Shown: piece by piece, positions 1-64,000 of the stretch
Numbering within the stretch: the first letter of the stretch is position 1
Layout of the letters: each line of letters starts with the position of its first letter
From: Phoronis australis
Taxonomy: Eukaryota > Animalia > Phoronida
NCBI GenBank assembly: GCA_002633005.1
Contig: NMRA01000161.1
Location: 600,959 to 664,958 of the forward strand
DNA: 64,000 nucleotides
Direction of reading: 5' to 3'
Notes under the pieces: model-generated
What the model saw: only the letters and a program-made list of their open reading frames with translations
What the model was told of the DNA's origin: nothing
Database searches by the model: none
Program-made: the position numbers and the translations under genes

Positions 1-2939
1 AGTAAATGCCCTATTTTAATAGTCTCTCATGCAAAACTAGAACATTTTAAAAAATATCCTAAAAAGATTTCTGAGAACATTGCATAAAGCACATTTTCCC
101 ATCCAAATACACAGAGCCATTAATTTTATTAATTTGTTCAAACCAGCAATAGAAGACGCAAGTAAACCTATTAGTTACCAACATGCCTAAGATCATTATT
201 ATTGATATCAGAAATCACACGGCCACAGGCAAGACACTCAATTTTAAGTTTAGGTCATCAACAATAATCTTAAAAGAAAGTGCTGTGAAGAGCAATACAT
301 GGTGAAATCAAATAAAAATTTAAAGATGAGTTTGAAAACGAAACCAAGAACATCAAAAAATAAGACCCTGATGCTTAAAACTAACATGTTAGAAAGCCAT
401 AAGGAGATCTATTTACAAACCAAATTTGAAAAGATTTCGTCAAAGGATTGGGGCGCGAGAGCTCTGCAAACATAATTCGAAAAATGGCCGTCATCATTGC
501 GCCATCCCGCGCCTGGTTTCAGCCAAAAATAAAAGTCGTGACCAAGTAAACACTGGACATAAATTTCATGTCCACCAGACAAAAAACGTGATCTCTGCAC
601 TAAGGCGCAGCTATAAATACCTACTCAACAAAAGAACAGTCGGCTGAGTAGTAAATCTCAAATATTGCGAGAACGGTCAGTCATAGCAAGAAACAGGTTC
701 CAAATTGCTAATAGCGTTTGAAAAGATCTATCAACATATCAAATTTCAGACAGATTCGTCAAGGGATGCCGAAGATATAACACAAAAACACATTTAATTA
801 GAGACCAGTCATAGGAAAGTAACGAGTAACTCGAGAATGGTTAACAGCTGGAGATAAACAAATGAATTTGACAATAGCTCATTTGATGATCGATTTAAAA
901 AGAAAAAATCGTAAAAATCCCACCAGAAACAGCGAAGCTATGACTCCACAAACAAAACATAGAAAAATGGCTGCTTCAGCGCCATGTTTCCGATTTAAAC
1001 CAAAACGACAAGCTTTGAGACATTCACGTAACACAAGTAGTGTGTAAATTACACCTTGATCCGAAAAGAATTGCATTCTGTAATATGCAAACACAGACAC
1101 AACACAGACACATACAAAAAAATAATAAAAAAACTTGATGACATAGCAACATACTGTACTTGGAGAAATTTCATTCACTAATAAATAAGGGGAATCAGAA
1201 TACCAACTTACACCACTGGGGACAGTACCACTCCAATGTGAACACATTGTATAAAGAAGAAAAATGAATGCAAAGAATTTTCTCAATTAAACTCAATCTC
1301 GCTAAGGCACACAAAAATGTTTTGTAGAACAGGCAACAATGAACTCTTGTTCTTCAGCGGATGCCTGATTCTCAAAACACTTAGAGGGAAACCTCCAGAG
1401 ATGCACCAATCGCTGCAGGACAAGGAAATACCAGACACATGACTAATGGAGTTTTCTTCGAAAAATAAAAAGACACGGATGAAGCATAAGGGAAAGACAA
1501 GGGATGTGAACAAGCTTTCCATCAGGAAATCACTTAAAAGGATATTAAATGCTAACATATTAACAGATGAGCAATTCCGTGAAAAGGACAACCTCGAGAC
1601 AGAAGCCCAGACTCACTAGTTTCGGGATTTATATTTGACTGTCCTATAACTTTCAATTTTTTACCTAAATGGATCCATTTTTGGGGTCACTTGACCCTAT
1701 TGGACTTTTCAAAAAAGTATTTCCAGAAAAGTTATAGTTTACAATGCCATCTAGTTATTCGTAGTAGAATTCAACTAATTAAAACCAGACAGTTAGACCA
1801 CCTTAATGTAAATAAAACAAAATATGAATTTTATGAACTTATTGTTTTTTTCTGTTGGGGCTCCACCGTGACATTTGTAAAGAAATGCTTAGCTTTTGAA
1901 AAAGTCAAGATGCAAAAATATTCATACAAATGAATTCCTAAGGTGCTCTAGAGTATAAATAATAAGAGACCCAAGTTGCTGTTGCGTTGAAATCTGAACA
2001 TGTTATTTCTGCTCTGACCTGCAATGCTGTGTTTTGTGTTGAAAAAGCCTATTCTGGGAATTTTTAAGCGGTAGCAATCCGTCACCTACTTTATTAAGCA
2101 TTTTTGTCACATATCACTGATTGTAGTCAATCTACATTTTTCAGTGTCTGGGGTCATTGGGGTCTGTAATAAAATGATTTCATAGCAAATGATTACATGG
2201 TCTCATCTTACATATTTTTGTTCCCGCAATCTTTTTAAGAATTTTTTTCTGCTGAGCTTTGAGGAGATTAAACAGGCATTTAGAAACAAATGAGGATATT
2301 GTTGGAGACCACACGAAGAACATATGCCACTGGGAGAATATATAATATATCTACCAGAATATTCTCTGAAACTCAAACAATGCCATCGCAGATTAAGGTA
2401 TACATAATTTTACGTGCCCATACTATGATGTGACATGCTTTCAAGAGTGACACCTATGGTGCATCGACAGGTGACACAGCAAGGATTGGTTGAAACAGGG
2501 TTTAGCATCCTTTTACAGAAGAATTCACCTTAGTTTAGGCCGCATGCTGAAATTAACTTAGATTGCTTATAACATTCGCATGTCAGGGCCATAAATTTGA
2601 CAATGCTGACGAACTTTGAATGATCATGACTCACTCAGTGCCTTTTTTCATCTATGCATTACTATTACTTTGGCAACAGTAAAACTTTAATAAACATTAA
2701 AATTACAAAATCTTAATGCAAAATAATGACAAGTACGACAGTACTAGTAGTTGTTCAAGTGTGTGTTGAGTGCCCTACACATCATGAGCCCTTTTCAATT
2801 TGAAAAAATGACTTACACTTACCCAAGACAAACCTTAAATTTCAATCAATTTAAAGATTCAAAGTTTGGAAGCTGAGACAAATCTTACAGACTTAATTAA
2901 AAAATGAACAAGCACCAGGGCTTGAAACAGCACTGGTCA

Positions 2940-4730
2940 GATTAAAGAGGTCCCGAATTTAGAGAAGCAGGTAGTCACTAAATAACGGGCCCGTTACTTA
3001 GTGGATGAAACTGGTTCTCTAAATCAGGGACTGCTATATCCAGCCAGTGCCCCTGAAACTTATAGCATGAGGTCATCTCACCAAATGTGACGAGACAAAA
3101 TCTCCAGGACGCCCAATGGGAAATGAAGTCTGCAAAGCAATGAAACCCTGTATGGGGGTGCAAAAGTTCTGGCCCCCACAAACAAAGCATAATCAAAAAT
3201 GAATAAAAAAACGAGATACCTAATTCACAGGCCTCCTCAGCTTCTAATCGTCCCCGATACACTATAGTACTACAAGGCATGACACTCGGGACTAGAAATT
3301 CTACGGGTGCTTCATTTCAGCCGTCCATATCAAACACAAAACAATAAATTAACACAAAACAGGGGTTCAAAAAAACATGAGCAATTGTTCTTTTTTCTAA
3401 TACCATTTACACTGTTCTGTTCCAGAGAGTTCGCAACAAATTCGCTGTCAAAGCACAAAATCTTTCCAAAAAGCCCATGTGAACTAACTACTTTGTCACA
3501 CGGAAATTGCCGATTTGTCACCAAAAGTCACGACATCGATAATTCCACATTTAGCCAGACCATTTGGTAACCTTCTGTGATGAACCGACAATTGCAGTCT
3601 CTCCGTAACTCATCGGATAATTCCGTACCATACTTGACGTTGAACCAACTCATGACAAAGAAGTTAGTACGCATGGTCTTCTCGGGAAGATTTTTGTGCT
3701 TTGACCACGAATTTGTTGCGAACTTGCAGCAGCAGGACACTGTAAGTGGTATTAGAAGAAAGAACAATTGCTAATTGTTTGTTGAGCCCGTTTTGTGTAA
3801 ATTTATTGAGTTTTGTGTTTGATATGGACGGCTAAAGTTAAGCAATTCTATTCCGAGTGGCATACCTTGTAGTATGTGTATGTAATGTATGTATATATAG
3901 AGTGTCATACCTTGTAGTATGTGAATGTAATGTAATGTATATATAGAGTGTCATACCTTGTAGTATGTGAATGTAATGTATGTATATATAGAGTGTCATA
4001 CCTTGTAGTATGTGTATGTAATGTATGTATATATAGAGTGGCGTACCTTGTAGTATGTGTATGTAATGTATGTATATATAGAGTGTCATACCTTGTAGTA
4101 TGTGTATGTAATGTATGTATATATAGAGTGTCATACCTTGTAGTATNACTCATGACAAAGTTAGTATGCATGGGCTTCTTGGGAAGATTTTTGTGCTTTG
4201 ACCGCGAATTTGTTGCGAACTTGCAGCAGCAGGACACTGTAAGTGGTATTAGAAGAAAGAACAATTGCTAATTGTTTGTTGAGCCCGTTTTGTGTTAATT
4301 TATTGAGTTTTGTGTTTGATATGTACGGCTAAAGTTAAGCAATTCTATTCCGAGTGTCATACCTTGTAGTATGTGTATGTAATGTATGTGTATATATAGA
4401 GTGTATTGGGCCATTGGGTACGATCAGAAACTGAGGACGCCTGTGATCTAATTCAATAATTGTAGAACCTGCCAGCTCAGAACAACGAGTGAGTGGAAAC
4501 CCAGAGGTAACCTGGGGGACCACAGAAAATTAAGTTATTGTGTGCCCGTCAATTTCTCACTTGGACAAACCCCAAAAAGATAGTTTTCCTTTTGCGTTTT
4601 AAAACCGCCACTAACTGGCATTGGTTGGATATGACGGTCCTTGATTTAGAGAACCAGTTCATCCACTAAATAACGGGGCCGTTATTCAGTAATTGCCTGG
4701 TTCTCTAAATCAGGGGCCGCTTTATCCACT
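2940..4730. mobile_element. Foldback-type element with long imperfect inverted arms and self-palindromic termini
   Basis: 3266-3500 is the reverse complement of ~3648-3875. 3220-3262 pairs with ~4400-4450. 2945-3055 pairs with ~4617-4730. Confidence 0.75.
3855..4146. repeat. ~45-bp minisatellite (GTGTCATACCTTGTAGTATGTGTATGTAATGTATGTATATATAGA), about 6.5 copies
   Basis: Direct tandem copies are visible. It explains the repetitive ORFs 3838-4271 and ends at the N at 4147. Confidence 0.95.
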
Positions 4731-5404
4731 ACTAGGCCTACCAGCACAAACAGAAACAATGCAAGATTCATTGGTAACATTACATAGGCCTACCTGTTTT
4801 ATTTCTTGATCCAGAGTGGCAAGTCGTAAAAGAATGAATTTGACTAGGAATGGATATCGCAAATGCGAATAGAGCTATGCAAAAACAAGAACACGAATGC
4901 ATGGCAAAGACGTGCGATTAAAGTCGTCGACAAGAACAAATATCCACCTCTGACCCATACAAAGAGCTAACAACTGCACAAACATTTGGGGGTTTTCCGA
5001 GAAACTGCATAAGGCTGCTTTAATAATACACCGATAAAATTAATGATATTTTTTCATTTAATTTTGCCTTTTTTATACCAAGTTAACTATAAAATCTAAA
5101 TATAACTCAATAAAAAGAGACAAGTGTAAAATAAAATTTAAGTACAGCTTATTTGATGATTGTTAATAATAAATTCGGTCATTGATTTTGACCTGACAAT
5201 TGGTCAACGAAGTACTCTCAAAGCTAACTTATAGGCCTATTGATTTTTATTTTTCAAAGAAAATAAATGACTACCATTAAATTTTTATATATCCTAAAAA
5301 CCTGCCCTTATACGATGTTCACTTTGAATTAAGTACCCTAAACTTTCTGTAACTCTGATGCTTTTAGAAAACTTTCTTTCTGGCTTTAATAACACATAAT
5401 TATC

Positions 5405-5586
5405 TCCCTTGGAAATGGGAATTCCGCAAACTTCCGGTTTTTCCTTGTTTTGGATGGCCAGTAGCTAGTCGATAGCTTTATTGTGGCGGAATAGGTCTCT
5501 CCTAGTCGGTAAACCAGTTCTTAAACAGAGCTCTGTTTAAGAGCTGAGTATTAACTACCCATCAGGTAGCTGGTAGTTATCTAGCC
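5405..5586 (+). promoter_or_regulatory. MITD1 proximal promoter / 5' UTR
   Basis: ETS-type ACTTCCGG (~5430) and a shift from AT-rich to CpG-containing sequence about 150 bp upstream of the ATG. Confidence 0.4.
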
Positions 5587-8500
5587 ATGAACAAACTTGC
5601 TGGTTTGGACGGAGCTGGGGCATTATTAAAACGTGCTGTTGAACTTGACCAGAAGCAGGATTACGCATCTTGTTTGCTTTGCTACCAAGAAGGTGTCGGG
5701 TTACTCATGGATGTATTGAGAGGTGACCAATTTGATTTCATCTCGGACACTTCCACCGTCCCTGCTTAGCAGTAGAGATGGTGATGTACCCATAGGTTCT
5801 TCAAAGTTACGTTGCTATTACTTAGACAGTGACCACCATCTTTAGCTGGCTCAACAGAGACAGTGAAGCTCCTGTAAGCACTTCATAATCATACACCGTC
5901 AGCTTTTCAGCAAATCATGCCTCATGTTATTATTAGTATGCGTAGAGGGACACCTTAGGAGGCTGTCCATGTTTTTAATTCCTTCCAAAGTCGAACAAAT
6001 GTATCCGTTATCAATCTTTTTCTTCTAGCAGTACTTCATTCAGTTCCCAAAATGGTAACTCCTTGTAACTGGCCAAGGCTGTGCACGCCAGGGGATATGA
6101 CGTAATACCTCATACCATGCGCAGTGTTAAAAATGGCTAGTTTCTTATTTTGGGAACTGAACGAAAGACTACTCAAAGAAAAGGTTTGATGATGGTAATA
6201 TTTGTTCTGGTCGGAAGGAATTAAAGACATCAACTCCCTAAGGTGTCCCTCTATGTGCAAAAGGTACTTATAACAACGTGACTTAGATTTTTAAATCAGT
6301 ATAAGGCATAATTTTCTGAATAGTTTCCTGCGTATGAAATGTGCATAGGAGCTTCACCGTCTCTACTGAGCCAGCTAGAGACAGTGGTCACTGTTTACGT
6401 TCCTATAAGTACCTATTGCGTATAGAGGGACACCTTAGGAGGTCTCTATCCTGTTTAGATTACGACATTTGTTGGACTTCAGTACAAGACTGAAGATTTA
6501 TTATGCTTTTTTCAGGTCCCACTTCACGTAGTGCTTTTTGGTCTGGCATCTATGTGGTCTTGAAAGGAGTAGCAAAATTGAAAAGGTTCAGTTTCACGCT
6601 CCTAACTTTGTTTTGAATGATTGTGAATCACCCTACAATGTTGTACAATCATATGCAAATTCTTTCCCCCTCATAACTGTTGTTTTTTTTTCAATATGTT
6701 TATTTACCCAGAAAGCATATCATTAGTGATTAGTAGATACCGCTGGGGTTGGGTGGCCCCAACTACATATCTTTACAACATACTAGAGGACAATACGTCA
6801 TACAAATAGAACAAATAAGTATCTGGAAAGGAACTCCTAATGATTGGGCGGATAATTAGGCAAGATTGTGATAATAGGGGAGGGAAATGGGAAGGGGGGG
6901 ACTTTCATACACTCATTCACACACATGGTTTAATTAACTTAACTTATGTTTACGTTTTCGTAAGTGCATATTTGTGAAAAGGTCAGTTTTTTTATAGTAA
7001 AACAGAAGTGGTTAAAAATAACACCATTTATTGTTTGAATCATTTTAAAGAGATGCCTACAAAACCCTCCACTGCTCTGAAGTTTTATCCGAGGCGTTAA
7101 ATACAATGAGGTTCAATGCGTCAAAAAATATGCATCTGAACTTATTAAAGCAAGGTTGAGACCCATCTCTCGATGATGTATAAATATAATATTGAGCACG
7201 AGTGTATATGGTATTGAAGATTTCGCTTAGATTGCCAAAGAAGCAAACTAAGAAGTGGTACATAGATGGCTCAGTGTGTAAATTAAAAACTTCACTTATG
7301 AGGTGATGTAAAGAATTCCAGAAACGTTTAACACAGAAGCAGCTGTAAAATATATGCTGAAAAGTCTGGACTTCGCCACAGTAGGGACATTGTTCTGTTT
7401 GTGAAATACCAAGTATTTTTAACATTTCTGTTGATGAAAAAGTATTTGAACATTGTCAAATGAGGGTTTATGGATAGGTTGATTAAGGAGATTAATATTT
7501 CTTTAATTTTGTCATCTGTGTAATAGTTGAGTAAAGATGCATAATTATCTGGATTTGAAGAAAACCTGTGGATAAATATGTTTTTTAACCATGAATTGGA
7601 ACTATTGAACAATAAAAATCTAATGTAACTAAAAATCCATCTATCTGACACACTCAGAACTTTCTTCAAGGTCGTTGTAGTGGAAGAAAATGAGGTATCC
7701 TTCAAGTTATAATTTTCCTTAATGCTTTCTCATTTAAGAAGTTTGTTCTGGCTATCTGAAAAATCATCACAAAATATGAGACCTGCATTGTACAGATCTT
7801 GGTATAATAATGATTTACCGGTAACAGTTAAGTTACAATAATCCATATCACTTGTTTGGCTGTTGTTTATGCTTTCACCAATTTAAAATAAGCATTTTAC
7901 GTGCTTTCTTGCCTACTTAGGTCATTGGCGTCTTTAATGCCTTCCAACTTAAACATTTACTTCTGTAATATAATAGAACTTTCTTTGGGCAGTTCTTCAT
8001 TCAGTTGTCCAAATCAGCAAAGGAGATGTGACCTCAGTCTAGTTTTATCATTGAATTAGTAGTTGACTTTGCAGTAGTTCATTGGAGTCTATTAGTCCTT
8101 ATTCAGCTGATGTCTCGTTTACCTTTGTAGGTTTCTTACTGTGAGTAAAGTGTGCAGTCGTTGTGAATAGGAAAATTTTAAAAGTTAACCCTTCAGCTCA
8201 TTTGGGTAAGCAAGGGTACTTTTTGCGAAAGAAATTGTAACTTTCATTAAGACCTGCTGTATTTCCTCAGTGTTCAGCTGGTAAAAAGCGAAATATAAAT
8301 TTTAAAGCCATTTAAACCAGTCCTGTATTTTGCCCTGTATAGATGGCTAAAAATAAAAATAGAATTACAATCTTAACTCTCATAAAATCGGTCTCGTGAA
8401 ATTCCTTACCATGTTAGGATTCTATTTCTGTTACCATTTAGAACATCCAAACAATCACCAAACTCAAAACAATTCTCAATGGCTCATGTTTGCATTGCAC

Positions 8501-11500
8501 GTGATTGAGTTGCCAGCTCACTTTGCTACAATTCAAGATCTGATTAGAGTGATAATGTTTTTTAAAAAGCACCAAAGCACTTTGGATAAGAATCCAACAG
8601 ACAACTAAACAGTGTCAGTGCCCCTTTAAGCTTACAAAATGGGTCTCATGATTATCCTGAACATGACAGGGCCTGATTTCTTTTATCAATGCGAATGTCA
8701 AAGCTACCAATGTGTTAATATATGAATCAGATTTTATTGGGATGTGCCATGAATCCAAAATTCCGACTTCGAAAGTGGGGCATATGGTCTATTGCCTGTG
8801 GCTTGAGTTACCGGCTCATTTGGCAACAATTTAGGATTGGACAAGTGTGGTAATATTTTTGAACACGAAAGTGCTTTAGTTGGGAATTTAACATTGGTAG
8901 CTAAACAGTGAAATGGTTCTTTAAATATTAATACAAATGTTTAATTATTTTTTGGCATGAGTGGAATCTGGAGTCTTTTTTTTTGATTTGAGTTCAGATT
9001 GTTTATTTCAGACTGTCAAGACCGGAAAATGAGAGAACAGTTGCGTGAGAAACTGACACAATATATGGATAGGGCTGAAAAAGTGAAAGAAGTTGTTGAA
9101 AAACAAAAAGATGGTAAGAAACAATACATAGATTTTTGTTTGATTTATGCTATGTTTGTGTGTCTGGCTACCCAGCAATGAGAACCTTTTAAATAAATGT
9201 TTTTGAATCCAGATTTCAATTATAGTGAACATAAGGAAAATACTACGAATGTCTCAATGGCGCTGTTAAAACCAGCCTCAAATTTTAATTTCTGGGTTAG
9301 AATGGTGGACTTTTCACATACCGGGTATATTTTATCACTAGGATCGCTAGTGTTGTAGGTCGTTGGGGTCGCTATCTTTCCGTGTATGTCGTATGGGCTG
9401 TGTTGCGTGTGCCTATTTTTTAATAATTACAGATCAGAATGTTCATGACAGTTATCAAAAGGTTTTGTCATTATTTAGATTTTCGGAACCCGATACATAT
9501 TTTGTTAAATATTTTTGTTCTTTTAAGGTTTAGTTAGTGGTTGAAACATGCCAGTTTCATTTTTAGTAGTAGTAGCAATAGGGGTACCCACAGTCAACAG
9601 TGTACCTACGATCGACTGTATTTTTAAAATTAAAAATGCTCTTAATTGTTGCACTGAATCCTGTTGAAGTCTTGGGCTCAAACAGCCTGCTTTAGTACAG
9701 TATACTACCCACGCGTGCCATAATGTTTATTGAACCACGTGTGCTCAAAATCTTGATTCTTTAAATGCGAGTAGTAACAATGGACACAAGTTGAAGCATC
9801 AGAGGAAGAAGATTACTAGACAATTTCCACTTTTGAAAACTTGTGAATTTGAAACAGAAACGCAAAGTATAGTTAGTGTGCATGTAGACCTGAAAATAGT
9901 AATTTAATTTGTGTCAGGAAATCACGACAGCTAGAGACATACTTTTGGAAAGTTTGTGTTTTGGGATGTCAATTGTTGTTAGACACTTTTGTAACCTGAG
10001 TTAGTTGTCTTGTAATGATCGCATGATTTCGATCTTTTTTCGTCTAAATCCCAGGAAAATATCTTCTATTAACATTGGGTAACATTTCCAGAAAAACACA
10101 GAATTTGTATGGAAGAACAAAATAGTGAGAAACGGTGTTGAAATTTAAAATTTACGCTAGAAGTGGACAATAAAAACTTCACTGGAGTGCAGCGTGAAAA
10201 CGACGTTTCGACTGTTGCGATTGCCATGAGTTTTACATTGGCATGACAACTCGAATTTTGCATCATAGACAGGCTGAACACAAGGATATCAACAGTGCCC
10301 AACACTAGCCACACAGCAGGGTTTCCCGAGCTCAGGGTTCTTGATCACGACACTGAGTCAAACTTTTAATCGGTGAGGCTATTCACATACAGGTCCTTCA
10401 TGTTGAGAGGTCACTCAGGAATGTTGGAGCATATAGGATGGAGTAGTGGTGAATAGTTTTTAGTTGACAGATCCTGCATCATGCACTGTGATATGAAGTG
10501 AACCTTGTGTTATGGTACTCTGTTCTATTCTGTTTGACTGTTATACCTGAGGATGATTTTTGCCTAATATCGAAACGAAAGTTTCATACTGCATTCAATC
10601 ATTGTTACCACTTTTTGCTCCTAATTTGGCCAAAAACTAAATGTACACTAACATCTTACTTTAATTTTCAGAAGGTAAATACCACGAAGAGGTTCACATA
10701 GAAGATAATTCAACTGGGCACAGTTATGAAAGAATGTTTTCACGTTTTATTGATGACTCAGTGACCAAAGTCGACATCGAGGATCCTTACATCAGGTCCA
10801 CTCATCAGGTACTGTTTGAACTCACCAGTGCCATATGCGTACACTTTTTAGAGCAACAACGATTATTAAATCAAGTTTTATGTCGCTTTCCCACCAACAC
10901 ACAAAAGAGGAACTCAGGCCAATGGCACTTTGCTTATCTTTTCTATTTACTGGCAACATTGGAGTTACCTTTAGCTCTGTAATTTAAACACCAGGTGGCG
11001 AATTTGTATCATACTCTTGACCTATTGAAATCAAATAGATGTTGCAATGCCGTGCAGTTACGGACGAATAAAAATATAAATTTAGTAAAACTAGTAAAAC
11101 TAAAATGACGAGCGTCAGTACTAAAATATATTAAAATATCCCCACATATCGAGCGATGCGCTCTTTGTCAAGGGTGTGCTACAGGTGTAGATGATGTTTT
11201 TTTAGGTGATGATGTTTTTTGTTTCTGCATAGGTTTTCAATCTCCTGAGGTTTTGTGAATTACTGGTTAAAAAGGCTGTCAATCTAAGGACTATTTCTGT
11301 AACAACTGGCGCTGAACAGGTAAAGTATGGTGCTTGGGTTTCTGGTCTAATCAGGACTGTGTGCCAAAATTGCTTAACAGCCCGAACTTGAGAAGCAGAG
11401 GGTAAATGGTCTACAAAAGGTCCTTGAAGTTTGAAGATGGTTGTATATCCACGGGTTGGCATCACAGACAAAATGGTTGTTTTTAAATTTGACTGCTGAC

Positions 11501-13375
11501 AATTGCTGGGCATTTACAAGATCAAGCTTCTATTTAGTTGACCAGTGTTTTTAAGTATACACAGCTTATCAAAGACTTTTATGGTTTGACTAATAAGAAG
11601 CTACTTCTATAAGTTTTTAATGACTGTGCCCCAAATACAGAAAGGGGTTTCAATAATTGAACCTAAGACTTCCCCCTACAAAGTCTGTCTCAAAAATTTC
11701 CTTTCCATGATAAACAGCTTATTATTTTTAAATGACTCAATCTTATTCAAAGACATATGCAAGAAACTCAATTTAGAGCCTCAATTAACATTGGGGCCCG
11801 TTTTATGGTTGCCGTAGATGGGGAGACCATTATTTAGAATATAGGAGACATGCTCTTTGTTCACCTTTAGGCACGATCGCCTGTATCACCTCAAAAAATC
11901 ACAAAGATTGGGACTATTCTTATAAAACTTGCCCTTACCTTCCGACCGCACAACTTTGTTGTCACGAAAACCATCCAGACAGTTTTAACTTGTTAAAACA
12001 AGTCAGAAAAGGTTTTACAAAATCTTAAAGCAGTCCATCCTTACCAAAGTAAAACTCACTCAACTTATGTTTTATTCCATCTGAATGTTGAAACTGATTC
12101 TATCATGAAATGGGGATTTTGAGCTTCAATTTATTAGGGTTAATTCACTTAATTTGATTTTCTTTCTTCAGTTTCCTGTTTAAACAGAAACTTAGGGCTC
12201 TTTTAAATAACCAACAGGTATCAAATTACAAGTGTAAGTAATGGTATGGATTTCAAGCTGTTCACATTCCACTGGATTGCTTCACTGGGAATCTTTTGTT
12301 ACAGGTAGGCATTCTCCAGTTTAGGGCAGTCTTTGGAATGTGGACACAGAAAATTGCTAAAAAATTTACTTCATTCTGGAATTCGGGACAAGGGCGAGTT
12401 TGGCATTCACCTTAATTATTTCTTAAATTTTGGACACTACAAAGTGGTTAATTCTGCCTTCTTTCTGGTGATTCTTGAATTTAGGACGACCAATATTGTC
12501 TGTTTCCAGAATTTGGGGGCAAGCTACGACATTGAGCAAAGTAATTAATTTTTCACTGACCCTATTTTTACTGTAGTCTTCTTACTTGAACTTCAGATTC
12601 TTGTCACTCATGAAATAATTCTTGCAGGACTCAAAGCCATCCCAGCTACAGTCGAATGGTTTCAGAGACCTTGAGAACAGTTTGCGTAAATGCAACATAA
12701 CCTTTACAGTGCAATACTCAGCATCATTGCATGATAGGGAAGTCAGGTAAAGGAAAGGGTGAAGTCGTACTTGAATGCCATTTTTATGAATAATGCGTGA
12801 AGTCAATAGCACAAGCAGTTGATCTATCGCCAGGATTTTGAGTGATGGCTTAACTGACCAATCAGAATGCAGCATTCTTGACACACCTTTGTTATCAAGC
12901 CACCATTTTACCCGACAAACAACACGTTGCCGGGTATAACTTATTGTTTGTTTGTCCACTTTTCCCAAGGGGATGGATCATACGATAGGTCAATTGTGGG
13001 AAACCGGCACTGCGTCGAAACTGCCAGTTGTGTGCAGATGACCTGAAAATGCAGTAAATCTGGTTGCAGTTTAGTGCAGGATCACACGAGCTTTAGTTGG
13101 CAGGAAAGTAGCTATTGCCTGTATTAGGAAACCAAACCATTGCTGGTGTGAGTTAAATAAACTGCTTATTTTTAGCATTCTGTTTCTACACTCTTTATTT
13201 CAGGTTTGACAGTGGCTGGATATTCAAGTTGGGCCGGGGACTAGATTACTTCAAAAAAGTCCAAGGGGGACAATTCTCAATTGGATTCTGTGATTTTGAT
13301 TTGAGGCCATGTCATGAAACGAAAATCGACATATTCCACAAGAAGCATACCAAATCAACATGTAGTAACACGTAG
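5587..13375 (+). CDS. MITD1: MIT domain-containing protein 1 (ESCRT-III-binding MIT domain plus C-terminal PLD-like domain), 6 coding exons, 250 aa
   Basis: Exons 5587-5722, 9012-9113, 10672-10808, 11233-11319, 12628-12746, 13204-13375. All introns are GT-AG with matching phases; total 753 nt. Translation includes LLKRAVELD...YQEG...YMDRAE (MIT), [62 protein letters not shown] and [13 protein letters not shown], which match MITD1 motifs as I recall them. Confidence 0.96.
5795..6450. mobile_element. Inverted-repeat non-autonomous element in MITD1 intron 1
   Basis: 5826-5890 pairs with 6330-6397, and 5938-6000 pairs with 6200-6260. A further partial arm lies at 6415-6450. Homologous to 56150-56385. 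Confidence 0.7.
6683..8340 (-). mobile_element. 5'-truncated, decayed L1/Tx1-type LINE (3' end of ORF2 plus 3' UTR) in MITD1 intron 1
   Basis: CCHC knuckle [24 protein letters not shown] in ORF 7057-7425, with frameshifted upstream remnants ([16 protein letters not shown]). AATAAA plus an A-tail on the minus strand at ~6683-6705. The boundary near 8340 is approximate. Confidence 0.75.
8380..8925. repeat. Two diverged tandem copies (~270 bp) of a DNA-transposon end, possibly Kolobok-like; related fragment at ~24670-24790
   Basis: Shared blocks TGAGTT.CC.GCTCA.TT.GC.ACAATT and CTAAACAGTG...CTTTAA at ~8505-8629 and ~8803-8924. Confidence 0.55.
11540..12250 (-). mobile_element. Possible very old LINE ORF2 remnant in MITD1 intron 4
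   Basis: A-rich minus strand with broken frames and a PFC remnant. Weak. Confidence 0.25.
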
Positions 13376-15945
13376 CAGTTCATTAGTGCTTGATTTAAGG
13401 TTGTGTGGGACTTTAGAAAAATATCCAGATTTGACTAACTGCAGGGAGTCATATAATCAGAAATGGCTGGTCGCTTTCACATGAAATTTTCAATTCTGTG
13501 CTATAAGCACTGTTCTCTAAATGTCTATTGGAAATTTATTGAAAACATTGCGTTTTTTGAATGACTTGGAAAAAAACAAAAATGACATAGGTTGCTAACA
13601 AAATAATATAAAAAAATTTAAAAGAGTTTTTAGATTTCATCTTGGGCATTTGCATAAAAAACTTGGCATTTTGTTGATACTGTTGTTCTGCAATCAATGC
13701 ACCTTAGTTTCTTGTTTGCTTAATTTTGCTAAAAGAGGTCGCCATGTGATCAAATTAGTGGGAGATTGGTATTATGAAATTTTACGAACTTTCTGCTTTC
13801 ACAAAATACAGTTTTACCGAGTTCAATCCTCACTTTTGTAGATATTTGACTGAATGCACAGACTTGTCTGTAAGGTCCTACATAACCTTAAGCTTAATTT
13901 TAGTTTAGTGATTGTGGTGCTGTTGGGTTAGAGAAGAGAAGACTACCAGTCAAGTTTGAGTGATCATAATTTATCATAAAAGGTTTTGAAAAGCAGGTTT
14001 TTATGAATTCATATGAATGATATAATATGGTGTTAAGTGGTTGAATTATCGGATAGAAAATGTTCATGCAAACTTTATCATCAATAGCTGATTTTCCATT
14101 AGCTGTGCCATATATAAATTCATTATCCTGTCTGATGGCGACCACTGCGTTTGGTGGACACTCCGTTCAGCGCCTCCTACAGATCCCATGTGGTATGAAT
14201 AACTTTCTTGCTATCTTAGTGCTGGCAAATTTTCACTGATTTGTGGCTTACGGAAAAAGGCAAACTTTATTTCATGAACGACATCATGTCTCATATATTT
14301 TCCACTGCAAAGAAACAGACAGTTGCATAGTTGGTGGCTATGACTGATATGGGAGAATTTCAATCTCAGCCTATATTAAAAAAGCTAATCTGAATAAGCA
14401 AACTTAACCTAATCAAACAAAGGGAGGGTTGACAATGGGATTTATTTCTCTGTTTTTAAATTATTGAACTGCTGTGTAGTTGTGAATTTCTGTCCACCAA
14501 ACTTGAGTCGGGATCAAGCAGAAGTTGCTTTTTTACTCTTATTATGGTAGAGAGCGCCAATATGAAGTCACCTATTGTGATAATTTATCAGATTTCTTTT
14601 CACCCAACAATTGATGTTCAAAAGAGAGTTGCTGTGAATGGCGCTAAGAATTAGGATCATTTGTCATGAGCCTGATATGTATTCATATCAAGCGAAATGG
14701 GGGTTATCCATGTCTGACAGGGGAGACTATCCTTCAAACAGCTAAACTGTTGGAAATGGATTCTGCTACTTCTGCTGTCGGCCATTTTAGTTTTCAACTA
14801 CTTAACCCTTTATGAAGCTTGGCATGAAGGTGTGTCGCCACCATGTTGGTTCTGTGATGGGTACGACCATTTTGACACCCCCAATTGCCCATTTTATTTT
14901 TGGCAGAGTTCTCCTTGTTCGTCATTCAGTTTTGATTATTATCCTCACAAAAATTGTAAAAAGCTAGACAGTTGTGGTAATCCACCTTCAATTGTGTTTA
15001 TTTAATGTGGTTGCATATAAATTTTCTTGTTTTATATCCAATTGGTGGGAGGGGAGATTTGAAAAGCCCCTGAGGCAGTGTATTAGATACAACCATCCCT
15101 TTCAATGTGCACCCCTTTTAAAAATACGAGCGCAATCCCAGAAATCGCTTTCACGTTATATCCAGGTTCTCAATTACTCTCCTGCATTCATTTATTTACT
15201 AGTAAAACGGAGCTCTGAGGAGTAGGTGACACCTTTGTACAATGCTTGATTGTCAGCAAGTAAAGCTAGGATTCATGTCTCCCAAACGGGAGTCTGAATC
15301 TCAAACCTAAAGCCACACTGTCTCCTTACTTCGGCTTAGCCAAATGTGCGTCCCTTTGAAGATGATCGTGACTGAAGTGAACTTTCGAAAACTAGACCCT
15401 CATCAAATGAACATTCCAGCATATGGGCCCCGCCACAAATTCGGGTCCCACTTTTGCTCTCAGAAATGGGCAATAATCAGTTTCTGAGGTGATGTTCTAA
15501 ATTCCGAGGTGATGCTGTTTTTCTCTGCATTTTTCTGATTTTGCAGCCCATTGTAGAATGTCTGCATTACTTGTGTATCCATCAAAGGGATGTTTCAGGA
15601 CTTCGTGTGGGCATAGTGAGATCCATAAACTTTACCCTTGTTGAAGTCAAAATTACCTTAAACAGGTGATGTGGGTAACGTTGACCAGCCTTAAAAAATT
15701 ACTTTCACAAGAAATCTTGAAGTTTGTGTATCCATTAAAGTTTCTGGTGTTTGTCTCCCCCTTCCCCAAGCATTGGATGCACGGCTTCATCTGGCAACCA
15801 TGTGTAAAATTATTACATGTTTGCAATGCTGATGTACATTATCTTGATATTCGAACATGCTTGTGTTTGGTGCATTCAGACAATCTTGCTTAATTGTGCC
15901 AGTCATGGTTATTTTGTTGAAAAATCACCATAGAAAATCCACCAG

Positions 15946-16418
15946 AATAAACTTTTTTAAAAATAAATGTATTTTTATATAATTTAGTTTCATAGTCAAA
16001 GAACAAAGATTGCATAACACCCACGTTGTTTTATATCAAGAGACATAGTCGAGAAATTTTGGTTCTGGAACAGAAACAGTGAATTTTCTCTTATAATCAA
16101 CATTCCAGCCTAACCAGTGAAGCACCTCATTGGCAGCCAGTTTGCTGGTTGACGCAAGTAAGGTTGAGAGAGTACTTGCGAAGCGCTCTCCTTTTACTTG
16201 CCAAATTTGTTCAATGGAACGCACACGTTATGTAAGCAGAGATGAATTGTGTTGTGATTTTGACAAAAATGTGCTCGTCTAAAAATCGCAATCTACACAA
16301 ATCAAGTTTTCTTAACCAATGGAGTTTCAGTGCAAATAATATTAACACGTCTTCTGATATGTCATTACAGAGATGATTTATAAGTTAACTTTTTTATTTT
16401 AAATAGTACAATTTTATT
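15946..16418. terminator. Candidate convergent polyadenylation signals for MITD1 (+) and CEP135 (-)
   Basis: AATAAA on + at 15946 and 15962 and on - at 16393-16398 and 16413-16418. The T-rich to A-rich strand skew switches around here. This implies 3' UTRs of about 2.6 kb and 2.2 kb. Confidence 0.4.
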
Positions 16419-18561
16419 CATTATTCATAGTAAATTTATAAAAATATAACATCAAATGCTAATCAAGACCTACAATAAAAGCGTGATATGCCATTCAGCT
16501 TCAATAATAATTATATTGCCACACCAGAAAGAACAATGACGGACCATCTCAAACAGAACATCCAAAATACAAACATTTCGCCAATGACATGCAAATGTAT
16601 GGAACAAAACCCACAATAACTCGAGACAAATTTGCAGCATCAGGAAAAGCATGGTCTGCATACCAGTCTTAATCCGAGAAAACCTTGCGTGTTGAAGAAG
16701 ATTTAACTTCTCAGAAGTTTTCTAGTTTAGAGAGTTTCAAAAAATGAAGTGCTTTATCTACAGTACAAGCCAAAAGTATCCAAATACGATATAAACCCAG
16801 ATTCCCTGTAATGAAAGCTGGTGAAAGCCACATTCATTGCCAAAGTAGTTTTACTCCCAATATAGAGAATGAAAGAGAATTAACAGGAAAGTTAGTAAAG
16901 GTGGCAAAGCCATTGGCCAGATAATAATTATTGCCATTTATTTTTGCTGTAAACAAAATTACTTGTCATGATGGAAAAATGCTATTTGGTCTAATTACTT
17001 TATTTTTCTCTTGTGTTGTACTTTTTGTCTGTTGTCAGCTTCGCCTTGGGCAAATTTAGCATTGTTTACGTACCTTCTCTACTTTCCTTGAAAACTGACT
17101 TGTTATTAGAAGAATGAAGCACAGATAACAATACCAAAAGGTCACAAATTATTCATGTTCAACAATCAGATTTTAACTAGACTGTGACATAGATTGTTCA
17201 TAGTTGATTCGCTTTCAGTCAGACTTCGTCTTGGACAAACTCTCACTCAGGTTGGAAGCGACACTCACTTAAACAAGATGCAACCAACAAAAACCAGAGG
17301 TATTTTGCACTCATATCAGCAGCTCGACGTTATACTATATAAAGACAAAGGTATACCACAGCTTTCTCTAACATAGTATCATGTCAGACAGTTGATAAAT
17401 GTGACTTGTATTTCTAACAAATCTCAAGTCTTCACAATTGCCTTTTCTACAATCGTTTAAGGACACATTCAAATAATAAATACAAACAAACACTAGACAC
17501 CATAGAAGCAAAAATTCAGCTAAATCACCAGCATAAGCTGGTCGAGCTACAGTTCAGCGACTACATTCAAACAAAAATGTGGCACATCTTTTCACAACAC
17601 AATACTCGATGTACAAGTTCGATACTAACAGTTCAATGCTTGCATGCAAAGCTCTTAACGAAACAATTCTTCAATCCACATGGAAGGCAAAACATCACAC
17701 CACAACAGGCATATAACCAGGGATCGGAGATAGGTACTCAAATTCCCACACAAGGGTAAAGTCAACCCAAATGATCAAAAATGATAAGGTACGTGTCGAA
17801 TTACTTATCAGCAGCTGCTTATGGCCGGCTACCATGAGTGTACCCATTGCTTGTTCAAGCACATGTTCACTGTTGCAATTTGAACGTTTTAGTGACTTGG
17901 AATTAACATCTGGCTTCAGGCAAAATGTGATGAACAGATAGATGTTGGCATATATTTTCACACTGACAAAAATTGAAGCATTTTCATTTCCTGTCTGCAA
18001 GATGACATACGACCCTTTAACCTCTCAGACAAAATACTGTCTAGAACATTGTAACTTGAGTGCCATGTAACATTGAGTGGTTGACTCTCTAGTCAGCTAC
18101 ATGGGTTATCAAGCATAATAGTTAAAAGACACAGGCAAGTGAGCAACGGCAATTGGTGAATTATGTGCAAAGCCCGGGCTCTGCAATTCATCAAGACGTC
18201 GCAAATCTCCACGGTAGATATAAAACTAATCCCAAACATGGGACAAAATTTACACCGCTATCTACTCCAGTCGCATTCGAGGTATTAACTATCTGTTACT
18301 TTTGTGACAAGACAATGCATCATTTTGCGTAGTCGATTCAGTAAATAGTTAGTGCAACCCACAATTCAGCGTTGTGTCTGCAACACCCCGAGGCACGTCA
18401 CTGTTTCAGTTTCACCACGGCATGCCTCCACAGTTAACTCCCCTGTCAACCAGAGGCGCTTGCGTCTGCTCACGGTTTCTGATGACTGACTAGACACACC
18501 GTTCAAAGTTGGCGCTGGATGAAAGTGATGAATGATGGGAAAACTAGACCTACTGATACTA

Positions 18562-21500
18562 TCATCTTTCGTCATCGTTGTTCCGTCGGTTGAATGATGT
18601 TGATGGGGAAGAGGATGCCCGTGATGGACTCCTGAAAATTAATTATACATTAAAAAAGATAGCAAAAGCACTGGGCAAAAGTAAGCAATAAGGAAATGAC
18701 AGGCTCAGAGATATTACAGGTTGAAGATTTGTATACGTTTCAGACCACACTCTAAGGCCCTTCGTCAACAAATGGCTGACTGGTGGTGTACAGTGTCGTT
18801 TGAAAAGAACAAATTTTAAACCTGCATGAAGTTTTGTTCTGCCTCATCAGAGACTATGTAGCACTGGTTTCCTAGCAAGAAGAGTAATCTTTAAAGTGAA
18901 ACCTTAAGTTAATTATATAGTATATGAGGCAGCACATGATAAAAATATCACACAAAGCATGTACAGAGAGTATTTTTAAAAACTCCCACTGTATAACGAA
19001 ACTAGTGTCCTACATCAAATGTGCCTATAGCTAAATTTCTTAAGGTGGTTTAGAGACCTGGTCTAACTTGAGGTTGGAATATGTTTAAAATAAACTTGCA
19101 CAAAGAAGGCATAATTATCAGTACAGTGAGTGGTCAAGCAAAACCTGGTTCAACTCAATTTCAGACCTGGTGTAAACAGTAAGCAGGCTTTCATTTCACC
19201 ACTGAGGTCTTAATATTGTGTGTGCATTTTCATTCATTCTGAGATAATTTTTTTTTATTTTTTAACTCAACATTTATTTTAGAGCACACAGCGACCAGCA
19301 GATATGTGCGCATAATTTTCTCACGAGCAAGACAACTCTGCATTGGTGCTTTTGTGTGTGTTGGCTAATAGTAACATTGAGATTGGTTAGTTAAACCATG
19401 CCACACAAGACTGGAAACTGTGATGTTCAAATACAGTTAGGAGACAGACATCAGAACCAGTAAACTAGACAATAGCCAGTGTGTATTGTGAACTTTGCTC
19501 TTAGCATAATAACATTGTACCCATGTTGCACTTTACCTGATTATGAATGATAAGCTGAACACAACACTTAATGGAACAGAATGACAACAACCTGCATCCA
19601 GTACTCAACACTAGTCATCTCAACAGCCTGCAGCAGGTTGAAAGCAATAAGAATGCATGATGTGGCTCTATCAATAAGCTGTGATCACATGACTTTTGAT
19701 GCAAAGAAGGTGCATATAGGAGTCAGTGCCAGGTGGTTCGAACCACAGAAACTGAAGTTACGAGAGTTTCTCATTCATCATTTCTGAATTTTATCGGTCC
19801 ATTTACACCAATCTCTTGCAAAATTAAATAGAGTAGATCTTGGTTTAAATAGACCACCAGATTTTAGAAATGTTACTACATAACCACCTCAAAGGAAGCC
19901 GTATTAGGAAGTTATTCTTGGTTTTTGTGTCAAGTGGTTGACTCCGTAGAAGTGGGAGAATAAACAACAGGCCTGACGAGAGTCTGTGTTTTAGGACGTG
20001 ATTCTAGATCTTTGTGTCAAGTCATTGATTGTGAAACAGTGGGAGTATAAATGTCTGGCCTGAACAGTATCTCTGTTTTAGGAAGTTATTCTAGGTCTGC
20101 ATGTCACGTGTTTGACTGTGTAGAAGTGGGAGTCAATACAAATGTCTCTATTTCCTGTCTTAAGTGGACACATACACACGCATGCTCACCAACCACACTA
20201 ACTAGCAACACACCAACAATGTCTTATGGCATTACAACTTGTGTCTGGAACTTGTTGACAATGTGAATTTCATTCCTTCACACACCCATAAAAAAGGTTT
20301 CCTACACTATCAGGACCAAAGTTCTTTATTGCAAATCTATTTTATGTAAGTGAAAGTAAATTTCAATTGTTCACTTCAGACATTTTCATTTCTGAACTGG
20401 AGGACCGGCAAGATGAAGTCAATAGAAATACAAAAATAAATCCAGTTAGGTTACGTAGGACCACAGACGAATGTCCAAATTTAACAAACGTCTCAGAAAT
20501 GGCTCATTGGATTCATAGGAAACTTCCTTAGTATGCTATACCTTATGCATCCTTCTTCAAAACATTGCCAACAATTGTGTTTAAAATGTTTCACTAATGA
20601 GCAGCTGTCAAAAAACTGGATGTCAATGATTTTCATAACAAAAAAAAATTAAAAAGCAGCAGAAAACAAAATAACAATTTAGAAAAATACAGCATTTTTG
20701 AAACTTAATCTTTAATATTTGCAGTAACAAAATTTGGTCATGTTATTGATACCCTCGTTTCGCTGTCGCTATACCTTGCCATTTCACTAAATTTTACAAG
20801 ACATGGTCACGTGACCCAATTCAGGCAGGATGGTAAAAAGTCAAAATCAAATTCTACAGGCTTTTTACTTTCAAACATACTTTTATTGATTTAAAATCTC
20901 TCGATACTTGGCTAAATGTAAAGACATGTTGATAAGGTCCTAAATAACCTTAACTTTAATTGGTTGTTATAGTTGAGCATGTGAGCAGGAGACATTCGAG
21001 CCAGAGTTCTGAGATGTAATACTGAGCCTGGGTTGAGGAGCCAGGCTTACAAATTGGCACAATGGACCTGAAGTTGAGTAGATCAAGTGACAAGGCTTAC
21101 AGTTCCAGAGACAAGCTATTCACACAACCTTGTATGTCAGCTGACAAAACGAAACAAAAGACGCAATTGCAAGCTGTATTACAAAGACTACTGATGATTA
21201 AACTCACCCAGGCTGTTTTGGGCTTATCAATATGCTAACCCTGTGTTAGAAGTATAGTCTCAAGAAACGTTATCACAAACTTTTTGCTGCACACATCACA
21301 CCATGAGAGATTCATATTCATATCGATCCCCAGAGCCACTCTCAGTATCACAACATTTATTGGTCAGCCACCATGGTCACATTTAATGAGCGTAAAATGG
21401 CTGATAACATCACAGGATATACCACCTTTGTTTGAACACAGCAACATAGGTTTGAGATGCAGTACTTTATATATTCGCCTGGCTTCAATAAACTTATGGA

Positions 21501-24500
21501 AGAAACTGAGATAATAATAGTAAACAGTCAAGTGGGAGGCGTGTCAACCATACCTGGGGCTGTGTGGCTTCGCTAAACGTGACATCCCTCTAGTGCTGTC
21601 TCCTGGTGGTGGGGTCAAACCATGCCTACGTAATTCTTGTATTGTCCGCTCCCTGGCAGAAAATAACAAATAACGTTAGGACGATAAAATTATCAACTAC
21701 GAAAGATACTTAACCACAGTTTTATGAGAAAAACTAACATTCATGCTAAACAGCAAGTATCCAAAGCAGTCTGCCACTCGCCAAAAAATGGACAGGTGGT
21801 TGAAAAATGTAGTTGCACATTTTAAATAAATGTTCTACGTCACTATTCACAGAGATTTGTGTATTTGCAAATATTTTTCAATTCCAGCATACGCCTTTGA
21901 GGAAAGGCAAATTACGTAAACTGTTGTGTAAGTCATCAAAATCCTTTCTATGTAATAGCCAATCCAGCCATACCTTTCAAAGCGTTCACCGGTAAGTTGG
22001 CGTCTCAGTCTATCAACATCAGACTCTAGTTCAACATTCCTGGACCGCAGTGTGGATATCTCCCGCTGTTGACTCTCCCTAACACAAAACATGTGAATGC
22101 GAAGATTCAAGCCACTGTAAACTGTGTTATGGTCTGGTGTCTAGTATTTGTACTCGAAATTGAACTTGAAATTATTTGCTACATTTTCCGGACTGCTTCA
22201 ATACGAACTCAATTAAGTTTCTATCATTCTGTGCTTGAGTATATCATGGTTTATGCAGTCAAGTGTCTAGTAAAAGTTTTCACTTGATGGACCATGGATT
22301 TAGGCTACAAACTCTAGTATAAACCAAAAAATTGCGAGTGAAAACAAGAATTAGACAGTCATCCACATAAACAATAACATGCTCGAGCAAAGAACCGTAG
22401 ACACTCGATCTTGAGTTCCAACTAAAGTGGAATGGAAAATGTCAAAAACAATTTCAAGTTTTGACTTAGAGTACAAAGATTAGACCACAGGCACAGTGTC
22501 AAAAACTACTAACATCCCAGCCCTATTTACTCTTCCAAAGCATTAAAGTGGACTTGTGTTCTTTTACTTAAATTTCAATTGATTGCAATGATATGCCTGA
22601 AATTCCCCCAACGACCACAGTTCCATGGTGGCTAAAACAAGCTTGCCTTGACAAGCAAACTTCATGAGCCAAGTGGGAAACAACAAACGCCTCTCAATTC
22701 TTGTTGAGCCAGTAGCTTATTTTTAATATGAGTAAACAAATTTTTTAAGGGCCTCAATTCAAACGATGGTTTTTTTGATAGAAGGCGTGTGTATATAAGC
22801 GCAATTACATGATACATTACAGAAAGGCGTGTTATATTTCAGGTTTTGGTGTTCAAAATTAATTTAAAATTCTGAAGAAACAACCGGTAATGTCCAAAAA
22901 CACAACTTTCTGTTATTTTCACCAAAATCACTACGGCTAAATCAACACTCATTCAATGCCATCCAGTTCCCCAACAGCTGAATAACAGCCCTCTTCACCA
23001 AAGTCTACCTACATCCTTTCATTCAATTTCAGCTTGTCACTCAACAGCTAAATCCCTAGCCCCGTACCAAGACCCAACCTGTCACCCTTACATTCAGCAT
23101 AGACGTGTCTTTCAACCTACATTTTAGTCTCAAATCTGGTCAGCCTTTCCCCAACAATTACATCCCTGCCACCTTCACCCAAGCCCAACCCATAAAATTT
23201 TACTCTCACTAAGCAGCAGCCTGTCTATCAACAGCAATATTCCCGCCACTTTCTCGAAACCCAACCCATAACCCTTACATTTTACTCTCATTCAGCGTCA
23301 GCCTGTCTCTCAGCAGCTGTATCTCCGCCCCTTTCTCCTGAGCTCCCAGCTGACTCTGGAACTCCTTCTCCCGGTTCTGTTGCAGCAGACTCTCCAGATT
23401 CCTCACTGACGCCCTCTCGCTGTTCATCTGGCTGCGCAGGATCTCAGCCTCGTGCTTGGCATCCTCCACCACATTTTGTAACTGAAACATTTTGCATATC
23501 AACATTACCGAAGAACGGCAGGAAAACTGCAACAACAACCAAACTTTTGAAGGTCTTTTATAGCGATTCTACAAAAACTTTTCCCACCAATCAGTATTGC
23601 TAGCACAAATGATGTGCTACTAGACTGTGTGCATTCAAATGCCAGCATACTGTCGCATTATGTACTGTTACATTATGGATGCTTGTTGAGGCATTAGATA
23701 AGCACGGATATACTAAGAACACTATCCAGATGATTTATTCAACATGGCCGAGACAGGAAGAAGTGAGAGAGCTCTCTGGTATAGGAAACATAATTTGAGC
23801 AAAGAGTCTAAAACAATGCTAAATAATACTAAGTTACAGTGAGATATCATGACACTACAACTCCAATGTGATCTCAGGACATCCAGTCCATCAAGTCTAT
23901 AGCTTATAATAACAGGATTTGGAACGACCAATGACACAAAAGAGGAAAATTTCCCAGGTGGTTTGTTGTACCACAAATAGGCTTGTGTGACAGAAATATT
24001 TTTTGTGTTGTAAAATTTAACTGAAATGAACGTTTTTGCATGAATAAAGTCACGATGTTAAAAGAGACGAAAAAAGAGGAAACCAGAAATAAAATAAGAG
24101 GAAATAGAAACCAAAGCGGAAATCCTCTTAAAAGAAGAAAAATGCAAGCCCAGTAATAACTTATTTAGAGCGAAGACAAAGCATGAGGTAACTATGCCAG
24201 ACTACCTTCGTTTGGTGGCTGCATTTGTTGTCAATACACTTATACCAGACCAACATCTGCATAAGTGCTGAATCATCCATGCAAACCAGTTTTTGAAAAC
24301 AAAATACCAATGCAAAGTGGTTCATGACAATTATTCAACACTCCAACACATGACTTGTGTGACTGATCCTTCTGTTCATTCATTGTTTATGAACACAGAA
24401 GTGATTCCATGATTGATACGGGTGACACAACGATTGATACGGGTGACACAATGCTCAAGCGCTTAAAGCTACACTTTGCCCTGCTAGGCTGGATAAAAAA

Positions 24501-27500
24501 CGATAACGGAATTAAACCTTTCACTGTCATAAGGTCAGTCTGATAATATTCCTGGTCTTGATAGGATTCCACTGATAGGAAGCAACAGGAGCATCAAACT
24601 CATCAACGACTTAAGAATTCCACTTCAGGCTTTATTAGGCTCAGCCAATCCTATAACTGCAAATGTGTGCATTGCCTGTGACTTGAGTTGGCAACGGATC
24701 CTATTACAGCCAGGAATATTACCAGGCCAAACTTATGAAAGTAAAAGACTTCGTTTTTTTTAGCCAGCTAAACAGTGTTAAACGCAGCTTTCAGTGACAT
24801 GTGTTCTTGATATTGACAGAACTCTACTCCAAAACCAATCAAGACCACAGTAATTGGTCAGACACGTTGACAAAAATCACCCAAGAACACACTTGCCCGC
24901 CTCTTACCTGTTCGTGCTCCAGCTCTTTAGTGCCCATCTGTCGCTGTAGTGTATCTTTGGCCACCTCTAGCTTGGTACACAGGTCTCTGGCCGCGGCCAG
25001 ATCCTGCTGAACGTTCGCCCTTTCCTCCTCCACCACACGCACATTGTCCTCCAGCTTGCTGACCGACCGCGTCAGCTGTGAAATCTGAGACTCATACGCC
25101 TGTTGTGCGTGAAGGTGCTACGGTAGAGAACGGGAACCGTGTGAGCAAAGTTTGAATCAACGAAAACACCAATTCAGAGTTCAAGTGTGAACAAAAGCAT
25201 TTACGACTTTGGAGTCATGTTATTGTCAGTGGACGCAACATTCAGACTTGTACACAAAATCCATTGTGTACACAGGGTTGTTGATGCGTTTCCCCAACAC
25301 ATTTCATGCAGTCTTCTTATGCCACTCCCTACATTTCAATGGGTTGCACATTTTCCAGCCATTTGAGGACCCTATGCACTCCATTTTTCAGTCAAATTTG
25401 AGCTCTGATTTCCATCTACTAGACTCCACTGAAACATGCTTTGTTCTTTGGTGCTGTTATCACCGTGCCCGACACTGTTCACAATGTCACTCAAGTTTAG
25501 TAAAAAATTAAAAGAAGAACATGTGCTGGAAATCATTGAGCAGCAATTGAATACTAAAAATGACAGAAAATGAGACAAGAAACAATTTGAAATGTTGAAA
25601 TATCTTTACAAATCAATCTATACCTTAGTATGGTAAGAATCAGATCAAAAGCCCCATTTTTGAGTTGTTCATCAGAATCTTAAACACTAATGGAGGCTGG
25701 ATGTTAGACAAGTTCAGAGTGGTAAAAGCTAATGAGTTTGTAAAGGATGACTCACCTCCCTAATTTCATGCTCCAGATTGTCTATCTTCTCCAGAAGTCG
25801 TCTGGTCTCAGACTCCCTGGTGGCCAACTCTAGACGTAAGCCAGACGTCTGACTCTCCAGTTGGTGAGTCTGTGTAGAATACTTTTCAGCTTCCAGTGTT
25901 AGAGAACGGTACTGGTTGAGCAAGTCGGTCCTTTCATCTTCCTGTTGAAGAGAAAACAGAATTTCAAACACTGAGCATTTGTCCTCATTCAACATAGTGC
26001 CACTCTTGTAGCAGACGTTTCGGCATTGAACATCAAAACAGTAATGTATGAAAAACCCAGCAGTATCACAACTTAAAATTTCCTCAACTACTCGAGATAA
26101 GCAGATAAGAAGTAACCCACAATAAGAGCAACACAACTGACTCCAATCATTTGACCTCCGTGGTCTGTAAGAAAGATCCTACCTCCTTATTTAGCATGTT
26201 CAAGTAATGGATCAACAATAACACTTGAAGGCAAACTGACTTCGGCAAAAAAAAGCAAGATTGGTTAGACAGCAGAGTGTGGTTTACTTTGAACCCCGGT
26301 GTCCAATGAGCGATGCATCACCCAACTTCCTCCTTCCAACCCACCTTGGCCGCCAACAGTTCCTCCGTTCTCTTCACTTCCTGTATATAATCCTGCACCT
26401 GCTCCCGTAGTGCCTCTCTGTCATCAACGGTCTCCTGAAGATCCACGTTGAGGCTCTGAAATGAGCAAACACGTGTTAAGCGAATCGCGTTAAAGTTAAA
26501 AATAAACACAGTGGGGAATCTGCAAGATTTGGCAAGTGGAAACGTCAGGGAGAACTACTAATTATATTGAAAAAATTGACTAGCTGCCTGACTAAGCGTA
26601 ATCCTGTGAATCTCAGATTACCTTACTTCAAAAGAGTTCTGCAGTGAAATGCACAAGCTAACATGTCGTGGAAATGTTAGTTTGAATAAGAGCACAAATG
26701 ATGCTAGGCAAGCGGCCTCACTTAAGACAGACAGCCACATTCAAGCTTACACAGTAATGGTTACCAAGAGACAAGGTCAGGGCTTGGAATGACCAATGAC
26801 AAAAAAGCGGAAGTTTTTACGGCCCAAAACCTGCGCGCACCTAGCCTTGAAATGGTTGATGTGGACCTTTGAAAAAAAAACAGTACCACCTCCAGAAGCG
26901 TGCGTCTGCATCTTTTTAGCTCGTCCGTCCACTCCCACCTTCACACATTTTTTGTTGCAGAGTCGTAGTATTTGTCACCGCGATTTACAATCACACGAGA
27001 CGCCACTGAAGAAATCCACCACGCTATCCCAGATGCCCCGGCAATGTTGACAATTTACGTTCCTCCGAAACATAAAGAGCAACTTCCGCTTTTCGAGGTG
27101 AAATTCATCGGCAACGCCACGGTAAGAAAAAAATTTGCGCAGAAATTTTATATAAAATCCGATTTTTTTACGCGGAAATATAATAAAATACGCGGACAGA
27201 ACATTTGAAAAAAGCGGAAATCCGCGTTTCCACGGAAAATTCCATGCCTTGCAATATTCTCCAAGCTCAGAATTCAATGTTGAAAGAAATGACTTGCTCA
27301 ACAAGCTATTCAATATTTTCTGACCAGTATGATTTACATTTTACTCAAGAGTCTTTCTAGCTATTCGATTAACAGATAGCACAATTCAAGCTTGGAATTA
27401 AATTCCAAACTGTGATGCACAGTTAAGCATTCTCAACCATGAGGAAATTGAGCATTTACACAACAGCTGTCCATTCGCACCTGGTTTTCCTTGGTCATGA

Positions 27501-30500
27501 CCCCGAGGTCGTCCTGAAGCCGCCGGTTCTCACGCAAAGCCACCTCGCGGCCCCGCTGAGATTCTAAGAACTCCTCTTGTGCTTTCTCCAACTGACGTCG
27601 AAGGCTCACCAACTCACGGTCTTTGATTCGGTTCATCTCCCCTGAGTGCCTTATAACAGAAACAATACAATGTTAGGTAGTAACAACTTCGCTCAAGATT
27701 CATCTTCAAGACCTTTTTAAAGCAAAGTTAGGATATAAAGGAGACTAATCTGATGTAGTTTTCTAATATTTTAGATTTTCTAGAAATAATCAGGCTTGGA
27801 ATGACCAATGACGAAAAATGCGGAAAGTTTTACGGTTTTACGGCACAAAAGATGCGCGCTACCCGGCCCTCGAAATAGCCGATGTGGACCACGCTACCGC
27901 CTCCACAACCGTGCGTCTGCGTCTTTTCAGCTCGCCCGTCCACTCCCACCTCCACACATTTTTGGCTGCAGAGTCGTAGTTTTTGTCACCGCCGCTTTAC
28001 AATAACACGAGACGCTATTGAAAAATCCACCACGCTCTCCCAGATGCCCCGGCAATGTTGACAATTTACGTTCTTCCGAAACATAAAGAGCAACTTCCGC
28101 TTTTCGAGGTGAAAGTCGTCGGCAACGCAGCGGTAAGAAAGGAATTTGCCGCAGAAATTTTATATCAAATCTGTTTTTTTTACGCGGAAATATAATAAAA
28201 TACGCTGACACAACACTTGAAAAAAGCGGAAATCCGCATTTTCGCGGAAAATTCCAAGCCTTGAACAATCAAATTTTTATTTGAAAAGACTGATGCACCA
28301 TGCACCAAGACGTAAGTACACAGTCATAGTACATCACAGCCTGAAAAAATGTTAAGGGAACACTTCCTACCAGAAACTATTGTCAGGGCAAAAATACCAT
28401 CACAGCACCTCATCAGTTCCTGTACATCATACAGCTGACAAAGTAAAATAAAACAAAAACAAATTTAAACTTAATGAATGCAAATAAAATTCACTCACTC
28501 CAGTTGCCCTTCGGCCTCACCGATTTGAATCTTTAGTTCATCTATCAGCTTATCCTGCAACATGAAAAGTAGCACCAGTAATGCAACTGAGCACTGATTA
28601 CAAGAGTTACCTCTCCGCCCCTTTATCATCATAGCGTAGCCTCACAGTTATAATACTCAGCCCAACTACAGACAGCTTACTAGACACAACATGTCTGTGA
28701 CCTGGGGCCCAAATCTAATCTCTGTAATCAAAATCGAACTCTACAATACTTTTGGCCTTTTCTGTTCCACTTCTGCATGAATGCAAGATAAGTGTTCATT
28801 AGTCTGTACTCGAGTAAGTTAAGATTTACGGATACAAGTTTCTAGCCCACGCACATACTAGATGTCCCCTAGTTTCGAGCTACTAACTCGAGAAAAAACA
28901 CAAAATTTGGAGTTCACACTCTTTATTTTAGCCGCCTAAATTCTGGGATAATCTAGTGCAAACTAGGATTACAAAGTTATCCATGTAAGTCATTAAGTAC
29001 GTGAGCATAGAATGGACACTCGCCTTGAGTTTGCACAAAAGTAGAATAAAATCAACAAATCCAACACAACCGTTCCCCCGCCAATGCCCCTTACCCTGGC
29101 CACCAAATCCTCATCAGCGATCACGATCCGCTCTGTCTTTTCATCCACTGCAGCCTGCAGGGCGTCTTTCTCCCGATCCAGCGCACTGACCGTCGAACGC
29201 AGCTGTGAAATCTCATCGCGCAATTGCTGACTCTCCATTTGCAACTCCTCTATGCGTGCCTGTAGCCGTTGGCAACGCTCATCTGTCGACAAGCAGTCAG
29301 CTTCCTTCCTCATCAGCCTCTGTTGTGTATCAGCTAAAGCCTTCTCAGCTTGTTCTGCCAATAATCTGGATGGAAAGTCACAAAGATTGTTGACCACAAA
29401 CACTACAGTGGTGTTTGTCTTAACAGCATTTGATTTTAAGAAGGCTCTACACCAACTTCAAAGTTTAAGAAAATCAGAATCGTGCAAGAATTAATCGATA
29501 CACTTCAGATATGTTTAAGGTCCAACTATGTTTAAGTGTATATCAATTCCTACACAAAATATTTCAGATGTTATTTACACAAAATGACCTCCGCATTAAG
29601 ACTGGACTCTTGAGCACTACTACCAACCTCATCTGAGTAGCCGTCGCTCTCTGTTGAGCACATTCGTCTCGTAGGTCATTATTCTGCGATGCCTGCTCCT
29701 TAAGCTGAATATCTAGGTCACTGTTGGCATCTTTCAGCGCCGTCACACGCGACACTAACTCCTCATTGTCACCTGCCACCTAGCCACATAAAGACATGAC
29801 TTGTTTTACTATGTCTTCATGGTCTGATTTTTCTGTTTTGTAAAATTCAACAAATTCTTTCTTTATTTCAACATAAGAGCATAGAAATTTTCTTTCCACT
29901 GCGTTTATAGGCACAGCTCCATTTCACCGATGACTCACTGCATGCTTTGTGTTAATTGTTTCTTAATACCCAAAAACGAACAGTGCCAACAACTGGTCTC
30001 GAACAAGTTCGCAGCAAACTGATTGGCGATCAAAATGTGGCCAAAATTGGTCTCGGGCAATGAATTTGATGGATCATATTCTGAATTTTTGGTAATTAAG
30101 AACTAAAAACACAAGAATTATTGTATATTCAACTGAAATGTGTGAATTCTGCTCAAAAACTTTCCGTGAATTCAAAGCAGTCTGATTTTGTGAATACCGT
30201 TTCTCTAATTGTCTCTGGATTTTTGCCCATTCCTTCTGTTACTGTGTACAAATGTAAGAGAAGACGGGATGCTCATGTACCATCTATCATAAACTACGTT
30301 AATGATCAATAATCAAAACAGATTTAGACTTACACACATCACACCATCTTCGTCAAAGTAATGTCAAAAAACCTGAAAATCAACACACGCTGCAAAACTG
30401 ATGCATTCCATAAAGAGTACAACTTGAGTGTAGAACAACATACCTGTTTAGTATTCATTTCAAGATCTTCTATCCTTTGCTCTAGCCGAGCCCTGTCGGA

Positions 30501-33500
30501 TATTTGTGTTTCTGTTGCTATCTGCAACCAAGACAACGATCAACAATGAAACAAAGTCAAGCCCTGTCTACCCAATTGCCGTACACAGCCATCATATACA
30601 ACTAACCGGAATGTACAGGTGCTCCAACACAAATTTTTCAAGCTCAAGTCCTATACGAGTTGTTATTTGATAGCAACGTTTGATTTCACTCCAGTTTTTG
30701 TTCTTCAAGCCAGAAACACACTGCAATTGCCGCCTACAACTTCCTACGTGGCAACTGGAAGGTGTAGACAGAGTTTTACACATGTCTGGTGAAGATAAGG
30801 TTTTTAACAAAAAAAATGCATATGATTCTCATTTTTTAGTGTTTCACTTTGTAAAATCGAATCGCTGATAATTGATTTTTCCTTATTGAAAAATAACATC
30901 TCAATCTTGCTACGCTAACCTTGAGCCGCTCTCGGAGCGTGTCACGCTCCGTTGTCATTCTCCGCAGGTCAGCAATGGCGTCGTCCCGTTCATTCTCCAC
31001 ACGTCTAAGTACTGCCTGCGCAGCTAGCGAGACCTTGGGGGACTTTGGAGAACGCAGCACCTGGTGGCGAGTTCGCTGCAACTCGTCTTTAGTCTAAGTT
31101 TTAGGAAACCAGACAAAGATTACGCATTTGTTAGTTTTAACAATCAAAGCTACCATAAACCCGCATAAACAAACTTTTTGATTTATAAAACAACTCAGAT
31201 CATTTCTTACTCCAGCTGTCTCAGGGAAGAAGCAATTTCTGGCCTTGGAAAGAGCTGATAGTTTGTTATTCGGAAACCCTGAGACAGGGGGGTGGGCGAT
31301 CGCCAAAGTAGTACAGTGGGCGCTTCAACCGAAGATTAGCAAAATGTCAGGGATGGGCAATTATCCGGGCAGGGGTGTTAACCCGCAAGTTTACGGTACT
31401 TCCAACTATGCTGGGTGCATTAATAATTAAATGCGAAATGACAAGCCAACTTATTGAGATTGATTCAAGCAATAACAAACCGTCACTTTTTCCATAGTTA
31501 TGAAATCATCTGTAATTTGAGCAAGGAACAACTCAAGATGGGTTTTATAATGACACTGTGATCTAAATAAAAATGTAATAAAAATGTACGGGGGTTTAAA
31601 AAAGCGTGACTCAGTATTTTAACCAAGCAACCAGCCAATGACAAATCCGAAAATTGGAACTTATTCATTTTTTTCCAATTTTTGTGCAAAATTGATCAGA
31701 GATTACCATATCAAGAAATAAAGGACATTGCGATCAACTCAAAATGTGACAATTGGAGGCCACTAGTCAGACAAAAAGCAAAAACTGTCATACATAAAAA
31801 CAATCATCGGTGCACTATTATGTAATTTTCACATTATACTATGAAGACACGTTGCAAAAACTGACTTCTGCGGTCAGATTCACTGCAAAGAGCAACAGAT
31901 AGAGGGAATTTTCACGCACACAAGGTTTTGAAATTTGGAACGACAAGACCTCAGAAAAAAGCTTTTCGCACCTGCAACAGCTGGAAGACAAAACAAGCAC
32001 AATCGAGAAAAAGAAGACTACAGAAGCTATATTTGGTAAGCACTACATAGCAACCGAGTAAAGCAAGCTCTAGTGAATGCATAACGATTAAAATCCTAAC
32101 GAAGCAACAATGTAAGCACTAAAAGCCAGGGAAGCAAAAGGATGTTCCGCTGCGATAACAAAACGAGCACTACAAGCGAGGGTGGAAGCGTTTAGCTATC
32201 ATCTAGAAGCCAAGTAACAACTAATTCAGGCTGGAACATTCGGAGCAAAGGGGACAAAGCAGAACGCGATGCAATTTGGGGGAAAGTGACACTGGTCTTA
32301 AGCTAAGACGAACGTAATCAAGAAATCAAAAAAGAAACCATTGCTAGCCAATGGGGAACTCACATCTTCGTACAGCAGGTTCAGTTTGTCTCGCTCAGAC
32401 GTGAGAACCTTCACGTTAGTCTGTATCTAAGAAGAGAATGAAAATGTTACGCAATCTGGAAATAGTCCTGATTAGCAGATGAGTGTTAAATGTCATTAGT
32501 GAATAAACCTCAACCAAACCTGAAAACTACCTTACGGGACAAAATCGAAATTATTAACAGTGAAATGAGGCCAGACAGTAAAATATAATGTTAAAACTAC
32601 GGAGAGTAAAATGGTGGCTTAATATTACTATAGTGATGACTAAATTGTAACAAGGTTTGGCTCTAATAAATTAATGCAGCTAAGTAACTCACTTAGCTAG
32701 ACATCTCTGTAAGTTCTCGTCAAATAAATGAAATCATTGCATGCAGCGAATGTGAAAACGCTAATTAATAACAAAATAGAATGCAGATTGTGGCAACGGT
32801 TGAAGTGTGCACGTAAGAATTGTGATTGTACAGACGGTGACTATAAGAAGAAAACAATGAATCATCATCAACGCTTTGACACCTAGCTGGATGTTAGGCA
32901 GTGAAACTCACGTGATTAATCATCTTAGCCGCCACATGACCGCAAATGAGTTATTGCATTAGAAAGCTGCACAGGTTATTGAAAATCTATACTGACATTA
33001 ATTTGTTGTTAGCAAAATGAAAAGTACGGTACATGTTAACCTGAAAATTAACAATTGCAACATTCTATGAGAATGACAAAACTGAGCTTCTTGTAATTTT
33101 CCATGACAAACATCGGATTTAAGTAACCGTCTTTATTAGGGCCATGCTGGATTACACAGCGGTAGAACTCTCCTTTGTCACGGAGTTAAGAAAGCGTGTG
33201 ACCTCGTTTTGTAAATCAGTCATATTTCCGTGTCTCTCACTGATGTCAGGAAGGCGAAAAATTTCAAATCACACATTCATGGGTATTTGTCCAGTTTATC
33301 AAACTTTCTCACGTCAGAGTTCTAGCCCACAACACAGTAGTAATACTTTGTTGGCATTGGAAGGACGAATAGAGTAATGAAACTGAGAAAAACAAATAAC
33401 ATGCCAACTTCAATGGAACGAAAACGAGGCAGCAAATGTGCCTGACGACATTGTGGGTAAATACCGTGTAGTCGCTGTGTAACCCAGGATGGCCCTATTC

Positions 33501-36500
33501 TGGAGTTTTAGCACTGAGAACACTGTATCCCAAATCCCGATGCCATGGAGTAGTACAGCATTAAAGTGACAAATTCATTCTTACACATAGTGCAAAAAAC
33601 CGAAAGAGTAAGTGGCCAATAATTCCAGTAGTTTTTATTATCACTTTATAATCTGGCACCCGTTTCATTAGTACTCAGACATGTCTTCAGGAGGCGCACA
33701 TTGCCACTGCACCATGGACACCTACCTCAGCCATGTGTCGTTCAAACTTGTCCAACATCGTCTGAAGTTCGTCACGCTCACGAATCACCCTCATCAGCTC
33801 CGTCTCGTCGTTGGTACTCTGAAAAAACACACAAGACTCAAATCAGGACAATTGAAGATTGCCTACTAATTACATTGACAAAACACTACATTATGGGTAG
33901 GTGACATAGACCCATGAAGGACACGTCGTCTTTCCAGTTGCTCTTTGTAAACCTGAATTGAATAACTGATCAAGCACAATGTATGCGGCCATGTCAAGGA
34001 TTTTGAGAAACATCTGAACTTGTCACAAGCCAATTTCACCAGAACTCAGTGCAGTTTTAGAATGCACACTTGCTCGTTTTCTTGCTCTGGGCTTGGTAAA
34101 CATCCACATCAGTTGAGTTATTCCTAGGAAACCAGATTGGATCACGATAGCACGCGTACTTAATAAGAAATAATATTTAGACAGGAGCATCATAATGGAA
34201 CGTGTGAAATTCTACGGTAATTATAACCTAAGTTAATGACCATTAATAAGTTAGTGATGCAGAATTGAAAAATGAAATTGTTTATCTTCCATTAAATATT
34301 AATCAAATATTTGACAAATTTTTCATCTAGAAGAGTTCAGAAAGGTTCATAAATATGAATGAAATACAGCAGACTGCTACGATCCCCCTCGTCGTAGGCA
34401 AAGCAACTACCAGGCCGTAGGCACGGGAGAAATGAGCCATCATCGTTTATCAACGGCAGTAGAAATCAGGTGGCGCTGGTTTTCAACATGGCGTGACGCA
34501 CCTAGAGTATTTAATTTATGGTAATCCCATGTCACAGTCACCCCTCCCCCTCCACAACAAACACGCAAACAAAGTCCAAGGTGGCGGTGACCTGGCAGGA
34601 ATGAATGGTCCACAACTGCGAGGGGAAGCCAGCATCTCACACTTTCTGCAATATTTGTCCCCCCAATTCAAACTTACCCTATCCCTGGTGGGCGGTGACC
34701 TAGTGGGACTGGATGGTCTACTGCTGCGTAGAGAGCGCAGGATCTCGTACTCCCTCTTGTAGTGGTCTCTCTCCTCCTCCAACACACGGATGATTGTCTC
34801 AAAGTGAGCATCAGTCTGCAACAAGTAGTAAGAATGCAAAATAACAAGAAATGTTAACTTGTCTCCCCTTTGGCAGATATCTACTTGAATGCCATCGCAA
34901 AGAATGCCTTGTGACCCTGACCTAGGTCCTGTGAAGCTCAAAATATTACTTTTGTCTGCCTTGCTACCGCATCTCAGGAGATAAAATAGACTTAAGTTGC
35001 TATAAGTTACAAATTAAAATTGATGTACTTTGAAAGCATGGACTTCTTTGTGTCTTTCTGATGTCAACCCACACATTTTACCAAAAGATCATTCTGAGGA
35101 GACCTTGGACGAATGAAGTACTCAACCAAACTTGAACTCACGACATGAAACACGTGAAAATCTACATAATGTTTGCCACATGAGTAAAGAATGTGCTTTT
35201 GACATCCTTGACAATCTTGTCTTACCCTTTCTTTCTTGCTCGGCATTAACACTGGACTACTGATTGAGCGAGTGGGGCTGCGAATCCGTGTGGGGCTGCG
35301 GCCCCGTGAGGGGCTCAGTGAGCGTGAGGGGCCATTCTGCAGCATGCGCTGCAGTGTCTCAACCTCGCCCTTCCAGTAGTCGCGCTCTTCCTCCACCCCC
35401 TTCAGGAAGGCCCCAAGGCGGTTAGGTGACTTCCCTCGAGTCTTGCGCGCTGGTGCCTTCTTCTGCTTCAGTCTCTCTATCTCCATGACAAGCTCGCGTT
35501 CTGTTAAAACAGGAAGCAAATGGGGGCGTGACATTTTAACCGAGAGGTGAAACCTGACATCGCCCTCGAAAAAGAAATAGAATGGGTATTGATCATTTAA
35601 TGGATGACAAAAACAGATATCAGTCCTTAAAGCAGGGCTTGGAATGACCAATGACAAAAAACGCGGAAACTTTTACGGCCCAAATCTTGCCCGATAACCA
35701 GCCTTGAAATGGTCAGTGTGAACCTTTCCCCGACAAAAATCGGGAGGACTAAAAAAAAAAAAATAGGTTACCACCATCTGTAGCATACATCTGCGTCCTT
35801 TCAGCTCGCCCGTCCACTCCCAATCCTCCCAATCCACACATTTTGGCTGCAGAGTGGTAGTATTTCTCGCCGCGCTTAACAATAACACGAGACGCCATTG
35901 AAAATCTCCCACCACGCTGTCCCAGATGCCCCGGCAATGTTGACAATTTACGTTCCTCCGAAACATAAAGAGCAACTTCCGCTTTTCGAGGTGAACGTCG
36001 TCTGCAACGCCGCGGTAAGAAAGGAATTTGCCACGGAAATTTTATATCAAATCCGATTTTTTTACGCAGAAATATTATAACAAAAGCGGAAAGCACATTT
36101 GAAAAAAGCGGAAATCTGCATTTCCGCGGAAAATTCCAAGCCCTGCTAAAGACAAGAAGCAAAGAGGTAGTGACAGACATTGCCTTCTCTCACCAGCAGG
36201 TGACTGCACATGTTTTATAATACTTTATTATGAAGGATAATATTAACATAAACTACTGTGGAATAATTTTGAAAAACTAAAAAATGACTGGCCATTTGTT
36301 GTCTGCACTGGTGGGATGATTTCCCAAAATCCATTGTGCATTGAACGTCTCGCTCAATCCATAAAAATGTTAATGCAAATAGCACTAACGCGTTGTTGAC
36401 CACCTTGTGACACTCAATGTGAGTAGTAAAAACTCCTTATTGATGTAAACAGAAGTAAACTCAGAACTTGACCGAGTCACACAAACAGCAGCTTGATCTC

Positions 36501-39500
36501 TTGAAGATACTTTATGAACGGAAATTTTCAAAAAAAATCATTTTACAAAACTGAAATACTTTGTCAGAGCACGAATGAAAATGCACAGCTATTGGAAATG
36601 AGAGGCGTCCGAAAATGGCATTAAAAATGGATAGCAGTATTAACATTCGAAAAGCATGACAGCAAGTCAACAATACCAGACTTCAAATGAATAATTTACA
36701 ATAAATACAATAACAAAATCACTTAAACACAATAATTATAATTATCAAATACGTGGCCGGACAACTCACCATTCGCTGTCAGCTTTGTAACCCGACTGCT
36801 CAGTCGTCGCTTATCTTCCTGTATTCTATCCACCAGTTCCTGTAGTCTCTGGTAATCCGCCTCTCTGGCATTCAGCCGCGATTTCAATGAAATGTTGTCG
36901 TCCATCAGCCTAGCACGGTCCTGTAAAGAGAATGTAGCCTCAAGTTAGGAGACAGATCTGGGGAGACTCACCATTCCATGACATCCTCTCGGTTGAAAGA
37001 ACTTGGACCGGTGTAGTGCTATGTAAGCCAAGTCAATATCGTAAACCTCAAACTGGTCAGAGTAAATCAAGACAGCGGCAGTGTATCTTTCCGCTGAAGC
37101 TATCAGTCTATTCTTCTACCACATTATTAGGAAACAACAGGTTCCACCTCAAAACATGAAACAAAATCAATGGTTTTCAAAGATGGCTCTGCATGGTGCT
37201 TGAACAACTGAAATTCTTTTCACTGACAATGACAGTGCCGGATACGAATGAGTTTTGCAATGTAGCAAAGTGTTTGAGTGGATGTAGCATATTAACAGCA
37301 GATCGAAAATAAACAACCCGGCAAACAAAGCAATCTAAACGTTAACAGTTACAACGATTAAAAAGAAAAAAATAGTGCAGGTGGTCGCATCGGCGTGAGC
37401 AGACCACTCAGCCAGGCACAATGCACCAGACACCTGAAACCATTATTAAATGTACACAAATAACACATCAAATTAAGAGTGAGCTGAGGGGCTAGTGACA
37501 TGACTTAATGATCTAGCAGTGGCATCTAGTGGGATTTTAACAAACGACTTTGAGAACAGGAGGCAGACACTCAACCCACTAGGTCACACTGCCTCCAACA
37601 TTTGCCCAGAACATTAAACTTGAGAAACCACAATATACAGAGTGTTCAAACGAATGTAATGCTAGTCAGACGAGCATTGCAAAAACATGAGGATACATGT
37701 GAACTACAATCAGTAGAACTAAAAGGCATATTCTATGAACTCACCCCTTTCATTTGAACATTTTCAAGGTCAAGACCTTCAAGTTCACCCCGTGACCTCT
37801 CCAATTCAAACTGTAATTGAAAACACACTGACTGTCATTATGAAGATCATATATTATTTTCACAAGGCTATATTCTCAAACAAAGCAGTTTTCAGACATA
37901 AAAGCAGCCGTATAAACTGAAACATTTAAAAATTAGAACTATAATCTGGATGTTAAAATTAGTTTCACATTTCATGTGTTATTAAGACCTTGATGATAAA
38001 GCAATTAATATTGAAAGAGCTGTCAAGTTTCACACATAAAAGGAAAACATAACACACTTCAGAACAGACTTTAATGTTTTTCTAAAGTTTCCAGATCACA
38101 CAAATTACAATCACAATGAAGTGCCCAAGAGAATATTTACATTTCTATCAAAAAGAATTAAAATAGATCAGAATGAACTGAACATGTCATTGATTTTCTC
38201 AAATGTAAAAAAAAAAAAAATCCATCACATTGATTTTCTCAAATGTAAAAAAAAATAAATCCATCACAGAGTTCGGGTTATCATAATGGATGCATACGAT
38301 ACCGTAATTCTTCACAGTGGAGCAGTTAAAAACCAAAATTGTTCACTTTTATATAAATCCTTGAAAACTGGTGTACAGTTCAAAGCTGTTGTGCTTATCC
38401 GAGTAAGGCAAGGTACCCATCGCTGTCACCATGGTAACTATCCCAATGGGTGAATAGAATATTACAGTTATTCCTCACCTAAGTCACACTTTTTCAATCT
38501 TTCAAGGCCAACTAATAACCAAATTTTCTCAGTCTCTTGCCTTGTTGTAGTGGTACAGTATTAACTATGCTAACAAGGCAAAACTGACCAACTGTTTAAT
38601 CATTATTCTGATCCTTGACCAATCTAATGTCACCATTTGTAACAGTTAGAAGCCATAAATCATGCTACTAATGAACAAGACTTTCCTAATGATCATTTGT
38701 CTTGGGTTCCCTGTCAAAATAAAATCCCATGTTCCACCATATCATGTGCTAAATACCATAACTGCTTGGGTTTTTCAATTGAGGGATTCAAAGATCAGGC
38801 AGCGGCAGTTAAGTCGAGCGAAACAGAACACACGCATCTAGAAAGTGATAATACAGAAAATCAAGGGGCAGACGTCAACCGGAAAACATAAACTAGACGA
38901 AAAAAGTGTAAAGTTTCCTCAAACTCGAACAAAAATAATTGCCAAAACCGTCATTTTTAAATGCTCACTGTATTGCCAAAATTGTTCAAAACATCATCAT
39001 CTGTTTGTTGATGACAGCAATACCAACATAAAGCTTTCAAATACTTCAGTAAAACTGCCTTCTTTCTTACTCTAGTTGAAAAGATTTTTACAGATCCGCC
39101 ACTCCTAATTAAAAGAAACTTTACCATAGTGTCCTGAACCCACAATTTTAAGCAATCACGTACCCGTGTCTCGTTGAGCTCACGGTCGGCCTGTCTCTTG
39201 ACACTCTCCTTCTCAAACTGCAGGTCACGTGCTTCTCGGTCGACATCCTTTAACTCCTCCTCTAGCTCAGTTTTCTGAAAGTCGAGCTCTCGCGACACAC
39301 GCTTCGCGGACGTCTCCTCGGCCAACGACTGGGACAGCTGGCGCTCCAACTCCCTGTTTCTCTGCTGGAGATAGTCCACCTAGGAAGAGGTAAAGGAGAC
39401 AGCTAGAGTTGTGTTCACAACCAGTACTGGGCACTGGTTGACCTATGTTAAAAGGGCATTTCCCCTAATTTAGAGCCTAAAACGGTCCAAATATCATGAA

Positions 39501-42500
39501 AGAGGCTGATTAACTTGTAAACGTGACCTCTAAATTTTCCTTGCCATGACAGCCATTGGTTTCTACCACTGAAGTAAACAGACACATCACCAGTGATTTA
39601 TGTAAGGCGTTGACATTTCAACAGGCTTTTTTGCTAGCCGATGTCTTGAACGGTCCATTTGGAATTGGAAATCATTTTAATACACAAGTAGTCTGCTTTT
39701 CTAACTCTCACGACATGAGATCTGTAGCTACAACAAAGGAGTAATGCCAAAAACTTGTTGTATAAAGACCACTGCATGTGAGGAGTAGCACTCGAATGTA
39801 TTGTAAAAGAATAAATAAAGATGCTTAGTAAAATTTTTAATAGGATTCAGATTGCAATGGGGAAAGGCAGGTTCATTGTTCAAAACTTCATCGCTGTCAT
39901 GAACCACAACGGTGTGAAGCAGAACATTCCCAGCTCACTGACTGATGCATTTTGTGGAAACATTTTGTTAATGTCATTTTCAAACGATCGACTGTTGGGT
40001 CAAAACTTTCTTCGACAGCCTAAAATATTGGAAACCAAAATGTACGTTCACCGCACCCCTTTACCCCCATACAAAGGTGATCCATTAGCCTCCTATACTT
40101 CCACCACCTCATGGTTAGAACTTAATATTTACAAGCATTGTTTTTGCTTCTAAGTTGAAACGAAACGGCTTCTTACAGGAATAGAACAAACTTACAACAA
40201 GTTGTCGTCCATGTTTCAAAGTTTACATACAATATTGGCAAAATCACACACAGTTTTGCCCCTTACACCCTGTTCACACCAAAGCAGTGATAACTTTTAA
40301 AACCGATTTACAGGATATAACTCTCTGTCTGAACAATTTACAACCAGTTTGAAAAGTTGTAACCATAACGTGGTTACAGCCCTCTATGAGGGTGGTTAAG
40401 CAAGAGGTTATAACCGTAGTAACTTGGTGTAAACATGGCAGTTGTAAAAGTTAAAACTCAGTAGGTGGCGTTGATGTCAGATCCCACTGGAAATAATGGT
40501 GCACTGTGTGAATGGTAACAATTACATAACACTTAAAAACTACTGAAAGAGTAACTCATGGGTTTTGTTGGTCAGAAAACGGAACACAGCTTTAGTTTGT
40601 ATAGCATTCTAACACTGTGCCTGTGCAGGGATTCTATTCCTCGCAACGTGAACAAAAGGTCGTGACATTTACATTGTAATGCATCATGTTGTCACATTAG
40701 TGATTACCTGGATGTTCAGGTGTGAGATAAGCTGTTCATTACTCTTGTTACGCGACTCCAAGGTCACCACGTCAGTAGGACGACCCCCTTGTAACATGTT
40801 GCCAAGGCGATCAATCTCATCATCTCTTGTATCCAACTGCAAAGTGAAAGAAGGCCACTCTAATTGTAACAGCAATAAATGTTACAATATAACTGTGTTA
40901 CAACACACCTGGCTTCTAATGTCTGTTCAAGTACATCACTCCACTGAACAAGTTCCAAAACCAAGCCAACAGTACAGTAAAAGTTCAGCAACTTTGTACA
41001 AAAATAATTGCCAAATTGCCATGGTATATAGAACTTGAACATTGTAAAGCATTAATTTGATGCTACGTTACTTTCATGAAAAGGAGACAACATTGTGTCC
41101 TATATTGGTGAGCTTGTACAGTGCTACACACAAGTTGGTTCGCTTACAGCAAACTTTGGTTGCAACAAACGTTTTAGACAAGTGCTAGGAGAGTGCAGTA
41201 TAACACAGTTCAACTGTTCCATTATCATCACTACTATAACTACTGACTGGAAACTAGATTCTTCATCGTTACGCCACTTTTTCACAGATGTGGGTCCGAC
41301 ACCTCTTAAAAACAACTCGGCTCTCTCCTAAAGTGCGATGATCCAGCAGTGTTAACAAACAGATGCTGGTCTTGGAACAATCGGACTTTTATCGACAACA
41401 AGCTATCACCGTATATAAAGACATTTTCATTTTATAAGTAAACCATTCTCATCAAAGACAACCAATTTTTTGGATCCTGGAAATTCAACCTTGAAAGTGT
41501 TCAGTGACACAAAAGCTACAGCAACACTCCTGTATATTTTAGAACATCCATTCTCCTTTTGCCCACATGGGGTGATCATTGTGGACTGAACCCATATACA
41601 CAGCATAAAACTATCACACCATTACTAAATTTTAGGAAGCAGAGAGGAACATTAATGTTATGTAGGACCTGATCACATTAGCACACAGAGGTTTGGTGAT
41701 GACCGGGGGGGGGGGGGGATTTATTGGATAACCCTCTCTCTCTACTCAACTGCATGGACTCTAGTAGGATAACAAAATTCAAAGCAGAAACCCTGGGACT
41801 GTCGCCCCCTTGATCCCCCCTTCTGCACATTGCTGCCTTATCGACAACTCTGTGTATTCAGACACGTATATTAAGCTATTGACTTAAACAAACTCAGTAA
41901 AAGGATATATTTTCTAAAAACTGCCACTAATCAGGTTATGTGACCAGGACTTTTTAGTAAAATTTAACAAAAAAAACAACGTTACATTGATGGCAAAACA
42001 ACGGTACAAATAACGACAAAACTTCATTTAATATAAATGTTTAAAATGATATCTCGACAATGCTGTTAGAGTTTTCTAAACTATCATTTCGTTTTTGTTT
42101 AATGCAACATTTGACTTAATTATGAAAATCATAAAGTCTTATGGTTCGATTACTTTAATAGCGTATCATGCACAAGTGGAACATTCAGAAAACAATTCCC
42201 TCTAAGAGTTTTGGAGAGAACAGTGCAGAAACCATAGTATCTGAAAGTTTCACATGCATCTCAACAGCCATTTGTGAGATATGATGTTCAGCAGTTAGCC
42301 AACACTCTAGGGTTATACATGACCTTAACCAACAGAGAGGTTACAAAGTAAGTTTAAATAGGACCCTAGAAAAATATTCGAATTTAGCAAACTTTCCACA
42401 AATTATGTTTAATTGTACGCACTGTTCTCCAAAACACCGTTAGGAATTGTTTTTAAAATGATCCACTTTTTCACGAGGGGCTATAAAAATGGAACAAAAT

Positions 42501-45500
42501 CGACAAGCTTTCTACTTACAGAAAATGTGTATTTTTACCGAGTTAAAATCTATCTTGGTACGTCGCTAAATACATAGAACGCAAATACCGGTACCTACAC
42601 ATATACAATATGTACTGTTACTAGTAGTGGCGGTATCTTTTCATTACCAGCACCGGTAAGTTATAGGAACAAATATTTCTAGCAATGACACCATGAACAA
42701 TCAGTTACGTACAACAAAATGTACAATTTCTTGAGACACTCGATACATGTATTTGATAACAGATTCATGGCTTTAAAATAAATGTTCTCTGTGTAAATAT
42801 TCTGAATAAACTTTTGAATTGATGTATTTATGAATGTGTAGGCAATGCCTATGATGTACATTAAATGATATTGTTATTGAAGTTGACTAGTTCAGACAAA
42901 CATTGAGATAACAGACCATTAATGAAACCATAACCTGATATCATCTGGATAGGATGTTCACACATTCACCAACTCCTCCGGACAAATGCAAGGATACTAG
43001 ACCTCAAGTTACAACAAATTAATATTAGGTACTCAGAGAATACAAAGGTAGAGTATGTAGATGTATTGTATTCCTGCAGAGAAGACATCCTTGGCACAAG
43101 ACAATTTGAATACCAAGATCATTTTGGCACAAATACCTATCTAAAAACAGTAGAATGCAGACCTCAATATTTTGAAATGGTAGTTTTATCTGGGTCAATT
43201 TATTCCGAGTCATATTCTGTTTTCTGAACGACTTTCTAAATGTCGGCATTGCAACAGTAAGCAGTATCATTCACACAGTCTTGAGAAAATTCAACTCGAA
43301 AATTCACCATACCTACCAAACGAACTCAAAATACTATTGTTTTTTTTCAAACATTCTCAATGAATGCCATAGGTGCATGTAAAGAATCATAAAATGATAT
43401 CTACCATACCCATCGAAAGAGATAAAAAACAGTATTTTTCCTTTTCTCATATTTTTAATTCATGTCACAACAGTATTTTTCCTTTTCTAATATTTCTAAT
43501 TCATGTCACAAGTGCATATAAAGAATATCAAAAATATAAGGGTAGAAACGACCTTTTTTCCTTCAGTCTTTTCCCAAAACTACACCCATACGTGGGCATG
43601 TTACAGCAGATACGCAGGGGTCTCAATATTATCACATCTAGTCAAAAATACTACAAAGCAAACACTGGGACTATGGACAATGCTCTTTATCTGAATACTC
43701 AAACATCCCAAAGGACATGTGTATTTCCTCTCAAGAACTAGTCGCCTGTTTGACAACTTTTTCACATTAAGTTCAGGCAATAAAATGATCAAGTTATGAA
43801 CAGGTGCACGGATAAAGCCAAAGATCAATAGGGCCAGTAAAGGGCACTCCCAGAGAAAGGCGAAGGTACAAAAAGACTACAGATCCAGATCAACAGATGT
43901 GCACATACCAGCCATACATATTTAATGCCAGTATTGACGTTTGTAACATAACCAACATAATAATAACACCTGGGTTATTGATACTACTCTTACTACAACA
44001 TACACATGTGCTTTGGTAATTGGTAATGATTTGGTAATTGACTGAACTTCGTAGAATTGTCTTTGCTAAAGGAATTCAACTTGGCAAGTATACCTTAGGG
44101 TGAACTAGTCAAGATATGGATATTGATATTACGGTACAAGCAACATTTCCGCACAAAGATCCAAAAAGATTTACCTGGCCGCTATCAAATTTTAGACAAA
44201 GATAATGGCCAAAATTGAATTGATCATTTTTCATTTTTCAAAGACTTGTAATTGTAACATTGTGAATGTCTATAATGTCTGAACACATTGTATGATGGCA
44301 GCTTGAGCAAAGAACGCCAAAAATCATGTGTTTTGTTTCCAAAATCTTTATTTACATCTTCACTTTTAAATGCTACCCACAACTTTTATTTATGAGCAAA
44401 AAAAAAAATGTTTGGTACGATTTCGATTAAATTCAGTTACGAAGCAAAGTGAATAAATTTTCAGATCTACGCAACATCAGTCTCAGACGATGAACTGCTG
44501 TAGGGTTCTAAAGCGAATACCTTTCTTCGCGTTGAAATGTGCTTAATGATCTTTTGCTTAAACCACGCGCCGAATTAGTTATTCGTTACGTCCAATCAAA
44601 GTGGAGTTTACATTCAGTGCGTAATGACATCATCATTTACATAGTCACTTGACAACAATCTGCAACATTCTTCAAAAGTTCCTTTCCGCCCATGTAGAAA
44701 GTCTTCCGCCATTTAGAGATTTGAGAGCACAGGCGTGTTTGAGCTATATGAACTGATTAAAACTATGGGTTGATTAAGCAATAGTGCTTATTGATTATGT
44801 AAAATTGCACGTTCATTAAACAAAAAGTGTGTATTGAATAAGAACAGAACAATGATCATTTAAGAACTAATTCAGCGCGATGATAAGCAAAATGTACGCA
44901 TAGATCAAGCAAAATCTATGAGTTGATTGAGCAAAACTACGTATTGATTAAGTAAAACTACGAGTTGTTTAAGCACATTTCAACGCGAAAAAAGGTATTC
45001 GTTTAAGAACCCTTTGGCGCTTCATACCAGACAGCTGAACGTAATGTCCAAAATGAGCTTCTGCAATCGTATTCATCAATTTCAAATGTCACAAACTGCT
45101 TGGCCCAGTTGATAGAAACTCCCATATTAAAGCAAAGAAACTACCACTACCTGTTTTTCACACCAGGGGGAACCATATACATCTTGTGTAGAATTTTGTG
45201 AAGAATAGTGATGCTTTCATAATTTTGCCCGCATAAGTTAAACACCCTGGTGTGACAACTGCATGGTATGTCATTGACTGAATATAAATTGGCAACTAAA
45301 AACCTGGAAATAAGCAGTGGCCATCAGGGTGTTCCCTAAAGCACACTGACATCATATATCACCCTTCCAAGAATAGACAATCACCCTGAGGCTATATCAC
45401 CAGTGCTAACAGTATGAACACAACCTAAGTAAAGCAATACACTTGACTTAAAGTCATTGGCAAGCACATGGCAGCTTGTTACCAGAGTGGAGGACTGAAT

Positions 45501-48500
45501 ACCAGACTAGGGTTCATCACCACTGACACACTTATCAAGTAACAGTAAAACATGCACAGAGCCTGGCACAATGTTCCTGGCTCATTTAATATGAATTTGA
45601 TCAGTGGTCTTGGCAGACTTTAATGTTACAGTGAATAGGGGATCACATAACCCTATTGAAAGTTCACACCAGATATAGTACACAGAAGTGAGGCCTATTA
45701 TGGCCCTATGATAACAAGTGCAGACCTTTAACCGGCTTTTGGTTGGTGAGAGGTGTCGCCTCCTGGGACTTCGTGAACTCCTCAATGACATTCTGCCGAG
45801 CAACTGTTGGACTCACACAATCCCCTGCATAGCAGCGCCGGCACACAGCTGGCCAAGTTTTGGTCAACTACACTCCAGAATTTAAAATTTAACAGTTACT
45901 GATAAGGCCAAATAGGCCAAAGGTACTGAGCCAACATCAAAGGGGTCACAGCATACCATTATACAGACTTTATCAATAAATAGCCTTATTCAAAGCACAA
46001 GCACACTAGCCAAGCTCCGCCCATCTGGGACAGTTTATCCAATTGCCTATTGGAGCTGGGGAAGCAAAATCTATATAAGGAAGCTGACTGTTGACATAAG
46101 GCCTGGGGGGATGGCGTACCTAACAACTGATCTTGGTTTGCACAATAAGCATTACATAGAAGATAAAAATGTTAAGCACTGACCCATTGTGTAGCTCACG
46201 TCTGATTAAGCAGACATAAAAAATGCAATGAATGTTCACAACAAGTGGAAATCAGCAGGACTTCATTATTCTCTAACAGGTAATAGCCAGTAGTGCACAA
46301 GAATGTTGTAATTGGTACTTCCATCCCAGGGAGCAGACAGCATCAGTGTGAACACCCCTGCAGTGGAAGAGTGGACCGGGCTAATCCTCAATTATTAAGC
46401 ACAATGTTTGTATTTCAATAGGGTAAAGAAGGTATTAAGCTAAGAAAAGTTTATTACCAGTATGTTTAGAGTAAAAGCAGGGCTTGTGAAAAAGCCTGTC
46501 TATTAAAGAAAACAACAGGGGTACTTGATGTGAAACCTGTCATTTTTAGTGCAACATTGTGCTTGATAGAGCCACACTCAAATGCTCCAGAGAAACTTAC
46601 AACTAGGACGGATATGTACACGCAAGTTCCAATGTCTGTGACATAAACTGTTTTCAGTGATAACATAGACACCTTCTCCCCCTATGGCAAAATAATTACC
46701 AGTAAATTTCAAAGATATAAAATCAATGATTCATGAACAACTATGATTTACACAACCTGACATATTTTTTTACACCTTAGTACACTATACTGATATAATA
46801 ACATGAATCGAGATGTCACAAATTACTTTTNATTTCACATATATCAAAAACACATTGTTTGATTGGACTGAGTTTTCGAAATTTTAAGCAGCTAACGCAC
46901 TTCTGAACCAAGTCAAACAAATAAATAACAAGCCTCCATCAGCTTATCAAATTTCTTAGAATGTCAAAATAATTTTTAAATTAAAATACCTATTTGTACA
47001 GCAACAGACCAAAATAATAAGAACAGATCCCAACTGATGCATAGCACCATGGGTAATTTACAACGTCTGAGTCAGTGACATTGTGGTATTTCTGGATGTG
47101 TCTGTTAACTGCTATTTTTCATTCTCATGGTACCAAAGGACATCGGGAATAACGATAACGTTGTACAACTCGCTATGAGGAACAAAATACGAGACAGGTT
47201 TTTGGGCTAATCAGGGCTAACATTAACCATCTGACAAAAATATGGAAGTGTGCAAGGAAGATGATTTTGTCTCACTTTTGTGATGTCCACATTACGAGTT
47301 TCTCCTAGAAAACATTGTCAATAGGTTTACCGCTAGTAGAACTAAGTGTGGACTACTATTTGCCCTGGAGCAACTTGACACGTGTGACAACTTATCCCAT
47401 CTTTCTATGGTACAGTACATGCCAAAAAATAATCATCTTTCTATGGTACAGTACATGCCAAAAAATAATCAGATAAAATGACCCCGAATTCGCCATCATG
47501 ATGGCTGACCACAAGTGTGACTACCTTTCATAAGGCAGGACTCTGAATGACCAAAGACAAAAAAGAACATTTTCCAGGTGATATATATCGTTCCACAAAT
47601 AAATAGGCTCGTGCAACAGAAATATTTTTTGTGTTGTAAAATTTAACTGAAATAAACATTTTTGCATGAATAAAGTCAAAACAATGATAAAAAGAGACGA
47701 AAAAAGGAAGATGGAAATCAAAAAAGAGGAAATCCTCTTAACAGAGGAAAATTTCAAGCCCTGATTTTAAGGTGGGGTTATAAGTTGGACTTTCATGCCA
47801 GAAGTGGAATTCACCATCAGAGTAGCTAAAATATGATGCCTCGTGGCGGGTCATGACCCCTTGTGATAGGTTATAGCCCATCACGAGGGGCAACAGTATT
47901 TTATCTGATTACTTTTTGGCGTATACCGCAGAACAACTTGTTCTAGGGCAAGTTGCCCCAGCAATATGTTGTAATGCGGTAGCAAACCTGCTAATAAAGG
48001 CAAGTAAAATACCAGTTGAGTACTTCCATAGTTACATATATTGAACATACCAGCGCCTTCATTTTCGTGTTCTATTCCCCCCCATGTTAACATAGTTATA
48101 ATTAACAAACATTTTTCAAAGATCATCATGAGCAATGAGATAATTTGCTCCGTGTCAAAATGTGTCTACGGTATGATGTGGATGGTTAGCTGACTGGCGG
48201 CGAGTTACTCTAGGACAAGTTATCCCAGGGTAATTCATAGTGAGGACATGACCATTGTTTTTTAAAACTTCCTTCATCTACATTTGGCCACTATGACTGA
48301 ACAATTAGCAGGTGACACCAAAATTTGTTTGAAGCAGTGGATTAGAAACAAGCAAGCACAAAGTTTCACGTTATCTCAATAGATGTGTTCCCTGATATTT
48401 TGAAATCCCGCAAATATTTCAGGAAAAAATATAACGGGATTAATTCCACAAACAGTTCTGTCCTACAGGATTCCTGTTGACTGCCGGAACAACGCCGGTA

Positions 48501-51500
48501 TTTTTGTCGCTCCAACTAGTGGGCATTGGAAGAGGAAAAAAGACAATTCATTGGTCAACAACAGTGGTTTTATATCACGGATATGATTGGAATGTTAATG
48601 GAGCAAACAAACGGTGGGAAGTCCAGAGATTTTGTTTAAGCGTTGGCCATTGAACTAGGTCCGAATCATTTTCCGAATGTCTGATTGATTTTACATTAGT
48701 CCAGATATTTGCCTAATTCATATCTGGGAATGGTGGCATATTAATGTCATATTCTAGATACAACACAGATGTGTTAATAACCAGTGGCTGGGAAATGCCA
48801 GTTTGAAATAAGTCCCAAAACCCCAATCAGCGGTAGGCAAACCATTCAACAAAATTTGTACAAACTGTATTTTTGCATACATACGTTTTTTCTTTGATAT
48901 GAAAAACGAGTAAGAATTTGGAGTGTAAACTCCGTTTTAAAGTCATTGAATAAATAATTTATGGTTTTATGTCAATGACACCATTGTTTCCACCTAACTG
49001 TACTCTTCTATTAGATGGATGTATACACCAGAGCAACCACTGGGGTCACCAATCCTGTTGGGAACAACGTGTGTTTGATCTGAATTTTTGGAAAATTTGG
49101 ACTTCGGGTTACGGAATCCTGTACAAACCCCTCCTCCATTAGCAAATTTTGTCTGGCTGATTTACAAAATTTCCTGACAGATTCTGACACTTTAGGACCT
49201 AGAGAAAGTAGCAAAATCTCTAATAAATGAATAAAATTTACTATTACGAGACCAGGAAAATTTGGTGGAGTTCATAATACCGAGTAAATCGAGTCCCAAT
49301 GCAAAATTTTTGCTGCTTAAATTTTAGCGGAAGAAATAACTGGATTACTTCCACTAAATTTCACATGGCAACAGTTGCCTACATAACGACTGCGTCATCA
49401 AAAGCAGCGCTGTCTCGTAGAATTTTCAAACATCTGTTGCTCAGGCTGTAAAGTGGCATTTGCATTCTCTTAACTATGCTAAGTTAAAAGCACACATTAC
49501 TGATATTTTAACACAGACAATTTGTAAATGAGAAAATAACAAGGATAAAAAGATGATTTTAGCCCTCTCACTGGAATATATGTCATCCGCATCACGCAAT
49601 GTTTTCAGCTTGCGAGATAGACGGACTAACAAAGAAGACGACAGCATGGTTCAAACAAACATTAGGCAGCCCAATTTTAGGCCTTTTCAGGGCCTTTGTC
49701 TTACTAAATACATGTTTACAGCCTTACTGAGCGACAATGTTTAGTGTATGTGAAAAAGAACACATCAAAGACATAATGTGACCAAATACGTGTATGTAGT
49801 TGATTACAGCTACCCTTCTTTCGGAAGGTTATTCATTTGGCTAGTTCCCGATCCTAACTGTAAATGGTGTGAAAGAGTACCACTAGTGCCACAATGTACT
49901 ACAGAATTGTACCCCTTTGGATAAATGCCGAACTAGAAGTTATCTCCCCTTACTTCACGAATTATTAATTCGTTACGTTACCGAGTTAGGTGAAATACTG
50001 ACAAGAGTATTTCAAAACTGTTGATAACCAATTGCTGACTACCAATTTCACCCTGGTTCCATTAATCAGCTTCCAGGTTAGTTTCATCAAAAAAATTATA
50101 GTTTATGGGCAAACCCAAAGTACACACATTAAAATTTCACCATACTGGGATAAAACAAGCAGCCAAAAATTGCCATTTTAAAAATTTTAAGGGCTTCTAA
50201 TAAAGTTTAGAACATTCATATTACTTCAAAATGTTATCAGATGGCAATTAGTTATATTTATGGCAAAATATTAATTTGGTGCAAGAAATTTAAATTGCGC
50301 ATGTCAGTCATTACTGTGTTCTAAATTGACAGATCTTAAATTATATACCACAAACTCAAAACACAGCAAGCCAAGGTTAGGAAAGACACAACACCACTCA
50401 CGTTACACCAAGCTGAACACAGCGGCCATTTTGAAAAAAAAGTTAAGAAATAAGTTCTTCTGTAATTGACCTCATCACAGAAAATCCAAATGCACTTCTG
50501 TGATGGAACTACATTAGAGGCAAATGTAACCATATTACACATACATGGATGACATAGGTACATCACGGAGGTGGGGGAGGGTGGGTAGGGTTGAGTAATG
50601 TAAGTACTACAATCATCTGGCCAAGAATTCTAACACACAACATAATTATATGCATTTCAAAAGCAAAGCAAGAATTTTCCAAGGAACTGTATATCACCAT
50701 CATGTACTTTCACAAGGCCAACAACCTCAACCTCAAGGCAATTTCACACTCAGTTCTTCTGACTGATTTATTGTGCTACACAAGAGATTTAAAACTGAAA
50801 CTGAAAAGCAAAATTTGACGAGAACAAACTGTGCTCATTGAGAATTGCCCGCCAAAGCCCTCTCAATGAAAGGTAATAAGCATAAGCAGAATCTTAAAAA
50901 AATCAATTTTAACTTTTAACATTCGGGCAAATTTCACAGTTAAGACAGAACAATGTTACATCCATACCTGCTTTTATATGAGAGACAGTTGTCGCCATGT
51001 TAGTTGTCACGGCACGACTTGCTCCACTTTAGTTGCATTTACACAACATTAGATGGCAAACTGGATCAGCATTAGTCACTTACACTAAGACTGTCAGCGC
51101 ATGCTCGCATAAACAATAGCAAACGCCAGTGGATCACCCGTATATAAGTTATTGCGGAAGCATGTTGAAAGATGATCCTTTTCCGCCCTGCCAGTTATGC
51201 TCAGACGTGTAGTTTGAAACTGAAGCAACTGATCGAGAGCAACTCACTCTACCTATCAAACCATTGTCAAAAATTGACTGCCGTGGTGTCAGTTGCTCCA
51301 TGTCAGTCATGTCAAACTTGCACCCGACCAGCTATTCAGTGTTAGTTGCTCTGTGACAGCTGTCTTTCGTTTAAATGCAACTAAGGAGATTTTGAGACAG
51401 AAAACAGTAAGTGAACCGTTTACAGAACACATTTGACACAGTGCAAGTATATGCGTGAACGAAATTTGGCACGACACAACGCAATGCAATTTTGGCAAAA

Positions 51501-54247
51501 TGCTCTTGACCATCTAGTTCCATGTCAACAGCCTGCCTTAAGGTCATGTTAGATAATTTTGGATCATCATATCTCAAAAACGGCTCATCATATTCATGCT
51601 ACGCTTTACTCACTGTTCTCTATCACACTGTTACGAATTGCTTTTGAAATGTTCCACTTTTGCAGGAGATGCATCAAAAAAAGGAATTTTGAGAATTCTT
51701 AAAAAAATGAATTAAAATGAACGGATAATTTAGACTTGGTAATAGCATGTTTGAGATTTCCTCTTAGAAAAATTATCTATCGAAATATAGTAACGTTATT
51801 GATGCTGTTACTTTACTATGAATGGAATGCTTTCTAAATTATATAATACTCATTTATGCAACTCTCTTGGAGATCAGGGCAAAAGCATAATATTTGAAAC
51901 TTTCATTCGAATCTGAGCAACCATGTCTAAGAAACCACGTTTTGAAGATAGCCAAAATTTGGTCATTTTCCTAGGGTCCTACATTACCCTTAAAGGGCCA
52001 AAACTCAGCATAAGATTCACAACAGAAGCCCTCCAGCCAGCTTACCTGCTTCCTCAGATTGGTCAGTTTCTTGTCCAATATGTCTTTCTCCTGTTTGGCA
52101 GCGTCACATTCTGATGACAACTGAGCTATGCGCTTGTCAGCCACCTTCAGTAGGTCAGCGACAAATGGGTCAGTAGCCTGGCGCTGAATATTATCCGCTG
52201 ACAGGCTGGACTGCGGGTCAAGAGTGTTGTCGATGGTCATCCGCTGACGTCGAAAGGGCAGCGTTTTCTTTCTGCCACCTGTTGAGAAATTTAATATACT
52301 GATTATTACCAATAACATCCAGTGCGCTCTTTTAAAATTTCTAGGTTTGAAATTAGTCCAATTGAATTTCTGAGGTTCATGAATAAGTGACATTATTCAG
52401 AATACAGTTGAGAAATCACTGCACTACCACAGAATGATGCACAATGTTACACCAAATGTATTGAGAAATCCCTGCACTACCACAGAATGATGCACAATGT
52501 TACACCGAATGTATTGAGAAATCACTGCACTACCACGGAATGATGCACAATATTACACTGAATGTATTGAGAAAAATGGGATGAATCTGGCAAATATTTT
52601 TGTCAAACAAAAACACTAGAAGACAACTAAGCAGCAAAATGATAATTCTCATTACTTTAGTTTTATTTCTCACAACTCTTCAAAACTGTGTCCAAAGTGA
52701 TGCACTCAGAGGTCAATATGCGCCTTTTGAGCCCGGTTACATCAACAGATGCAAAAATTAAACCGAGGTCAAATGCTGAATGTGATATGTAAATAACACT
52801 GCAGTCTCTCAGCTACGCCTAGGACACTTACGCATTTTGAGACAATTTCGAGACAGTAAAATTTCATTTGTCTGCTATAATGTATCCTGAATTGGCAAGA
52901 CATTACCATATAGTGTAAACATGGTACATGGCAGTGTTCTCTGTGTAAACAGTCTGAATTTTGTCCTGACGAGATTGACTTTCTTGCGATGAGCTAGAAC
53001 TTTTCGGAAATTAGTCAGTGCTTGAGCGAATTAGAACATTTTGGACTTTTGGCATCAGATCCCTATTACCGATTCCACGACTTTACTAGCATGAACATGG
53101 ATTGTTGAACATGTTCATGGAACTTTTAATTCCTTTTTGTTTGAATTTTCCAAAATTGTGGAGAACACTGCACACAGATGTCTTGCAGTCAGCCAACGGC
53201 ACTAATGATCTAAGCCGGTACGCACCTGGTGTCTGCACAACTGCCTGGAAATTCTTCTCTTGCAGCTGCAGAATACGGTCAGCCTTTGACTTGGCCTCTC
53301 TCTCAGCAACGCGCACCTTGTGCACGTACTGATTGTTGAGGAAGCGCAGGTCGTTGTTTTCATGCTCCAACTTTCTAACAGTCGCCTTCAGATCTGGGAA
53401 AGAGAAAGTATACATACAGGTTGTACAAACAAGGCTTCTGGTTTTGATCGGAGATTTTGCTTCGAAAACAATGCGCCGACTCTCTACTTATTTGGCACAA
53501 AAATAATAGCTAAAATTGTTGTTTTCCATTTTTCAAAGGCCGATTGCTTTGCTAGAAATAATAGAAAAACGTTACCAAATATTATTTTACGATATCTAAC
53601 ATAGTACAAACCATGCCAGTAATAAACTAAATTTTGCTTTTTTTAATTTTCTGGAGAAATTTGACAAAATTTCACTTGTCAACCATATTGTGTGCTAAAT
53701 AAGTGAAAAATTACCGTACAAGTATTTTTATAAGCGTGACAAATTCAGGTGAAATCAACTCGGGTAATTTCGCAAAAACAATGACATATTACTTAAAAAT
53801 CAAGTTTTTGTAAAAAAAAAACAGCTGAAATCATTTTAGTTATCTGATTTTTTTTAGCCAATTTATTCATTTAAAATAGTAAGATCAAACTCTGATATCC
53901 AGCCATGCATCGTCACAAAGCAGAGCTCGTGTACCTGAAATCTGTTCATTGGTAGAGTCCTGCACCTGGATAAGCTTCCTGTGTAGTTCAGCGTTCTCTC
54001 TGGCAAGTCTAGCATTGTCATTCTTGTAAGGGTCCAACAGAGGTCCTGAGCTGCGAGATTCTTTAACATCCTTTTGGAATTGTAGCTTTGATCGTCGGAG
54101 ACTTTCTGTAGTGTGAATAAGGTCCCCGAACAGCTTTTCCACAAGAGGTAAACTTTCTATGGTGAGGGGTTGTCTGTAGCCTAACTGATCAAGTCGCCGG
54201 CGGAGACTTGCAAATTTCTCTTGTGCGGCCCCTGTCAAAGCGGCCAT
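18562..54247 (-). CDS. CEP135: Centrosomal protein 135 / Bld10 (CEP135/TSGA10 family), 24 coding exons, 1242 aa
   Basis: Minus-strand exons: 54247-53935, 53393-53226, 52278-52046, 40836-40708, 39379-39164, 37810-37745, 36920-36770, 35500-35226, 34815-34678, 33818-33726, 32426-32364, 31093-30920, 30521-30444, 29779-29628, 29365-29095, 28554-28499, 27649-27481, 26455-26345, 25941-25756, 25117-24908, 23481-23279, 22078-21974, 21652-21554, 18631-18562. All are GT-AG and phase-consistent; total 3729 nt. Family motifs: LRRRLDQLGYRQPLTIESLPLVEKLFGDLIHTTESLR, AVVQTPGGRKK.LPFRRQRM, LESRNKSNEQLISHLNIQVDYLQQ, ENRRLQDDL, ERFERERTIQELRRHGL. The last exon is the least certain. Confidence 0.95.
19900..20160. 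repeat. Diverged ~86-bp tandem repeat, 3 copies
   Basis: TTAGGA.GT.ATTCT.G.T.T.TGTC...TTGA.T...AGTGGGAG recurs at ~19905, ~19991 and ~20078. Confidence 0.8.
21208..21240 (-). CDS. Candidate 33-nt frame-preserving cassette exon near the CEP135 C-terminus (VSILISPKQPG)
   Basis: ttctaacacag|...|gtgagt. Phase 2-2 matches the host intron and there is no stop. Confidence 0.35.
22935..23278. repeat. Decayed ~80-bp tandem array derived from the 3' end of CEP135 exon 21
   Basis: About 4 diverged copies of TACATTTTACTCTCATTCAGCGTCAGCCTGTCTCTCAGCAGCTGTATCTCCGCCCCTTTCTC in the adjacent intron. Confidence 0.7.
23945..24153. mobile_element. Right-end fragment of the 46.5-47.8 kb element family
   Basis: CAGAAATATTTTTTGTGTTGTAAAATTTAACTGAAAT...GGAAATCCTCTTAA...CAAGCCC is shared with 47597-47763. 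Confidence 0.75.
26778..27251 (+). mobile_element. hAT-like MITE, copy 1
   Basis: TIR CAGGGCTTGGAAT...ATTCCATGCCTTG. Highly similar to 27791-28263 and 35633-36145. Confidence 0.85.
27791..28263 (+). mobile_element. hAT-like MITE, copy 2
   Basis: CAGGCTTGGAAT...ATTCCAAGCCTTG with the same internal sequence. Confidence 0.85.
31972..31980 (-). CDS. Candidate 9-nt microexon (LLQ) in CEP135 intron 11
   Basis: Minus strand reads tcttctttttctcgattgtgcttgttttgtcttccag|CTGTTGCAG|gtgcga. Phase 0-0 matches the host intron. Confidence 0.5.
35633..36145 (+). mobile_element. hAT-like MITE, copy 3
   Basis: Perfect 13-bp TIR CAGGGCTTGGAAT/ATTCCAAGCCCTG. Flanks CTTAAAG / CTAAAG may be a decayed target-site duplication. 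Confidence 0.85.
37400..37596 (-). mobile_element. Decayed tRNA-derived SINE
   Basis: The minus strand begins GGAGGCAGTGTGACCTAGTGGG (A-box-like) and continues to GTTAAAATCCC (B-box-like) at tRNA spacing. No cloverleaf. The 3' extent is approximate. Confidence 0.5.
38188..38268. repeat. ~40-bp tandem duplication
   Basis: CATTGATTTTCTCAAATGT(A)nTCCATCA occurs twice. Confidence 0.9.
38425..38438. promoter_or_regulatory. Consensus RFX X-box in CEP135 intron 5
   Basis: GTCACCATGGTAAC fully matches GTNRCCATGGYAAC. Confidence 0.45.
40265..40517. mobile_element. Small PIF/Harbinger-like MITE
   Basis: Termini ACCCTGTTCACAC... / ...GTGTGAATGGT, with internal GGTTA/TAACC motifs. Confidence 0.45.
44490..45029. 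mobile_element. MITE with ~60-bp TIRs and internal ~22-bp repeats
   Basis: AGGGTTCTAAAGCGAATACCTTTCTTCGCGTTGAAATGTGCTTAA pairs with TTAAGCACATTTCAACGCGAAAAAAGGTATTCGTTTAAGAACCCT. Repeated TTGATTAAGCAAAACTA inside. Confidence 0.8.
45726..45791 (-). CDS. Candidate alternative first (or cassette) exon of CEP135: MSLRSSRSPRRRHLSPTKSRLK
   Basis: ATG at 45791, 22 codons, phase-0 donor AAG|gtctgc. RS/SP-rich, like the linker segments of exons 8 and 9. An in-frame ccaacag acceptor 12 nt upstream would allow a 78-nt cassette instead. Confidence 0.5.
46478..47763. mobile_element. Longer non-autonomous hAT-like element with the same TIR class
   Basis: CAGGGCTTG...CAAGCCCTG termini. The right end 47565-47763 matches 23945-24153. 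Contains a ~36-bp tandem duplication at ~47398-47470. Confidence 0.6.
50968..50998 (-). CDS. Candidate alternative first exon of CEP135: MATTVSHIKA + phase-1 donor
   Basis: aacATGG Kozak context, donor CAG|gtatgg, and an X-box-like GTTGTCACGGCACGAC at 51003-51018 just upstream. Confidence 0.35.
52408..52574. repeat. 53-bp tandem repeat, about 3 copies
   Basis: TTGAGAAATCACTGCACTACCACAGAATGATGCACAATGTTACACCAAATGTA at 52408, 52461 and 52514. Confidence 0.95.
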
Positions 54248-55804
54248 GTTGTGCCTTAAGGATGCGTCACATTACTAGTAAGACTTTTACAACTGCGTTC
54301 CACTGAAAGTGAACAACAATATTTATTTATAGAGGATTTCACATAATTTATGCCTTATGTATTCCTAGAACGTAGTCTATGTACACACAGTTGAACGACT
54401 TCCACTGGCAAAGAGATACGATTGGTGGATAAGTCAATCAAATGCAGCTAATGAGTTGAGACAACGTGTTGTAATGAACAGATATACAGTGCTTGTCCCT
54501 TGTCCCCATCAGACTAGCACTATGTGGATGATTAGGGGCATTTGGAAAAACTTAAACGTTACGTGTTTGATGACACAATATGCCTATCTACCTATTAATC
54601 AATCAATCAATCAAATAGCTTCTAGAGTTCTCCGTAGGTTACTTTCTCTGGGCGCTATGCTCCCCTAAGACATATGAGCACCAACCCACAGATACTGATT
54701 GCGAGTTTATAATGGACTTGTGACAGAACGCTTTCAAGTAGTTCTCATATCCAAGGCAACAATCTAACCCTTAGAATAAAAGCATTTAAACAGTCATGGT
54801 AATGTCACTCGTAGGTCACTGTGCTTGACTTTCTTGAATAAAGAAAGAATTTATAAGTAATAAATACAAAACATCAAGTCATCCGCTTTAAAGTGGAACT
54901 TGCAAGCCAGTTTCTTATCTCTGAGATTGCTTGGCCAAATTAGTTAGAAACACAACATATAATGACGATGTGAATATGGAGTAGGTTGGAAATGATCTGC
55001 CACAAATCATTGAATCGTGTCTAGTATCGTGACATGGTTCTGGGGAATAACATTGCATGTTCTGGGCTACATGAGCCCGAGAGGTAAGTCATTAGTGCAA
55101 AGGTCACATATTTGCAGATATTTTTGTTTTTACATTTACAAGTTGTCAGTGAATACAACTGTACTTTGTTTACCGTAATGTTAAAATAACATTGTCATAT
55201 AGTTCATGCTATACATTAGAATAGTTAGAAGCATGCAAATACATCTTTAACAGCGCAACTTTATTCAATGGAAGAAAAGCAGAGATATTTATAAGATTGT
55301 TAATGCTAATATTCTTTGATAGATATCCGCAGCTTTTTCGCAAGACTTGCACGTAGCCAATGCGAACTCAACTTTCGTTTGATGACCTGGTAAGAATTCC
55401 AATTCCCAAGTCACCCCAAAGACATTCCAACATCTGCTCAACAAAGAAGCAAACAGGTGTTCAAATTGTTCTGCTAAAGGCGGAAGTGCCCATCCACGAC
55501 ACAAATAACGTGCACTGACCATCTGTTATTTGCTTGTTAGTTATGGGCACGCAATATACTTAAAATTTCCCATTTGACTAAAAGGGGCATTCCAAGCAAC
55601 CTCAATACATTTTCCCTTTTTGCCTGTTCCTCAATAATTCAAATAACTCATTTCTTCATTTTCCACTGTCAATGACTATCCATCGTTCGCAGGGGTCAGG
55701 ATGCAATTTAGGATTTCCTTGTTTTGGCAACCTCATTTCCCATTTGACGACCTGGGACTTTCGCCAAGTCGCATTTGGCAAGTGGATGTTATGTTCAATG
55801 CCGA

Positions 55805-56385
55805 GCCCTGTATAGCAATGTGACTTTGATAGTTTAGCCAGGGTTAAGCACAATTTTAAGAAGATTTTTCCGGCATTCAAGATGTACCAGAATCATGGTG
55901 AATTCAGAGCACAAGGAGAACTTTGGTGATGGCAAATTCCAAGACATAGGGAAGTATTTCCGAGGGCAAATTCCAGGACGCTACTAGTAGGGTGTTGCCG
56001 AGATCTACAGCTAAGAGGCGCGCCTGTTCTGCAGAAGAGGGAGGAATGTTGTAACACGTGGCTTCCAGTTGTGACGTACATTCAAATAAGGCCTCTCTAA
56101 GTCGCTTGCCAATTGCTTCTTGGCTGAACAGTTTAGACACTAAGTTCTCACACGAAGAAAAAGTATTGATAATGGGAGTATTTGTTCGAGTTGGAAGGAA
56201 TTAAACACATCGACAACCTTCTAAGGTGTTCCTCTATGCGCAAAAGGTATTTATAACAATGTGACTTTGATGTTTTAGTTGGTGCGAGGCATAATTCGCC
56301 GAAAAACTTCCGGCGTATGGAGCGCCTATAGGAGCTGCATCGCCTCTGGTCGGGCCAACAGAGGCGATGGTCATTGCCTAACACT
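55805..56385. mobile_element. Second copy of the 5.8-6.4 kb element family
   Basis: 56150-56385 aligns by eye with 6170-6400 (TTTGTTC..GGAAGGAATTAAA.ACATC..CTAAGGTGT.CCTCTATG.GCAAAAGGTA.TTATAACAA.GTGACTT). An internal partial repeat lies at ~55810-55880. Confidence 0.7.
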
Positions 56386-56499
56386 GTCGAGGACTAGTTA
56401 GCAAATAACAACAGCGAGCCCGAAGACGACAGAAGGTTGGCAGCAGGGGTTAAGTCTACGTAGACTTCAATGTCTTATAAATCTGTGAATAGGTAAATT

Positions 56500-56955
56500 T
56501 TCCACTTGTTTACAAACTATCTGAGCTCAGTAAAAACAGAAACAATTGTAAACAGACTAACAATACGGGTTTGCTCCCATTCATTCAATGTCAGTGATAT
56601 TTTTAACTTAACAGAAAAGTCTCTATCTTTCATTAGCAACCTTACTAATTGTTTAACTTGATTTGTTTTCAAAAGACGTACAAATCAAAAGAAAACAAAC
56701 CTTGAAGGACCTGTAAGTGGCAAAACAAATTAATTTACGGGATGTAATTTTTCATGTTTTCAAAAAATGGCGGCCGGAAATAACTTTCACAACTTCCGTC
56801 GAAAAAATAATTTTCATTTTCTACTTTGCTATTGCAACAAAGTGTTTCTAATCCCTCAAGGATTGAGTTAATAATAGTTAAAATCAAATATTTTAGCTTA
56901 TCTCGTGAACGTTTCTACACGAAATAAACTTTCCGTGGGAACGTGACGTCGGAGC
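56500..56955. promoter_or_regulatory. Probable (bidirectional) promoter of CEP135 and the right-hand gene
   Basis: Cluster of motifs: YY1-like AAAATGGCGGCC overlapping ETS CCGGAA (56764-56780), X-box-like TTTGCTATTGCAAC (56825-56838), CRE-like TGACGTC (~56944), forkhead TGTTTAC/GTAAACA (~56508, ~56547). The CEP135 ATG exon has an acceptor at 54303-54304, which implies an upstream non-coding exon. Confidence 0.5.
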
Positions 56956-58277
56956 ACTGAGACGAGTGAGATTTTTATGGAAGTATCTCTCCAAACAAAC
57001 TATCCTGAAACCTGGATTCTTTAGAAATAACTTGTTCTTTCCAAAGACTTGAGCTGTTGGTATGTGGAATTCAACCTATTATGTTTAATGTCTATTTGTT
57101 TTAAACCCCAGGAAATGAATAGACCAGTTGTTTTATGGCTTTTCTGCCTAACCCTTATTGTGAGCTGGGAAATGGCGTTTTCTTTGTGATTTTTTTCCAT
57201 GCAAGATGTTCAACAGCAAATTATTCATGGAGACTTTGATGCGTATTCGATTGCAGATAATGTGTTTGATGTGATAAAAGTCATTTTTTTGCTTTCACTC
57301 TGACTGTAAGGCAAGTTATGAAAAACGTTTTGTTGTCTTAACCCTGGTAACTTGCTGCACCTCCATTCCAAAAACATGGCCGACTCTCATTCAGTCATTG
57401 TTGAATGTTGGTCAAGTTTGATCAGTTTTATAGCAATGCTTCTTAAGAGCTGAAAATTCGAACATAGCTGTTTTTGCAGCGTTTGTCTCTCACGCTTTTC
57501 AACCAGTGTTAATTAGAAACAGCTGAATTGAAAGAGACTTCTAAATGCCGTCATGGATCCGAATAATTTGTACTGTGGTATCCCAATAGTTACGGGTCAA
57601 ATCTTGTCCCTGATGTGGAGAGCTTAGCAGTCACTCAATGGAAAATCCATTGTTCATTTGATGAAGCATTTTCTCAACATCAAGGACTTCTGTTCTCTTT
57701 GTTTCAGGTGTCTCCCGGTGTATTGCGATTTTTCAGGGTACAGATAGAATCATTTACATTGGAGTTGATAAAAACCTCAATTCACTTTTAGACTAAGTCA
57801 ATATAGTAGGTGACCATGCATTCCTTATCTCTTTTTATGCCATACCACTAAATGTAAATAGAACAATTCTCTTCTCTGAGATCACATGTTGTCTAAAATC
57901 TCACCACTGTTTGACACACTCATCTATAGCTATTCTGGGATTGTCTGTTATGGGAATCATATTGAAACATCTTCCCTTTCAGGAACTTTTAATGTGTGAG
58001 TGGCGTGCTCTAAAAAGGAGATATAAGCTCCCAAGGAGTTGGCATGCCTTGGATTATGTGTAGCTATGTATTTTGCTGCGGCTGATGAGTTGGTGCCTCT
58101 GAATAGCTGTTTCTGCATTGCTAGAACTGTAGGAACAAAATGGCGATTAATCCATCACTGGCCTGAGTCAGCTGATTGTTGCTATTCACCCTATAAACTT
58201 TAATATTTGCTTCGATAAGTTGATTTGATTTCCTCTTTTCTGTTACCTGTTCATCATTTTGACGTTTCTTTCTTCAG

Positions 58278-58409
58278 GACTTTCTGACTGGCATGTGCCA
58301 GCTGAGGTGCGCTGTCTATGGCCGACCAACCTAAAGCCCTGTCTGGGGGGTCAAGGAGGTCACATCGAGATACTAAGGGGACCAGTAACCAGACGAAAAC
58401 TACTTCCAG
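58278..58409 (+). CDS. Probable first coding exon of an unidentified gene, divergent from CEP135 (ATG 58318; MADQPKALSGGSRRSHRDTKGTSNQTKTTS...)
   Basis: Strong acceptor tttctttcttcag|G at 58277/8 and donor AG|gtaagc at 58409/10. The segment is GC-richer than its flanks and open from ATG 58318 to the donor (phase 2). I found no downstream exon in the window and recognise no homology. Confidence 0.45.
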
Positions 58410-58877
58410 GTAAGCTGCTTGTAATGGGTGTAATGGGGCAGTACATCAACAGAAATTCTTCAATTTAGGACTGATTTCATTGCTAAAATGGCTGTTTTTC
58501 AACTTTTCAAAGGTTATTACTGCAGATGCTCAAATTGTTGTTGAGTCTTTCCAAATCGCTACCATTACTCAAAGTCTACTGTTGTTTCTAAATTCAGTTT
58601 TCTTTCAAACTTACAACTTCATACATCTGGAGCTAGATTCAAAGCAAGTGCCTCGATATCTCTGTGCAGAGTTGCCTGGTGAACTTAGGAGTAAAAGGAA
58701 AACGAGAACACAAGCTTAGTTATTGCTAAGTTTGAAATACGTCCAACAGCTTTCATAGGAAGTGGGTAGTAATTGGGAGAATTTTGAATCCTTATCTTGC
58801 TATGTTGGACTATAAATCACGTAAAACCGTTCCAATTCATATTTTGTTGCAATTCATGTAAACAAAGTGTAATTGGA

Positions 58878-59770
58878 CTTTTATGGTCCCATGTATACAT
58901 GTGGGGGCATTTTGCCATCTACTCTGTCTGGTGGCCGTTGCCATATTTCCGAAACTCCTTAAAGGATGTTCGTGAAATTTTGCAGACAGGTCGCCAAACG
59001 AAATCTGAGGTCACCAAAATTGAAAACGAAATCATCGGCGCCGATGACTGAGGTTCCCCAATTGGTGTAAATTTCCATGCCCTTCTCTAATTTTACCCGT
59101 ACACGTATGTACATTCAGTCTCTAACCCAGTTATTCCTCCCACCTACAACTGGCTGATGAGCATAGGACGCACATGACCGCATGCCCTGTTGCCGCCAAT
59201 TTCCTCGATCTTGCCCAATGTTTCCGACTTCTGTCCATTTACTTCCTGTTGTAATTTCAACGTGGTGGCAAATGTGCTCAGTTCACGAAATAAATGGAAC
59301 AATTGTGAATCAAAGGTAATACATCTAGGAACACTTAGCAATTTCAAGTGTGGAAGTCAACAAGAACGTTGACACGAATTTAGAGGGAAATATTGTCTGA
59401 CTTCGATACTTGCACTGGTGACCTCGTGGATACTTGGAATTTTTCCCAGGTTGCCACAAACAATCTGAGGTCACCAAATCGAGTGCTGTACTGAGATGAG
59501 CATGTCTGACTTTGATTTTCGGACAGGTCCCACAGCTGTGGTGGCCTTGGTGGTAATTTTCATCCCCTGTGCCACAATGTATGCCAATTTCCTTGATTGA
59601 TCTTCTTGAAATTTGCCATGTGTTCTAACTGTGAGTAGTACAGTTGATTTTGCGACAAGTCAAACTCTTGTGGTGTCTTCTAGTGGCAATGTATGTCTAC
59701 TTTTGCATATACAGAAGTTTCTATCAAGGAGACGACGGCACTTGCATTGCTTCAGACATATTTGAGTTGT
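58878..59770 (+). mobile_element. Older copy of the same HINE-like family
   Basis: Starts TTTTATGGTCCCA...TGGGGGCAT...CTCTGTCTGG and ends near TTGCATTGC...ACATATTT, as in 61505-62790. Confidence 0.5.
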
Positions 59771-61504
59771 GTTACATTCCCTAGTGGTGGTCATTATTGT
59801 TTTTCATCTGTTTTTTTTTTGTTGTTCACTTCCCTATCTATTGAACCGCTTGAAGAAACATGAAAGGTGGCTGTTATATTCCTATTGAAGAGAATATGGC
59901 ACCCACTAGTGACATTGCATTTGCCTCAGTATCTACCATGGTTGCGGGCGAAAACCAACAAGTAGTGTTAAAAATTCTGATGACCATTTTCATGGTGAAT
60001 GATACAAGTTCAGTATTACGGATATACTGTTACTTAACGGTTAGTAATAAATAAGGTCACTAATGCACAACTCGGCAATATGATCGACTCATTATTTTGG
60101 CTGTGAAGGTTGCCATGCCATTGAAACCTATTGCACTTGTCTCAAACAAGTCGCAGATTTTGAGCTCAAAAGGTTGGACGGTTACCTTAAAACCCCACAC
60201 AGCTCAGTTTGGAAGGTCAGATTCAAACTGAAATAAGGTAGGCGACTTTACGTGAGAGAATGCGATCCCAGAAATTTGCACTTTAATTTGATCCCGATAA
60301 CAGCTACGTGACGTTTCGACGGTGAATGTGTTTTTGTACGCATACTATTGATTGCGTGATGTGTGAAAATTTTTTCAGTTTTTGTGTAAGTGCTCCTCGG
60401 TGCATGTTCGCAAATTCACGATTTATGTTTCCTATTCTCGATTTTGTGGATGGTCTTATAGATAGCCTACGCGAATTACATGTATCTAAAAATAAACAGA
60501 ACACCAATTTCCAGAATGAACTTTGGCTAATTTGGAGGGGACACTTGCCCTGCTGACGTCACTTGTATATATGCCCCTTTCATGGCCTGTAGTCCAATCT
60601 GCTGTTCCACTTTGTAATCCAGCCATTACAGCTTGTATGCGGGGTGTTTGTCAATATGGCCAATGATACTTTTGGATACTTCTTATGTCAAGCACGCAGT
60701 TCAGTCTGACGGGCAAGTTAACTGGTTGACAATCCATTCTGGCTGTTTTATTTTCAACTTCGGTTCCAGTCTGTGATGGATATTTCGAATATTACGTTAA
60801 GTCTTTATGCTTGGTTGACTCAACACAGCATGTTTTGATGAGTCATGGTATACAACTTGACTAACAACATGTAAGTTTGTCTTATGCAATGTGAGCAATG
60901 TAGAGTTCATTTGCAAAGCAAAAATCTACTTAAAATTAAAATAGAACAAGGGGCATCTAATCAAAATGTGCTCTTGATGGTCATATCATTGTTAACTGGC
61001 AGAAGACTGGACAGTCTGTTATGCGTTTTTTTTTTTTACTGTACACGCAAACACTGGCTTGAGTGATGAAAACGGGGGTTGGCTATCTAGTCATGTTGAA
61101 CATGCTGATCAATTTTTTACAAAAAAAAAACGACTTGAGCTTCACAAACCAAAGCATACCATTGGTTTTGGTGGCTGTTGAGGATAAACTTCCGATGCTG
61201 TGATTGAAAATTCGAAAGAAAAATATCGAAGCCAGAATTTTCAACTATCTATCCGCCATTTTTTCAGTCCACTCAAGAAGATTACTAATGGTTATGGCTG
61301 TACAAAAGTATAATGTTAGAATTTTGTGAAAAACTTCGACATAAGGGTCGATGCCTTGCTTTGAGACCTTTTACAGGCCTACTGTCACAAGAAATGCTGT
61401 ATTTTTACCTCCACTGCTCAGCCAGCCTACCTCCCTTTTGGAAGTGTTTGTAATGTTTTTGTTAAATATGCAGTTATGAGGGCAGCTTCTACTGCTCTGT
61501 GCCA

Positions 61505-62790
61505 TTTTTATGCGCCCAGTTATTTATATGTGGGACATATTGTCATCATCTCTGTCTGGCTGGCGTTCGGGCGTCGGGCATCCGTAGCTGTGTCTCTTAA
61601 AACCCTTCCGGAATCTTTATTGAAATTTAGCAGGTGTGTTCCTTTGGGGTTGACGACAGCCGACGAGTTTCGGACCGACCCAAGTACAGCTGTGCCCCCT
61701 AGTGGCAATTTTAGTTTTTTACATTTGTCTCTGTATCTTCAAAGATCCTCAACCGATTTTCATGAAATTCGGCACATTGGCATCTATTAATGAGTTGACA
61801 CTATCCTCCCATTTTCGGATGGGTTCGAGGCATTTTGCACCATTAGTGGCCATTTTTACTATTTTTGAGTTTTTTTTTGGCGAATGCCCCTCTATCAACC
61901 AAACCACTCTAAGGATGATTGTGAAAATTGGCATGTATGCTCTTACTATGAAGAGGACAGTTGACGATGATTTTCCTACGACTTCGACTGCTGTGGCACC
62001 TCCTAGGTGCAATTTTGTTTGTTTTTGCACCCATGGCTATATCTCCTAAATGCTCTACTGGATCTTTATTAAATTTAGCAAATGTATTTATATGAAGCTG
62101 ACGACGACTTTCAGACAGATCGGACTACCAGTGTGCCCCCTTGTAGCAATTTTAGTTGTTTTACGTTTACCTCTATCTTCAAAAGCCCTCAACGGATATC
62201 CATAAAATTTGGCAGATGGGCATCTATTGGTGAGGTGACACAAGCCATTCATTTTTCAGATTGATTCAAGGTATTTTGCGCCATTTTTGTTATTTTGAGT
62301 CTGTTCTCTGGTGTGCGTCCCTCTGTCAACCAAACCACTCAAACAATGATTGTGAAAATTGGCATGTATGTTCTTACTATGAAGAGGGTGGTTGTTGATG
62401 ATTTTCCAACGACTTCGACTTACTGTGGTGCGTCTTAGTGGAAGTTTTTTTGTGTCCATGGCTGTATTTCCTAAGCCCTCTGCAGGATCTTTATTGAATT
62501 TAACAAGTGTAGTTATATGAATTTAAGAACGGAAGGCGACAACCTTCAGACGGATCCGACGAACGCTGTGCCCCCTAGTGGCAATTTCATTTTCTCTAAA
62601 GTTCCTTGACGGATTTTCAAGAAACTTGGTAAACAGCTTTCTGTTAAAAAATAGTGACATTTACCCATTTTTTGATGGATTTTGCACTACCTAGTTGCCA
62701 TATTTATGATACAAACAAACACCCCAATTAGCACACCATTTGCATTGCATTCGTGGGCACATTTCAACGCTCCGTTTTGTTCTTTTTTGT
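61505..62790 (+). mobile_element. Helentron-associated (HINE/DINE-1-like) element with an internal ~430-450-bp higher-order repeat
   Basis: T-run then ATGCGCCCA...TGGGACATAT subterminal palindrome, a short (GGCGTC)-type microsatellite, units starting at ~61611, ~62061 and ~62486, and a 3' GGGCACAT near a T-run. The family assignment is from architecture only. Confidence 0.65.
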
Positions 62791-64000
62791 AATGTCAAGA
62801 TTTTTCGTCCGCACCCATGTGGTCACGTAACCTGTTATTTTACGCAGACAGCGCTCCCGCTGGTCGCCCACTAATAAACAGATGTAATCCTGTTGATATT
62901 CGGATACGTCGGTCTAGTATGGTGTCTCATCATGACAGTTTGTAATATCTTCCATGTTTCTTCATGGATCCTCATGAGAGCACATATAGTGTTGATTTTT
63001 GGATGGCTCTGACTATTGTGTCACCTTGTGGCAGTCTTAGTTTTCTTTGTGTCTACTGAGTCTTTTGAATATGACAATTATGTTAATAACAAAGATTAAA
63101 TGGCACTTGTTGAATTTCGGATGGATCAGATGAATGCTGTGCCCCCTTGTGGCAATTTATCTTTTGCAGTCATCTCTCCATCTATGTAAAGACCTTGTAT
63201 ATTTGTACTGAAGGTGGGACAACACATGTCAGTGTTTGGAGAAATCTATGTTGTGCAGTGCCATTCAGATACTGCTTGGGTCTACCTCTGACTGACTTAC
63301 CGCTTGAGGGATCTTTGTGAACTTTGAACTTCTGTCTCTATCACAGCAAAGACCACACTCTTTAATTTTCAGATAAATACTACTAGTACTTCAAGATATT
63401 GTGGCAGTTACTAATTTTTGATGCCCACCATGGTATACATGTACTGTTCAAGGAATTCAGCAGTTATGTTTTCATTAATGAGAGTCCGCCTCACCAGTCT
63501 TTAAATGACTTGCTTTACACCTCCTAGAGGCTATTATTTGAGGTTAACTAATATTACTCCCTCTAGTGAGAATGTTTAAAGTAATGGTCATCCCTTATAT
63601 CTGTGCTGTATTTACATAGTGGTCCTATCAATGCTCTGCCTTGCTCTTACACATGAAGCTGCAATTTGCATCCAGCTGGTTCCAGTAACCAAATGTTCAG
63701 TTAGATGATTGGATAAAGTAAAGTTAAACAAACTCAGGTTGTTATAATTAGTGTGATGCATTTGTTGCTTAAAAATGTCTCTGAAACTGAAATGTTGCTG
63801 AAAGATTATATAAATACAGGGTATTTGTGGGGGGACCTGTCAAATTTCGTATTTGAACTGTCAAAAGTAATGTTAATTTCTGATGAGGGAAGTCAAGAAA
63901 CTCTTAAATAAAACACATTTATCAAGTGATAAATTCATATGTTATCACCTGGTAATACGTTACCGAAACCTTGCATTTTGAGAATTTTGACCAAAGTTGG

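Follow-up and report, generated by a model that had tools for sequence, protein, structure and literature searches.

Most accounts present TSGA10 as an offshoot of CEP135 that is confined to vertebrates and to the testis; its mutation results in headless-sperm infertility. It is also a general concept that alternative isoforms of one gene can subfunctionalise after the gene duplicates. For CEP135 itself, published work reports that residues 1-190 of the human protein bind microtubules (PMC4113102), and that the N-terminal part forms the A-link, within the A-C linker, the Tetrahymena protein having another microtubule contact at approximately residues 325-360 (PMC12506977). TSGA10 is placed at the base of motile cilia and at the sperm neck, where it is needed (PMC12796433, PMC3338421, PMC12901780). 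The vertebrate duplication that separates the two genes is stated in a preprint (bioRxiv 10.1101/2021.10.27.466145), and both the homology and the duplication are stated across PMC11393850, PMC3756917, PMC7336754 and other cited papers. In a search of openly available papers, we met with no account of an invertebrate CEP135 isoform shortened at its N-terminus; the main evolutionary study, Carvalho-Santos et al. 2010, may bear on this. Nor did we find, in the same sources, a paper applying isoform subfunctionalisation to CEP135 and TSGA10.

The window, by which we mean the whole stretch of 64,000 nucleotides of Phoronis australis DNA that was analyzed, contains a CEP135 gene (Table 1). All 23 traced exons have GT-AG ends, and exon 1 matches the solved N-terminal segments of Bld10/CEP135 in the PDB: 9qzc_q (E 9e-11), 5fcm_A (5e-9), and 7bji_A (6e-4). 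The protein has the N-terminal Bld10 domain and then a long coiled coil, as CEP135/Bld10 proteins do. A Pfam search with three homologs and exon 1 gave no CEP135/TSGA10 family above the cut-off. The window protein has its best match among the homologs, of 60% identity, in the CEP135 of Lingula, and a tree places it among the lophotrochozoans. The position of intron 3 corresponds to residue 233/234 in the CEP135 of amniotes and lampreys.

Three other features of the window can be described. The exon at 5548-5766 (+) and those downstream of it belong to an MIT-domain gene (Pfam PF04212), convergent with CEP135, which we take to be MITD1-like. At 7060-7455 (-) there is a 132-codon open stretch whose Cys/His pattern presumably resembles that of the zinc finger in LINE reverse transcriptases. 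At ~44520-45000 lies a CpG-rich, MITE-like element with terminal inverted repeats of ~30 nt, as judged by eye.

Table 1. Features of the CEP135 locus, in window positions
Feature	Position	Strand	Remarks
CEP135 gene	21554..54247	(-)	23 coding exons, 1,219 stop-free codons traced; exon(s) at the 3' end lie beyond the trace
Coding exon 1	53935..54247	(-)	conserved N-terminal Bld10/CEP135 domain; missing from the short form
Exon 2	53226..53393	(-)	missing from the short form
Exon 3	52046..52278	(-)	phase-0 end at residue 238; missing from the short form
Intron 3	40837..52045	(-)	11,209 nt
Candidate alternative first exon, coding part	45726..45791	(-)	ATG at 45791-45789; 22 codons, basic, Ser/Pro-rich
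Candidate donor	45720..45728	(-)	phase 0, GT at 45725-45724; weak; no splicing use seen in RNA
Possible 5' untranslated part	45792..45894	(-)	one sense read pair, run X1; contains the cited X-box-like motif
Exon 4	40708..40836	(-)	phase-0 acceptor; predicted partner of the candidate exon; short isoforms of at least 12 species join here
Exon 8	35226-35500	(-)	carries, with exon 9, an internal repeat
Exon 9	34678..34815	(-)	end rich in Ser/Pro/Arg, to which the human-type TSGA10 N-terminus truly corresponds
Exon 10	33726..33818	(-)	splice partner preferred in the sequence-only reading; not supported

A candidate first exon in intron 3

A first reading of this DNA, made from the letters alone (the sequence-only reading), had proposed that intron 3 hides a first exon, through which one invertebrate locus might make both CEP135 and a TSGA10-type short protein. 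The frame on which the proposal was built is confirmed: an ATG-led frame of 22 codons with a phase-0 donor, in the 11.2-kb intron that precedes exon 4. Its peptide is MSLRSSRSPRRRHLSPTKSRLK, which ends at 45726 and is followed by GT. The donor has a score of 0.4, level with the weakest of the gene's own 22 donors (0.3-7.8, leave-one-out), and falls within the top 6% of 796 intronic GTs. The candidate exon is single-copy within the window, and no other 120 nt of intron 3 has as much GC (69/120, the best elsewhere being 65/120). The possible 5' untranslated part has an upstream frame of 5 codons, with ATG at 45830 and stop at 45815-45813. As for what the exon would be joined to, its phase fits the acceptors of exon 4 (40836) and exon 10 (33818) alike; since 15 of the 22 internal acceptors are in phase 0, this points to neither.

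Is the candidate beyond what chance would produce? We scored all 293 ATG..GT phase-0 frames of intron 3 against a reference set of 22 of the 34 unique short-form N-termini found in other animals, approximately one per taxon and with the non-basic ones included. The score was devised after the candidate was known; the reference N-termini are independent of it. The candidate ranks first of the 293 on composition (16.1, the next unrelated frame having 7.3), and it also ranks first on best alignment, on the mean of the top five alignments, and on composition combined with the donor. None of 600 introns simulated with an order-4 Markov model matches it on any of three scores, and no frame on the opposite strand of the intron reaches its scores. 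In 98 kb of other window DNA, none of 1,636 candidates reaches its combined score, and the one that equals its composition score does so with a poor donor. Four N-termini outside the training set score 5.2-11.6. The likeness is compositional: the best global score is 21, and the N-termini are not alignable beyond composition. These comparisons support a hidden first exon in intron 3.

The promoter marks that had been cited in favor of the exon are at the level of the background. The X-box (45804-45792) has 2-3 mismatches to the RFX consensus, and motifs with that many mismatches number some 2 to 14 per kb on each strand of the window, so that the cited one is within chance. The CpG patch (6 CpG in 150 nt) is matched by 9% of the intron windows, and the observed/expected ratio in the 300 nt upstream is 0.27. 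Two other X-box-like motifs flank the candidate, one at 45702-45715 (1 mismatch, 0.11 per kb per strand) and one at 46090-46103 (2 mismatches, ~1.3); they fit the RFX consensus better than the cited motif, and are not significant on their own.

RNA data consisted of three raw-read runs and one contig set (X1-X4), chosen by species label, of which 18-19% of the X1-X3 reads were examined. Run X1 has four reads at the candidate, that is, two sense pairs, which align without loose ends. One pair spans ~45724/34 to 45884/94 unbroken according to the depth table, which is nearly the predicted exon plus a short leader; the other is found in plain intron at ~45214-45418, 300-500 nt downstream of the candidate. 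Because X1 has scattered intronic sense reads (such pairs occur about once per kb by a rough estimate), the pair over the candidate lends weak support at most, and it may be pre-mRNA. X2, X3, and X4 have no reads on the candidate exon, with X2 covering the downstream exons at an estimated 6-11x. No splice junction at 45726 is seen in X1-X4, where coverage is low (the four reads are below the threshold for calling joints). The RNA over 33600-53500 is swamped by repeats to the point that the 15 joints listed, of 112, are all derived from repeats, and the constitutive CEP135 junctions are invisible too!

The repeats at 35633-36145 and 47580-47763, both in CEP135 introns, draw hundreds of RNA reads, mostly in one orientation. 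Related repeat copies are found near 26780-27250 and 27800-28270, and the family of 35633-36145 has at least 3 copies in the CEP135 gene.

The same letters can be read as an internal exon. An AG at 45805-45804 would produce a stop-free, phase 0-0 cassette exon of 78 nt (45803-45726), in frame between exons 3 and 4 of the full-length CEP135. We find such a cassette exceedingly improbable, given that its acceptor would have a score of -7.5, where even the lowest of the 22 true acceptors has -3.9, that the lone X1 read pair continues through the AG, and that the 58-residue spacing across the exon 3/4 boundary is invariant in 136 of 137 proteins, with none longer.

The frame could be a chance low-complexity RS/SP stretch of an intron, in a species that makes no short form here. 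That no spliced read is seen and that the promoter motifs are within chance would both agree with this, as would a synonymous codon use that is weakly coding-like, in the top 10% of 2,938 open windows. But a chance frame would have to hold the first rank of 293, be unmatched in the 600 simulations, and coincide with the highest GC of the intron, in a group, the lophotrochozoans, in which the short form is widespread. We regard chance as a very unlikely explanation.

Short isoforms in other animals and the splice partner

To see what other animals do at this intron, we used the homologs collected with the Owenia homolog as the query (best 120 of 239 matches, 30 clusters opened). Among the 204 proteins of at least 600 residues from these best 120 of 239 matches, 122 are long, 40 have extra residues before the counterpart of exon 4, 17 begin inside exon 4, and 25 align too poorly at exon 4 to be classed. 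The 40 with extra residues include 5 that begin inside exon 3, 1 partial protein, and 34 with a unique Met-led N-terminus. When we consider the 181 invertebrate-type proteins from the same best 120 of 239 matches, 115 have the N-terminal domain, 63 begin in exon 3 or 4, and 3, apparently fragments, begin in exons 5, 8, or 9.

In at least 12 species, including molluscs, a nemertean, echinoderms, amphioxus, tunicates, and lampreys, one locus has database models for the full CEP135 and for a short form. Six of these species are B. floridae, Lytechinus variegatus, Lethenteron, Clavelina, Crassostrea angulata, and Lineus, and six further ones are Patiria, Asterias, Lampetra, Pomacea, Ciona, and Mytilus californianus. 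The short forms of these 12 have a unique Met-led N-terminus, join at the exact exon 3/4 junction, and are identical to the long isoform downstream; in Patiria, 1,022 of 1,071 residues are identical between the two. Short and long forms often have adjacent RefSeq numbers, and many of the short ones are labelled "testis-specific gene 10 protein-like"; for invertebrate loci these RefSeq isoforms are automatic models. Many of the short-form N-termini are brief peptides with much R, K, and S, amphioxus and Lineus being exceptions. Automatic annotations of other species already imply the short isoform, which appears unstudied. Three short forms of 951-1,037 aa (P0071, P0082, P0088) are found on contigs of only ~3.55 kb, and therefore come from spliced transcripts. 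Two of the three have N-termini of 22-23 residues that start with MSL, include an SPK motif, and terminate in K, like the candidate.

These database models bear out the claim that a single invertebrate locus can give both CEP135 and a TSGA10-type short protein, and they support a junction to exon 4, which the sequence-only reading had given as its second choice. We hold, with considerable confidence, that the 22-codon frame is an alternative first exon of CEP135, joined to exon 4.

A different origin of the short form is suggested by the proteins that begin at a Met inside exon 4, a Met that exon 4 of the window gene keeps. The transcript might have a different first exon of intron 3, perhaps a non-coding one, and be translated from the exon-4 Met, with the 22-codon frame as a bystander, and the 17 such starts among the 204 proteins, the weak donor of the candidate, and the absence of a junction read would all be accommodated. 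However, a bystander is unlikely to rank first of 293 and to outdo 600 of 600 simulations, and several species (Lineus, Mytilus, Pomacea, Lytechinus pictus) have models for both the exon-4-Met form and a coding first exon. We consider the bystander improbable, and keep the coding first exon as the preferred reading.

Other database isoforms are short and begin at a Met inside exon 3 (P0052, P0079, P0167, P0189, P0204, from sea urchin, tunicate, abalone, mussel, and clam), and they are perhaps a third start or incomplete models. A search with exons 4/5 of Lingula added two more proteins, neither of them from a close relative that has a matching exon, and a single-exon protein search produced just 8 matches among 803 candidates.

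The sequence-only reading had preferred a junction to exon 10, and had taken the 22-mer as homologous to the start of human TSGA10. That start peptide belongs elsewhere. The mammal-type TSGA10 starts (P0273, P0291, P0294) align to exon 9, whose Ser/Pro/Arg tract precedes exon 10; in P0291, for instance, the alignment starts with residue 4 against residue 549 of the window protein. In P0264, a mammal-type long TSGA10 of 860 residues, the start peptide is internal, at approximately residue 200 and behind the counterpart of the exon-9 repeat. It is internal also in P0265 and P0090, and likewise in the frog forms. Because the start peptide maps to exon 9, the likeness of the candidate to it is shared RS/SP content, and because the peptide is internal in longer TSGA10 forms, the start of human TSGA10 is an internal Met.

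The candidate exon could still be spliced straight to exon 10, and be the ancestor of the human TSGA10 N-terminus, as the phases are compatible and the candidate has a local score of 29 against the mammal-type start. We deem this extremely unlikely, as the mammal-type start lies behind the repeat seen in exon 9, and not one of the 181 invertebrate proteins from the best 120 of 239 matches (30 clusters) begins at exon 10. The sequence-only reading thus reached a largely right conclusion, partly by way of a wrong clue.

Exons 8 and 9 form an internal repeat, in which a helix of EEERD type is followed by a Ser/Pro/Arg tract, and a single copy is apparently retained both in TSGA10 and in the CEP135 of jawed vertebrates. 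The hexapeptide SLRSSR is common to exon 9 (34715-34732) and to the candidate exon (45771-45788), with different codons, which may be due either to convergence of RS-rich sequence or to a copying event of great age.

Vertebrate duplication and a proposed origin of TSGA10

In quick trees with SH-aLRT support only, the CEP135, TSGA10, and lamprey groups each have support of 99-100 inside one vertebrate clade, with the invertebrate genes, including that of the window, outside. The window protein does not group with the TSGA10 clade of jawed vertebrates. A quick tree under a mixture model does not resolve the branching order of the three groups or the place of the lamprey gene among them.

The distribution of the N-terminal domain separates the two vertebrate genes. 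Among jawed vertebrates, 29 of 30 CEP135 proteins and 0 of 35 TSGA10 proteins have it, and among lampreys 8 of 11 proteins do, the short forms there being isoforms; a fish CEP135 model (P0276) is without it. In lampreys, long and short forms come from one locus. This is the pattern to expect if the duplicates divided two ancestral isoforms between them, and the suggestion that ancestral isoforms were partitioned after the duplication holds up.

For the origin of TSGA10, its longer forms carry the information. The frog form aligns from the exon-4 region, and the lizard and mammal-type forms align to exons 4-5. Three amniote long TSGA10 forms begin with an MSS-Arg-rich peptide whose composition score is 10.5-15.3, versus 1.5-5.7 for 12 jawed-vertebrate CEP135 starts, and 8 of the 11 long TSGA10 starts score just -2.9 to 6.2 on the alternative-exon composition. 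We infer that the first exon of TSGA10 descends from the intron-3 exon of invertebrates; TSGA10 could also have lost exons 1-3 without use of an old intron promoter.

The split may have occurred more than once. The neogastropods Nucella and Babylonia (P0054, P0060) each have a second, short paralog, and the pair groups with support of 100 and has the same exon-4 Met start, which suggests an independent repeat of the split, if the gene models are complete. Lineage-specific CEP135 duplicates of which one copy is found only short occur also in rotifers (P0106, P0109, P0115, P0127) and in Macrostomum (P0107). The short duplicates of all these lineages are possible independent TSGA10-like genes.

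On balance, we favor a bilaterian ancestor with one CEP135 gene and two proteins split at one intron, a long one that builds centrioles, and a short one specific to cilium or sperm in which a basic peptide replaces the microtubule-binding head. TSGA10 would be this second form turned into a gene, with the split repeated independently in neogastropods and perhaps in bdelloid rotifers and Macrostomum, and with human CEP135mini ending at the same intron.

The predicted short protein and its known relatives

How would the locus work? A second CEP135 transcript would start at a putative internal promoter in intron 3, and the candidate exon is predicted to splice in frame to exon 4, for a product of ~1,000 residues or slightly more, without residues 1-238. 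Such a protein would lose the N-terminal segment for microtubule binding and for the A-C linker and would keep the long C-terminal coiled coil; it might also keep the contact equivalent to Tetrahymena residues 325-360. Going by TSGA10, it would be a scaffold of the basal body or the sperm neck instead of a builder of the centriole wall, probably made in ciliated cells or testis, and its basic Ser-Pro peptide may be a targeting tag under control of phosphorylation. After the vertebrate duplication, CEP135 would have kept the long form and TSGA10 the short one, and in mammals and some fish TSGA10 would then have lost more of its front, now starting at an internal Met of the exon-9 region.

All this suggests that the TSGA10 architecture is far older, as an unstudied isoform, and that one intron has long marked a boundary between modules of a core centriole protein. 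TSGA10-type function becomes testable in sea urchin, Ciona, or oyster by way of one small exon. Knock-downs, probes, and antibodies for invertebrate CEP135 may hit two different proteins. For TSGA10 itself, database models include forms of 860-1,070 aa, longer than the human reference of 698 aa.

The closest relatives of the predicted isoform are the RefSeq models named "testis-specific gene 10 protein-like isoform Xn," such as XP_041463887.1 of Lytechinus, XP_052721802.1 of Crassostrea, XP_078481087.1 of Ciona, and XP_061408482.1 of Lethenteron. Like the predicted isoform, they have a short unique N-terminus at the exon 3/4 boundary, often basic and Ser-rich, and come from a locus that makes the full CEP135. 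Unlike these models, presumably based on transcripts, the window junction is a prediction.

The TSGA10 of jawed vertebrates has the same architecture as the predicted product, as it also misses the N-terminal Bld10 domain, and in amphibians and amniotes its long forms have their start in the exon-4/5 region, just as the product would begin at exon 4 without exons 1-3. It differs in being a separate gene, in the 698-aa human form that starts at the exon-9-equivalent Met, and in having a single acidic-basic repeat where exons 8-9 have two. The window gene is not an ortholog of TSGA10 alone: it is outside both vertebrate paralogs, and the same locus carries exons 1-3.

The human isoform CEP135mini (PMC6724517) is also an isoform of CEP135, with its break after residue 233, which matches the place of this intron in the CEP135 of amniotes and lampreys. 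It mirrors the window form: CEP135mini retains the first 233 residues and, through alternative polyadenylation, stops in the intron, while the window form would start there. Finally, as in the general concept of subfunctionalisation, one ancestral gene with two isoforms would have given two descendant genes with one isoform each.
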